A DNA stretch of 47,088 nucleotides from Hominilimicola sp. Lineage in GTDB: Bacteria > Bacillota > Clostridia > UBA1381. Location: contig JBJEIU010000181.1 in assembly GCA_051877355.1 (NCBI GenBank), forward strand, positions 1-47,088. The letters are read 5' to 3'. Positions 1 through 47,088 of the stretch are shown here, piece by piece. A model generated the notes under the pieces. The model had not been told where the DNA came from and ran no database searches. It saw only the letters and a list, made by a program, of their open reading frames with translations. The position numbers were made by a program, and so were the translations under genes. Positions within the stretch are counted from its first letter, which is position 1; the number at the start of each line of letters is the position of its first letter.

Positions 1-291
1 TTCAATCGTCTTTTCTATATAATTTTCATCGCGTACTTTTTTTCTTTCGCCGTAATTGACGGTGCTTTCGGGGAGCATTGCGCTCGAAACCGCTTCAAGG
101 CGCATTTTATCGCTTGCAGTCAGCTCACGTCCCACAAAATAAATATTACAGTGTCCATCACCGAAAAATTTGCGGAACTGCCGCAGCTTCTCGTACAGGG
201 AATTGATTATATCGGTAACCGGGCTGTCCGCGTCAAGATAAATCTTAACGCCGTCTATCGTCCCCTTCAGCTTTATAAGTTCCTTTTCCAA
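1..291 (-). CDS. minC: Septum site-determining protein MinC, N-terminal part (runs off window edge)
   Basis: Not in ORF track. Minus strand reads (M)EKELIKLKGTIDGVKIYLD..., like the MinC N-terminal KGTxDG motif. TTG start after GAGGTG RBS (alternative GTG at 300). Canonical position after mreBCD-pbp2. Confidence 0.8.
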   Translation of the reverse strand, partial: MEKELIKLKGTIDGVKIYLDADSPVTDIINSLYEKLRQFRKFFGDGHCNIYFVGRELTASDKMRLEAVSSAMLPESTVNYGERKKVRDENYIEKTIE

Positions 292-309
292 TATAATCAC
301 CTCATCCCT

Positions 310-2415
310 TTATCTCAATAATCCGCCATTTGTCTGCGACGGCGACGCCGTCGGTTCAGAAGTCCCTTGTGGTTGGTCGTTAAAATGGAAATACTCGTCA
401 AATATATCCTTTGCAACCTGCGCGGCATTAGTACCGCGCACACCGTGTTCAAGCACTACCGCGACAGCAATCTGCGGGTCGTCAAACGGTGCGTATGCGA
501 TAAACACTGCGTTGTTTGAGCCATCGCCCACCTGCGCCGTACCTGTCTTACCGCCTACCTGTATGCCGTAGTTTGCAAATACCTCAGCGGCGCTTCCTTC
601 GTCCACAACCTTCTTCATACCCTGCTTAACAGAATTAAGCACGTCCGCGTCCATGTCAACTTTTTCCACAACCTCTGGCGAAAACTCCTTGACAACACTT
701 CCGTCAACAGACGAGCGCACGCTTTTCACAAGGTTAACCTTATATCTCGTGCCGCCGTTTGCGATAGTTGCGGCATAATTTGCAAGCTGCACGGGAGTGA
801 ACAGGCTGTATGACTGACCGATTGCCGCCTGAAGCGTATCACCGCCGTACCAGTCCTGACTGGTAACGTTTGATACAACCTGCTTCTTGTATTCCGGACT
901 TGCCATATGACCCGATGCTTCTTCACTCAGCTCAATACCTGTCTTTTCACCAAGTCCGAATTTCTGGGCATATTTGCCGAGGGTGTCAATACCCATTCTT
1001 CTACCCACCTCATAGAAGAAGAAGTTGCAGGAATTCTCCAACGCCAATGTTACATTCTGCTTTCCGTGGGTCATGTGATATTCGTTCCATATCCAGCAGG
1101 TAGGCTGATAATCAGCATAATATTTATATACGCCCTCGTCCTCAATAATCTCGTTCGTGGTCAGGTTTCCCGTTTCAAGCGCCGCAATTGCCGTAAGAGG
1201 CTTGAAAGTTGAACCAGGGCTGTAAAGTCCGCTGACTGCCCTGTTCCACATAGGCTTTGCATCATTTTCTAAAAGAGTGTTATAATCCTCGTCAAATCTT
1301 GACATATCGTAGGTAGGGTGAGACGCAATTGCAAGTGTATCACCCGTCTTTACGTCTATAACCACCGCCGCGCCGGCATTACAGTCTGCGCCATCCTTTG
1401 CCTTTACTCCGCTGGAGGCGCGGATATTCTCAATGGTCTTTGCAAGAGACTCCTCGGTAACCCTCTGTAAATCAGAGTCAAGCGTAAGCACAAGGTAGTC
1501 GCCCGGAATAGGCTCGGTATCGTCAAGTACAGTTATTTCCTTGCCGTTTACCTCCTTGGTAGTGCCCGTCGTTCCGTCTACGCCGCGCAGATACTGCTCG
1601 CCCCATTTTTCAAGACCCTGCTTACCGATTATATCGTTATAGCCGTAGCCAAGATCCTTATTGCTCTCATATTCCTCGGCATTTATCTTGCCCGTTCTTC
1701 CCAATATATGAGTGGCAAGTCCGGGCATATCATACTGGCGAACATAGTCATTTATGACGGCAATGCCCCTGAATTCATCCTGACGCTCCTTAATCTGCGT
1801 CACAGCCTCAACTGAAATATCATCCGCAAGGGTGAATAACGTTGTCTGCGACATACCGCTTGCCTCTGCCGCATGACGTATGCCCACAATACGACGCTGC
1901 TCGTCCTCGCTGTATACCTCACTTACCTTGTAGCGTTTCTTCAGAACCTGCATAATTTCATCGGCGGTCATACCCTCATTCACGCCGTTTTTCTCGTTAT
2001 TTTCAAACCACTTGCCGCGCTCATCGTCAACGCTGCCGTCTTCATTTTCATCCTCAAACTGAAAGACGTATGGCGCAAAGGATATAGGCAAATCATCGTA
2101 ATACTCGCAGTTATTCGCGTACAGCACTCCCACAAGCTCATTTATCACGTCATTGAATTCCTCATCCTTCATGTCGGTTTTCTGCATAATAACAGAATAA
2201 CCAACCTTGTTGGACACAAGACGTGTACCATATCTGTCAAGTATTTCGCCCCTGGGCGCCTTTTCCACTATGTTTGTGGTAAGACGGTTATTGGCAATCT
2301 CGGCATACTGGTCTCCCTTCATAATCTGAAGGTCAAAAAGCTTCCACGCAACCGCCGCAAACATAAGAGCTATTATTATCTTAAGTATAACAAATCTTGC
2401 TTTACTGTTTGGCAT
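310..2415 (-). CDS. mrdA: Penicillin-binding protein 2 (class B transpeptidase)
   Basis: N-terminal TM, RGEILDR, GKQGLE, SxxK (STFK), SxN (SCN), KTG motifs; follows mreBCD. Confidence 0.93.
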   Translation of the reverse strand: MPNSKARFVILKIIIALMFAAVAWKLFDLQIMKGDQYAEIANNRLTTNIVEKAPRGEILDRYGTRLVSNKVGYSVIMQKTDMKDEEFNDVINELVGVLYANNCEYYDDLPISFAPYVFQFEDENEDGSVDDERGKWFENNEKNGVNEGMTADEIMQVLKKRYKVSEVYSEDEQRRIVGIRHAAEASGMSQTTLFTLADDISVEAVTQIKERQDEFRGIAVINDYVRQYDMPGLATHILGRTGKINAEEYESNKDLGYGYNDIIGKQGLEKWGEQYLRGVDGTTGTTKEVNGKEITVLDDTEPIPGDYLVLTLDSDLQRVTEESLAKTIENIRASSGVKAKDGADCNAGAAVVIDVKTGDTLAIASHPTYDMSRFDEDYNTLLENDAKPMWNRAVSGLYSPGSTFKPLTAIAALETGNLTTNEIIEDEGVYKYYADYQPTCWIWNEYHMTHGKQNVTLALENSCNFFFYEVGRRMGIDTLGKYAQKFGLGEKTGIELSEEASGHMASPEYKKQVVSNVTSQDWYGGDTLQAAIGQSYSLFTPVQLANYAATIANGGTRYKVNLVKSVRSSVDGSVVKEFSPEVVEKVDMDADVLNSVKQGMKKVVDEGSAAEVFANYGIQVGGKTGTAQVGDGSNNAVFIAYAPFDDPQIAVAVVLEHGVRGTNAAQVAKDIFDEYFHFNDQPQGTSEPTASPSQTNGGLLR

Positions 2416-2430
2416 CTATATACATTCTCC

Positions 2431-2931
2431 TTAAGCTATCAAAAGCTTTTTCTTCTTTTCTTCCCTATACATTGTCGCTTTCAGAATCGGATATACTATA
2501 AGCGCCAGCACCGCATTAAATACAGCCGTTGGCAGGGCGTCATAAAGAAGCATATCCGTGCTGACTGACAATGTTCTTAAAACATCGTACACAATCTCCA
2601 TTACACCCGACGCCAGAAATGTCCAGACAATTGCCTTTGGCAAATTACCGACATACCGCGGCTTTTTACGCAACGAAAAAACAATTATTGAGCAGTACAC
2701 ATACAACAATACTGTCCCTGTAAATTCGCGCCCGCTGAGTGCGCCCATTGCCACGGCGCATATTATACTGATTGTAACAGCGCTGCGGAATTCATTCTCC
2801 AAAAGCATAACGCATACCACATACGCCATAACCAGAGAAGGCACAGCCCCGAAGACATGCACTCCGGAAAGAATAACCGTCTGAATAAGGAAAATAATGA
2901 ATATCCAAAGAAATATTTTAAAATTTCTCAC
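2431..2931 (-). CDS. mreD: Rod shape-determining protein MreD
   Basis: 166-aa polytopic membrane protein between mreC and pbp2. Confidence 0.8.
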   Translation of the reverse strand: MRNFKIFLWIFIIFLIQTVILSGVHVFGAVPSLVMAYVVCVMLLENEFRSAVTISIICAVAMGALSGREFTGTVLLYVYCSIIVFSLRKKPRYVGNLPKAIVWTFLASGVMEIVYDVLRTLSVSTDMLLYDALPTAVFNAVLALIVYPILKATMYREEKKKKLLIA

Positions 2932-2948
2932 CTTATATCTCCATTCAA

Positions 2949-3773
2949 TTAATATATTCCGTTAATGACTAACACTTCATACAGCTTATCAAAATCCACA
3001 AGCGGCTCTACCGTCGCATAATTCAGATTACCCATAGCGTCTGAATTTATCTCGCGTATTGCTCCCACCATAAGTCCCGCGGGATATACTCCGCCCGAGC
3101 CTGAGGTTTCAAGCAAATCGCCCACAATGAGGTTTGAACCCTTGTCAATAAATGTCATCTTGCAGTAACTTTGGCTATAAAGTTCATCGTCACCCTCAAC
3201 AACGGCAACGTCACCCGTTCTGGAAATCTTCACGCCCATTGCGTTATCGGGATTAAGTATTGTGGAAACTATCGACCATGTCGGACCTGTTTCCACCACC
3301 TTGCCCACAACACCGTCAGGAGTGATTACCGCGTTGCCCACGGCAACGCCCGCAAGAGAACCCTTGCTTATCTGTATGGTATCATACCAGTTGTTTGAGG
3401 AATATGCTATTACGGACGCCGCCACAGTGGAATATTGCTCCATACTCTGGCTCAGTTCAAGAATTTCCTTTAATCTCTCATTTTCCTCACGATAATTTGT
3501 TACGTCCTTATTCTGTTTTTTTAGTTCATTTATTTCGCTTACAAGCTTTTCATTTTCGTCCTTGTAGCTTTTCATTTCACGGATAAAATCCGTTGTATCC
3601 TTAACCTTGTTCGTTATATATGCCACGCCGTTCTGAAACGGTGAAAACACCGTACGCAGCACCTTGGATACAGGATTTGCGCCGCCAAAATGTGCTATTG
3701 CCGCGCATATAAGCACAGCCGCGGTCACAACTGCCGCCACCTGCACCCCTCTTTTTCTGAAAAATGATGACAT
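2949..3773 (-). CDS. mreC: Rod shape-determining protein MreC
   Basis: TM, coiled coil (ENERLKEIL), KGS..G..VITPDGVVGKV, TSGSGGVYPAGL. Confidence 0.95.
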   Translation of the reverse strand: MSSFFRKRGVQVAAVVTAAVLICAAIAHFGGANPVSKVLRTVFSPFQNGVAYITNKVKDTTDFIREMKSYKDENEKLVSEINELKKQNKDVTNYREENERLKEILELSQSMEQYSTVAASVIAYSSNNWYDTIQISKGSLAGVAVGNAVITPDGVVGKVVETGPTWSIVSTILNPDNAMGVKISRTGDVAVVEGDDELYSQSYCKMTFIDKGSNLIVGDLLETSGSGGVYPAGLMVGAIREINSDAMGNLNYATVEPLVDFDKLYEVLVINGIY

Positions 3774-3849
3774 CTTTTCAAAACCTTCCGTTTAAAATCT
3801 TAACAATCATTTCTGATTTGGGTATCCCCCAATCGCGGGATTTTCCTGA

Positions 3850-4851
3850 TTATTTTGCCGCTTCCAGCAGTTCCTTTATGTTATCCAGCGCCTTTCCTGT
3901 GCCTATAACAACACAATCAAGCGGGTATTCGGCAACATGAGTAGGTATCTTTGTAACCTCCGTTATAAGTTTGTCCAGCCCCTTTATCAGCGCGCCGCCG
4001 CCGGTAAGGGTTATTCCTCTTTCCATAATGTCCGCCGCAAGCTCTGGCGGTGTATTTTCAAGTGTCAGCTTTATAGCCTCAATCATTTCGTCAACATTCT
4101 CGCTGATGGCTTCTCTTATTTCACTTTCCTTTATCTGCGCCGTCTTGGGAAGTCCCGTGGACACATCGCGTCCTCTTACCTCATATACTGCTTCCTCGTC
4201 GTCCTCATATGCTGAGGCGATTGAAAGCTTTATTTCCTCCGCCATCTTGTCGCCGATATTGATATGGTGTTCCTTCTTTAAGTAATTTATAATGGCGCTG
4301 TCAAGCGCGTTACCCGCAATCTTGATTGACTTTGACGCAACAATTCCGCCAAGAGATATAACTGCAACTTCTGTTGTGCCGCCGCCGATGTCTACAACCA
4401 TATTGCCCGTAGCCTCGTTTACGGGGAGTCCTGCGCCCATTGCAGCTGCCATAGGCTCCTCAATAAGAGCCACCGCCTTTGCGCCCGCACTTATAACCGC
4501 TTCTTCAACGGCGCGTCTTTCGACCTCCGTTATACCTGACGGTATACAAACCACCACTCTCGGCTTAAAGACACTGCTAACATTTGCCTCCTTGATAAAG
4601 GACCTTATCATAGCCTGCGTAATATCAAAATCCGCTATAACACCGTCCTTCATAGGGCGCACTGCCACAATATTTTCGGGCGTTCTGCCAATCATCTCAT
4701 TTGCGGCATTGCCCACGGCAAGCACCTTGCCCTCATACTTATCTATAGCCACAACAGACGGCTCTCTTACAACTATTCCCTTTCCGCGCACATATACAAG
4801 CGTGTTTGCAGTTCCCAAGTCAATTCCTATATCCTTTGAAAAAATCCCCAT
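3850..4851 (-). CDS. mreB: Actin-like rod shape-determining protein MreB
   Basis: [32 protein letters not shown] motifs. Confidence 0.97.
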
Positions 4852-4865
4852 GTCATTTTCTCCTT

Positions 4866-5456
4866 TTATAAAATCTCCAATTCAAATTCTTCTTCAAGAG
4901 TATCCGCAAGCGCACTTACGGGAAGTCCCACCACGTTGAAGTAATCCCCGTCTATTTTTTCAATCAGCATTGAACCCAGTCCTTGTATACCATAGGCTCC
5001 AGCCTTGTCCATAGGCTCGCCAGACTTAATATACGCGCGGATTTTCTGTTCTGTAAGCGTCTTGAATTTTACCTCTGTCCTTACGCTGCTGCATACAGTC
5101 TTTCCGTCGCTCATACGCATAACGCAATAGCCTGTGTACACTTCATGCGTACGTCCCGAAAGCGATGACAGCATTTTTTCCGCACCGTCAGCTCCGTCAG
5201 GCTTGCCGAGTATTTTTCCGTCAAGTGTCACAATCGTATCAGCGGCAATTATAATCGCCTTTTTATTTTTTATCAGCATCTTGGCCGTTGCGGACGCTTT
5301 CAAAAGCGCAAGCTCCTGCACATAAAGACCGACAGGTATATCACGCGTGACGGAGCCTTCATCCGCATCCGAAACTACTATGCTGAATTGAAGTCCCATT
5401 TTCTCCAGAAGCTCTTTTCTTCTCGGAGACGCGGACGCAAGTACAAATTCTGTCAT
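4866..5456 (-). CDS. maf: Maf nucleotide pyrophosphatase
   Basis: [37 protein letters not shown]. Confidence 0.96.
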
Positions 5457-5470
5457 TCTATCCCTTTCCT

Positions 5471-7597
5471 TTACAATACTCCACGGTAAAAATGACCGCG
5501 CGTGTATGAATTATCCGCCATGTCATTTTCAATCACTTCGCCGCGCAAAGCATTTTTATATACATCTATTATTTTACCACATTGAGAAAAATTTTCAACA
5601 GTAAATATCAATCTGATACTGTTTATTTTCAAATTTTTTAAATCCGCCATCTTGTCCGCCATGAATATCGGCTTTGAATTAAGCAGCTTTGCACGGCAGC
5701 CATGGCAATCGCCATTGCAGACGATTGGAAATTCTTCTTTCTTTCTGTCACGCAGCTTATAAATATTCTTGCCGTTCTGGCATTTTCCCATAGCCTTTAT
5801 CGGACAGTTTTTCATAATCATAAGCGGTATGTGCCCATATGCGATAATCTCAGTATTTGCCGAGGTATTTTCAAGTAATTCACCTATTTCATGCAAATTC
5901 AGTTCAGGTGAAAGTGTAACCGTTTCAAGGAAGTCAAAATGCTGAGCCGCAAATGAATTATAAACATTAAGCCTGAAGTCGCCGTACAGCTTTTTATCAT
6001 TATATTTATACGCTGCGGCAGGCGATGAAACAAGCACGCCGTCAGTGGTGATTTTTTCCTCACAAAAAATTTCCGATGCCTTTGTTATAATCTCAATCCC
6101 CTTTTGAGCAGCAATATCAATCAATTTATTGTGTTTTTGTGTCTCTTTGTTTAGTGTCCCCATAAGTGCGGACGGAACATATATTCTTTGAACGTTCTTT
6201 TCTATAGCGGCTTTTAGCTGTTCCTCACTCAAAACCTCAGCAGTCAGCATTATATCGCCGCATTTTCCGCGTTTATATTTCGGCAATGCATAGTCTGTAA
6301 CTTTGCCCTTTTCGCGCTGCTGTCTCTCAATCATAAGCTTATCGGCGGCGTCACGTCTTACGCTGTTAATTTCCTTAACCGGAAGTGTAATTTCCTCGTC
6401 CACTGATAGGCTGATTTCCTCACATTCAAAGGGTGTGTTTCCGAGCTTTAAAAGCTGCGTTTGAAGGCGTTTTTCATCCATTGCCTTTTGACGCGCCGCT
6501 TCTGATTTCAGCGTCCCCGAAGTATAGGCATAATTGCCGTCACTGTCGTAAAAAGTCAGTTCCAGCGGCGAATTATTTTTTAGTGTCCCCATTATGCTTA
6601 TAGGTATTTTTCGTATGTTTGCATTTTCGGCAGCTCTTTTTCGAGCCTCGTCAGTAAATTTATTTTCAGAACTGTTACCCGGAGTGTCATGACTCATCAT
6701 ATTTTTACCAAGGTTACCTTTGAAGTATCCGTCAGTAAAGCCCGTGCGTGAAAATGCGTCTAAAAGCTCCTGTATATCACGTTTTGAAACCACCTGTGCT
6801 TTGCCTGTTTTGAACATATCAAGATACTTTCTGTAAACGCCTACAACTGCCGAAACATATTCCGCGCGCTTTAATCGTCCCTCAATTTTCAGGGAAGCAA
6901 CGCCAATTTCATTTAGTGTCCCCAATTCATTGATAAGCGCCATATCCTTCGGACTTAAAACATATCCGCTTCCTGCTGTCTTTCCTTTTTCCAGCAGTTC
7001 ATAAGGCAGACGGCACGGCTGCGCGCATCTGCCTCGGTTACCGCTTCTACCGCCCAGAATACTGGACATAAGACATTGTCCGGAATAGCACATGCATATT
7101 GCGCCGTGGACAAACACTTCTATTTCTGCCTTTGCGTTTTTACAGATATGTTCAATTTCCTTTTCAGAAAGCTCGCGTGACAATACCACTCTCGAAAACC
7201 CCATGTTCTCAAGGTATTTCACCCCCTCCAGACTTGTCACCGTCATCTGTGTGCTTGCGTGGAGCGTCATGTCGGGAATAGTGTTCTTAATGATCTCCGC
7301 AGCGCCTATATCCTGAACAATCAGCGCGTCAATGCCAATACCATTTAACTCCTTTATATATTCCTGAAAGGAAGCCATTTCTTTTTCTTTTATGAGAGTA
7401 TTTACCGTAACATGTACGTCAACACCATAAAGATGGCAGTAATCAACCCATTTTTTCATATCATCGGGCGCAAAATTTTCCGCGCTTTGTCTTGCACCAA
7501 ACATACTTCCGCCAAGGTATACAGCATCCGCGCCTGACTGCACGGCGGCACAAAGCGCCGCGCTGCTTCCGGCAGGGGCCAAAAGTTCCATACTCAT
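5471..7597 (-). CDS. Peptidase U32 family protein with C-terminal extension (RlhA-like RNA hydroxylase class)
   Basis: ELLAPAG, GADAVYLG, HASTQM, HGAICMCYSGQC..RGRCAQPCR, LKIEGR; ends TRGHFYRGV. Confidence 0.9.
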   Translation of the reverse strand: MSMELLAPAGSSAALCAAVQSGADAVYLGGSMFGARQSAENFAPDDMKKWVDYCHLYGVDVHVTVNTLIKEKEMASFQEYIKELNGIGIDALIVQDIGAAEIIKNTIPDMTLHASTQMTVTSLEGVKYLENMGFSRVVLSRELSEKEIEHICKNAKAEIEVFVHGAICMCYSGQCLMSSILGGRSGNRGRCAQPCRLPYELLEKGKTAGSGYVLSPKDMALINELGTLNEIGVASLKIEGRLKRAEYVSAVVGVYRKYLDMFKTGKAQVVSKRDIQELLDAFSRTGFTDGYFKGNLGKNMMSHDTPGNSSENKFTDEARKRAAENANIRKIPISIMGTLKNNSPLELTFYDSDGNYAYTSGTLKSEAARQKAMDEKRLQTQLLKLGNTPFECEEISLSVDEEITLPVKEINSVRRDAADKLMIERQQREKGKVTDYALPKYKRGKCGDIMLTAEVLSEEQLKAAIEKNVQRIYVPSALMGTLNKETQKHNKLIDIAAQKGIEIITKASEIFCEEKITTDGVLVSSPAAAYKYNDKKLYGDFRLNVYNSFAAQHFDFLETVTLSPELNLHEIGELLENTSANTEIIAYGHIPLMIMKNCPIKAMGKCQNGKNIYKLRDRKKEEFPIVCNGDCHGCRAKLLNSKPIFMADKMADLKNLKINSIRLIFTVENFSQCGKIIDVYKNALRGEVIENDMADNSYTRGHFYRGVL

Positions 7598-8100
7598 CAG
7601 CCTTTCTCAATCATGTCCAAGACTTCTTTTTCACGATCGTCATATCTTTTCTCGAGCTCTTTAATCTTGTTTTCAAGAACCTTGATATGACCCTCAAGGA
7701 ATTTAATCTGATTATTTGCGTCATCAAGCTCATTTTTGGCCGCGGCAACCTCCGCTTTCATGGCAGTTTCATCTATAGAAATCTGATTGCTGTTTGCTTC
7801 GTCCAATTCTCTGCCAAGCTCATGCACCTTACGCTGGAGCTTCTGATTTTTTTCATTTACAGAACCTATCTTTTCCTGTAAAAGTCTCCCCGCTTCAAGT
7901 GACTTGTAATATTCATCACATATATTCAGCGCAGCCAGAACGACAGGTCTTTCACCCATTATATTCTGACCGCCGCGAAGCACATTTTCAACTTTTTCAT
8001 TAATATGATTGCATAAATTTTCAATATATTCCACACTCTCCTCAGCAACAACCGTATACTGACGCGAATTAATCGTAAGTGTAACTTTATTTACTGCCAT
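7597..8100 (-). CDS. zapA: Cell division protein ZapA with C-terminal coiled coil
   Basis: KVTLTINSRQYTV, VLAALNICDEY; TGATG overlap with U32 start. Confidence 0.88.
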   Translation of the reverse strand: MAVNKVTLTINSRQYTVVAEESVEYIENLCNHINEKVENVLRGGQNIMGERPVVLAALNICDEYYKSLEAGRLLQEKIGSVNEKNQKLQRKVHELGRELDEANSNQISIDETAMKAEVAAAKNELDDANNQIKFLEGHIKVLENKIKELEKRYDDREKEVLDMIEKG

Positions 8101-8215
8101 GACTTCATCTCCGTTTCTTTTATACGTAAAATACTAATATATACTATTATACAATAAAAACAGATAAAAAAACAGTGGTTTTTTGAAAATATTTTTGTAA
8201 AATGCGGGTAAACGC

Positions 8216-8241
8216 AAAAAAGAGCGCCGAAGCGCTCTTTT
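8216..8241. terminator. Intrinsic terminator after solute-binding protein gene
   Basis: AAAAGAGCGC-CGAA-GCGCTCTTTT with A/T tails (UUCG loop on minus strand). Confidence 0.85.
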
Positions 8242-8254
8242 AGAAAATTCACTA

Positions 8255-9772
8255 TTATTTCTGAATTGTATCGTCAGCCTTATAAGCCTCGTTGATTTCC
8301 TTAATAACATCAGCACCGCCCATATTCTTCCATCTTTCAATTTCAGCCTTATACTCATCTTCTGAAATCTGACCAACGATGTACTTTGTCTTAGCTTCTG
8401 CCATGATAGCGTCAAGCTGAGGACCCTTCTTAGAATATGTTGCTGATACATATGGTTCAGCAGGGTTAGCTACAGCATACTGTTCGTTGTCTTCGTAAAC
8501 CTTGTCAATCTTTTCAGCAACCTCTGCTGTGTACTTAACCTTACGCTCTGTCGGGATAATACCTGTAGCGAACTGGTTAAGGTCAGCATATTCCTTAACA
8601 AGACCGGCATCTTCCTTCTTAACAACATAGCCGTCTGCATCAAGCTCATAGTTTCTGCCTTCAATACCGAAGTTCATCAGGTTAAGAGCCTCCTGCTCAT
8701 TAGCCTTATCCATTACGCCAAGAACGAAGTCAAGATCTTCCTCGGTTGCAACAGCAGCCTTCGGGAATACATAGTATCCGTCATAACCCGTCGTCGGAAG
8801 TGTTCTCGGTTCAGTATTCTCATCCTTTGTAACGTAACCAAATACATCTACAACAGCGTCGGGGTTAAGACCCTGAATATTCTGAGCAAGTCTTCTCGCT
8901 CTGTCTGCAACGTCAATAATAACGCCTGCCTGACCTGAAAGGAACTGCTCGTTCCATTTATCTGATGAATATGTAGCCATATCTGCGTTGATAAGACCTT
9001 CTTCATAACACTTTCTCATGAAGTTAAGAGCATCCATATATTCATCTGTCATAAATGCAGGAGTAAGCTCGCCGTTTTCGTCAACACCGTATCCGTTAGG
9101 AGCGCCCATCCAAATTGCAAGGTTGTTAAGAGGACCATCAAGGTAATCTGTAACAATCATGCCATATGTATCGTTCTGACCGTTGCCGTCAGGATCCTGC
9201 TCTGTGAATGCCTTAAGCACGTTATACAAATCGTCAACCGTCTTAGGTATATCAAGACCTAACTTGTCAAGCCAGTCCTTTCTGATTGAAACACCGGCTC
9301 TGCCGACTGTTCTTGCACGGTACAGACCGTAAACCTTACCGTCAATTGAGATATTGTGATTAACCATTGGGTTCGTCTGAGCAAGATTCGGGAATTTTTC
9401 AGCATCCTGAAGCTTATCTGTAACATCCCAGAAAATATCATTTCTCGAAGCCTGAATAACGCTTGAGCTTCTTGTACCAATAAGCATTGCATGAGGATAT
9501 GTACCTGAACCCATAGCTGTTGTAACCTTTTCATCATAGCTTGTTGACGGTGCCCATGTCATATTAAGCTGTGTGCCAAGGAACTTTTCAAGTTCTTCCA
9601 TAACAGGGCTGTCGCCTGCTGCTGATTCTGCCTGAAAGGCCTTTGTCATAACATTGATTGATGGATTTTCACGGTCGATTGAAACTGTCTGACTTCCGCA
9701 GCCTGCAAGCGCACCTGTAAGCATTACTGCTGCAATAGAAACAGTAGCAATCTTCTTCCATGTTTGTGTCAT
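8255..9772 (-). CDS. Carbohydrate ABC transporter solute-binding lipoprotein (LplA/YtcQ-like)
   Basis: Lipobox LAGC, IRKDWLDKLGL..P.T.DD, DPDGNGQNDTYG. Confidence 0.92.
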   Translation of the reverse strand: MTQTWKKIATVSIAAVMLTGALAGCGSQTVSIDRENPSINVMTKAFQAESAAGDSPVMEELEKFLGTQLNMTWAPSTSYDEKVTTAMGSGTYPHAMLIGTRSSSVIQASRNDIFWDVTDKLQDAEKFPNLAQTNPMVNHNISIDGKVYGLYRARTVGRAGVSIRKDWLDKLGLDIPKTVDDLYNVLKAFTEQDPDGNGQNDTYGMIVTDYLDGPLNNLAIWMGAPNGYGVDENGELTPAFMTDEYMDALNFMRKCYEEGLINADMATYSSDKWNEQFLSGQAGVIIDVADRARRLAQNIQGLNPDAVVDVFGYVTKDENTEPRTLPTTGYDGYYVFPKAAVATEEDLDFVLGVMDKANEQEALNLMNFGIEGRNYELDADGYVVKKEDAGLVKEYADLNQFATGIIPTERKVKYTAEVAEKIDKVYEDNEQYAVANPAEPYVSATYSKKGPQLDAIMAEAKTKYIVGQISEDEYKAEIERWKNMGGADVIKEINEAYKADDTIQK

Positions 9773-9871
9773 TTTTTAATTCCTCCTTAAAAAACTTTTA
9801 GAATTTTTCCTCTATTATAAGAAATATTTCCTCTAAATTAAGCGGTAATCGCAACCGCACTAATTTCAAAA

Positions 9872-10753
9872 TCAACCCTTAACAGCGCCGACCATAACGC
9901 CTGCAGCGAAGTGCTTCTGCAGGAACGGATATACGCAAAGAATAGGAACAGTACCGATAACGATAACAGCCATCTTCAGTGTATCCTCAGGCGGAAGTTC
10001 ATCCGAACTTGTACTTGTTTCTGCTGTCTGCATTACAAGGTTTCTAAGAACAAGCTGGAATGGGAACTTCTTTGTATCATTCAGATACAGCAAAGCGCCG
10101 AAGTAGTTATTCCAGTGACCAACTGCATAGAACAAACCGAAAGTTGCAAGACATGGCAGTGAAAGCGGAAGCGCAATCTTCGCGAATATACCAATATCAC
10201 TGCATCCGTCGATTGAAGCCGCCTCTTCAAGCTCACGCGGAAGCTCAATAAAGAAGTTTCTTACAATAAGCATGTTATACGCGCTGATACAACCTGGAAG
10301 GATAAGAGCTGCATATGTATCGTACAGACCCAAGCCCTTAACAACCAAGAACAATGGAATCATACCGCCGCCAAATACCATTGTAAACAATACCATGTTC
10401 AGGAGCGGCTTCTTACCGATAAGATTCTGTCTTGAAAGTCCGTATGCCATTGTTGTTGTAAAGAACAGATTTATCATAGTACCAACAACTGTTACACATA
10501 CTGAGATAAGCAGCGAACGCAATACTGTCGTACCCATACCGTTCATATCAAATACCTGCTTATACGCGTCAAGCGTGGGGTCCTCAGGAATAAAGAAAAT
10601 AGGTCTTGTCTGGATTTCACGTTCAGGAGCGAAAGATGCAGCTATAACGTATATGAAAGGTATTACCATTACAATAGCGATAAGTGTAAGCAAGGCATAA
10701 ATTACAACGTCAGCTATAATATCGCCGATACTTCTTCTTTTTATACTAATCAT
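9872..10753 (-). CDS. Carbohydrate ABC transporter permease (LplC/YtcP-like)
   Basis: EAA loop ELEEAASIDG, FYAVGHWN, YPFLQKHF..G.VKG. Confidence 0.93.
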   Translation of the reverse strand: MISIKRRSIGDIIADVVIYALLTLIAIVMVIPFIYVIAASFAPEREIQTRPIFFIPEDPTLDAYKQVFDMNGMGTTVLRSLLISVCVTVVGTMINLFFTTTMAYGLSRQNLIGKKPLLNMVLFTMVFGGGMIPLFLVVKGLGLYDTYAALILPGCISAYNMLIVRNFFIELPRELEEAASIDGCSDIGIFAKIALPLSLPCLATFGLFYAVGHWNNYFGALLYLNDTKKFPFQLVLRNLVMQTAETSTSSDELPPEDTLKMAVIVIGTVPILCVYPFLQKHFAAGVMVGAVKG

Positions 10754-10770
10754 GTTTCTTTCCTCCTCTC

Positions 10771-11757
10771 TTAGAATAGACCGTCCTGACCGGCCTTCTT
10801 AGCAAGACGGTTAGCAGTCTGGATACATATAATACTGATTACTGACTTAAACAGACCAACTGCGGTTGAATAACCGTAGTTACCCTCAACTCTACCATAC
10901 TGATAAACGTATGTATCGAATGTTTCGGATTTTTCTCTGTTCAGTGTGTTCTGCATAAGAATAATCTGTTCAAAACCTGTGTCAAGAACACTTCCCATAC
11001 GCAAAATAAACATTGTAACAATCGTGCCCAGGATTGCCGGCAAAGTTATGTAAATAAGCTGCTGGAAACGGTTTGCGCCATCCACGATAGCCGCCTCATA
11101 CTGCTCCACGTCAACACCCGCAAGAGCCGCAAGGAAGATAATCGTTCCCCAGCCTGTCTCTTTCCAGATGTTCTGGATAAGCAGCACCCAGTAAATCGCC
11201 CAGCCGCCGCCGAGCGCGTTTATCTCTTTACCTGTAAGAGCTTTAATGATTTCATAAAGCGCGCCGCCGCTCTGTGTTGCCGAAGACGGAGTTTTAACAA
11301 GCATGAATGTGATAGATGCAATGACAACCATTGATACAAAGTGAGGTACATAAACAAGTGTCTGAACCACCTTCTTGTACCACTGCACCTTCATTTCATT
11401 CAGAAGCAACGCCAAAATAATAGGAAGCGGGAAGTAGAATATGATATTCATTCCCGAGATTATAAGCGTATTTCTGAGAAGCTGCAAGAAACTTGAGTCC
11501 ATAAAGAATGATGTAAAGTTACCGAAGCCGACCCAATCTCTGAAGAAAGCATCGCCGAAAAATTTACTTGTTGCACCATAATCTTTAAAAGCGATTAATA
11601 TACCCCACATAGGTACAATTTTAAAGATTATAAAGTACAAAAATCCGGGCAAAAGCAATAAGTACATCCACTTATCTCTTTTAATCTGCGCCCATCTTTT
11701 TTGTTTTACCTGTGCTTTCTCCTCCGGTGAAAGCACAATCTTTTGAGCTTTAGCCAT
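10771..11757 (-). CDS. Carbohydrate ABC transporter permease (LplB/YteP-like)
   Basis: YVPHFVS, WKETGWGTIIFLAAL, YEAAIVDGA, STAVGLFKS. Confidence 0.93.
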   Translation of the reverse strand: MAKAQKIVLSPEEKAQVKQKRWAQIKRDKWMYLLLLPGFLYFIIFKIVPMWGILIAFKDYGATSKFFGDAFFRDWVGFGNFTSFFMDSSFLQLLRNTLIISGMNIIFYFPLPIILALLLNEMKVQWYKKVVQTLVYVPHFVSMVVIASITFMLVKTPSSATQSGGALYEIIKALTGKEINALGGGWAIYWVLLIQNIWKETGWGTIIFLAALAGVDVEQYEAAIVDGANRFQQLIYITLPAILGTIVTMFILRMGSVLDTGFEQIILMQNTLNREKSETFDTYVYQYGRVEGNYGYSTAVGLFKSVISIICIQTANRLAKKAGQDGLF

Positions 11758-11866
11758 AGTAGACCCTCCCTGAAAAGTTTCTGTTTGTGTTTTAATTTTC
11801 GGTGAAAATCATCGGAAACAGGGCACCTATCCGCAATTTGCACAAAAATTAAAATCTGATAAATAT

Positions 11867-11895
11867 ATTATAGCTTATTTCATATAATTTTGCAA
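11867..11895 (-). promoter_or_regulatory. SigA-type promoter of ABC operon
   Basis: TTGCAA-N17-TATAAT. Confidence 0.65.
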
Positions 11896-12070
11896 TAGTT
11901 TTTGTGAATAAATTGCAAAAATTATTAATTTTTTTTGATGTTTTGTATAAAATCAACATTAAATCATTTTTCAGCCTTAATACATTTAAAACAGTATTAT
12001 TTATTTTAGCATTAAACCGCTTCAAAAGTCCATAAAAAAATCAGTGCTTTTTTGTTTAATTTAACGATAA

Positions 12071-12100
12071 AAAACCGACGAAATTTTTTTCGTCGGTTTT
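12071..12100. terminator. Intrinsic terminator after GH105
   Basis: AAAACCGACGAAA-tttt-TTTCGTCGGTTTT. Confidence 0.8.
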
Positions 12101-12122
12101 CTTTGTTAAATATGACTAAACC

Positions 12123-14273
12123 TTATTCTGAAAGGTACTTGTTAAGTCTGATAACCTCAATACCCGCCAGCATTACAATGCCTGTGCCGTGGGTATCATT
12201 AAGGCGCCAGCCAAGCTCATACTTATAATAATCAGGAATAAAGGAGAACTCACTGCCGCGGCACACTCCGTATACATTGCCGTTTGAGTCCACGCTTGTC
12301 TTTGAAATAGCCTCCCATGCCTTATAAATGGACTTTACGTATTTTTCGGGATTTCTCAGCCACCCAAAACGCACACCTCTTGAGAAAGCATATATAAACA
12401 TTGATGTGCATGAGGTTTCGGGGTATGATTCAAGGTCATTAAGCACCTGATGCCACATTCCCTCATCGTCCTGAAGCGCAAGATAACCCTCGCATAGCGT
12501 ATTAAGGAATTCTATAAGGTCATTTTTCTTCGGATGATCCTCAGGCAGCGCCTCAAGAAGCTCTGTCATAGAGAACACAACCCAGCCGTTGCCGCGTCCC
12601 CACGGAACATTTGTCTTTGTATCGTACTTGAAGTCGTAAACGTGGGACATAATATTTTCTTCCGGCATGAACAGACGCTTCTTAAAGCCGAAGAACTGAT
12701 TTGCCGCATCGTCAATATACTTTTGGTCGCCTGTGAACTGATAATATCTCGTAAGGAACGGCACGCTCATGTAAAGGTCATCCGCCCACATTGTCTGATT
12801 GTGGAAGTGGTGCATCATTTCCTTGCGGAAGAATGTTCCGTCCTCAAGTCTCGCCTGGTGATTGAAGATGTAGTCACCCACGTAGTCAGCCACTTTCTTG
12901 ACATCCTTAAGTCCAAGACACTTATGAACCTCAAGCATCATTGACGCAAATGAACCGCAGTCATCAAGGCTGTCGATACTTGTAAGCAGATTATGTATGC
13001 CTGTTGCACCGCCATATTGCTCCTTATCCCACAGAGCATATTCAAGCGTGTCGATACACAGCTGCACATGATCTTTTATGTAATTCTGAATATCCTGTGA
13101 GCCAAGGATAAGGGCTGTGTGCAGAAGTCCGTACATTGTAACGCCAAGCGGATAATCCCAGTGACCGAAATGCGGATTTTCGTTATAAGGTCTTACAAAC
13201 GTATCGGGAGCGTCCAGTCGCCAGTATGTCTTTGGCTCGCCTACCACATGGAGCATATCAGAAGCTGTATCAAACGGGAAGTCGAAATCATTGTCAAATG
13301 TTCCTATGTACATCCATACATCATCCGTACCCTTTACTCTTGCTGCGTTTTCAAGCTTTGCGTCCGCACATTCAAGCGTGTAACCCCAATCACTTCCATT
13401 GCACAGGCACTTTACATATATATCGTATGTGCCAAACGGCAAATCAGCTTCAAAGGTTTCCTTTCCGCCCTTTGTTGTAAAGACTTCCTTCTTATTTATA
13501 TATACTGTCGTTTCACCCTTTGTATCAAGTGTAAATTTGTGGTTTGTATCCTTTATATCGTCAAAGAATGCCTTTGTGTAGCCTACGGCATAACGTCCGT
13601 CAGGCGTGCCGTACATACGTGTAAGCTGACCTTTTTTAAGCTCGTCAGCCGACCAATCCTTTTCTGGATAGAGCTTCTTTTCAAAATCTTTTTCACTCAT
13701 GCCGATTTCAAATTCAGGCTCATACGTATCTGACACAAGTTCCGTGAATACAAAGCCCTCCTGTCCGTCACGCTCCTTTGTCGGCATCAGAGTATAGAAA
13801 TCCCACTTGCCTATCCATGTGCCGAACTGAGCGCCGAAGCCTGCCTTTGTTTTCTTAAACTGAATTCTTATGTCGTTCCATCCGGGTTTGACGTCAAAGA
13901 AAACGCGTGTTGCCGTTTCGGAATATCTCTCTTTGAAAATATCCGACTTATACACAACCTCGCCGTTTACATACATTACCATAGGACCGAAGCAGTTAAT
14001 ATCAAAGCCGTAGCTTGAATTACCCTCACTGTAGGTCTTTGCGAACGCCCATACACAGTCCTTGTCCGTACTTTCGGGGAAAATCTTATTGAAATCAACA
14101 AGATATCTGTAATCCGTTGTGCGGACAATACCGTTATTGGTATATGCGCGGTAATAAAGTCCGTGCTTCAGATTTTGTCCCATATATCTGTATGCAAGCG
14201 ATGAAATTATGGCTTTCGGATCTGTGCCCTCATAGGCATTGATGCTGACGCTGTCATCAAAATAGTATCCCAT
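12123..14273 (-). CDS. GH105 unsaturated rhamnogalacturonyl hydrolase with ~350-aa N-terminal extension
   Basis: C-terminal WDY..G, LDD, WADDLYM, WGRGNGW, GMWHQVL, ETSCTSMF. Start moved to ATG 14273 after AAGGAGAG RBS (track start 14333). Confidence 0.88.
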   Translation of the reverse strand: MGYYFDDSVSINAYEGTDPKAIISSLAYRYMGQNLKHGLYYRAYTNNGIVRTTDYRYLVDFNKIFPESTDKDCVWAFAKTYSEGNSSYGFDINCFGPMVMYVNGEVVYKSDIFKERYSETATRVFFDVKPGWNDIRIQFKKTKAGFGAQFGTWIGKWDFYTLMPTKERDGQEGFVFTELVSDTYEPEFEIGMSEKDFEKKLYPEKDWSADELKKGQLTRMYGTPDGRYAVGYTKAFFDDIKDTNHKFTLDTKGETTVYINKKEVFTTKGGKETFEADLPFGTYDIYVKCLCNGSDWGYTLECADAKLENAARVKGTDDVWMYIGTFDNDFDFPFDTASDMLHVVGEPKTYWRLDAPDTFVRPYNENPHFGHWDYPLGVTMYGLLHTALILGSQDIQNYIKDHVQLCIDTLEYALWDKEQYGGATGIHNLLTSIDSLDDCGSFASMMLEVHKCLGLKDVKKVADYVGDYIFNHQARLEDGTFFRKEMMHHFHNQTMWADDLYMSVPFLTRYYQFTGDQKYIDDAANQFFGFKKRLFMPEENIMSHVYDFKYDTKTNVPWGRGNGWVVFSMTELLEALPEDHPKKNDLIEFLNTLCEGYLALQDDEGMWHQVLNDLESYPETSCTSMFIYAFSRGVRFGWLRNPEKYVKSIYKAWEAISKTSVDSNGNVYGVCRGSEFSFIPDYYKYELGWRLNDTHGTGIVMLAGIEVIRLNKYLSE

Positions 14274-14310
14274 GTTTTTTCTCTCCTTATAACAATATTT
14301 TATTAGTTTA

Positions 14311-14340
14311 ATTATACCATTACATATTGTCAATTGTCAA
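14311..14340 (-). promoter_or_regulatory. SigA-type promoter of GH105 with tandem TTGACAA repeat
   Basis: TTGACA-N18-TATAAT, extended TG; TTGACAA-TTGACAA direct repeat. Confidence 0.6.
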
Positions 14341-14399
14341 TGCAAAATAAGGTATTTCTTATCGCAAAAAACAGGAACACCAATTACGCTTTCCGCCGC

Positions 14400-16379
14400 C
14401 TATTCCGTATAAATCAGCACCACATCATTTTCTTCATCATAATCAACCGTTATGTCAAGAACACCCCTTTCGGCAAGACCGCGCAGAAGATAGCAGTTCC
14501 AGCCGTTCACGAACACCTGACCGCCTGCCGATACCTGTTTCCCGTCACATAAAAGCGCCGAAGTGCCGGCTGCCTTCTGCCCCGCCGTTTCCACCTCCGG
14601 AATTTCCTCCATTGCTGTGCCGTCCGGGGTGTACGGCTTACCCGGGATAATGTTTACCGTAAAGGTTTTCTCATCATACACCACATCAAACTGCGCTTTT
14701 GTGCCGCTTAAAAGCCTTGCAAGGTCACGTATCCTGATATAGTTGTAGCCGCTGCTGTTGTATGCAAACAATGTCTGCGGCTCGCCGCCGTTTACCGACA
14801 CACGCTGCGCCGTCGGATAAACCGTACCGAGATATGTGCCGTTTTCAAAATAGTCAAGGGCGGTTGCATAGTCTATACCGTATTCGGTTTTAAAAATATT
14901 CTCCGTTATGCTCTGCAAATACTCCACGGCATTCTCGTCAAAGGCACTGACAAGTCCGAGTGATTTCATCACCTCGTCATATGTTCCTCCAGTATATGAG
15001 CAGGCTTCAAAATATTTTTCCACACCTGCGTTCTTGTCGCGCAGGTACAAATCATAAACCTGCGCCGCCGCAAACATAGTAAGCGAGTATCTTATATATG
15101 TACCCGGATTTGTAAAATAAAATTCACAGTTTTTATACCACTCGTCACCAAACGCGCTTTTCAGATAGAGGTCAATTTCTTCCGCTTCCGCCTCAAGCGT
15201 ATGCTTACTGTACAACGTCATCTCGCATGCTGTCAGATTTGCAGCAGAGCCAATCCCCTGTAATGATGACACAAGGGTGCAAAACCTCATAGCGTCCGCA
15301 TTTTCACCGTAAATTTCATCATAATAATCCATCGCAAGCAGCTCAAGCATCTGAGAGTCAAACTCAACAAGCGGCGTACGCTCTCCGAAATATGCGTCCT
15401 CATTATCCGTTTCATTGTTCAGATGGGACTGGAAATGGCCAAACTCGTGAATAAGCGTACTTATCACATCATAGGACGAAACGACAACCTCCGAGTCATC
15501 ATAGTGATTCAGCCAATAGGTTGATCCTGTGTATTTTTCGTCATTTTTCTGCCAGAAGCATAAATTGTTTCTCACCATATATTCATACGCGCTTTCCAGC
15601 TTTGGGTCGATTTCTCCGACAAAAGAAAGTGCTTCAAGCGGATTCTGAACATCAATATCACCCTTTATGTCCGCAAGACCGAGATGTGTTCCGTAATTTT
15701 TGAATTTATTGACATAGTACCAGTAATCGCCTGTATCATTGCAGTATTTCCACTGCTGCTCCATGGTGACGCCATATGCTGTGGTTTCCTCGCCCGTTGC
15801 CACATTTCCGCTTTCAATGCTGTATGTAATTATTCCTTTTAACAGCTTTGCAAACTCAATGCTTTCAGCATTTTTGTCAAGCAGTTCGTAATATCTGTCG
15901 TGAAAGTCCTTGTATGCTTTATTGGTTTCACCGCCGATACTCTCTATCTGCTCTGTTCTTTCCTCGCCCCAGTATTCTCTGAACTTATCGGCGTACCCAC
16001 TGTCAAGAATAGATTTTATAGCAAGGTCAATCCTATCTCCGTATTCCAACGCCGTATCAAAATCAGCATTAATCTGTTCTCTGTCATAGCTTCCCTCAAA
16101 ATCATAATTAAGCTTTTCAATCTCAGCAAAATTAAGCTGACGCGTGTCAAAAACCTCCGCCGACAAATCAATAAGCGTCTTATAATCCTCAAACACCTTG
16201 TCATAGTTATTTGATTTTGCCAAATCCTTTTTCAGATTTTCTATAGCTGTATCCACCCTCACTGTGTTCACTGTCAGCGGTCTTTCCTCAAATGGTATAT
16301 CCGACGGCGCGGCAAATACCGCCGCTGACGAAACCAGTATTGATACGGATAATATTATTAATAAAATTTTCTTTTTCAT
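14400..16379 (-). CDS. Secreted zinc metallopeptidase (HExxH, M3-like) with C-terminal surface/stalk domain
   Basis: Signal peptide ending AVFA; TLIHEFGH followed by EFDSQMLEL; C-terminal NYIRIRDLA...FDVVYD. Confidence 0.6.
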   Translation of the reverse strand: MKKKILLIILSVSILVSSAAVFAAPSDIPFEERPLTVNTVRVDTAIENLKKDLAKSNNYDKVFEDYKTLIDLSAEVFDTRQLNFAEIEKLNYDFEGSYDREQINADFDTALEYGDRIDLAIKSILDSGYADKFREYWGEERTEQIESIGGETNKAYKDFHDRYYELLDKNAESIEFAKLLKGIITYSIESGNVATGEETTAYGVTMEQQWKYCNDTGDYWYYVNKFKNYGTHLGLADIKGDIDVQNPLEALSFVGEIDPKLESAYEYMVRNNLCFWQKNDEKYTGSTYWLNHYDDSEVVVSSYDVISTLIHEFGHFQSHLNNETDNEDAYFGERTPLVEFDSQMLELLAMDYYDEIYGENADAMRFCTLVSSLQGIGSAANLTACEMTLYSKHTLEAEAEEIDLYLKSAFGDEWYKNCEFYFTNPGTYIRYSLTMFAAAQVYDLYLRDKNAGVEKYFEACSYTGGTYDEVMKSLGLVSAFDENAVEYLQSITENIFKTEYGIDYATALDYFENGTYLGTVYPTAQRVSVNGGEPQTLFAYNSSGYNYIRIRDLARLLSGTKAQFDVVYDEKTFTVNIIPGKPYTPDGTAMEEIPEVETAGQKAAGTSALLCDGKQVSAGGQVFVNGWNCYLLRGLAERGVLDITVDYDEENDVVLIYTE

Positions 16380-16394
16380 AATTTTGTCCTTTCC

Positions 16395-17252
16395 TTAATA
16401 ATTGTCACCTTTCATTCCCTTTTGCTCATCGCCGTATTTATCACGCCGCAAACCAAAAACAGCCAATTCCGCCATTCTGATTTTTCTGCCGTTCTTTTCT
16501 CTGCCCTCCGCAAGAATGTTAACGTCCTCCATAGGCTCACCGTCACTCAGCCTGAACCATCCCGCCACAAGCGTAAAGGGTTTGATTTCCCTGCGACTCT
16601 TTACGGAAATCATGTATATGATAAGACAGAACCACCACGCAAAGTATTCCACTCCGAACACCATATGATCCTTAGGCAAAAGCGGCAGATACAGCGGCTC
16701 AAACGGTATTTTTACATCAGGAAAATAAGCATAATACCACGGACGCACAAAAAATCCGGATACCTGCAAAAAAAACATAACAGTCGTCCACCCGGCAAAA
16801 AAGCCGAGAGTAATCCAACAGCCGTCACGCAGTGAAATCATCAGTCTGCCGCGCCGCAGATACAGCACATTTGCAACCGCGAAAACTACAAGAATTGTTA
16901 TTATAGCAGCCGAACTGTACCCCGTGCGGATAGTGCCGTTATATATCTTATAAATAAGCGGATAGCCAATATAAATCAGTGCTGTGACAACTGCCGCCCA
17001 TATCATAAGTCCATAACGGCTGTTAAACGGCATTTTGTAATGCTTGTTGAACATTCCGCCGATTTCCCTTGCATTACCCATATGCGAGGCGGCTATTGCC
17101 ATTGAAGTATCATAATCATAGCCAGACTCCATATACTGTCCTGCAATTTCCTCCATGTGCGATTTCATCTCGTCCCACAATTCCTTATGTATCGACTTAT
17201 ACCGCACCTCATCGCACATTCTGTCCAAAAAGTCATATACGCTGAAGCCCAT
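16395..17252 (-). CDS. Membrane protein with N-terminal permease-prefix/HAAS-type helical domain
   Basis: ELWDEMKSHMEE...G.....A...MGNAREIG followed by TM helices; overlaps padR. Confidence 0.75.
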   Translation of the reverse strand: MGFSVYDFLDRMCDEVRYKSIHKELWDEMKSHMEEIAGQYMESGYDYDTSMAIAASHMGNAREIGGMFNKHYKMPFNSRYGLMIWAAVVTALIYIGYPLIYKIYNGTIRTGYSSAAIITILVVFAVANVLYLRRGRLMISLRDGCWITLGFFAGWTTVMFFLQVSGFFVRPWYYAYFPDVKIPFEPLYLPLLPKDHMVFGVEYFAWWFCLIIYMISVKSRREIKPFTLVAGWFRLSDGEPMEDVNILAEGREKNGRKIRMAELAVFGLRRDKYGDEQKGMKGDNY

Positions 17253-17586
17253 AATCCTCTCCTCCCGCTATGATACTGTTCATAGCCTCCATAAAGGTAC
17301 TCCATTCCCTTTGCTTGTGACAGAGCATTTCCCTGCCGTCGTCAGTTATTTTGTAATACTTGCGCCGTCTGCCCTCAGCGCTGTCCTGCCAATAGGATTC
17401 AACCGCGCCCTCCTTTTCCAGCGCGTGGAGCGTGGGATAAAGCGTCCCCTCCTTCATATCAAAGGTGTTGTCCGAACGCCTTTTAAGCTCCTGCGTAATC
17501 TGGTAGCCGTACATGTCTGCTCCGTCAAGAAGCGTCAGTATCAATATTGATGTACTGCCTTTCATTAATTCCTTATTGATTTTCAT
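17233..17586 (-). CDS. PadR family transcriptional regulator
   Basis: ELMKGS..ILIL.LL..MYGYQI, EGTLYPTLHALEKEG, RRKYYKIT..G; probable start ATG 17586. Confidence 0.95.
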   Translation of the reverse strand: MKINKELMKGSTSILILTLLDGADMYGYQITQELKRRSDNTFDMKEGTLYPTLHALEKEGAVESYWQDSAEGRRRKYYKITDDGREMLCHKQREWSTFMEAMNSIIAGGEDYGLQRI

Positions 17587-17603
17587 ACATACCACGTCTT
17601 TCT

Positions 17604-17655
17604 ATATACATCTTAATTCTATGTACATATTACCACTTTGTATATCGGCTGTCAA
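17604..17655 (-). promoter_or_regulatory. padR promoter with probable autoregulatory operator
   Basis: TTGACA-N17-TAATAT (17627-17655); inverted repeat TACAT-N9-ATGTA (17607-17625) over the predicted start site. Confidence 0.6.
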
Positions 17656-17789
17656 TATATTTTTAGCAAAATCACGCCATGATGAAAAAATTTCAAGTTT
17701 TTTAAGAAAAACTATTGTAAAATTTAAAATTTATGATATAATGGTTGGGTATTTAGTGATTTACTTAAGAGATAAAGGAGGTTTATTCA

Positions 17790-18032
17790 ATGCAGACCGT
17801 ATTTATAGTAGCTCATCTGATTGTTACGGTGCTTCTTATATTTATAGTTATGGCTCAGGAGGGCAAGGACCCCGGTATGAGAGGTATTCAGGGCGCATCT
17901 TCCGATATGGGTGATTCATTCTTCAAGAAGAACGGCGGAACCACAAAGGAAGCTATGTTCACAAAGCTTACTACGACTTTAGCTATTCTTTTCCTTGTAA
18001 CAACAATGGTTCTTGTTATTCTTGCAGCGTAA
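17790..18032 (+). CDS. secG: Preprotein translocase subunit SecG
   Basis: 80 aa, two TM helices, Q.GK..G..G..G linker, TKLTT.LAILF; AAAGGAGG RBS; TTGTAA-N16-TATAAT upstream. Confidence 0.9.
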   Translation: MQTVFIVAHLIVTVLLIFIVMAQEGKDPGMRGIQGASSDMGDSFFKKNGGTTKEAMFTKLTTTLAILFLVTTMVLVILAA

Positions 18033-18053
18033 AACATAATACGAAAAACAATT

Positions 18054-18131
18054 GCCTGCCTTTCGGCAGGCTTTTTTCATGCCCTTTCGGGCATGAAAAA
18101 AAAGAGCGTTTCATCAAAAAAACGCTCTTTT
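18054..18131. terminator. Three adjacent terminator hairpins between convergent secG and GT2
   Basis: GCCTGCC-tttc-GGCAGGC-T6; CATGCCC-tttc-GGGCATG; AAAAGAGCGTTT..AAACGCTCTTTT. Confidence 0.8.
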
Positions 18132-18134
18132 AAA

Positions 18135-19412
18135 TTACTTTTTCACTTTTTCCCTTGTCTGTTCAATTTTATCCGAGCTTACCGTAGGTCCGTGATGACG
18201 GGTCGGCTCCCACTCAACATTCTTGAATATCGCCACGATTGAAATCGGCGCATACGTGAACAGGAATACCGGAAAGCTGAACAGATATTTTATTTTCTTC
18301 CATGTGCTGGTGTGTATGCGCTTGCTTTCAGTCAGCGTGGTGACAAGTCCGATACAGAACATCATTATATACGCGCCCGCAACCCACTGACATAGCGAGA
18401 TTATAAGCGATACCCAATCCTCGCCGCGATGAATACCCAAAGCAAGCGCAACGGCGTTTATAACAACTATGAACGCCGTAATAAAAATCGACGGAAGAAT
18501 AGTCATACACATATCATAGCAGGTAGACTTGTTCTTTTTAAATATAGACCCTATAAGCTTAAAACCATACTTCTTAAATACCTGCAAAAATCCTCTCGCC
18601 CACCTCAATCGCTGTGTCCAGGACTGCTTAAAGGTCTGCGGCTGCTCATCATACAAAATCGCGTCTGAGCAATAGGCAATCTTTTCACCCGCCATTGCAT
18701 TGGCAATGGAGAATTCTATATCCTCCGTCAGCAAAAAGAATTTCCAACCGCCTATTTTCTGAATAACGTCCTTATGAACAAGGAATCCGGTACCCGATAT
18801 TGCACACCCGCTTCCAAGAAGCATTCTCGAATGATTAAGGAACTTTGATTCCCTTATGTACCACAGTGCATATCCCGCCGTTATCCAGTTTGTGCCGTAG
18901 TTTGTGGAATTTCTGTAGCTGGTGATAATTCTGTGTCCGTCCGAAAATGTACGGTTCATCGCGCTTATGTAATTTGTATCAAGAATATTATCCGCGTCAA
19001 ATACGAAAAATCCGTCGTAATAATCTCTTCCGTGCTCATCAAATATCCTATTTAATGCGTAATCAAGAGCATAGCCCTTGCCCACCTTTTCCATATCGTT
19101 TCGGACAAACACTATCGCCCCCGCCTTTTCAGCCTCCTCGGCAGTTTTATCCGTACAGTTATCCGCAATAACATATATATCAATCAGCTCCTGCGGATAA
19201 TCCTGATGATGAATGGAATTAACCAGTGTCGCAATAACGTTTTCCTCGTTTCTTGCCGAAATCAATACTGCAAATCTGTGAAGCGTCGTTTCCTTGTGCG
19301 GCTTATCCTTCTTTATGAACGGGATAAGAAAATAGACAAGCTGGTAAAAATACAGCAAAAAAAACAACACGCCCACAATTAAATCAATATTTTTAACTGT
19401 CTCTATAATCAT
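18135..19412 (-). CDS. GT2 family processive membrane glycosyltransferase
   Basis: ARNEE, DNCTD, GKGYAL, DAD, TED, QRLRW (D,D,D,QxxRW); start moved to ATG 19412 after GAGGGG. Confidence 0.92.
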   Translation of the reverse strand: MIIETVKNIDLIVGVLFFLLYFYQLVYFLIPFIKKDKPHKETTLHRFAVLISARNEENVIATLVNSIHHQDYPQELIDIYVIADNCTDKTAEEAEKAGAIVFVRNDMEKVGKGYALDYALNRIFDEHGRDYYDGFFVFDADNILDTNYISAMNRTFSDGHRIITSYRNSTNYGTNWITAGYALWYIRESKFLNHSRMLLGSGCAISGTGFLVHKDVIQKIGGWKFFLLTEDIEFSIANAMAGEKIAYCSDAILYDEQPQTFKQSWTQRLRWARGFLQVFKKYGFKLIGSIFKKNKSTCYDMCMTILPSIFITAFIVVINAVALALGIHRGEDWVSLIISLCQWVAGAYIMMFCIGLVTTLTESKRIHTSTWKKIKYLFSFPVFLFTYAPISIVAIFKNVEWEPTRHHGPTVSSDKIEQTREKVKK

Positions 19413-19635
19413 TATATTCCCCTCTGTAAATCCTTCCCAAAGCCACATATCGCCTGTCGTCAAGCACAACTGCCCCCACAGAAGTATTCTTGTCTAAGCT
19501 GTCACATGCCTTTGTTTAACGCCCTTGTTATGAAAAGCTTTTACCGAAAAATCATGTACAATCTGTTATCGCATTGATTCAGACATATATTGTTTTATTT
19601 TCATTAAAATAAAGCAGACAGAGCCTGCTCAGGTA

Positions 19636-19673
19636 ATTTATGTTATAATAACATAAATCCTTCGTTTAGTCAA
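19636..19673 (-). promoter_or_regulatory. SigA-type promoter with 23-bp palindromic operator over the -10 box
   Basis: TTGACT-N17-TATTAT; palindrome ATTTATGTTAT-A-ATAACATAAAT (19636-19658). Confidence 0.55.
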
Positions 19674-19810
19674 TAATCTTTATACGCTTATTAAGGTTAA
19701 ATAAGGTATAATCTATTTTACTCTTTTTGTGTGAAAATAGCAATACATTTATGAAAAATTTTTTAAATTTATAATTATTAATAAATTATAAACCCCCAAT
19801 GTGATATTTT

Positions 19811-19972
19811 TTAGTACGGAATTGAAGAAATTATAATATAAAGTCCTGTGCATATAATAGATAATGCGGAAAAGAACACTATAAGTTCCCCCTTAAGACG
19901 CTTCTCACGGCGCTTGTTTCTGTAACTTGCAGAAGCTATATATATACTGTGTTTTTCATATTGTGTTTTCAT
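19811..19972 (-). CDS. 53-aa membrane microprotein (not in ORF track)
   Basis: MKTQYEKHSIYIASASYRNKRREKRLKGELIVFFSALSIICTGLYIIISSIPY; AAAGGAAG RBS; basic patch then C-terminal TM. Confidence 0.6.
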   Translation of the reverse strand: MKTQYEKHSIYIASASYRNKRREKRLKGELIVFFSALSIICTGLYIIISSIPY

Positions 19973-20013
19973 GTTAACATCTTCCTTTGTAAAAATTTTA
20001 TGTTATGATTATA

Positions 20014-20042
20014 TGTATATGCGCATAATTTACAGAATATTC
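20014..20042 (-). promoter_or_regulatory. SigmaE-like sporulation promoter of the microprotein
   Basis: GAATATT-N14-CATATACA(T). Confidence 0.45.
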
Positions 20043-20188
20043 CATTTAATTTGATAAAAAATAAAATATTTGTAAACATAATAAAAAAGGGGTTTTAAAA
20101 TTTATATCATTGTGATATAATGTAAAATCCAAGGGTGGATTTACTTTTCAGATGATATCCGTTTTTAAATATAGAAAGGAAAAAAAAG

Positions 20189-22516
20189 ATGAATTTATGT
20201 TCAAGATGTAAGAAAAACCCTGCGGTTTTCTACATTACTAAAATGGAGGGCGACAAGACCAGCAGCGAAGGACTTTGTCTTTCCTGCGCAAAGGAGCTTG
20301 GAATTGCCCCTCTTAATCAGATGATTGAGAATTTCGGTGTTTCCGATGACGAGCTGGATAATCTTAACAGCCAGATGTCGGAATTTATGGAAAGCCTTGA
20401 AGGTATGGAGGGCATGGACGGAAGCCCTTTGGAAATGATGGAGCGGCTGTCCGGCGGCGAGGACGACGAGGGCGGAGCAGCTACAGCGCCTCTTGATATA
20501 TTCAAGGATTTTTTCAATAATATGCCGTCAGGCAATCAGAACGGTTCCGACGACGGAAAAGCAACAAAGGACAAGAAATCAAAGAAAAAACAGAAAAAAA
20601 CAATGCTTGACACCTACGGCACAAATCTTACTGAAAAGGCGGCACAGGGCAAGGTTGACAGAGTTGTAAACAGAAACACGGAAATTGAGCGTGTGATACA
20701 AATTCTGAACAGACGCTCAAAAAATAATCCAGTACTGCTCGGCGAGCCCGGCGTAGGCAAAACAGCGGTTGCGGAGGGGCTTGCGTGCAGAATATTTGAA
20801 AAGAATGTTCCGCCCAAGCTTTTCGATTATCAGCTTTACCTGCTCGATTTCACTGCGCTTGTGGCAGGTACACAGTTCCGCGGACAATTTGAGGCAAGGC
20901 TGAAAAGTTTGCTTAACGAAGCGGCTGAAAGAGGAAATGTCATACTTGTAATTGACGAGATACACAACATAGTTGCCGCCGGAGACGCGGAGGGCGCTAT
21001 GAGCGCGGCTAATATCCTAAAGCCGGCCCTTGCGCGGGGAGAAATACAGATAATCGGCGCAACCACGCTTACCGAATACAGAAAGCATATTGAAAAAGAC
21101 AGCGCTCTTGAAAGACGTTTTCAGCCGGTGCTGATTGACGAGCCGTCAATTGAGGAAAGTATTGAGATTTTAAACGGCATCAAGGACTATTACGAAAAAT
21201 ACCACAGTGTAAAAATTTCCGATGATGTAATTGAACAAGCTGTGAGAATGTCAGAAAGATATATCACCGACCGTTTCCTCCCAGACAAGGCGATTGACGT
21301 AATTGACGAAGCCGGCTCAAGGGTAAACCTGCGCAACAAAGCTCTTTATGACGTGAGACTTCTCACGGACCGCCTGTCGGTCATTGACGAGGAAGCAGCA
21401 GGCGCAGCCGAGGCGGGTGATTTTGAAAAAATTGCCAATCTCAGGGTTGAGAAGATAAAGGTTGAACAGGAGATAGAAAAAGCAAAGCAGGAAGCAGCTA
21501 AGGCAGAAATCACCTTTGACGATATTGCCGCGGTTATAGAGGGCTGGACAAAAATACCTGTCCACCATCTGACTGAGGACGAATCGGCAAAACTGCTTAA
21601 CCTTGAAAGCCGTATACACGAGCGTGTAGTCGGTCAGAACGAGGCAGTTGAAGCGGTTTCGCGTGCAATAAGACGCGGCAGAGCCGACATAACCACACGC
21701 AAGCGTCCTGTGTCATTTATATTCGCAGGTCCTACGGGCGTGGGAAAAACAGAGCTTGTAAAGACAATTGCCGAGGTAATGTTTGACAACGAGGAAGCAC
21801 TTATAAGAATTGATATGTCCGAGTACATGGAAAAGCACTCAGTTTCCAAGCTTATCGGGTCTCCCCCCGGGTACGTTGGTTATGACGACGCCGGACAACT
21901 TACAGAAAAGGTACGCAGAAAACCTTATTCAGTAATTCTCTTGGACGAGATTGAAAAAGCTCACCCCGAGGTATTTAACCTGTTCCTGCAAATTCTTGAC
22001 GACGGCAGAATTGCTGACAGCCACGGTAAGATAATCAATTTTGAAAACACTATCATTATCATGACAACCAATGCAGGCTCCGAATTTAAATCGGCGGCGG
22101 CAGGCTTCAATTCAAATGATGAAGTGAAAATGGAGGATAATGTTGACAAAAGCTTAAAGCAGTTCTTTAAGCCTGAATTCCTTAACAGAATTGACGAAAT
22201 CGTCACATTCAAGCCGCTTACTAAGGAGGATTTGCGTCAGATTATAGACCTTTTGTTAAAGGACATCGTTGCAAAACTGACAGAAAAGGGCGCAAAGTTT
22301 ATCGTCACGGACGAGGCGAAGGAACTTATACTGGAAAAGGGCTACGACAAGAAGTACGGCGCAAGACCTTTAAAGCGCGCTATACAAAAGCTGCTTGAGG
22401 ATAAGCTTTCACAGCTTTCGCTCACCGGTCAGATTACGTCCGGCGCTGCAATAACCGCCGACAGAAACGGTGATGAAATTTCCATGACGGTCGCGTCAAA
22501 GCTGCTTGAAAACTAG
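20189..22516 (+). CDS. ATP-dependent Clp protease ATPase subunit, ClpE/ClpC-like with N-terminal Zn finger
   Basis: N-terminal CSRC...CLSC; two AAA+ modules (GEPGVGKT, GPTGVGKT); LPDKAID, GARPL. Confidence 0.93.
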   Translation: MNLCSRCKKNPAVFYITKMEGDKTSSEGLCLSCAKELGIAPLNQMIENFGVSDDELDNLNSQMSEFMESLEGMEGMDGSPLEMMERLSGGEDDEGGAATAPLDIFKDFFNNMPSGNQNGSDDGKATKDKKSKKKQKKTMLDTYGTNLTEKAAQGKVDRVVNRNTEIERVIQILNRRSKNNPVLLGEPGVGKTAVAEGLACRIFEKNVPPKLFDYQLYLLDFTALVAGTQFRGQFEARLKSLLNEAAERGNVILVIDEIHNIVAAGDAEGAMSAANILKPALARGEIQIIGATTLTEYRKHIEKDSALERRFQPVLIDEPSIEESIEILNGIKDYYEKYHSVKISDDVIEQAVRMSERYITDRFLPDKAIDVIDEAGSRVNLRNKALYDVRLLTDRLSVIDEEAAGAAEAGDFEKIANLRVEKIKVEQEIEKAKQEAAKAEITFDDIAAVIEGWTKIPVHHLTEDESAKLLNLESRIHERVVGQNEAVEAVSRAIRRGRADITTRKRPVSFIFAGPTGVGKTELVKTIAEVMFDNEEALIRIDMSEYMEKHSVSKLIGSPPGYVGYDDAGQLTEKVRRKPYSVILLDEIEKAHPEVFNLFLQILDDGRIADSHGKIINFENTIIIMTTNAGSEFKSAAAGFNSNDEVKMEDNVDKSLKQFFKPEFLNRIDEIVTFKPLTKEDLRQIIDLLLKDIVAKLTEKGAKFIVTDEAKELILEKGYDKKYGARPLKRAIQKLLEDKLSQLSLTGQITSGAAITADRNGDEISMTVASKLLEN

Positions 22517-22605
22517 AAAGATTTACCTGTGATATTTTAGAGCCATATGCAGATAATATTTATGTGCCGAAGATACGGCAAATATTATTACGGAGGTAAA
22601 ATATC

Positions 22606-22782
22606 ATGGCTTGTGACTGCACAAACGCAAACAAGAGCATTAAATGTACTGTGACACAGTGCGCTAACCACTGTGATACAGCAGATTACTGCTCACTTTC
22701 ATCAATTCAGGTAGGAACACACGAATCAAATCCTACCATGGTGGAATGTACAGACTGTAATTCTTTTGAATTAAAGAAATAA
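22606..22782 (+). CDS. DUF1540-like small Cys-rich protein, 58 aa (not in ORF track)
   Basis: MACDCTNANKSIKCTVTQCANHCDTADYCSLSSIQVGTHESNPTMVECTDCNSFELKK; GGAGG RBS; terminator follows. Confidence 0.85.
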   Translation: MACDCTNANKSIKCTVTQCANHCDTADYCSLSSIQVGTHESNPTMVECTDCNSFELKK

Positions 22783-22805
22783 CCACAAAATTTCAGAACT
22801 CATTG

Positions 22806-22832
22806 GAAAAGGCTGCCTAAGGCAGTCTTTTC
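22806..22832 (+). terminator. Intrinsic terminator
   Basis: GAAAAGGCTGCC-taa-GGCAGTCTTTTC. Confidence 0.8.
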
Positions 22833-22913
22833 TGCTGCATGACAGGATAAATTCTTGCGTTATCCGCGACGTTATGCTATAATATAAAGAAAAAAGAACG
22901 GCAAGAAGTAATA

Positions 22914-23849
22914 ATGGAAAATAAATTTAAATATTCAAACGACAATAAAAGATACCATACATGGAACTACCACCTCCACAAAAAGTTTGGCTGCAAGGTT
23001 TTCAAGGTTGCCTTAAACGGCGGCTTTACCTGTCCGAACATTGACGGCAGTAAGGGCACGGGCGGCTGCATATACTGTTCGAGCGGCAGCGGAGATTTTG
23101 CAGGCGACCCTACCCACAGCATACTAACGCAATTTGACGAGGTAAAGGCAAGAATGCACAAAAAGTGGAAAGAAGCCAAGTATATCCCCTACTTCCAGGC
23201 GCACACCAACACCTACGCTCCTGCGTCCGTACTGCGTGCTCGGTTTGAACCTGTCCTCGCTCAGAAAAACGTGGTGGGCATAAGCATTGCCACACGTGCC
23301 GACTGTCTCGCAGACGACGTACTCGAATATCTGAGCGAACTTAACGAACGCACATATCTGATTGTGGAGTTAGGATTGCAAACCATATTTGACGAAACAG
23401 GTGAAAAAATAAACCGCTGTCATACATACGCGGATTTTCTTGAGGGATATAACAAGCTGAAGGAACGCAATATCAACGTATGCGTGCATCTTATTGACGG
23501 GCTTCCGGGCGAAACCAAAGAAATGATGGTCCAAAGCGCACGCGAGGTGGCGCGGCTTAAGCCGCACTGCATAAAACTTCACCTTTTGCACGTATTAAAA
23601 GGCACACGTCTTGCGGATATGTACGCAAACGGAGAATTTTCTCTTATGACTCTTGATGAGTATGTGGAAACTATAGTAAACCAGCTTGAGGTATTTCCTG
23701 AGGAAACGGTTATTCAGCGTCTTACGGGCGACGGCGGACGTGATTCGCTCATTGGTCCGAAATGGAGTCTGAAAAAATTTGTTGTCCTGAATGAAATTGA
23801 TAAGCTTATGATAAAACGCGGCACCTATCAGGGCGCAAAAGCACATTAA
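22914..23849 (+). CDS. Radical SAM protein, TIGR01212 (YhcC/YtqA) family
   Basis: GFTCPNIDG..G.GGCIYC, YFQAHTNTY, ELGLQT, KLHLLH; TTGCGT-N17-TATAAT upstream. Confidence 0.93.
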   Translation: MENKFKYSNDNKRYHTWNYHLHKKFGCKVFKVALNGGFTCPNIDGSKGTGGCIYCSSGSGDFAGDPTHSILTQFDEVKARMHKKWKEAKYIPYFQAHTNTYAPASVLRARFEPVLAQKNVVGISIATRADCLADDVLEYLSELNERTYLIVELGLQTIFDETGEKINRCHTYADFLEGYNKLKERNINVCVHLIDGLPGETKEMMVQSAREVARLKPHCIKLHLLHVLKGTRLADMYANGEFSLMTLDEYVETIVNQLEVFPEETVIQRLTGDGGRDSLIGPKWSLKKFVVLNEIDKLMIKRGTYQGAKAH

Positions 23850-23877
23850 AAAATGCTGTCATACGACAGCATTTTTT
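23848..23877. terminator. Bidirectional terminator
   Basis: AAAAAATGCTGTC-atac-GACAGCATTTTTT between convergent genes. Confidence 0.85.
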
Positions 23878-24531
23878 CTATTCTTCCCCGTTTTCTTCAT
23901 CCTCATCTGTCTTTTCCACCAGCTCAATCCTGTTCGTGGACACCTCATAAGCCGTTTTTGTAATCGTTTCTTCCTCGCTTATGCGCTTCTGATACGTTCT
24001 TGACTGAATACGTCCCCATATCTTCACATTATCGCCCACATTCAAATTTTTTGCAAAACGCGCATTACGTCCCCACGCTATGATGGGTATGTAATCGGAT
24101 TTATTGTAGCTTCTGTTCACCGCAAGCAAAAGGTCTGTTATCTCGCGGCCAAAGGGCGTAGTGCGGTAAACGGGCGCCTTACAGATAAAGCCGTTCAAGT
24201 ACAGCGTGTTCGGATTTTTGTTTTCCGTTTCCTCGCAGTGCATGATGTCCTTGGCAAACACAGTAAGAACAAGGCGGTTGTCGCCGTTTTCATAGCTGTT
24301 ATATGAGCGGAACTGTCCCGTAACCTCCACCACGTCGCCCACATTATACTCTCCGTCCATTATCAGCCTTTCCGATACCATTACGCGTATATCGTCCGAT
24401 GTGCCGCTCAATCTCGGTACTCTGACAGTGCAGGTATAGAATTTCTCGGCGTAAATCTCGTGATTAAATACAAATTCGTCCTCGATTGTGCCTATAATTG
24501 CTGCCTGATTGTTTGATAAATTGTTATCCAT
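23878..24531 (-). CDS. ssb: Single-stranded DNA-binding protein, tandem OB-fold paralogue
   Basis: Two OB folds (RLSG.SD..GQFRSYN; RTTPFGREI.DLLLAVNR..KSDYIP.IAWGRNA..GRIQSR). Confidence 0.88.
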   Translation of the reverse strand: MDNNLSNNQAAIIGTIEDEFVFNHEIYAEKFYTCTVRVPRLSGTSDDIRVMVSERLIMDGEYNVGDVVEVTGQFRSYNSYENGDNRLVLTVFAKDIMHCEETENKNPNTLYLNGFICKAPVYRTTPFGREITDLLLAVNRSYNKSDYIPIIAWGRNARFAKNLNVGDNVKIWGRIQSRTYQKRISEEETITKTAYEVSTNRIELVEKTDEDEENGEE

Positions 24532-24579
24532 GTGTAGAAACCTCCTCTGTTGTAGTTAAAATGCTCTTGTCATCATGTT

Positions 24580-24609
24580 ATATTTATTCCGTAAACCGCG
24601 TTTTTATTC
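24580..24609 (-). promoter_or_regulatory. SigmaE-like sporulation promoter of ssb paralogue
   Basis: GAATAAA-N14-AATAAATAT. Confidence 0.4.
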
Positions 24610-24706
24610 TCATTAATTTGTTTTAAATATATTATGCCTGGATGTTACGCGGATATTCAGATAAATTATATTTCAACAGTTTTTTTCCGTCATAATCAGA
24701 CCGCAT

Positions 24707-24735
24707 TTGACAATATGGCAAAAGTTTAGTATAAT
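24707..24735 (+). promoter_or_regulatory. Consensus SigA promoter
   Basis: Perfect TTGACA-N17-TATAAT. Confidence 0.8.
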
Positions 24736-24800
24736 GTTATAATATATATCATAGAAAACTATAAAATTTAGGATAATAACATTGAGAAGGAGAGAAAAAA

Positions 24801-25766
24801 ATGAAAAAGATAATTTCAGCAGTGATAACTGCAGTTATGATATGTACCCTGTTCACAGCCAATACCTTTGCGGCTGAAAGTTGGAGAGAGGCGTTCGTCA
24901 CCAGACTTATGAAAATAATGTCCTCCGACCCGTCATACAACGAGGTTGTACTTACAGACCTTGACAGGAATGGTATCCCTGAGGCGTTCGTTATGCGCGA
25001 CGGACTTGACGGAGGTATAAGCGCCGGTTTTACCATGAACGGAAACTCGATTTCGAGTATAGAAGTACCCGGCAATATTACGGGCAGATGTCTTACTGAT
25101 ATAACCGTGTATGAAAAGGAAGGCAGATATATATTCGTAGGACGCGAAGTGCCGAGATATTCCTCCGTCATAAACTACTACAAGCTTATGTTTGACGGTC
25201 AGAAGCTTACTACTGAAAGAATACTCAAATCATATGTAAGTCCATACCCGACAATCCCTTATGTGGATATGTACGGCAACGATTTCCTTACAAACGGTTA
25301 TCCCAACAGAACAAAGATAAAAAATTTCGTAGACCGTTACGACGGCATAAACACCCTCACCGCCACAAATTCAAACGCAAAGCTGATAGTTGACGGAGAT
25401 GAGGTGGATATTTCGGGATATACCGTAAATGATTCAAACTATTACAAAATCCGTGATGTAGCCATGATTTTGCGCACAACAGCCGCAAGATTTGACGTTG
25501 CCTGGGACGAAAGCTTAAGCGCCATAACCATTTCAAGAGGCGTGAAATATACCATAGTCGGCGGAGAACTGAGCGAGGAAAACGGCACGGCGCTGAATGT
25601 TGAACAAAGCAGCGCACCCGTCTATGTTGACGGCGATGAGAAGAGCGTTCTTTCATATAATATAAATGGAAACACCTACTTCAAAATCCGCGATATAGGC
25701 GATATGGTTGGCTTTACGGTTGACTGGGACGGCAACGCGCAGGCCGTTATCATAAGAACGGAGTAA
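24801..25766 (+). CDS. Secreted protein with C-terminal duplicated surface/stalk (copper amine oxidase N-terminal-like) domain
   Basis: Signal peptide (..NTFA); DLDRNGIPE Ca-binding-like loop; repeats NYYKIRDVA and TYFKIRDIG. Confidence 0.7.
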   Translation: MKKIISAVITAVMICTLFTANTFAAESWREAFVTRLMKIMSSDPSYNEVVLTDLDRNGIPEAFVMRDGLDGGISAGFTMNGNSISSIEVPGNITGRCLTDITVYEKEGRYIFVGREVPRYSSVINYYKLMFDGQKLTTERILKSYVSPYPTIPYVDMYGNDFLTNGYPNRTKIKNFVDRYDGINTLTATNSNAKLIVDGDEVDISGYTVNDSNYYKIRDVAMILRTTAARFDVAWDESLSAITISRGVKYTIVGGELSEENGTALNVEQSSAPVYVDGDEKSVLSYNINGNTYFKIRDIGDMVGFTVDWDGNAQAVIIRTE

Positions 25767-25767
25767 T

Positions 25768-26667
25768 ATGTATAATATAAGAAAAAAACTGTGGATTGTT
25801 ATGCTGCTGCTTTTTGCGGCAGCGACAGTTATGCTTAAAATATTCCCCGCAAACAGGGATTCTATAACCGCCTCCACCGCCGGAGCGGCAGGCGCGGCAA
25901 CAGCGCAGTCAGGCGAATCCTCTTCCCTTTTCGGCGAGGGCGGTGAAAAATTTGTGGCTCACAGAGGCTACTCAAACTACGCGCCTGAAAACAGTATTCC
26001 CGCCTTTGAGCTGGCAGGGAAAATAGGCTTCTGGGGAATTGAAACGGATATTTCCGAAACAAGCGACGGTCAGTTCGTCTGTATGCACGATGAGGATATT
26101 GACAGGACAACGGACGGCACAGGCATGGTGGGCGATTATACCCTTGAGCAGCTCGGCGCATTCAGAATTGACAAGGGAAATTATCTGAAAACCACCGAAA
26201 ATCTGAAAATTCCGACGCTTAATGAGTATCTTGAAATATGCCTGAAATATGGCTGTGTTGCAGTGGTGGAAATAAAGACAATCCGCAATTATGAATCGTT
26301 TCTGAATATTATTTTAAACAGCGGCATTGCCGACAGGTGCATTATCACGGGTGATTTGGAGGCAATGAAAGCTATACGCACCCTGAACAATTCAATTCCC
26401 GTTATGACAATCGGCTACACGCCTGCGCCCTATACGGATAATCTTGAGCATATCGCTGAAATCCCCTATAACAGAGGTATTTTATACAACTATCCGCAGG
26501 TAGACAAGACAGCAATTGATATTATTCATCAGCAAGGTATTTACTGCGGAGTGTGGTCTGTAGACGACACAGACGTTGCAAGGACTTACCTTGATTACGG
26601 CGCAGATTTCATCGTCACAAACGAAATCCCCGCAAGACTTGACCATATGGTAAACGAAAACGAATAA
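25768..26667 (+). CDS. Glycerophosphodiester phosphodiesterase family protein, membrane-anchored or secreted
   Basis: VAHRG, APENSIPAF, IETD, HD..IDRTT, EIK, IVTN; N-terminal hydrophobic segment. Confidence 0.92.
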   Translation: MYNIRKKLWIVMLLLFAAATVMLKIFPANRDSITASTAGAAGAATAQSGESSSLFGEGGEKFVAHRGYSNYAPENSIPAFELAGKIGFWGIETDISETSDGQFVCMHDEDIDRTTDGTGMVGDYTLEQLGAFRIDKGNYLKTTENLKIPTLNEYLEICLKYGCVAVVEIKTIRNYESFLNIILNSGIADRCIITGDLEAMKAIRTLNNSIPVMTIGYTPAPYTDNLEHIAEIPYNRGILYNYPQVDKTAIDIIHQQGIYCGVWSVDDTDVARTYLDYGADFIVTNEIPARLDHMVNENE

Positions 26668-26668
26668 T

Positions 26669-26708
26669 AAAAAAAGCAGTAATTTCTTAACGAAATCACT
26701 GCTTTTTT
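26669..26708 (+). terminator. Intrinsic terminator
   Basis: AAAAAAGCAGT...ACTGCTTTTTT. Confidence 0.7.
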
Positions 26709-26776
26709 CACTTTACAATAATAATACAATATGATATAATTTTAATATTGAGAAAAATAGTAAAGGAGAGAAAAAC

Positions 26777-28918
26777 ATGGGAAAAACAAAAGGCGGCTTC
26801 ACACTTCCGGGCGAAAGCGGATATGAGGAGCTAACACTTCAGATGGCGGACAAATGGGGCGCTGACGTTATCAGAGATTCGGACGGTACGGAATTATCGC
26901 CCGAAATCATTAACGCGGGCTACGGTATTTATTCAACTATCTGTATAATCCGCGACCACAACGAATGGGCAAAGATGAACACTGACAAGCTTCAGCAGAC
27001 ATTCCTTATGACAAATCCCGTTGTTGCCGAAAGCAGCAGCGTTAAGATTGAGCTTATGAAGGATTTCTTTGACGAGCAGTTCAGAATTAATGACAGTGAT
27101 GAATCAAAGGCTTACTGGCAGGTATTCGACAGAACCACAAACGAAGAGGTTAAGGACTGGACATACGCAGACGGCGTCGTTACTGTAAATAACGTAACTC
27201 CTTGGCACAAGTACACGGTAAACTTCCTTGCATACAGAATTTGGGAAGAAATCTCAATGTACAATCATACAACAAACAACTGGGACAAGGAACATCTTAT
27301 GCAGATTGACCCGCGTTATCCCGAAACACAGCAGTATATGCTTGACTGGATGAAGAACTGGTGCGAAACACATCCTGCAACAACAGTTGTACGTTTCACG
27401 TCAATGTTCTATAACTTCGTATGGATTTGGGGTTCAAACAGCAGAAACAGGGATTTGTTCTCCGACTGGGCATCATATGACTTCACAGTTTCACCGCTTG
27501 CTCTTAAGCAGTTCGAGGAAAAGTTCGGCTATGCGATGACCTCCGAGGACTTCATCAACAAGGGTGATTTGCATGCGTCACACATGACATGCGATCAGAA
27601 AAAGCTTGATTGGATGGACTTCATCAACGAGTTTGTTGTTAATTTCGGCAAGCAGCTTGTTGACCTTGTACATACCTACGGCAAAAAGGCATATGTATTC
27701 TATGATGACAGCTGGGTAGGCGTTGAGCCTTGGGGCAAGAGATTTAAGGAATTCGGCTTTGACGGTCTTATCAAGTGCGTGTTCAACGGCTTCGAGGCAA
27801 GACTTTGCGCAGGCGTTGACGCTGTTGAAACTCACGAAATCAGACTTCACCCGTACCTGTTCCCTGTTGGACTTGGCGGCGCGCCCACATTCATGGAGGG
27901 CGGCAACCCGACAAGAGAAGCGCAGGGATATTGGAAGAACGTGCGCCGCGCGCTTCTCCGCGCTCCGATTGACAGAATAGGTCTGGGCGGCTATCTTTCA
28001 CTGACAATCCCATTCCCTGATTTCCAGGACTATATTGAAAAGATTTCGGACGAGTTCAGAGAAATCCGTGAATTCCATAAGGCAGGCAAGCCGTATGTGC
28101 TTAAGCCGAGAGTGGCAGTGTTGTCATTCTGGGGTTCACTGCGTTCATGGACATGCGGCGGTCACTACCACGAGCATCCCGAGCTTGACCTTATAAACGT
28201 TATCGAGGCTCTTGCAGGACTTCCTCTTGATGTTGACTTCATCAGCTTTGAGGACCTTAAGGAAAAGGGTCTTGACAATTATGACGTTGTTATAAACGCA
28301 GGCTTTGCAGGCAGCGCATGGTCAGGCGGTGACAAGTGGAAGGACGAAAAGGTTGTTTCGCTTCTTACGGAATGGGTTGCAAACGGCGGCGCGTTTATCG
28401 GCGTTAACGAGCCGAGCGCAACAGACGGCTATGACACATACTTCCGTATGTCACACGTGCTTGGCGTGAGCGAGGACACAGGCGCAAGACTTTGCCACGG
28501 CAAGTATTCATTTGAGGTTGAAAACAACGGTGCAATTGCTCAGGGTACAGTTATCGAGCCAAAGAGCAATATTTATCTTGCAGACAGTGAAACAAAGGTG
28601 CTTGCCGCCACTGACGGTGTTCCGACTATTACCGAGCGTAAGTTTGGCAAGGGCACGGGCGTGTATATTTCATCATTCAGACACGGCGAGATTAATAACA
28701 GAACGCTTCTTAATCTTATCCTTACAGCCGCAGGCGAAAGCACAGACCAGAAGTATCTGACGGACAACGTATACACAGAGTGTTGCTACTACCCCGAGGG
28801 TAAACAGCTTGTTATTATCAACAACTCCGATACGGAACAGACAGCAACGGTTAAGACAGACACAGGTGAAAAGACAGTTACACTAAGCGCATTCGACACA
28901 CAGATTGTTCAGCTGTAA
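26777..28918 (+). CDS. gnpA: GH112 beta-galactoside phosphorylase (GNB/LNB or Gal-beta1,4-Rha phosphorylase)
   Basis: FTLPGE, WGADVIRDSDGT, MYNHTTN.W, VVRFT, RLHPYLFP, RIGLGGY; TTTACA-N17-TATAAT promoter upstream. Confidence 0.92.
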   Translation: MGKTKGGFTLPGESGYEELTLQMADKWGADVIRDSDGTELSPEIINAGYGIYSTICIIRDHNEWAKMNTDKLQQTFLMTNPVVAESSSVKIELMKDFFDEQFRINDSDESKAYWQVFDRTTNEEVKDWTYADGVVTVNNVTPWHKYTVNFLAYRIWEEISMYNHTTNNWDKEHLMQIDPRYPETQQYMLDWMKNWCETHPATTVVRFTSMFYNFVWIWGSNSRNRDLFSDWASYDFTVSPLALKQFEEKFGYAMTSEDFINKGDLHASHMTCDQKKLDWMDFINEFVVNFGKQLVDLVHTYGKKAYVFYDDSWVGVEPWGKRFKEFGFDGLIKCVFNGFEARLCAGVDAVETHEIRLHPYLFPVGLGGAPTFMEGGNPTREAQGYWKNVRRALLRAPIDRIGLGGYLSLTIPFPDFQDYIEKISDEFREIREFHKAGKPYVLKPRVAVLSFWGSLRSWTCGGHYHEHPELDLINVIEALAGLPLDVDFISFEDLKEKGLDNYDVVINAGFAGSAWSGGDKWKDEKVVSLLTEWVANGGAFIGVNEPSATDGYDTYFRMSHVLGVSEDTGARLCHGKYSFEVENNGAIAQGTVIEPKSNIYLADSETKVLAATDGVPTITERKFGKGTGVYISSFRHGEINNRTLLNLILTAAGESTDQKYLTDNVYTECCYYPEGKQLVIINNSDTEQTATVKTDTGEKTVTLSAFDTQIVQL

Positions 28919-28931
28919 TTAAATTTTACAG

Positions 28932-28958
28932 GAGCCGCCTTTGGGCGGCTCTTTTTTT
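28932..28958 (+). terminator. Intrinsic terminator
   Basis: GAGCCGCC-tttg-GGCGGCTC-T7. Confidence 0.88.
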
Positions 28959-28996
28959 GTGCGGTAAAATATATTGGCATATTTGCAAGTTTTACC

Positions 28997-29025
28997 TTGA
29001 CAAAAACACCTTAAAATGCGATAAT
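28997..29025 (+). promoter_or_regulatory. SigA-type promoter for small ORF and valS
   Basis: TTGACA-N17-GATAAT with extended TG. Confidence 0.6.
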
Positions 29026-29069
29026 AATTAAATGGAGTAATTTTTCTTCCAAATAAAAGAACAGAAAGG

Positions 29070-29270
29070 GTGTGTGTATTTGTGTTGGCAATAAAAATTG
29101 CGGCTCTTGCGGTAGGACTGATTGCGCTTTTTATGACGTTTAAGGCAAAGCTTATAATCGAAAAGGTCTTTAAAAAAGAGCCGGTAGAAGGACTGGTTCT
29201 GCGAGTCAAATACATCGCGCTTGCACTGGCGGTTATCGCCTTTTTGACAGTATTTATTTCAGGAAGATAA
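29070..29270 (+). CDS. Small two-TM hypothetical protein
   Basis: Two hydrophobic segments; AGAAAGGG RBS (true start probably a few codons in); stop abuts valS RBS. Confidence 0.65.
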   Translation: MCVFVLAIKIAALAVGLIALFMTFKAKLIIEKVFKKEPVEGLVLRVKYIALALAVIAFLTVFISGR

Positions 29271-29284
29271 AGGAGTTAATATAA

Positions 29285-31927
29285 ATGGAAGACGCAAAAA
29301 ATATAGCAAAAAATTATAATCCGGCTGAGTTTGAGGACAAGCTGTATAACGAATGGGTTGAAAAGGGCTATTTCCACGCTGAGGTGGACAAGAACAAAAA
29401 GCCTTTCACAATCGTTATTCCGCCCCCGAATGTAACGGGTCAGCTTCATATGGGACACGCACTTGACGAAACATTGCAGGATATTCTTATCCGTTACAAG
29501 AGAATGCAGGGATATTCCGCGCTGTGGGTACCCGGCACAGACCATGCCGGTATCGCTACGCAGATTAAGGTTGAGGCTGAGCTTCGTGAAAAAGAGGGTC
29601 TTACACGCTACGACTTGGGACGTGAAAAGTTCCTTGAAAGAGTTTGGGACTGGAAAAACCAGTACGGCAGCAGAATTATAAACCAGCTTAAGAAAATCGG
29701 CTCGTCCTGCGATTGGGACAGAGAACGCTTTACTATGGACGAGGGCTGCTCAAAGGCTGTTAAGGAGGTTTTCGTAAACCTTTACAACAAAGGTCTTATT
29801 TATCAGGGCTCAAGAATTATAAACTGGTGTCCGCACTGCATTACCGCGCTTTCGGACGCGGAGGTTGAGCATGCAGAGCAGGCAGGTCACTTCTGGCACA
29901 TCAAGTACCCGATTAAGGACAGCGACGATTTTGTTATAATCGCCACAACACGTCCCGAAACGCTGTTCGGCGATACGGCTGTAGCCGTTAACCCCGAGGA
30001 CGAGCGTTACAAGGATTTGATAGGCAAAATGCTTATTCTTCCCCTTGTAGGACGTGAAATCCCCGTTATCGCAGACGAATACGTTGACAAGGAGTTTGGT
30101 ACAGGCTGCGTTAAGATTACGCCTGCCCACGACCCCAACGACTTTGAAGTAGGTCAGCGCCACAACCTTGAACAGATTAAGGTTATGAACGACGACGCAA
30201 CAATGAACTCATACGCGGGCAAGTATGAGGGCATGGACAGATACGAATGCCGCAAGGCAATGGTTAAGGATTTGGAGAACCAAGGACTTCTCGTTAAGGT
30301 TGAGGATCACAGCCACAACGTAGGTCAGTGCTACCGCTGCGGAACAACTGTTGAGCCTATCATTTCAAAGCAGTGGTTCGTTAAGATGAAACCGCTTGCA
30401 CAGCCTGCAATTGACGCTGTAAAGAACAAGGAAACAGTATTTGTTCCCGAGCATTTTGAAAAGGTATATTTCCACTGGCTTGAAAATATCAAGGACTGGT
30501 GTATTTCCCGTCAGCTGTGGTGGGGACACAGAATACCCGCATTCTACTGCGACGACTGCGGCGAGATGGTCGTAACAAAGGAAGATAAGGCAATATGCCC
30601 GAAGTGCGGAAAGGAAATGCGTCAGGACCCCGATACTCTTGACACATGGTTCTCGTCGGCGCTGTGGCCGTTCTCAACGCTCGGCTGGCCCGACAAGACG
30701 GAGGAGCTGGACTACTTCTACCCCACAAGCGTGCTTGTAACAGGCTACGACATTATCCCATTCTGGGTAATGAGAATGATGTTCTCCGCCCTTGAGCATA
30801 CGGGCGAGGTACCGTTTAAGCATGTGTTCATACACGGTCTTGTACGTGACAGTCAGGGCAGAAAGATGAGTAAGTCACTGGGCAACGGTATTGACCCATT
30901 GGAAATAGTTGAAAAGTACGGCGCGGACGCGCTGCGTTTTACGCTTGCCACAGGCAACGCGCCGGGCAATGACATGCGTTTTTACATTGAGCGTGTTGAG
31001 GCGAGCCGTAACTTTGCAAACAAAATATGGAACGCGTCACGCTTTACGCTGATGAATTTGGACATTACCGAAAACAAACTGCCCGATTTAGCGGAATTAC
31101 AGCTTGAGGACAAGTGGATTTTGTCAAGATACAACGAGGTTGTAAAGGTTGTTACTGAAAATCTTGACAAATTTGAACTGGGCGTTGCCCTGTCAAACCT
31201 GTACGACTTTATATGGGAAAACTTCTGCGACTGGTATATTGAGCTTGTAAAGCCGAGATTGTTCGACAAGGAGAACCCGACGGCGAAAACGGCGCAGTAT
31301 GTGCTGACATACGTGCTTTCAAATACAATGAAGCTTCTGCACCCGTTCATGCCATTTATTACCGAGGAAATATGGCAGCACCTCCCCCACGAGGGCGAAA
31401 GTATAATGATAAGCAATTGGCCTGAATATGACGAGAAATTAAACTTCCCTCAGGACGAGGAAAGCATGGAGCTAATAATGCAGGCAATCAGCGCAATCAG
31501 AAACCGCAGAGCAGAGATGAATGTTCCGCCGTCAAAGAAAGCAAAGGTTATTATAGTTACAGCCAAAACCAACGTATTCACGCAGGGAACGGCGTTCTTT
31601 GAAAAGCTTGCGTCCGCAAGCGAGGCGATTGTGCAGACAGATAAGAGCGGCATAAGCGACAATGCGGTTAACGTGGTTGTTCCATCAGCCGAGATTTATC
31701 TGCCTCTTGATGAGCTTGTAGACAAGAGCAAAGAGCTTGAACGTCTTAACACTGAAAAGAAAAAGCTTGAGGGCGAAATTAAGCGTGTTGAGGGTAAGCT
31801 CGGCAATCCGGGATTTGTCAATAAAGCCCCTGCAAGGGTTGTTGACGAGGAAAGAGCCAAGGGTGAAAAATACAAGGAAATGCTTGAAAAGGTACTCGAA
31901 AGCATTAAATCAATGGAGAATGTGTAA
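29285..31927 (+). CDS. valS: Valine--tRNA ligase
   Basis: [33 protein letters not shown]-terminal coiled coil. Confidence 0.98.
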
Positions 31928-31937
31928 TTTGATTTCA

Positions 31938-31970
31938 TTACAGACCGCACAAAAACGGTCTGTAATTTTT
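31938..31970 (+). terminator. Intrinsic terminator
   Basis: TTACAGACCG-cacaaaaa-CGGTCTGTAA-TTTTT. Confidence 0.8.
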
Positions 31971-32069
31971 ATGGTGTTTTTTACATTTAAGTATTGCAAA
32001 TATTTCTAAAATAATATATAATATTATTATCAAATTTATTGAAAATAACAAGAAAGGCGGACTATTCCA

Positions 32070-33332
32070 ATGTACGATTTAAAAAAGGGCTATGAATTAG
32101 CAAAAGAATACTACGCTCAATACGGTATTGACGTAGACAAGATGATTGAAATCTGTGATAAGACTCCTATTTCAATGCACTGCTGGCAGGGCGATGACGT
32201 TGCCGGCTTTGAAAAGAAGGAGGGTGGTCTTACAGGCGGTATCCAGACTACAGGCAACTATCCCGGCGCAGCAAGAAACGCTGAGGAACTGAGAGCTGAC
32301 ATTGAAAAGGCTATGTCATATATTCCCGGTGAGCTTAAGGTAAATGTTCACGCTAACTATCAAGAGGCTGACACATTCGTTGACAGAAACGAAATTGGTC
32401 CTGAGCATTTTGAAAACTGGGTAAACTGGGCAGTTGAAAAGGGTATTGGTCTTGACTTCAATCCTACATATTTCTCACACCCGAAGAGCGAAAAGGCTAC
32501 TCTTTCATCATCAGATGAGGATATAAGAAAGTTCTGGGTTGAGCATGGTATCAGATGCCGTCAGATAGGCGGATATTTCGCTGAAAAGACAGGCAAAACC
32601 TGCGTTATCAACCACTGGACACCTGACGGTGACAAGGAATTCCCTGTTGACACGCTTACACCGAGAAAGCAGCTAAAGAAGTCATATGACGAAATCTTTG
32701 AGGCTACAAAGGACGTCAAGAACGTAATGGACGGTATCGAGTCAAAGGTATTCGGTATCGGTGCGGAAAGCTTTACAGCAGGCTCACATGAATTCTGCAT
32801 GGGCTACGTTATGAAGGCTAACAGCGACCACATCATTATGACACTTGATACAGGTCATTATCACCCGACAGAGGTTGTATCCGCTAAATTGGGTGCGGTT
32901 TACACATTCTCTGACCATGTCTTGCTTCACGTTTCACGTCCTGTAAGATGGGACAGCGACCACGTTGTTGCGTTTGACGATGAAACAAAGTCAATCATGG
33001 AGGAGCTTGTTCGTCTTGACAAGCTTCAGGATACATATATCGCAACCGACTTCTTCGACGCGTCAATCAATAGAATTGCCGCATGGGTTATCGGTATGAG
33101 AAACACAAGAAAGGCTATGCTTTACGCTCTTCTTCAGCCGACAGAGCAGATGAAGAAGCTTGAGGCTGACGGCGACGTAAGCGGCAGACTTGCATATATG
33201 CAGGAATTCAAGGCTGCTCCGTTCTCACTTGTTTGGGACTACTACTGCGAGAAGAACAACAAGGGCGTAGGTCTTTCATGGCTTGACGAGGTTCGTCAGT
33301 ATGAAAAGGACGTTCTTTCAAAGAGAAACTAA
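32070..33332 (+). CDS. rhaA: L-rhamnose isomerase
   Basis: ISMHCWQGDDV.GFE, GLDFNPT.FSHP, ESK.FGIG.ES, GHYHPTE, HVSRPVRWDSDHVV; TTGCAA-N17-TATAAT upstream. Confidence 0.96.
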   Translation: MYDLKKGYELAKEYYAQYGIDVDKMIEICDKTPISMHCWQGDDVAGFEKKEGGLTGGIQTTGNYPGAARNAEELRADIEKAMSYIPGELKVNVHANYQEADTFVDRNEIGPEHFENWVNWAVEKGIGLDFNPTYFSHPKSEKATLSSSDEDIRKFWVEHGIRCRQIGGYFAEKTGKTCVINHWTPDGDKEFPVDTLTPRKQLKKSYDEIFEATKDVKNVMDGIESKVFGIGAESFTAGSHEFCMGYVMKANSDHIIMTLDTGHYHPTEVVSAKLGAVYTFSDHVLLHVSRPVRWDSDHVVAFDDETKSIMEELVRLDKLQDTYIATDFFDASINRIAAWVIGMRNTRKAMLYALLQPTEQMKKLEADGDVSGRLAYMQEFKAAPFSLVWDYYCEKNNKGVGLSWLDEVRQYEKDVLSKRN

Positions 33333-33353
33333 TTTAGTTTTAAGTTGCAACAT

Positions 33354-33386
33354 AAAAAGGAATTGTCATATGACAATTCCTTTTTT
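33354..33386. terminator. Bidirectional terminator (32-bp perfect palindrome)
   Basis: AAAAAGGAATTGTCATATGACAATTCCTTTTT between convergent rhaA and GH88. Confidence 0.85.
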
Positions 33387-33461
33387 AGTGTGTCCACTGT
33401 GACCGTAGCCGAAAATACAGATATTATTGAAACTTAGTGTCGCATTCGCAAGCGAATGCTA

Positions 33462-34637
33462 CTACCAATACAAATTCCAGTCCCCTGTCAGCCTTGTCAG
33501 CGCCTCCATATAGAAGTAGTCGCCCCATGTGTTGCACTCGTCCACTCCGCCGTTATGACAGGTGTTTGTGGGTGTCTTGCGCGAATATGTGCCGTGCAAG
33601 AGAAGTCCGTTGGATTGCTCCGCGCTTTTCACCGCGCACATATCCATAACCGCCTTTAAAATACGCTTTGCCGCCGCGGTGTAATACTGCGCCTCACCAC
33701 TTGGAAGTCTTTTTGCCATTTCCAGCATACCGCACACCGCGATTACGCCTGCGGACGAATCACGCGGCTCATGGCTTCCCGTGTCAAAGTCAAAATCCCA
33801 GTACGGCATTAAATCCTCGGGCAGATGCTCAATAAAGTAATCCGTAACGCGTCTGAATATGTTAACATAGCTTTCATTGCCTGTTTTTTCATAGGCAAGA
33901 GCGCTGCCGTATATTCCCCACGCCTGACCGCGCGCCCATGCAGAGCCGTCACGGTTTCCCTGATTTGTAACGCCCTTGACGCTCTCGCCTGTGTCTGGGT
34001 CAAAGAAATACGTATGGTACGTGGAATTATCATCACGCACCACATAATTCATAGCCGTTTTTATATGCGCCTTTGCCTTATCGCTGTAACGTCCGTCACC
34101 TGTCACATCACTCGCCCAGAACAAAAGCGGCATATTCATAAGACAGTCAATGATAAGTCGGTAATTATCCCTATCGTCCATTGCGCCCCATGCCTGAAAA
34201 AACTGTCCCTTTTCCTGAAAGCGCGTCATCAGATTATCCGCCGCCAAAAGCGCCGCTTTTTTGCCCTTTTCGCTGCCCGTTAGCTTATATGCTGCCACGC
34301 ATGACGGACTATACAGAAAGCCCATGTCATGGTGGTCAACATTGATATGCTGTTCTATTCTTTCGAGAAAGGACTCCACCTGACAAAGCGCAGCTTCCTT
34401 TAACCGTTCATCACCGCTTCGCTCATAGGCAAGCCATATTTCGCCCGTCCAGAAGCCCTCCGTCCAGTCGTTGTTGTATGACTTACCATAAAAATTATTT
34501 TCGCTGTTCGCAGTTGGAAAGCAATCGTAAAACTCCCCGATATTCGTTTTCGTAAGCTCAACGGCTCTGTCAAGCGCATTGTTTATTTCCTCATCTGTAG
34601 AAATCGGATAATTTTTAAGCTGTTCTCGTGTAATCAT
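33462..34637 (-). CDS. GH88 unsaturated glucuronyl hydrolase
   Basis: WT.GFW.G, HHDMGFLY, LIIDCLMN, WARGQAW, RDSSA, WGDYFYMEAL. Confidence 0.93.
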   Translation of the reverse strand: MITREQLKNYPISTDEEINNALDRAVELTKTNIGEFYDCFPTANSENNFYGKSYNNDWTEGFWTGEIWLAYERSGDERLKEAALCQVESFLERIEQHINVDHHDMGFLYSPSCVAAYKLTGSEKGKKAALLAADNLMTRFQEKGQFFQAWGAMDDRDNYRLIIDCLMNMPLLFWASDVTGDGRYSDKAKAHIKTAMNYVVRDDNSTYHTYFFDPDTGESVKGVTNQGNRDGSAWARGQAWGIYGSALAYEKTGNESYVNIFRRVTDYFIEHLPEDLMPYWDFDFDTGSHEPRDSSAGVIAVCGMLEMAKRLPSGEAQYYTAAAKRILKAVMDMCAVKSAEQSNGLLLHGTYSRKTPTNTCHNGGVDECNTWGDYFYMEALTRLTGDWNLYW

Positions 34638-34649
34638 AAAATCCCGTCC

Positions 34650-35033
34650 TTATTTTATCTGTCCATGCTTTTCATAGCTTGAAATCTGTTTTATTTTATT
34701 ATCCTCGTCCACAAAGACAACGGTCGGCTTGTGTGCCTTTGCTTCCTCTGCGTCCATATTGCAGTACGCCATAATTATTATCTTGTCGCCCTTCTGCACG
34801 CACCGTGCCGCCGCACCGTTAAGACATATAACACCCGAATTTTCCTCGCCCGCGATTGTGTACGTTTCAAAACGCTCACCATTGTTTATATCAACTATCT
34901 GCACCTTTTCATATTCAAGTATTCCAGCCGCCTTTAAAAGCGCGGTGTCAACCGTTATACTGCCCACATAGTCCAGCTCCGCCTGTGTGACAGTGGCGCG
35001 GTGTATTTTACCTTTAAGCATTGTCAGTTCCAT
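34650..35033 (-). CDS. panD: Aspartate 1-decarboxylase
   Basis: [17 protein letters not shown] (Gly-Ser self-cleavage), NG.RF.TY, NGAAAR; start ATG 35033. Confidence 0.97.
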
Positions 35034-35045
35034 TTTTATCACTCC

Positions 35046-35885
35046 TTATTCCATGATAAAATTATCTATAAGACGTGTTTTTCCAATGTAAACCGCCATT
35101 GCGCACAGAAGCGGTGTCTTTACCTCGTCAAGCGGTTCAAGCTCATTGAAGTCAACCATTTCAACGTAGTCAATTTTTGCAAGCGGCTCTTTTTCAATTT
35201 CCGCCTTAATCGCGTCAATGATTGTTTTAACATTCTTTTCACCGTCTTTAATCATAGCCTTGCCGATTTCAAGCGAACGCGACAAGCAAAGCGCTGCCTT
35301 GCGTTCCTCTTCGTTAAGGTAAGTGTTTCTGCTGCTCTTTGCAAGTCCGTCCGCCTCGCGGATAATCGGACAGCCGACAATTTCTATATCAAAATTCAAA
35401 TCCCTAACCATTTTCTTTATAACGCAAAGCTGCTGCGCGTCCTTTTGTCCGAAGTACGCCCTGTCTGGAGTTACAATATTGAAAAGCTTGCTGACAACTG
35501 TGCATACTCCCGAAAAATGTATCGGGCGCGTTTTCCCGCAAAGCACCTTTGTAATTTTGTTCATATCAACAAAGGTCAGCGCGTTGTCATACATCTCGTC
35601 AGCTTCGGGATTGAAAATAAGGCTTGCGCCCGCACTCTCACACAGCGCCGCGTCAGCGTTTATGTCGCGCGGATAGCTTTCAAAGTCCTCATTTGGCCCA
35701 AACTGCGTGGGGTTTACGAAATCGCTGACCACCACGCGGTCATTTTCCTTTACCGCTCTGTCAATAAGGCTCTTGTGTCCCTCATGCAGATAACCCATTG
35801 TCGGCACAAGTCCCACGGTAAGACCCTCACGCTTCCACTGCTTTACAACCGCCCTCAATTCATCTATCTTTTTAATAATCTGCAT
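35046..35885 (-). CDS. panC: Pantoate--beta-alanine ligase
   Basis: VPTMGYLHEGH, FVNPTQF, FGQKDAQQ, GLAKSSRN, RLIDN. Confidence 0.98.
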   Translation of the reverse strand: MQIIKKIDELRAVVKQWKREGLTVGLVPTMGYLHEGHKSLIDRAVKENDRVVVSDFVNPTQFGPNEDFESYPRDINADAALCESAGASLIFNPEADEMYDNALTFVDMNKITKVLCGKTRPIHFSGVCTVVSKLFNIVTPDRAYFGQKDAQQLCVIKKMVRDLNFDIEIVGCPIIREADGLAKSSRNTYLNEEERKAALCLSRSLEIGKAMIKDGEKNVKTIIDAIKAEIEKEPLAKIDYVEMVDFNELEPLDEVKTPLLCAMAVYIGKTRLIDNFIME

Positions 35886-36722
35886 TTAATTTTCCTCCAA
35901 TATAGCTTTCATAACCTCATCATCTATCTTAAAGGTGTGTTCCTTTGCAGGGAACTCGCCCGATTTTACTTCTTCACAATATTTCTTAAAGCTTGCCGTC
36001 ATGCTCTCGCCGATATTTCCGAATTTCTTGACAAACTTCGGAGTAAAATCGGAATACATGGCAAGCATATCCTGATACACAAGCACCTGACCGTCACAGT
36101 CGCTCCCCGCGCCTATGCCGATTGTGGGAATACTCAGTATTTCCGTTATATATTCCGCAAGCGCCGCAGGAACACATTCAAGCACAACCGCAAACGCACC
36201 TGCTTCCTCCACCGCCTTTGCGTCCTCAATTACCTTTCTCGCGTCCTCTATACTCTTTCCCTGTACCTTAAAACCGCCGAAAGCGTTCACCGATTGGGGC
36301 GTCATGCCTACGTGACCCACAACGGGGATTGACGCGTCGACTATCGCGCGTATATGCTCCTTGAACTTCACGCCGCCCTCAAGCTTTACAGCGTCGGCAT
36401 GTCCCTCTTTAATAAGTCTGCCTGCGTTTACAACCGCGTCATACACGGACGTCTGATAGGACATGAACGGCATGTCCGTTACAACAAGCGCGTTTTCTGC
36501 GCCGCGCGCAACCGCCGTACTGTGGTGAATCATATCCTCCATTGTCACTGACAGCGTGTTCTCATAACCGAGCACAACCATTCCCAGTGAATCACCCACA
36601 AGAATGGATTCTACCCCTGCCTCGTCCTCCAGCTTTGCCGTAGAGTAGTCATAGGCGGTCAGCATTGTTATTTTTTCTCCGTTTTGTTTTGCTTTTTTAA
36701 AGGCCAACGTTGTAGTTTTCAT
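35886..36722 (-). CDS. panB: 3-methyl-2-oxobutanoate hydroxymethyltransferase
   Basis: [33 protein letters not shown]; start ATG 36722. Confidence 0.98.
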
Positions 36723-37497
36723 TTCCCTCAATTTTCTCCTTCATCTCGAATATAACGTCCGTTAAACGCTGATACAATTTTTTCTCTTTTTCATTTAAAA
36801 CTTTCATATGCCGTTCAAGCGTTACTGTGTCGCCGCGGATTGCAGGGCCTGTTATCGCCCTTTCGCAGCCCACATCTATGATGTTTTCCATGTTACAGCG
36901 CATAAGATTACTCAACGCTTTTTGCGCCTCGTCCTTATTAAAGCCGCATTCAGTGAGCAGCTTTACCGCCTCATAGCAGACGGACACAACAAAATTAGAC
37001 GCAAAGCATGCCGCCGCATGATATTTCGCCTTGTTTTCACTTGTAATCACTTTAAACTTGTTATTGCATAATGAAAGAATTTCAGATACCCTATCCACAG
37101 CCGTTTTCCCGCCCTCAATGGTGAAAAACGCCTCGGATATGGCTTCTATTGACGTATGCTTACTGTTAAAAGCAAGCATCGGATGAACAGAGCAAACCAT
37201 CTCAGGATTTGCGCCTATAAAAATTTCACTTGACACAGAGCCGCTGCAATGGCATATTATTTTATCCGTTAAATCCATATACCTTATTTCATTCCATATT
37301 TGCGGAATTGCAGTATCGGTGACAGTTATAAAAATCACGTCACTTCTGCGTAAAAGTTCCGCGCAGCTTAAAAATTCAAAATCCTCTGTATTGTTACCCC
37401 GCGAAGAAAAACCGCTGATTTTAATGCCCTTGCTTCTGAAATAGTAAGCCAGGCTCATGCCGCACTTTCCCGCGCCGATAAAACCTATTGCGCTCAT
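36697..37497 (-). CDS. Rossmann-like/DUF2520 protein (PanG-type ketopantoate reductase candidate)
   Basis: GFIGAG, HCSGS, HP, YHAAA.FASN, TGP..RGD..T..H; first gene of pan operon; start ATG 37497 after GGGAGG. Confidence 0.85.
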
Positions 37498-37628
37498 ATT
37501 ACCGCCTCCCGATAATACCACGACTTGTAAAAAGTCAGGTGCAATTTTCATAGAAATACTGCCCATCATTTTCATTTTATCATATTTTTTCTGATATTAC
37601 AATAGGATATTTGAATTTTATTCAACAC

Positions 37629-37655
37629 AAAAGACTGCCGTATTGGCAGCCTTTT
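37629..37655 (-). terminator. Terminator closing the phage-like module
   Basis: AAAAGACTGCCG-tat-TGGCAGCCTTTT just past the amidase stop. Confidence 0.75.
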
Positions 37656-37660
37656 CTGTA

Positions 37661-38461
37661 TTATTCATTCAGTTTTCCCGCAAGGCGGTAGATAATCACG
37701 CAGGTCCATAGCTTTGTATCATCAAGATTAAGTCCGCTGCCCGTGCCGACAATTATTCCGTTATCCACGCACCACTGCACAGCCTCTCTTGCCCATTCGG
37801 GCATATTGCTGTCTATATAATTATAAATCATTGGGTTTTCAAGCTTATAAACCTCATTCTGCAAAACATCTACCCTTGCGGTCTGATTTGCTATCAGCTG
37901 TTTCAATTCCTCATACTGCGACATTGTAAGCTCCTCCTCCATTTTTTCATCAATTATTGCATCTCCTATCGCTTTTGCTATTGCGTCCGCTCCGACGCTG
38001 TGATATAAATCCGCATCGGATTTTGTGTCCACAAAGCACACCTCAACAAGCATTGCGCGCGCGTCTGAACGACGTACCACATACAGGTTTGAACCGTCCT
38101 TTATTCCTCGGTTTACAAATCCCAGCTCCGCCATATTTTCGCACACAAGCTCCGCCTGTGAAAATTTTTCTCCGTTGTAGGTGTACACCTCTGTGCCGCG
38201 TCCGCCGCCGCTGTTGAAATGTATTGATACAAACAAATCAAGTGGCTGCGCGTTTGCCATTGCGACAATCTGACTTAAATTTTCACTCACCGTTGAAGCA
38301 CGGTCATTGGTACAGTCCACTACCGTCACGCCCTTACCGCGAAGATAATCCATAAGCTTGTAGCCGATTACCCTTGTTTCATCACTTTCGTTCAGGTATC
38401 CCACCGCGCCGCTGCCTATAGTACCGCTTACGGTGTGTCCGCAGTTTATTCCTACTATCAT
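37661..38461 (-). CDS. N-acetylmuramoyl-L-alanine amidase (Amidase_3) with C-terminal SLH-like domain; endolysin/autolysin
   Basis: NCGH, E, SIHFN, G.EV, LVEVCFVD; C-terminal PEWAREAVQWCVDNGII.G; start ATG 38461 after AGGAG. Confidence 0.9.
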   Translation of the reverse strand: MIVGINCGHTVSGTIGSGAVGYLNESDETRVIGYKLMDYLRGKGVTVVDCTNDRASTVSENLSQIVAMANAQPLDLFVSIHFNSGGGRGTEVYTYNGEKFSQAELVCENMAELGFVNRGIKDGSNLYVVRRSDARAMLVEVCFVDTKSDADLYHSVGADAIAKAIGDAIIDEKMEEELTMSQYEELKQLIANQTARVDVLQNEVYKLENPMIYNYIDSNMPEWAREAVQWCVDNGIIVGTGSGLNLDDTKLWTCVIIYRLAGKLNE

Positions 38462-38477
38462 GCTAATCACTCCTGTA

Positions 38478-38505
38478 TATTATATGCGCCGATACAGCTT
38501 TATGT
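38478..38505 (-). promoter_or_regulatory. SigmaK-like promoter directly upstream of amidase
   Basis: AC-N17-CATATAATA in the holin-amidase gap. Confidence 0.5.
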
Positions 38506-38906
38506 TACTGCTCATTTTTATCCCTCAGCTGCAAAAGTATATTTTTCAGTGCAGGCGGCATTTTCTGCGATACTGCGGCAACATTTTCAAGTATACTTAT
38601 CCCCTCGTTTGCTATGTAAAACATGATTACCATTTCACGTATTGCAACTACTCCGCCTGTCACTACCTGTGTTATATTCGCAAGCGCCACTATCACAAGT
38701 ATTGTGATTTTTTTCAGTATTCCCTTATAGCCGGTTTCGCTGGATACACTTTTTGTATACACCGCCTTGATGACGCCCGTTATATAATCCAGCATCATAA
38801 GACCTGCCAGCGCCCACAATATTGTATCCCAGTGACCAAACAGCATAGCCACTATTCCGCCCGCTATGCCGACAAATACACTGATAGAATTAAATATCTT
38901 CTCCAT
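38505..38906 (-). CDS. Phage holin (holin_4_1 / toxin secretion-lysis family)
   Basis: LDYITG..KA..SS..G.KG..KK, FYIANEGISILEN, P..LK..L.QL. Confidence 0.93.
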   Translation of the reverse strand: MEKIFNSISVFVGIAGGIVAMLFGHWDTILWALAGLMMLDYITGVIKAVYTKSVSSETGYKGILKKITILVIVALANITQVVTGGVVAIREMVIMFYIANEGISILENVAAVSQKMPPALKNILLQLRDKNEQ

Positions 38907-38925
38907 CTCCTCTGCTCCTTTTCAT

Positions 38926-40344
38926 TTATTCTGTTATTTGTATTTCCTTATCGTTGATACATAGTTTTCCGTCTGAATTTATTCCTATTACGTTCTCTCC
39001 CATTGTAATCTGATTTGCCGTCAGGTCACCCGTAAACAGCATTTTTCCGTCTGTGCCGATTTGGACAGCGGTATTACCGCTATTGTCCATAATCCTGCAC
39101 GTAAATTCTCCGTTCAGATTTCCAAGCTGCAATTTCAGCGCACCGCCGTTTGTTATTTTTATCATATCCGACACTATGGATACCTCACCTGCCGAGGTTG
39201 TAACGGACAGACCGGAATTTGTTATAGTCCCCGAAACAGAAGATGCCTTTACCTTGCCGGTGCTTGTGGACACCTTGCTGTAATTTCTTGTAAGCTTGCC
39301 CATCTGATTGAGATAGAAAAACAAATCCTTTTTTACCCTGCCGATTGATATAACGGTACTGTCGCTCTGATACGGATAGTATTCCAACTTAATTATACGC
39401 TCTGAAATTTCATTTCCGTTGTCAATTACGGTAACATAATCTCCCAGATGTACCTGTTCCGTTTCATCGTATTCCGCAAGCTTTGATATATCCGCATATG
39501 TTCCCGTTATATTGACGCACGGTATATCGATACGTTCGCTGTTTCTTATGTCAAATTCCCAAAGTGCGCGGTTCATTATCTGCTCAGGCTCTATATAATC
39601 AGAATAATCACGGTAGCCCTCGCGCACGCCGTATACAGACGCGTTCGCACTCTGAATATACTGGCAGCCGCCGTTTACGCTGCCTATATGCATATCGTCC
39701 TTGCCGTATGGATACAGACGCGTCACCATGTCCGTTATATCGCGATTAATGGAAATATTCTGCATATTCTTAGTCAAATCAAGACGGATATTTGTATTTT
39801 GTCCGATACGCTCCACCAACGCAATTTTGTAATTATCCGCATATATTTCGCCCTTGCCGCAGTTTTCTATAACTGTCTTTACCACATCAAACGGGTTCGT
39901 CTTATCCTCCGAAAAGAAATCTATTTTAAAACCGTCATAGTCCACGCGGCGCATGCCAAGGCTTTGAAGTTCACCGTCGGTAAACAACGAAAATTTTGTA
40001 CCGCTGAAAGCCTTTTTTAGTACGTCAACAGGCATTACACCCATCATATCAGGCATATTCTGAATATGAATATTGGGCGCGTCGGCATTATATACATGAT
40101 GACATTCCGCATCAAGCACCGCCTTATCGCCCCTATTCCTTACAGCTTTGATTATTCTGTATGCCTGGCCCTCGCACACCACAATTCTGTTTTCGCTTAT
40201 AAGCTCCGACTTTTCATCAAGCGGATAGGAAAATTCAAGCATACGCATGCCATTTATTTCGTGCGTCACGCGCACGCTGTAGGCATCATTAAGCACAATA
40301 CCCTTTTCAAATCTTGTGCTGTCATACGGAAAAAGCTTAAGCAT
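38926..40344 (-). CDS. Phage tail tip protein (Tal / prophage endopeptidase-tail family)
   Basis: EING...LEFSYP, KNMQNI, VTRLYPYGKD, LGDYVTV; follows Dit; start ATG 40344 overlapping Dit stop. Confidence 0.82.
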   Translation of the reverse strand: MLKLFPYDSTRFEKGIVLNDAYSVRVTHEINGMRMLEFSYPLDEKSELISENRIVVCEGQAYRIIKAVRNRGDKAVLDAECHHVYNADAPNIHIQNMPDMMGVMPVDVLKKAFSGTKFSLFTDGELQSLGMRRVDYDGFKIDFFSEDKTNPFDVVKTVIENCGKGEIYADNYKIALVERIGQNTNIRLDLTKNMQNISINRDITDMVTRLYPYGKDDMHIGSVNGGCQYIQSANASVYGVREGYRDYSDYIEPEQIMNRALWEFDIRNSERIDIPCVNITGTYADISKLAEYDETEQVHLGDYVTVIDNGNEISERIIKLEYYPYQSDSTVISIGRVKKDLFFYLNQMGKLTRNYSKVSTSTGKVKASSVSGTITNSGLSVTTSAGEVSIVSDMIKITNGGALKLQLGNLNGEFTCRIMDNSGNTAVQIGTDGKMLFTGDLTANQITMGENVIGINSDGKLCINDKEIQITE

Positions 40345-41185
40345 AGCCAACACTCCAATCCGTATCATTCAGATTTACGCCATACATAAACTGCGGCGTA
40401 AAGGATATGCTAAAATTAAGAGTATCTGAATTTGAATTTCCGATATACAGCACATTATCTCCGGGCAGCAGTTCGGGGAAAGCGCCCGAAACCATCACGT
40501 TTCCCTTTGCGTTTGTCACTGTCTGCTTTTCGCAGTCCACTACCGCGTCACCGTCCGCATTAAAGTCAAGTGTTCTTCCGTTCATACGCAGCGTCATGGC
40601 GGACGCATTGCCTGTTATGGAGATAACGGGGCTTATAGGTCTTTCCCCAAAATTAACTATATGCCTGCTCTGTCCGTTTGCCGCGCTGAATATATAAAGC
40701 TCATCAAAATCAATGGGAATTGTATCATCAAGATATACCGCATCTGTATCAAGCAGCGGTCCATCAGTTCCAAAGGTGCATGAGCCAAAAGGCTTTACAC
40801 GGAATGATACCTCCAGCACCGCCTTTCTGCCATCATGCTCAGGCATATAAATAATTTCATCAGTTATTTTGCCGTGCCACACCACAAGCGGTATATCGTC
40901 AAAAATAAGATTGCCTCTACCTGTAAGCCAGCGCGAAAGCTCCATAAGCTTTCTCTGCATTTTCGTCAGGCTTTGAGCATACAGACTGAGCGTAACAACA
41001 AAAGTCCTTTCATAAAAATGCTCGCGTCCATCAGGATTTGACAAGGAAAAGTCATATTCACCGTCACGGCAGGGCAAATCAACCGTAAAGTTCTTCGCCT
41101 CGGGACGTATCGGACGCGATTTTGTTCTGACCGTCACATCAAATTCTGATGAATGATGATCTTTGAATTTAAATCCGTTTCTCAT
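40337..41185 (-). CDS. Distal tail protein (Dit)
   Basis: GFKF...HS.EF, P.RDG.YD, WL.G.G.LIFDD.P, F.VKPF, FPEL.PG.N; follows TMP. Confidence 0.82.
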   Translation of the reverse strand: MRNGFKFKDHHSSEFDVTVRTKSRPIRPEAKNFTVDLPCRDGEYDFSLSNPDGREHFYERTFVVTLSLYAQSLTKMQRKLMELSRWLTGRGNLIFDDIPLVVWHGKITDEIIYMPEHDGRKAVLEVSFRVKPFGSCTFGTDGPLLDTDAVYLDDTIPIDFDELYIFSAANGQSRHIVNFGERPISPVISITGNASAMTLRMNGRTLDFNADGDAVVDCEKQTVTNAKGNVMVSGAFPELLPGDNVLYIGNSNSDTLNFSISFTPQFMYGVNLNDTDWSVGYA

Positions 41186-41196
41186 TGTCTGCCTCC

Positions 41197-42948
41197 TTAA
41201 TAATAGCTACCATATGCAATGCTCAATCCCACTCTGTTTTTCAGTGCGTCAATAATATCCGCGCTGTTGCCGCTTATACTTATGTTTCTGTTGTCGCTGT
41301 AAGAGTTTGAAGATATGCTTATAGACTTTATAGCGCTTATAGTCTGAGCAAAAAGCGACGTGATCGTACTTTCCATACTCTCTATGTCACGGTTAATTCC
41401 ACTGACTATATTCTCAAGATTTATTCCCGATTTCTCAATGGTGGCAAGCAGATACTTCTTATTATCCTCAATAATATCGTAGTTTTCCTCTAAATCGGAA
41501 ATCGTTTGGGTGTGACTTTTCTGCATCTGATACATTTCTTCCTCACGTCTGATTTTCTTCATTTCCTCCTGAAGAGATTTATACTTGTCCATACCTCGCT
41601 GTGTGACAGCGCCCTTATATATGTCAAGCTGATGTGAAATTTCCGCCTTTGAGGCTGTTCTGTCCTGTACCTCCCATTTTTCGGAAAGCGCGTTTTCCTC
41701 GTCCTCAAACTGTTGCTTCAGATTGCTTATATACCGTTTCTGACTGTCAAGCAGCTTGTCAATCTCGTCCATTTTCGCTTTATACAAATTAAGCTGCGCC
41801 TCCATGCTGTCATCGCGGTATTCCTGCCAGCCCACAAATCCGCCGTCATACATCTGCTGTATACGCTCAATACTGCGCTCATAGAATTTTACGGGACTGT
41901 CGCCCGCCTCCTCCCAGTCGTCATAGGTATCACGTATGTTTTTCCAGTTCTCCGCGTCGCTTTGCCATTTCTCATATACCGCATAATTCTTTTCGTTTTC
42001 AAGCTTGCCTATTTTCAGGTCTACACCTGCCTTATATTCATAGAAATCGTCCCAGATTTCCTTTATCTCCTCAGCGCTGTACTGCGTGGACACAATCATA
42101 TCCGACACCATAGCGTTGTAATTATAAAGCTGACGCTGATATGCGTCTATCTGCTCCTGAACGCCCATATCATTCACTTCCGTCTGATACTTTATCCATG
42201 TGTCGGAATTTCTTTTATAATCAGAAAGAGCCTCTTCGTTTGCCTGCTTTTCTGATTTTAGAATTTTTTCCTGTTCGGCGATTACCTTTTGCTGCGCGGC
42301 GAAAATCTCCTCCTCAATTTCCTTTACGACTTCACTGTCATAGCTGAACTGCTCCATGAGCCTGTTCCACCATTCCAATTCCTCCGCAGGCGACATATTA
42401 TGCGTCTTTTTATAATGGTTAAGGTCAGCCTTTTCAATCTCAAACCACTCGTTATTCTTTCCGGAAGCATAATGCGGCAGACCAAGACCTGTCATTATAC
42501 TCTTTGTTTCCGCGGCTGTATATACCCTGTCTCCCGACGAGAGCGGAACGACAACGTCACGCCCCGAAAACATCATAAGCCGTCCGTTATGCTCAATAAG
42601 CTCCCTTGGGTCGCCAACGCCCCTTTCGTCATTTACAACGGCAAGTCCCTCATGGGCATTACGCGTACCTGCCGCAAGATTTGGCATCCCCGACACGTTA
42701 TACTTTACGGAAATAGTCACAGTCTTATCTTGAAGACTGTTTATATTCGCCCGCGCGCTGTTTACGCCGGCGGCAGTTTCATCAGCCGCGCTGATTTTTA
42801 TCTGCGCCTCTTTTCCGTCAAAATCATTCATTATTGTTCCAGCTGATATATTTAGATTTGTAAGCGCGGCATTCGCACTGTTAAGGGAGTCAATAAGCCC
42901 CGACGCATCGCCTGTAATACTTACCGAAAGATTGGCAGCCTCTGCCAT
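41197..42948 (-). CDS. Short tape-measure-like protein (583 aa)
   Basis: TMP-like N-terminus L.V.I.GD.SG; AAGT/YASG motifs; helical C-half; sits between chaperone and Dit. Confidence 0.75.
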   Translation of the reverse strand: MAEAANLSVSITGDASGLIDSLNSANAALTNLNISAGTIMNDFDGKEAQIKISAADETAAGVNSARANINSLQDKTVTISVKYNVSGMPNLAAGTRNAHEGLAVVNDERGVGDPRELIEHNGRLMMFSGRDVVVPLSSGDRVYTAAETKSIMTGLGLPHYASGKNNEWFEIEKADLNHYKKTHNMSPAEELEWWNRLMEQFSYDSEVVKEIEEEIFAAQQKVIAEQEKILKSEKQANEEALSDYKRNSDTWIKYQTEVNDMGVQEQIDAYQRQLYNYNAMVSDMIVSTQYSAEEIKEIWDDFYEYKAGVDLKIGKLENEKNYAVYEKWQSDAENWKNIRDTYDDWEEAGDSPVKFYERSIERIQQMYDGGFVGWQEYRDDSMEAQLNLYKAKMDEIDKLLDSQKRYISNLKQQFEDEENALSEKWEVQDRTASKAEISHQLDIYKGAVTQRGMDKYKSLQEEMKKIRREEEMYQMQKSHTQTISDLEENYDIIEDNKKYLLATIEKSGINLENIVSGINRDIESMESTITSLFAQTISAIKSISISSNSYSDNRNISISGNSADIIDALKNRVGLSIAYGSYY

Positions 42949-42950
42949 AG

Positions 42951-43142
42951 CTATACCTCCTCTCCGTAGAACATTCTAAGATGTTCATCAGTATATTCCT
43001 CCGTGTCCTCCTCAAGACCGTCCAGCAGTCTGAAAAGCACCCACGGATTTTGCCTGCCCACTGCGTCAGGCAGCAGATGGTGACACTTCAGGAGTAAAGG
43101 ATATATGTCCCGAAGCGCCCCGCTGCCGCCTGACGTTACTCG
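42951..43142 (-). CDS. -1 frameshift extension of tail assembly chaperone (gpGT-like)
   Basis: Slippery A AAA AAC (43142-43148) then open -1 frame RVTSGGSGALRDIYPLLL...RMFYGEEV*, stop 2 nt before TMP ATG. Confidence 0.8.
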   Translation of the reverse strand, partial: RVTSGGSGALRDIYPLLLKCHHLLPDAVGRQNPWVLFRLLDGLEEDTEEYTDEHLRMFYGEEV

Positions 43143-43405
43143 TTTTTTGAGGACAGCGCATCAACATAGAAGCCCCATAATGTGATACACATTTTTGACC
43201 GCTCGCTTATGTCAAGGGAATTGATAACGTCCTGCGTAGCTTCCGTTCCCTCGAACATATAATCCACCGCGTCACGGCAGATATTAAGCGGACCTTTTTT
43301 TGTATCGTCATTATGAGCGTCATTTATTATACACATCGCTTCAAAGTCAAATGGCTTTGAAACGTATTTTGTTTTATCCTTTGTAAATGTCAATGTATGC
43401 TGCAT
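43136..43405 (-). CDS. Tail assembly chaperone (gpG-like)
   Basis: 89 aa between tail tube and TMP; ends ...SKNE on a slippery heptamer. Confidence 0.8.
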   Translation of the reverse strand: MQHTLTFTKDKTKYVSKPFDFEAMCIINDAHNDDTKKGPLNICRDAVDYMFEGTEATQDVINSLDISERSKMCITLWGFYVDALSSKNE

Positions 43406-43418
43406 ATTTTATCTCCTT

Positions 43419-44018
43419 TTACGCTGTCTGCGGATAATAATTCATATCCGTAAACCATGCTTCCTCAAACGTCTCACGTGTTAAGCCCTCGGGCAGGTCG
43501 CTTTCGTCAAAGTACGCGTAATAATTGTTGTCAAAATCACGCTGTACGGCTGTATATGTAGCCTTTGCGGTCTGCTTGTCAACAGAGCCGCTTGACGGCT
43601 TTGTCTTGCCGCCCACGTTTGACGCGAAGCTGTATGAGCCCTTATAATATCTGACATAGCGGTATGAGCCGTCAGACTTAAGAATTCTCCATGCCACACC
43701 GAAGTAGACAGTCTTTGTGTCGTTGCCCACCTCGACAACGCCGTTTTTCTGCTCAAGTCCGCGCCACAGCGCGTCAACCTCCGGCGGAATATCGGCATTT
43801 GTGATGTCGTGACCAAGCTTTTCAATATAGCTTGATGTTTCGTACGCGCCGTTGTCCGCGTCAAAAATGTCAGAGCCGCCCGCGTCTGTGGGCGCAATCT
43901 CAACTGTACCTTTCAGATTATAGGGCGCGTCATACGTTGCGCCCTCAGCGGTGTCTGTAAGCACCTTGAAAAAGGTATACTTGTCCACACCAATTGTTGG
44001 TAAAGGTTTCTTTGTCAT
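43419..44018 (-). CDS. Major tail (tube) protein
   Basis: 199 aa, IGV, ADNG.YE, YFGVAW....DG.YRY..YYKG, W.F near C-terminus (phi13-like siphovirus MTP pattern). Confidence 0.85.
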   Translation of the reverse strand: MTKKPLPTIGVDKYTFFKVLTDTAEGATYDAPYNLKGTVEIAPTDAGGSDIFDADNGAYETSSYIEKLGHDITNADIPPEVDALWRGLEQKNGVVEVGNDTKTVYFGVAWRILKSDGSYRYVRYYKGSYSFASNVGGKTKPSSGSVDKQTAKATYTAVQRDFDNNYYAYFDESDLPEGLTRETFEEAWFTDMNYYPQTA

Positions 44019-44035
44019 AAATTTCCTCCGTTCCT

Positions 44036-44135
44036 GACTTCCATAAATACGCTGAATACTTCGTTAAACGAAGCTTGAAGTATACAAAATACGTCTGCGC
44101 TCCGTTTGCCTTGTCTCAGCGAATTTCTGAAAGCC
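44036..44135. repeat. 100-bp imperfect palindromic REP/MITE-like element
   Basis: Outer arms GACTTCCATAAATACGCTGAA / CTCAGCGAATTTCTGAAAGCC; inner arms AAACGAAGC / GCTCCGTTT; innermost GTAT / ATAC. Confidence 0.6.
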
Positions 44136-44181
44136 ATATATACTAATTTGTTGTTTCGTCTTAAGGTCGGATTTTCGTTTT

Positions 44182-44523
44182 TTACAAGCTAAAATACTTC
44201 TGAAATCTCATAGTTCTGTGATAAATTTTATCATTCTTTTTCGGGACGTCCATGGACATTTCCCTTGTCCAGCCGTCCCTTTCCATTGCGTCGTTTACCT
44301 TTATTGAAAGCTCACCGCACTCCTTTGGAATATCTGACCATATATCCACCTGAACATATCCGTTTTGGATACATTCGCTGTTGTCGGCAAAAAATGCGCC
44401 GCACTCCGTTACATTGTAATAGCTTATAACGGGAAGATTGGTAAAGCGTTCGGGATACTGGTATACAAGCGTACAATCAATGGCGGACAATGCCTTTTCC
44501 GCTTCAATATTAACGTCAATCAT
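44182..44523 (-). CDS. Tail terminator / completion protein
   Basis: 113 aa, P.ISYY, VQVDIW, V..AM...GW.R, HRTMRF; precedes MTP. Confidence 0.75.
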   Translation of the reverse strand: MIDVNIEAEKALSAIDCTLVYQYPERFTNLPVISYYNVTECGAFFADNSECIQNGYVQVDIWSDIPKECGELSIKVNDAMERDGWTREMSMDVPKKNDKIYHRTMRFQKYFSL

Positions 44524-44544
44524 GCAAATCCCTCCTTAGCATAT

Positions 44545-44877
44545 TCAGCCTATTGCCGCAGCAATCGCATCCGCCATTGCGGCAAGGACAGCGTTGCTGT
44601 TTCCTATAAGCGACGGCACAAGGTATGGCTGCGGCGCCATTTGTGACGTGCCAAACTCCACATATGCGGCGTAATCGGTGCTGGCGGAAATTTCCGCCCT
44701 GTTGCCCTCCGTACTGGTGCTTATAGAGTCACGCAGTGCGCCTGTATCCACAGGGCATATTGATTTTGCGTTCTCGCATACCGCGTCTGCGCCGGCGGCG
44801 ATTATTTCACTTATGCTGCCCTCTATCCTCTGCGCCGCCTCCGCCAGACCGTTATCATATGAAATACTAACATTCAT
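44545..44877 (-). CDS. HK97 gp10-like neck/tail component
   Basis: AK..CPVDTGALRDSI, YAAYVEFGT..MAPQPYL.P; start ATG 44877. Confidence 0.88.
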   Translation of the reverse strand: MNVSISYDNGLAEAAQRIEGSISEIIAAGADAVCENAKSICPVDTGALRDSISTSTEGNRAEISASTDYAAYVEFGTSQMAPQPYLVPSLIGNSNAVLAAMADAIAAAIG

Positions 44878-45184
44878 TTTCCACACCCCGCATTACAACC
44901 GTCATGCCAAATGACCATATTTCTGTCTTAACAATCATATACCATGCGCCGCCGAAGGACACATATCTGCCGTTTTTCATAAGGTCGGTTTTGTCGCAGT
45001 ACAGCTTGTAGCTTCTGCTCTCGTCAAGACCGTATGTTTTGCTTTCCGTATCGTCCGAACAGGGCTGAATGTCGCATATCACATTTCCGAGCAGTGTTTT
45101 TTCGCCCTTTGCGTCATAGCTGTTTTCGCCCTGCTCGTATACAGCTATTTCCGTATCGTAAAATCTGTTAAACGGATTTATCAT
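44867..45184 (-). CDS. Head-closure (stopper) protein
   Basis: ~105 aa beta-rich, CDIQP...YG, position after adaptor; start ATG 45184 after AGGAGG. Confidence 0.65.
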   Translation of the reverse strand: MINPFNRFYDTEIAVYEQGENSYDAKGEKTLLGNVICDIQPCSDDTESKTYGLDESRSYKLYCDKTDLMKNGRYVSFGGAWYMIVKTEIWSFGMTVVMRGVENEC

Positions 45185-45539
45185 TGCTCTCCTCCTCTGC
45201 TTCAAGGTCGGACGGCACTTTGACCTGACGGCTTACAAAGGGCCTTAACCGCGCCGCATACGCACTGAGGAAATCGTAATTCTCCTCGCAGTATTCCACA
45301 CGTCTTTCGCCCTCCGTAATTGATTTAACGCCCGCGTTTTTATTGCCCGCAAAACGCTCCGCCACAAGCGTCGGGATAAAGCTTACAAGCTGACGAGGAA
45401 GCACCTCCAGACGGCAATAGGAAAGCACCGCATCCGTCACTTCATCAATCAGAAGCATGATGAGCTTATCACTTTCATCGTTCTCTATTCCCAGAAGCAC
45501 CTTTGACGCTTCCAGAATTTCCGTTTTAGTGTCCCCCAT
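45168..45539 (-). CDS. Head-tail connector (SPP1 gp15-like adaptor)
   Basis: K.LLGI..D, V.SYC....LP..L, VKSITEGER.V.Y. Confidence 0.82.
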   Translation of the reverse strand: MGDTKTEILEASKVLLGIENDESDKLIMLLIDEVTDAVLSYCRLEVLPRQLVSFIPTLVAERFAGNKNAGVKSITEGERRVEYCEENYDFLSAYAARLRPFVSRQVKVPSDLEAEEESNDKSV

Positions 45540-45565
45540 AATATTTCACAGCCTTTCTTTAAGAA

Positions 45566-46405
45566 TTATTCGCCGTCACTTTCAGTTGTGGCGTTCTTGA
45601 ACACATAAATTGCGTCTTTCTTGTTATCAAGCACAAAAGCGTCATAATAAACTCTGCCCTCAACAAGCCAGCCGTTGATGCCCGGAGGATTGTCGTGGAT
45701 TTTGTATTCCGAAAGCTTTACAGGCGCAGTTGTGGCAGCCTGATTTGTGATAATAAATTCCACACCTTCGGGGAAATATGACTTCGGCACAACTATTACC
45801 GGAATACCATCGATAGTGCCGACTTGACCCTTAATCAGAATATCCTGCGACATATCGCCGTTTCTGATAAAGCTTGAATCCTCCTTGATGTTCTTATAAA
45901 AATTGCTTGACACGAACGCAGTGCAGCCTGTAAGCGGCACATTGTTTTCGATAAGTTCACTCGCGCCCGTAAGGAACGCGTCATAAGCGGTTGTCTTTGA
46001 GATTGTGCCCGTTATAGTAGTGCCCGCGCCCTCAACGATTTTTCCGAAACGGTACTTGTCAATTTCGGGTATTACCACCTCACGAAGCTGTCTCTGCAAC
46101 GCCGCGCCTGCCGCGTTTGACATCTGGGTATCGTTGTATGTTCCTCTGTCAATGGTGAACGTAAAGCTTCTGTCCATTGACATTGTAAGCTCCTGAACAG
46201 TGTTGTCAAGTTCCTCAGGAGTTCCGTAACGGCTTGTGCCGGTAACAGAATAATCATTCATCGGCGCTGTCGGCACGCTGTACACGTTAACCGTCTTTAC
46301 GCCCACAAAATCATAATCGTTGTTAACCGCAGGCGAGGTCATTGACTCTCTCGTGAATTTTTCATCAATTTTCTGAGCATATTTGCTCGCATAGTTTATT
46401 GCCAT
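45566..46405 (-). CDS. Major capsid protein (N4-gp56/P22-coat-like family)
   Basis: INYA.KY...IDE.F, F.GVKTV.V, DRSFTFTID, VIPEIDKYR, G.IDG, PPGINGWLVEGR.YYDAFVL. Confidence 0.88.
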   Translation of the reverse strand: MAINYASKYAQKIDEKFTRESMTSPAVNNDYDFVGVKTVNVYSVPTAPMNDYSVTGTSRYGTPEELDNTVQELTMSMDRSFTFTIDRGTYNDTQMSNAAGAALQRQLREVVIPEIDKYRFGKIVEGAGTTITGTISKTTAYDAFLTGASELIENNVPLTGCTAFVSSNFYKNIKEDSSFIRNGDMSQDILIKGQVGTIDGIPVIVVPKSYFPEGVEFIITNQAATTAPVKLSEYKIHDNPPGINGWLVEGRVYYDAFVLDNKKDAIYVFKNATTESDGE

Positions 46406-46431
46406 TTATATCAATCCTTTCCTTTTATCAA

Positions 46432-46980
46432 TTACATTCCCAGACCGTTTAAAAACGGGTCGCTTACCTGTTCCTTTTCTGTTGAAACCTTTGGCAGCGT
46501 GCCTTTAAGACGCTGGGAAAGTCCCGCCTCAATCGCTTTCATGTATTCCGCCTTAAATGACGCAATGTTTTCAAGCATTGTTTCTTTGTCGGCGTCGGCA
46601 ACCATTCTCGAAAAGTTTACGGGAAGGTTCTGCGCGGCAAGCTCCTTTGCCGCTTCAAATTCAGCTCTTTCGCTGACATACTGCTGCCTTTCCGTTTCAA
46701 AGTCCTTCTGACGTCTTTCCATTTCAACTCTGGCTCTTTCCTCTGAGGACATTGTGGCAAGCTTTGCCGCATCCTCGCGCTCTGAGGCAATTCTCGTTTC
46801 AACGTCCTTATCCCATGAGGACTTTGCTTCATTTAACGCCTCGTCTACATAGCGGGCAATGAGGGATTTTAATTCTTCGTTTTCCTGTCCCTCATTTTTT
46901 TCGGGAACATCGTTTTTGTGTCCCTGATTTCCCTTTAGAGACTCATCTTTTAGTGTCCCCTCATTCTTTTTCTCGTACAT
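46432..46980 (-). CDS. Capsid scaffolding protein (DUF4355-like)
   Basis: Charged helical protein, AKLA.MS.EER, L...LP..F, RLKG..P, DPFL.GL; directly upstream of MCP. Confidence 0.82.
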   Translation of the reverse strand: MYEKKNEGTLKDESLKGNQGHKNDVPEKNEGQENEELKSLIARYVDEALNEAKSSWDKDVETRIASEREDAAKLATMSSEERARVEMERRQKDFETERQQYVSERAEFEAAKELAAQNLPVNFSRMVADADKETMLENIASFKAEYMKAIEAGLSQRLKGTLPKVSTEKEQVSDPFLNGLGM

Positions 46981-47013
46981 GTTTCTGCTCCTTTCTTTTG
47001 TGCATAGAATAAA

Positions 47014-47042
47014 TTGTTATGACTTTTACTGTCCCTTTATTC
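47014..47042 (-). promoter_or_regulatory. SigmaE-like promoter upstream of scaffold gene
   Basis: GAATAAA-N14-CATAACAA(T), same layout as at 20014-20042 and 24580-24609. Confidence 0.35.
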
Positions 47043-47088
47043 CTGTGTACTTCCTATTTTTTCGTTAAGCATACGTTCCCTCGCCGCA
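47037..47088 (-). CDS. C-terminal end of upstream gene, probably portal protein (partial)
   Basis: Open frame ...AARERMLNEKIGSTQE*; identity inferred from position only. Confidence 0.4.
   Translation of the reverse strand, partial: AARERMLNEKIGSTQE

Follow-up and report, generated by a model that had tools for sequence, protein, structure and literature searches.

A set of phage head, tail and lysis genes occupies the end of a 47,088-nucleotide contig of Hominilimicola sp. (the window, meaning the whole stretch of DNA analysed), next to the pan operon, and raises the question of whether it belongs to a prophage or is maintained by its host. A preliminary description had proposed the latter, in the form of a vertically inherited, gene transfer agent (GTA)-like particle made in the sporulating mother cell. 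Our analysis favors, with a probability of roughly 0.62, a reading in which a former temperate siphovirus has become a host-inherited 13.2-kb cassette of repressor and virion genes that would produce short-tailed particles containing random host DNA after DNA damage, most likely as a GTA.

A virion cassette between two host flanks

Thirteen minus-strand genes run from scaffold to amidase in the window, forming the uninterrupted core virion set first described; morons, HNH genes and a separate gene for receptor binding are absent from it. The 3′ end of the portal gene (47037..47088) is followed, all on the minus strand, by a DUF4355 scaffold (46432..46980), the major capsid protein (45566..46405), a head-tail adaptor (45168..45539), a head closure protein (44867..45184; assigned by position, with a weak PHROG match), an HK97 gp10-like neck/tail completion protein (44545..44886) and a tail terminator (44182..44523). 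A minus-strand spacer stretch complementary to the operon 5′ leader (44157..44177) and a REP/MITE-like insert (44021..44152) separate these from the tail genes, which encode a phi13-family major tail (tube) protein (43419..44018), a tail assembly chaperone assigned by position and frameshift without a family match (43136..43405), its 65-residue −1 frameshift extension (42951..43148), a shortened tape measure of 583 residues (41197..42948), the distal tail protein Dit (40337..41185) and the tail tip protein Tal (38926..40368), a gp27-like hub with a short C-terminal β-rich extension. The lysis genes encode a Phage_holin_4_1 holin (38505..38906) and an Amidase_3 endolysin (37661..38470, likely start ATG near 38461), the latter directly preceded by a perfect sigma-K-type site, AC-N17-CATA-N3-TA (38478..38505, minus strand), of putative promoter function. 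A terminator hairpin (37625..37659, fold −20.5 kcal/mol) closes the cassette, leaving 133 bp to the ATG at which the first gene of the pan operon probably starts, much as had been noted.

Position 47,088 is the end of the contig and not of the element, as the module carries on into a second contig, C12, and a sister species spans the junction. The order on C12 is portal (45-1358, minus strand), large terminase TerL (1355-2629, minus), a small terminase TerS without a helix-turn-helix (HTH; 2589-2807, minus), a Cys4 zinc-finger gene (2821-3021, minus), a sigma-A promoter with TATCT-N5-AGATA operators (3133-3105, minus), a CI/S24-type repressor (3257-3883, plus) and the host M16 peptidase gene (3917-5167, plus). 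The sequence beyond the window, which the preliminary description had singled out for inspection, thus holds portal, terminases and repressor without an integrase, replication or lysogeny module. The whole cassette, comprising repressor, virion and lysis genes, measures 13.2 kb up to the peptidase; both host flanks were reached, no integrase or replication gene lies between them, and none of its 18 genes encodes a contractile-tail sheath.

The longest repeat between the flanks was an AT-rich 11 bp, so that no att repeat was found, and of 83 flanking proteins scanned, 81 lacked a recombinase match. No relative showed a clean empty site; the sole genus member lacking the cassette retains a broken adaptor gene there. 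Contigs from four sequencing runs contained no joint bypassing the module, a result that does not show such joints to be absent. The element was accordingly not classed as an inducible temperate prophage or capsid-forming satellite, having no integrase, att repeats or replication genes, nor as an F-type tailocin, since capsid, portal and terminase are all present.

Not all supposed marks of domestication held up. The 12-mer shared with a host core gene is a chance match, as the module and the remainder of the window have 159 12-mers in common, against 110-156 for ten ordinary host stretches. The REP/MITE-like insert is real, with two to three partial copies elsewhere in the genome, but it is not such a mark; it is lineage-specific and recent, because the sister species and the related contigs in all four sequencing runs lack it. 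The original observation therefore stands for the gene set, terminator and insert and falls for the 12-mer and for sporulation promoters throughout the module. Codon usage was uninformative as a sign of amelioration (distance to host 0.068 for the cassette, 0.048 for prophage contigs and a median of 0.053 for host contigs).

Inheritance and selection

The portal gene was found in 22 of the 23 other genomes of the genus. Cassette gene order was kept in 19 of 20 regions examined and recurs in six further genera, and of 368 gene slots across 23 carriers within the genus, 356 were filled, with contig ends accounting for 11 of the 12 missing ones. Synteny with the pan operon, which had been suggested as a test, extends to the sister species only and does not count as a mark of domestication. 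The conserved neighbor is instead the M16 peptidase gene at the opposite end, which adjoins the repressor in 20 of 23 carriers. Exceptions are one species that lost the cassette, one without a holin and one with a frameshifted tape measure.

A single origin is indicated by a tree branch with a support of 100 that parts 41 cassette copies from eight related prophages, and all seven genera are monophyletic in this tree. Values of dN/dS were 0.06-0.18 in nine pairs, with dS near that of host genes, which shows purifying selection, and the cassette is intact at dS above 1. Portal, capsid and TerL ranked with the genes under the strongest constraint (dN/dS 0.03-0.07 for the G000/G019 pair). Congruence with host trees was incomplete, with deep nodes partly unresolved or conflicting: the rpoB tree had 13 of 25 splits in common with the cassette (random expectation 0.28), with two of its 13 strong splits contradicted, and the tree of the neighboring M16 gene had 12 of 17 in common without strong conflict. 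A combined valS and rpoB tree had only 8 of 26; valS was dropped as a host marker because it is itself at odds with rpoB (3 of 25 splits in common). In one genus the tube gene groups within prophage sequences, so that exchange with phages is still going on. Together these sequence data support domestication of the cassette. The proposal of a host-maintained, vertically inherited, capsid-bearing particle locus thus came through the attempts at refutation that could be run, although the reasons first offered for it were weak.

Reduction and control of the cassette

True prophages related to the cassette reside in the same hosts, and their portal, capsid and tube proteins are 60-86% identical to those of the cassette; the present genome carries pieces of such prophages. 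They encode a full TerS, a gene of ~500 residues after portal and tape measures of 1,500-2,000 residues. By contrast, the cassette TerS aligns only to residues ~64-147 of its phage counterpart, and the 583-residue tape measure corresponds to the C-terminal ~600 residues of its relatives. The cassette thus combines a TerS devoid of a DNA-binding domain, a trait reported for all known GTAs in the accessible part of one study (PMC11841831), with an intact TerL, the motifs of which are preserved in 39 of 42 copies. TerL falls in the TIGR01547 "PBSX family" and the portal in the SPP1 family. Maximum tape measure hydropathy, a simple window average, was at most 1.34 in 40 of 41 copies versus 1.42-2.07 in six phages, two of which were also weak (1.42 and 1.59); a structure model of the protein (pLDDT 68) consists of long helices. 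The chaperone frameshift had been called working; the A AAA AAC slip site and the 65-residue −1 frame occur in nearly all copies, and function is predicted from this conservation. The zinc-finger protein, which gave only a weak PHROG match and unnamed Atlas clusters, is encoded by a gene with 85% identity to its prophage counterpart on contig C371.

At the head of the operon stands a conserved sigma-A promoter of perfect consensus, with a predicted transcription start at C12 ~3098, that is overlapped by repressor operators, and such a promoter was found within 300 nt in 34 of 39 copies. In other genera LexA-like boxes occur at this position. These are the genera that keep lexA, while the genus studied here has only the phage-derived CI operator. 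The repressor is predicted to cleave itself, as an Ala-Gly site and Ser/Lys motifs are present in 37 of 38 copies. A promoter-operator pattern gave 30 matches versus none in the control, which, as the pattern was built from known sites, measures specificity and not discovery; five of the 30 lie at unrelated loci. Within the present genome (an 87%-complete assembly) operator clusters were found on C12 only, with no further regulon member. In seven genomes, however, unlinked tail-fiber genes carry the cassette operator or its spacer half-site, whereas the fiber locus found in this genome, on contig C171, comes with another repressor and another operator. The spacer stretch at 44157..44177 co-varies with the operon leader on C12 in a subclade.

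Function of the predicted particles

The analysis established the gene set of the cassette, without integrase and replication genes, its descent from a single origin under purifying selection, the conserved sigma-A promoter with its repeated operators, and the intact repressor cleavage and terminase motifs. On the GTA reading, activated RecA would trigger self-cleavage of the CI-type repressor (and of LexA in genera keeping it), and the single operon would be transcribed, together with unlinked fiber genes under the same operator in some species. TerS without its DNA-binding end would let a headful-type TerL start anywhere on the chromosome, and holin and amidase would lyse the producer. The particle, with a predicted tail of at most ~85 nm (583 residues at 0.145 nm each, a value from PMC5099701), would then bind a relative and release its DNA, which, as perhaps also for RcGTA, would be taken up through the ComEC system of the recipient. 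A need for ComEC is suggested by the loss of the hydrophobic segment from the tape measure. ComEC is present in all five genomes searched; it is widespread, and the genome that lost the cassette also keeps it. Packaging of the 13-kb cassette itself in these particles is possible. Removal of the hydrophobic region from the TP901-1 tape measure abolishes infection (PMC5099701), and by this analogy the cassette particles may deliver nothing. Separately, the amidase alone may be under sporulation control from its own sigma-K-type promoter, with a predicted start near window position 38472, and may serve in mother-cell lysis.

A fuller version of this reading, which we offer tentatively, is that of an independently domesticated siphovirus-type GTA of Gram-positive gut bacteria, the ancestors of which still circulate in the same hosts. 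In this version the early region was deleted, which joined the CI switch and the late genes; the TerS DNA-binding end and the gene in the minor-head position were lost; and the tape measure was cut to a third, losing its membrane segment and making delivery competence-dependent. The fiber genes would have relocated to exchangeable, unlinked loci that this repressor also controls, a LexA box would have become a CI operator as the genus lost lexA, leader-spacer RNA pairing across 6 kb might serve as a feedback switch, and the endolysin would have been lent to sporulation through its sigma-K promoter.

The strongest alternative, although an unlikely one, is a PBSX-like weapon or decoy, that is, a damage-induced, non-delivering particle filled with host DNA that kills or adsorbs to related strains, its range set by swappable fibers. 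Mitomycin induces PBSX, which packages host DNA in fragments of 13.4 kb that it does not inject, according to the accessible text of PMC12946183. Control of the cassette by a CI/SOS-type switch resembles that of PBSX, the fiber genes are variable and controlled by different repressors, and the best fold match of Tal was the tip of monocin (9j1k), with Listeria gp18 (3gs9) and the 80α baseplate also matching. The lack of a hydrophobic segment in the tape measure also fits. However, portal, capsid and TerL are highly constrained and would not be needed by a tail-only weapon. A toxin or killing domain was found neither in Tal, which also showed no enzyme domain, nor in the tape measure, and a tape measure free of a membrane segment would suit pore-based killing poorly.

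A role in anti-phage interference or satellite-like parasitism, in which the cassette is co-induced with close relatives among the resident prophages and disrupts or takes over their assembly through its HTH-less TerS, short tape measure and shared fibers, is improbable. The closeness of the portal, capsid and tube proteins and of the zinc-finger gene to those of resident prophages fits it. Without an integrase, origin or replication gene, however, the cassette would have no means of spreading as a satellite, and a full virion and lysis set exceeds what interference needs.

Still less probable is the original proposal that particles are produced in the sporulating mother cell and freed at its lysis. 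The hosts do appear equipped for sporulation, with Spo0A in 5/5 and sigma-K-like genes, just below the family cut-off, also in 5/5. Across the module sigma-E, F, G, H and K promoters showed no excess over shuffles, and what holds in part of the claimed promoters is the one site at 38478-38505. A perfect match before the amidase occurs in 5 of 27 copies (0.15 in shuffles), and a match of 7 of 8 or better in 13 of 27 (2.9 in shuffles). Yet none of the virion genes lies downstream of this site, the remaining cassette genes have zero to one perfect sites, and the conserved promoter driving the particle genes is of the sigma-A type with repressor or LexA-like operators, which speaks against their expression in the mother cell. 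Perfect sites also precede 20 of 1,418 host genes, which include dpaA but housekeeping genes too. Among the sequencing runs listed as containing the host none was of RNA, and the best share was 0.09.

The least plausible reading, an ordinary or decaying prophage with its early region merely off the contig, agrees with the normal Firmicute siphovirus gene order and the related prophage pieces in the genome but is refuted by the two host flanks without an early region, the conserved gene order and M16 adjacency, the near-universal portal, the dN/dS values with intactness at dS above 1, and the single-origin tree.

Several known systems resemble the cassette. PBSX of Bacillus subtilis, ~28 kb with a contractile tail, is likewise Gram-positive, host-fixed, damage-inducible (as motifs suggest for the cassette) and head-bearing. 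The cassette differs in its 13.2 kb, its non-contractile tail and its descent from Clostridial siphoviruses still present in the same hosts; with no sheath gene, it was not classed as PBSX-like by tail type. Monocin, the Listeria F-type tailocin (PDB 9j1k), likewise derives from a non-contractile tail that has been domesticated, and its Tal hub is similar, but tailocins lack capsid, portal and terminase, all under strong selection here. RcGTA of Rhodobacter capsulatus shares, in the accessible parts of its descriptions (PMC7296036, PMC11841831), a siphovirus-derived core of ~13-15 kb, a short tape measure, an HTH-less TerS, unlinked fiber genes (for the cassette, in seven genomes) and, perhaps, delivery via competence uptake; it has an unrelated phage ancestor and host phylum and responds to host pathways (stationary phase, quorum sensing), whereas the cassette retains the ancestral CI switch.

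FpGTA of Faecalibacterium is described in the accessible text of PMC12946183 as a near-universal element of a gut Clostridia genus without replication genes, with a TerS lacking an obvious DNA-binding domain and with fiber genes at a second locus; the cassette is similar in these respects, with operator-bearing unlinked fiber genes in seven genomes. Compared by description, FpGTA has a podovirus-like gene set and carries its lysis genes in locus II, whereas the cassette encodes a CI repressor and a siphovirus-type tail set (tube, chaperone frameshift, tape measure, Dit, Tal) and keeps its lysis genes in the same main cluster, and we therefore rejected membership in the FpGTA family. The same text counts FpGTA, after PBSX, as just the second known GTA-like system of Gram-positive bacteria and presents most GTA-like packaging in gut viromes as lacking identified genes; the accessible supplements do not name the present host group. 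Candidate GTA clusters of mouse-gut Coprocola and Butyricicoccaceae, as far as the accessible preprint text describes them (bioRxiv 10.64898/2026.07.08.737213), are also gut Clostridia loci of 12.7-14 kb with terminase and structural genes and without integration or replication genes; compared by description, they come from other host families and are single-MAG candidates without a test of vertical inheritance. No paper on this cassette was found in the literature searched, which mostly excludes subscription papers.

If correct, the GTA reading would add a further independent GTA origin, of different morphology and fixed across seven genera of gut Clostridia. As full-length phage relatives reside in the same genomes, the route from phage to host tool could be compared directly, which is rarely possible. 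One carrier record, Lachnospiraceae bacterium MD329, is not labeled as a MAG, so that induction and packaging could perhaps be tested in culture. In IMG/VR, cassette-type portals (at least 70% identity) occur on 4-10-kb pieces only, a caution that such cassettes are being counted as viruses in catalogs.

Organization and distribution of the cassette

All 13 virion and lysis genes named in the preliminary description are present on the minus strand, running without interruption from 46980 to 37661. The window comprises all of contig C181. The cassette continues on contig C12, as the last 96 bases of the window equal the first 96 of C12 bar three differences, a junction bridged by one sister-species contig. 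C12 carries an SPP1-family portal, a large terminase (TerL, TIGR01547), a 72-aa small-terminase (TerS) remnant, a 66-aa Cys4 zinc-finger gene and a divergently oriented CI-type repressor with an S24 domain, followed by a host M16 peptidase. The whole cassette comprises 18 genes in 13,215 bp and lacks any integrase, replication gene or att repeat. A zinc-finger gene at 457–669 of L227, a prophage replication module in the same genome (C371), shows 85% DNA identity to the first gene of the cassette, pointing to an origin of the latter within the early region of the phage and to recent exchange.

The chaperone gene ends in A AAA AAC and a 65-aa −1 frame, kept in nearly all related copies, consistent with the frameshift that had been called working. 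The predicted terminator is a hairpin (37625–37659), and 133 bp separate it from where the pan operon's first gene probably starts; as a synteny marker the pan operon failed, being the downstream neighbor only in the sister species G019. Two supposed host marks fared similarly. The insert at 44021–44152 does have partial copies on three other contigs, but the sister species lacks it, as do related contigs in 4/4 sequencing runs, and the shared 12-mer is uninformative, as the module shares 159 12-mers compared to 110–156 for ten host stretches.

The portal was matched in 22 of the 23 other genomes of the genus, and the gene order recurred in 19 of 20 regions fetched around the best capsid matches, the twentieth (G003) being an ordinary prophage. 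G003, which has no cassette, retains an 85-aa adaptor relic beside the M16 gene, and because this relic remains, the absence reflects loss by deletion rather than the empty site that had been named as a counter-indication. The 23 carriers yielded 356 of 368 gene slots; of the 12 without a match, 11 fall at contig ends and the other is a holin missing in G013. The tape measure is frameshifted in G004. The repressor adjoins M16 in 20/23 carriers, and the 83 flanking ORFs scanned of 182 listed were mainly host metabolic genes, with two recombinases, each in a single genome. Beyond this genus, the cassette is present in six other genera of its family, which we take to belong to Monoglobales/UBA1381, often with extra fiber-like genes after Tal; carriers include Ca. 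Ornithomonoglobus intestinigallinarum (L079), from a genus of Clostridia. Several genera gave no match (e.g., 0/10, 0/12 and 0/11 genomes).

Inheritance and divergence from related prophages

In a TerL plus portal tree, built after excluding rows whose TerL or portal was truncated, fused or unrelated (including G005, G034, P013, P030 and P078), a branch with support of 100 separates 41 cassettes from 8 prophages of the same hosts, and all seven genera are monophyletic. The vertical inheritance proposed earlier is borne out, with incomplete congruence. A 15-gene cassette tree shares 13/25 splits with rpoB (random mean 0.28), with 9 of 13 strong rpoB splits recurring and 2 contradicted, and 12/17 with the neighboring M16, none contradicted. 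Against vertical inheritance, in one genus the tube genes nest among prophages, and only 8/26 splits are shared with valS plus rpoB, but valS (window 29285–31927; loci L131–L159) itself shares only 3/25 with rpoB, a strong conflict suggesting valS transfer or binning errors. Pooled dN/dS was 0.06–0.18 in nine cassette pairs, the tenth being saturated, in keeping with selective maintenance of the cassette. Cassette dS is near that of host genes (for G000, the genome studied, and G019, 0.58 versus 0.57 for M16, 0.49 for valS and 0.30 for rpoB).

The prophage relatives that share these genomes encode TerS proteins of 148–156 aa, tape measures of 1,500–2,000 aa, genes of a replication region upstream and, after the portal, a ~500-aa gene in the usual minor-head position (assigned by place only). 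By contrast, cassette TerS aligns only to residues ~64–147 of phage TerS; PMC11841831 reports a TerS devoid of its DNA-binding domain for every known GTA. The tape measure aligns to the last ~600 aa of its phage counterparts, being 574–584 aa in most close homologs among the matches listed. Its hydrophobic window maximum is ≤1.34 in 40/41 copies versus 1.42–2.07 in six phages. TerL motifs are intact in 39/42. We put the probability that the cassette is domesticated at about 95%.

The assembly also holds fragments (L002–L004, on C138, C261 and C34) that derive from no fewer than two full prophages related to the cassette, with 69–84% DNA identity to the cassette tube, chaperone and capsid genes. 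Locus L216 (G034:C14) is a rearranged minimal cassette (TerS-TerL-chaperone-short tape measure-Dit, then portal and capsid) whose TerL is only 26% identical; it may represent terminase replacement or a separate domestication.

Regulation

A TTGACA-17-TATAAT promoter lies within 300 nt before the zinc-finger gene in 34/39 copies, being displaced by inserts or cut off at a contig end in the other five, and is overlaid by repeated TATCT-N5-AGATA palindromes. This operator is kept in G015, where an inversion moved the repressor 6 kb away. The repressor Ala-Gly site and Ser/Lys motifs are kept in 37/38 copies and, given known CI/LexA biology, we infer that RecA would trigger its cleavage. The promoter spacer of most other genera contains a box that resembles the LexA consensus and, in two of them, the box upstream of lexA. 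Canonical lexA is present in 16/17 genomes of those genera versus 1/21, a divergent one, in this genus, from which it appears to have been lost; because kin are not independent, this pattern counts as one evolutionary event. In one clade (L037, L038, L044, L045), GC-rich REP-like palindromes lie inside the operon leader, in the repressor–TerS interval, lengthening it by 200–450 bp and leaving the promoter unbroken.

The transcript leader folds into a small hairpin and then a U-rich run and, in about nine species, can pair with the spacer that precedes the tube gene, 6 kb farther downstream. Cognate pairs averaged −20.2 kcal/mol versus −14.4 for non-cognate pairs, and 0/20,000 permutations did as well, a result that kinship, and the loss of the spacer from some clades, inflate; 7/21 cognate pairs rank first. 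Six species match 18–20 of 21 positions with a 5–6-nt leader bulge though their sequences differ. The pairing is absent from other clades.

The fiber-like gene sits after Tal in some copies, whereas others have it at a separate site surrounded by host genes. In seven genomes, representing two lineages (G005, G006, G010, G012, G014, G018 and G026), the unlinked gene follows a sigma-A promoter and the cassette operator, a full palindrome in six and a spacer half-site in G005. In G000, two fiber-like genes (L224, C171 1–2274) face a second CI with another operator (GTCCC..GGGAC) beside a host gene; a similar repressor-plus-fiber unit occurs in L273 (G007).

Production in the sporulating mother cell had been proposed, and both Spo0A and sigma-K-like genes are present in the hosts. 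Sporulation promoters showed no module-wide excess over shuffles; one perfect sigma-K-type site, 25 nt before the amidase gene, held up in part. This site is perfect in 5/27 copies (shuffles 0.15) and 7/8 or better in 13/27 (shuffles 2.9), while other cassette genes have 0–1 perfect sites. The virion genes lie upstream of it. Genome-wide, 20/1,418 genes have such a site, and the 18 scanned include dpaA and YmaF, but housekeeping genes too. PMC3789822 lists dpaA and mother-cell lysis amidases as sigma-K targets. The amidase may therefore have a second role in releasing the spore.

Predicted particle function

In the sequence tests with a clear outcome (gene content, vertical inheritance with purifying selection, and the two terminases), the cassette resembles a gene transfer agent. 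Packaging of random host DNA is likely, and gene transfer itself is modestly favored. In TP901-1, deleting the first hydrophobic region of the tape measure abolished infection, according to PMC5099701; for RcGTA, PMC7296036 describes DNA released outside the inner membrane and a need for competence proteins. ComEC was found in 5/5 genomes checked. Tal is modeled (pLDDT 82) as a gp27-like hub bearing a short beta extension, its best matches being the monocin tip, Listeria gp18 and 80alpha. That the predicted particle is instead a PBSX-like weapon is improbable. The cassette falls outside the FpGTA, PBSX and tailocin families, and our literature search found no published description of it.

In another family of the same order, a podovirus-like cluster (TerL, portal, scaffold-like protein, 345-aa capsid and ~790-aa virion protein; L118 on G038:C1, L119, L120 and L121) is conserved in 11/12 genomes with a capsid match. 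It is possibly a second domesticated, FpGTA-like element, and a CI-like gene adjoins it in 2/4 regions.
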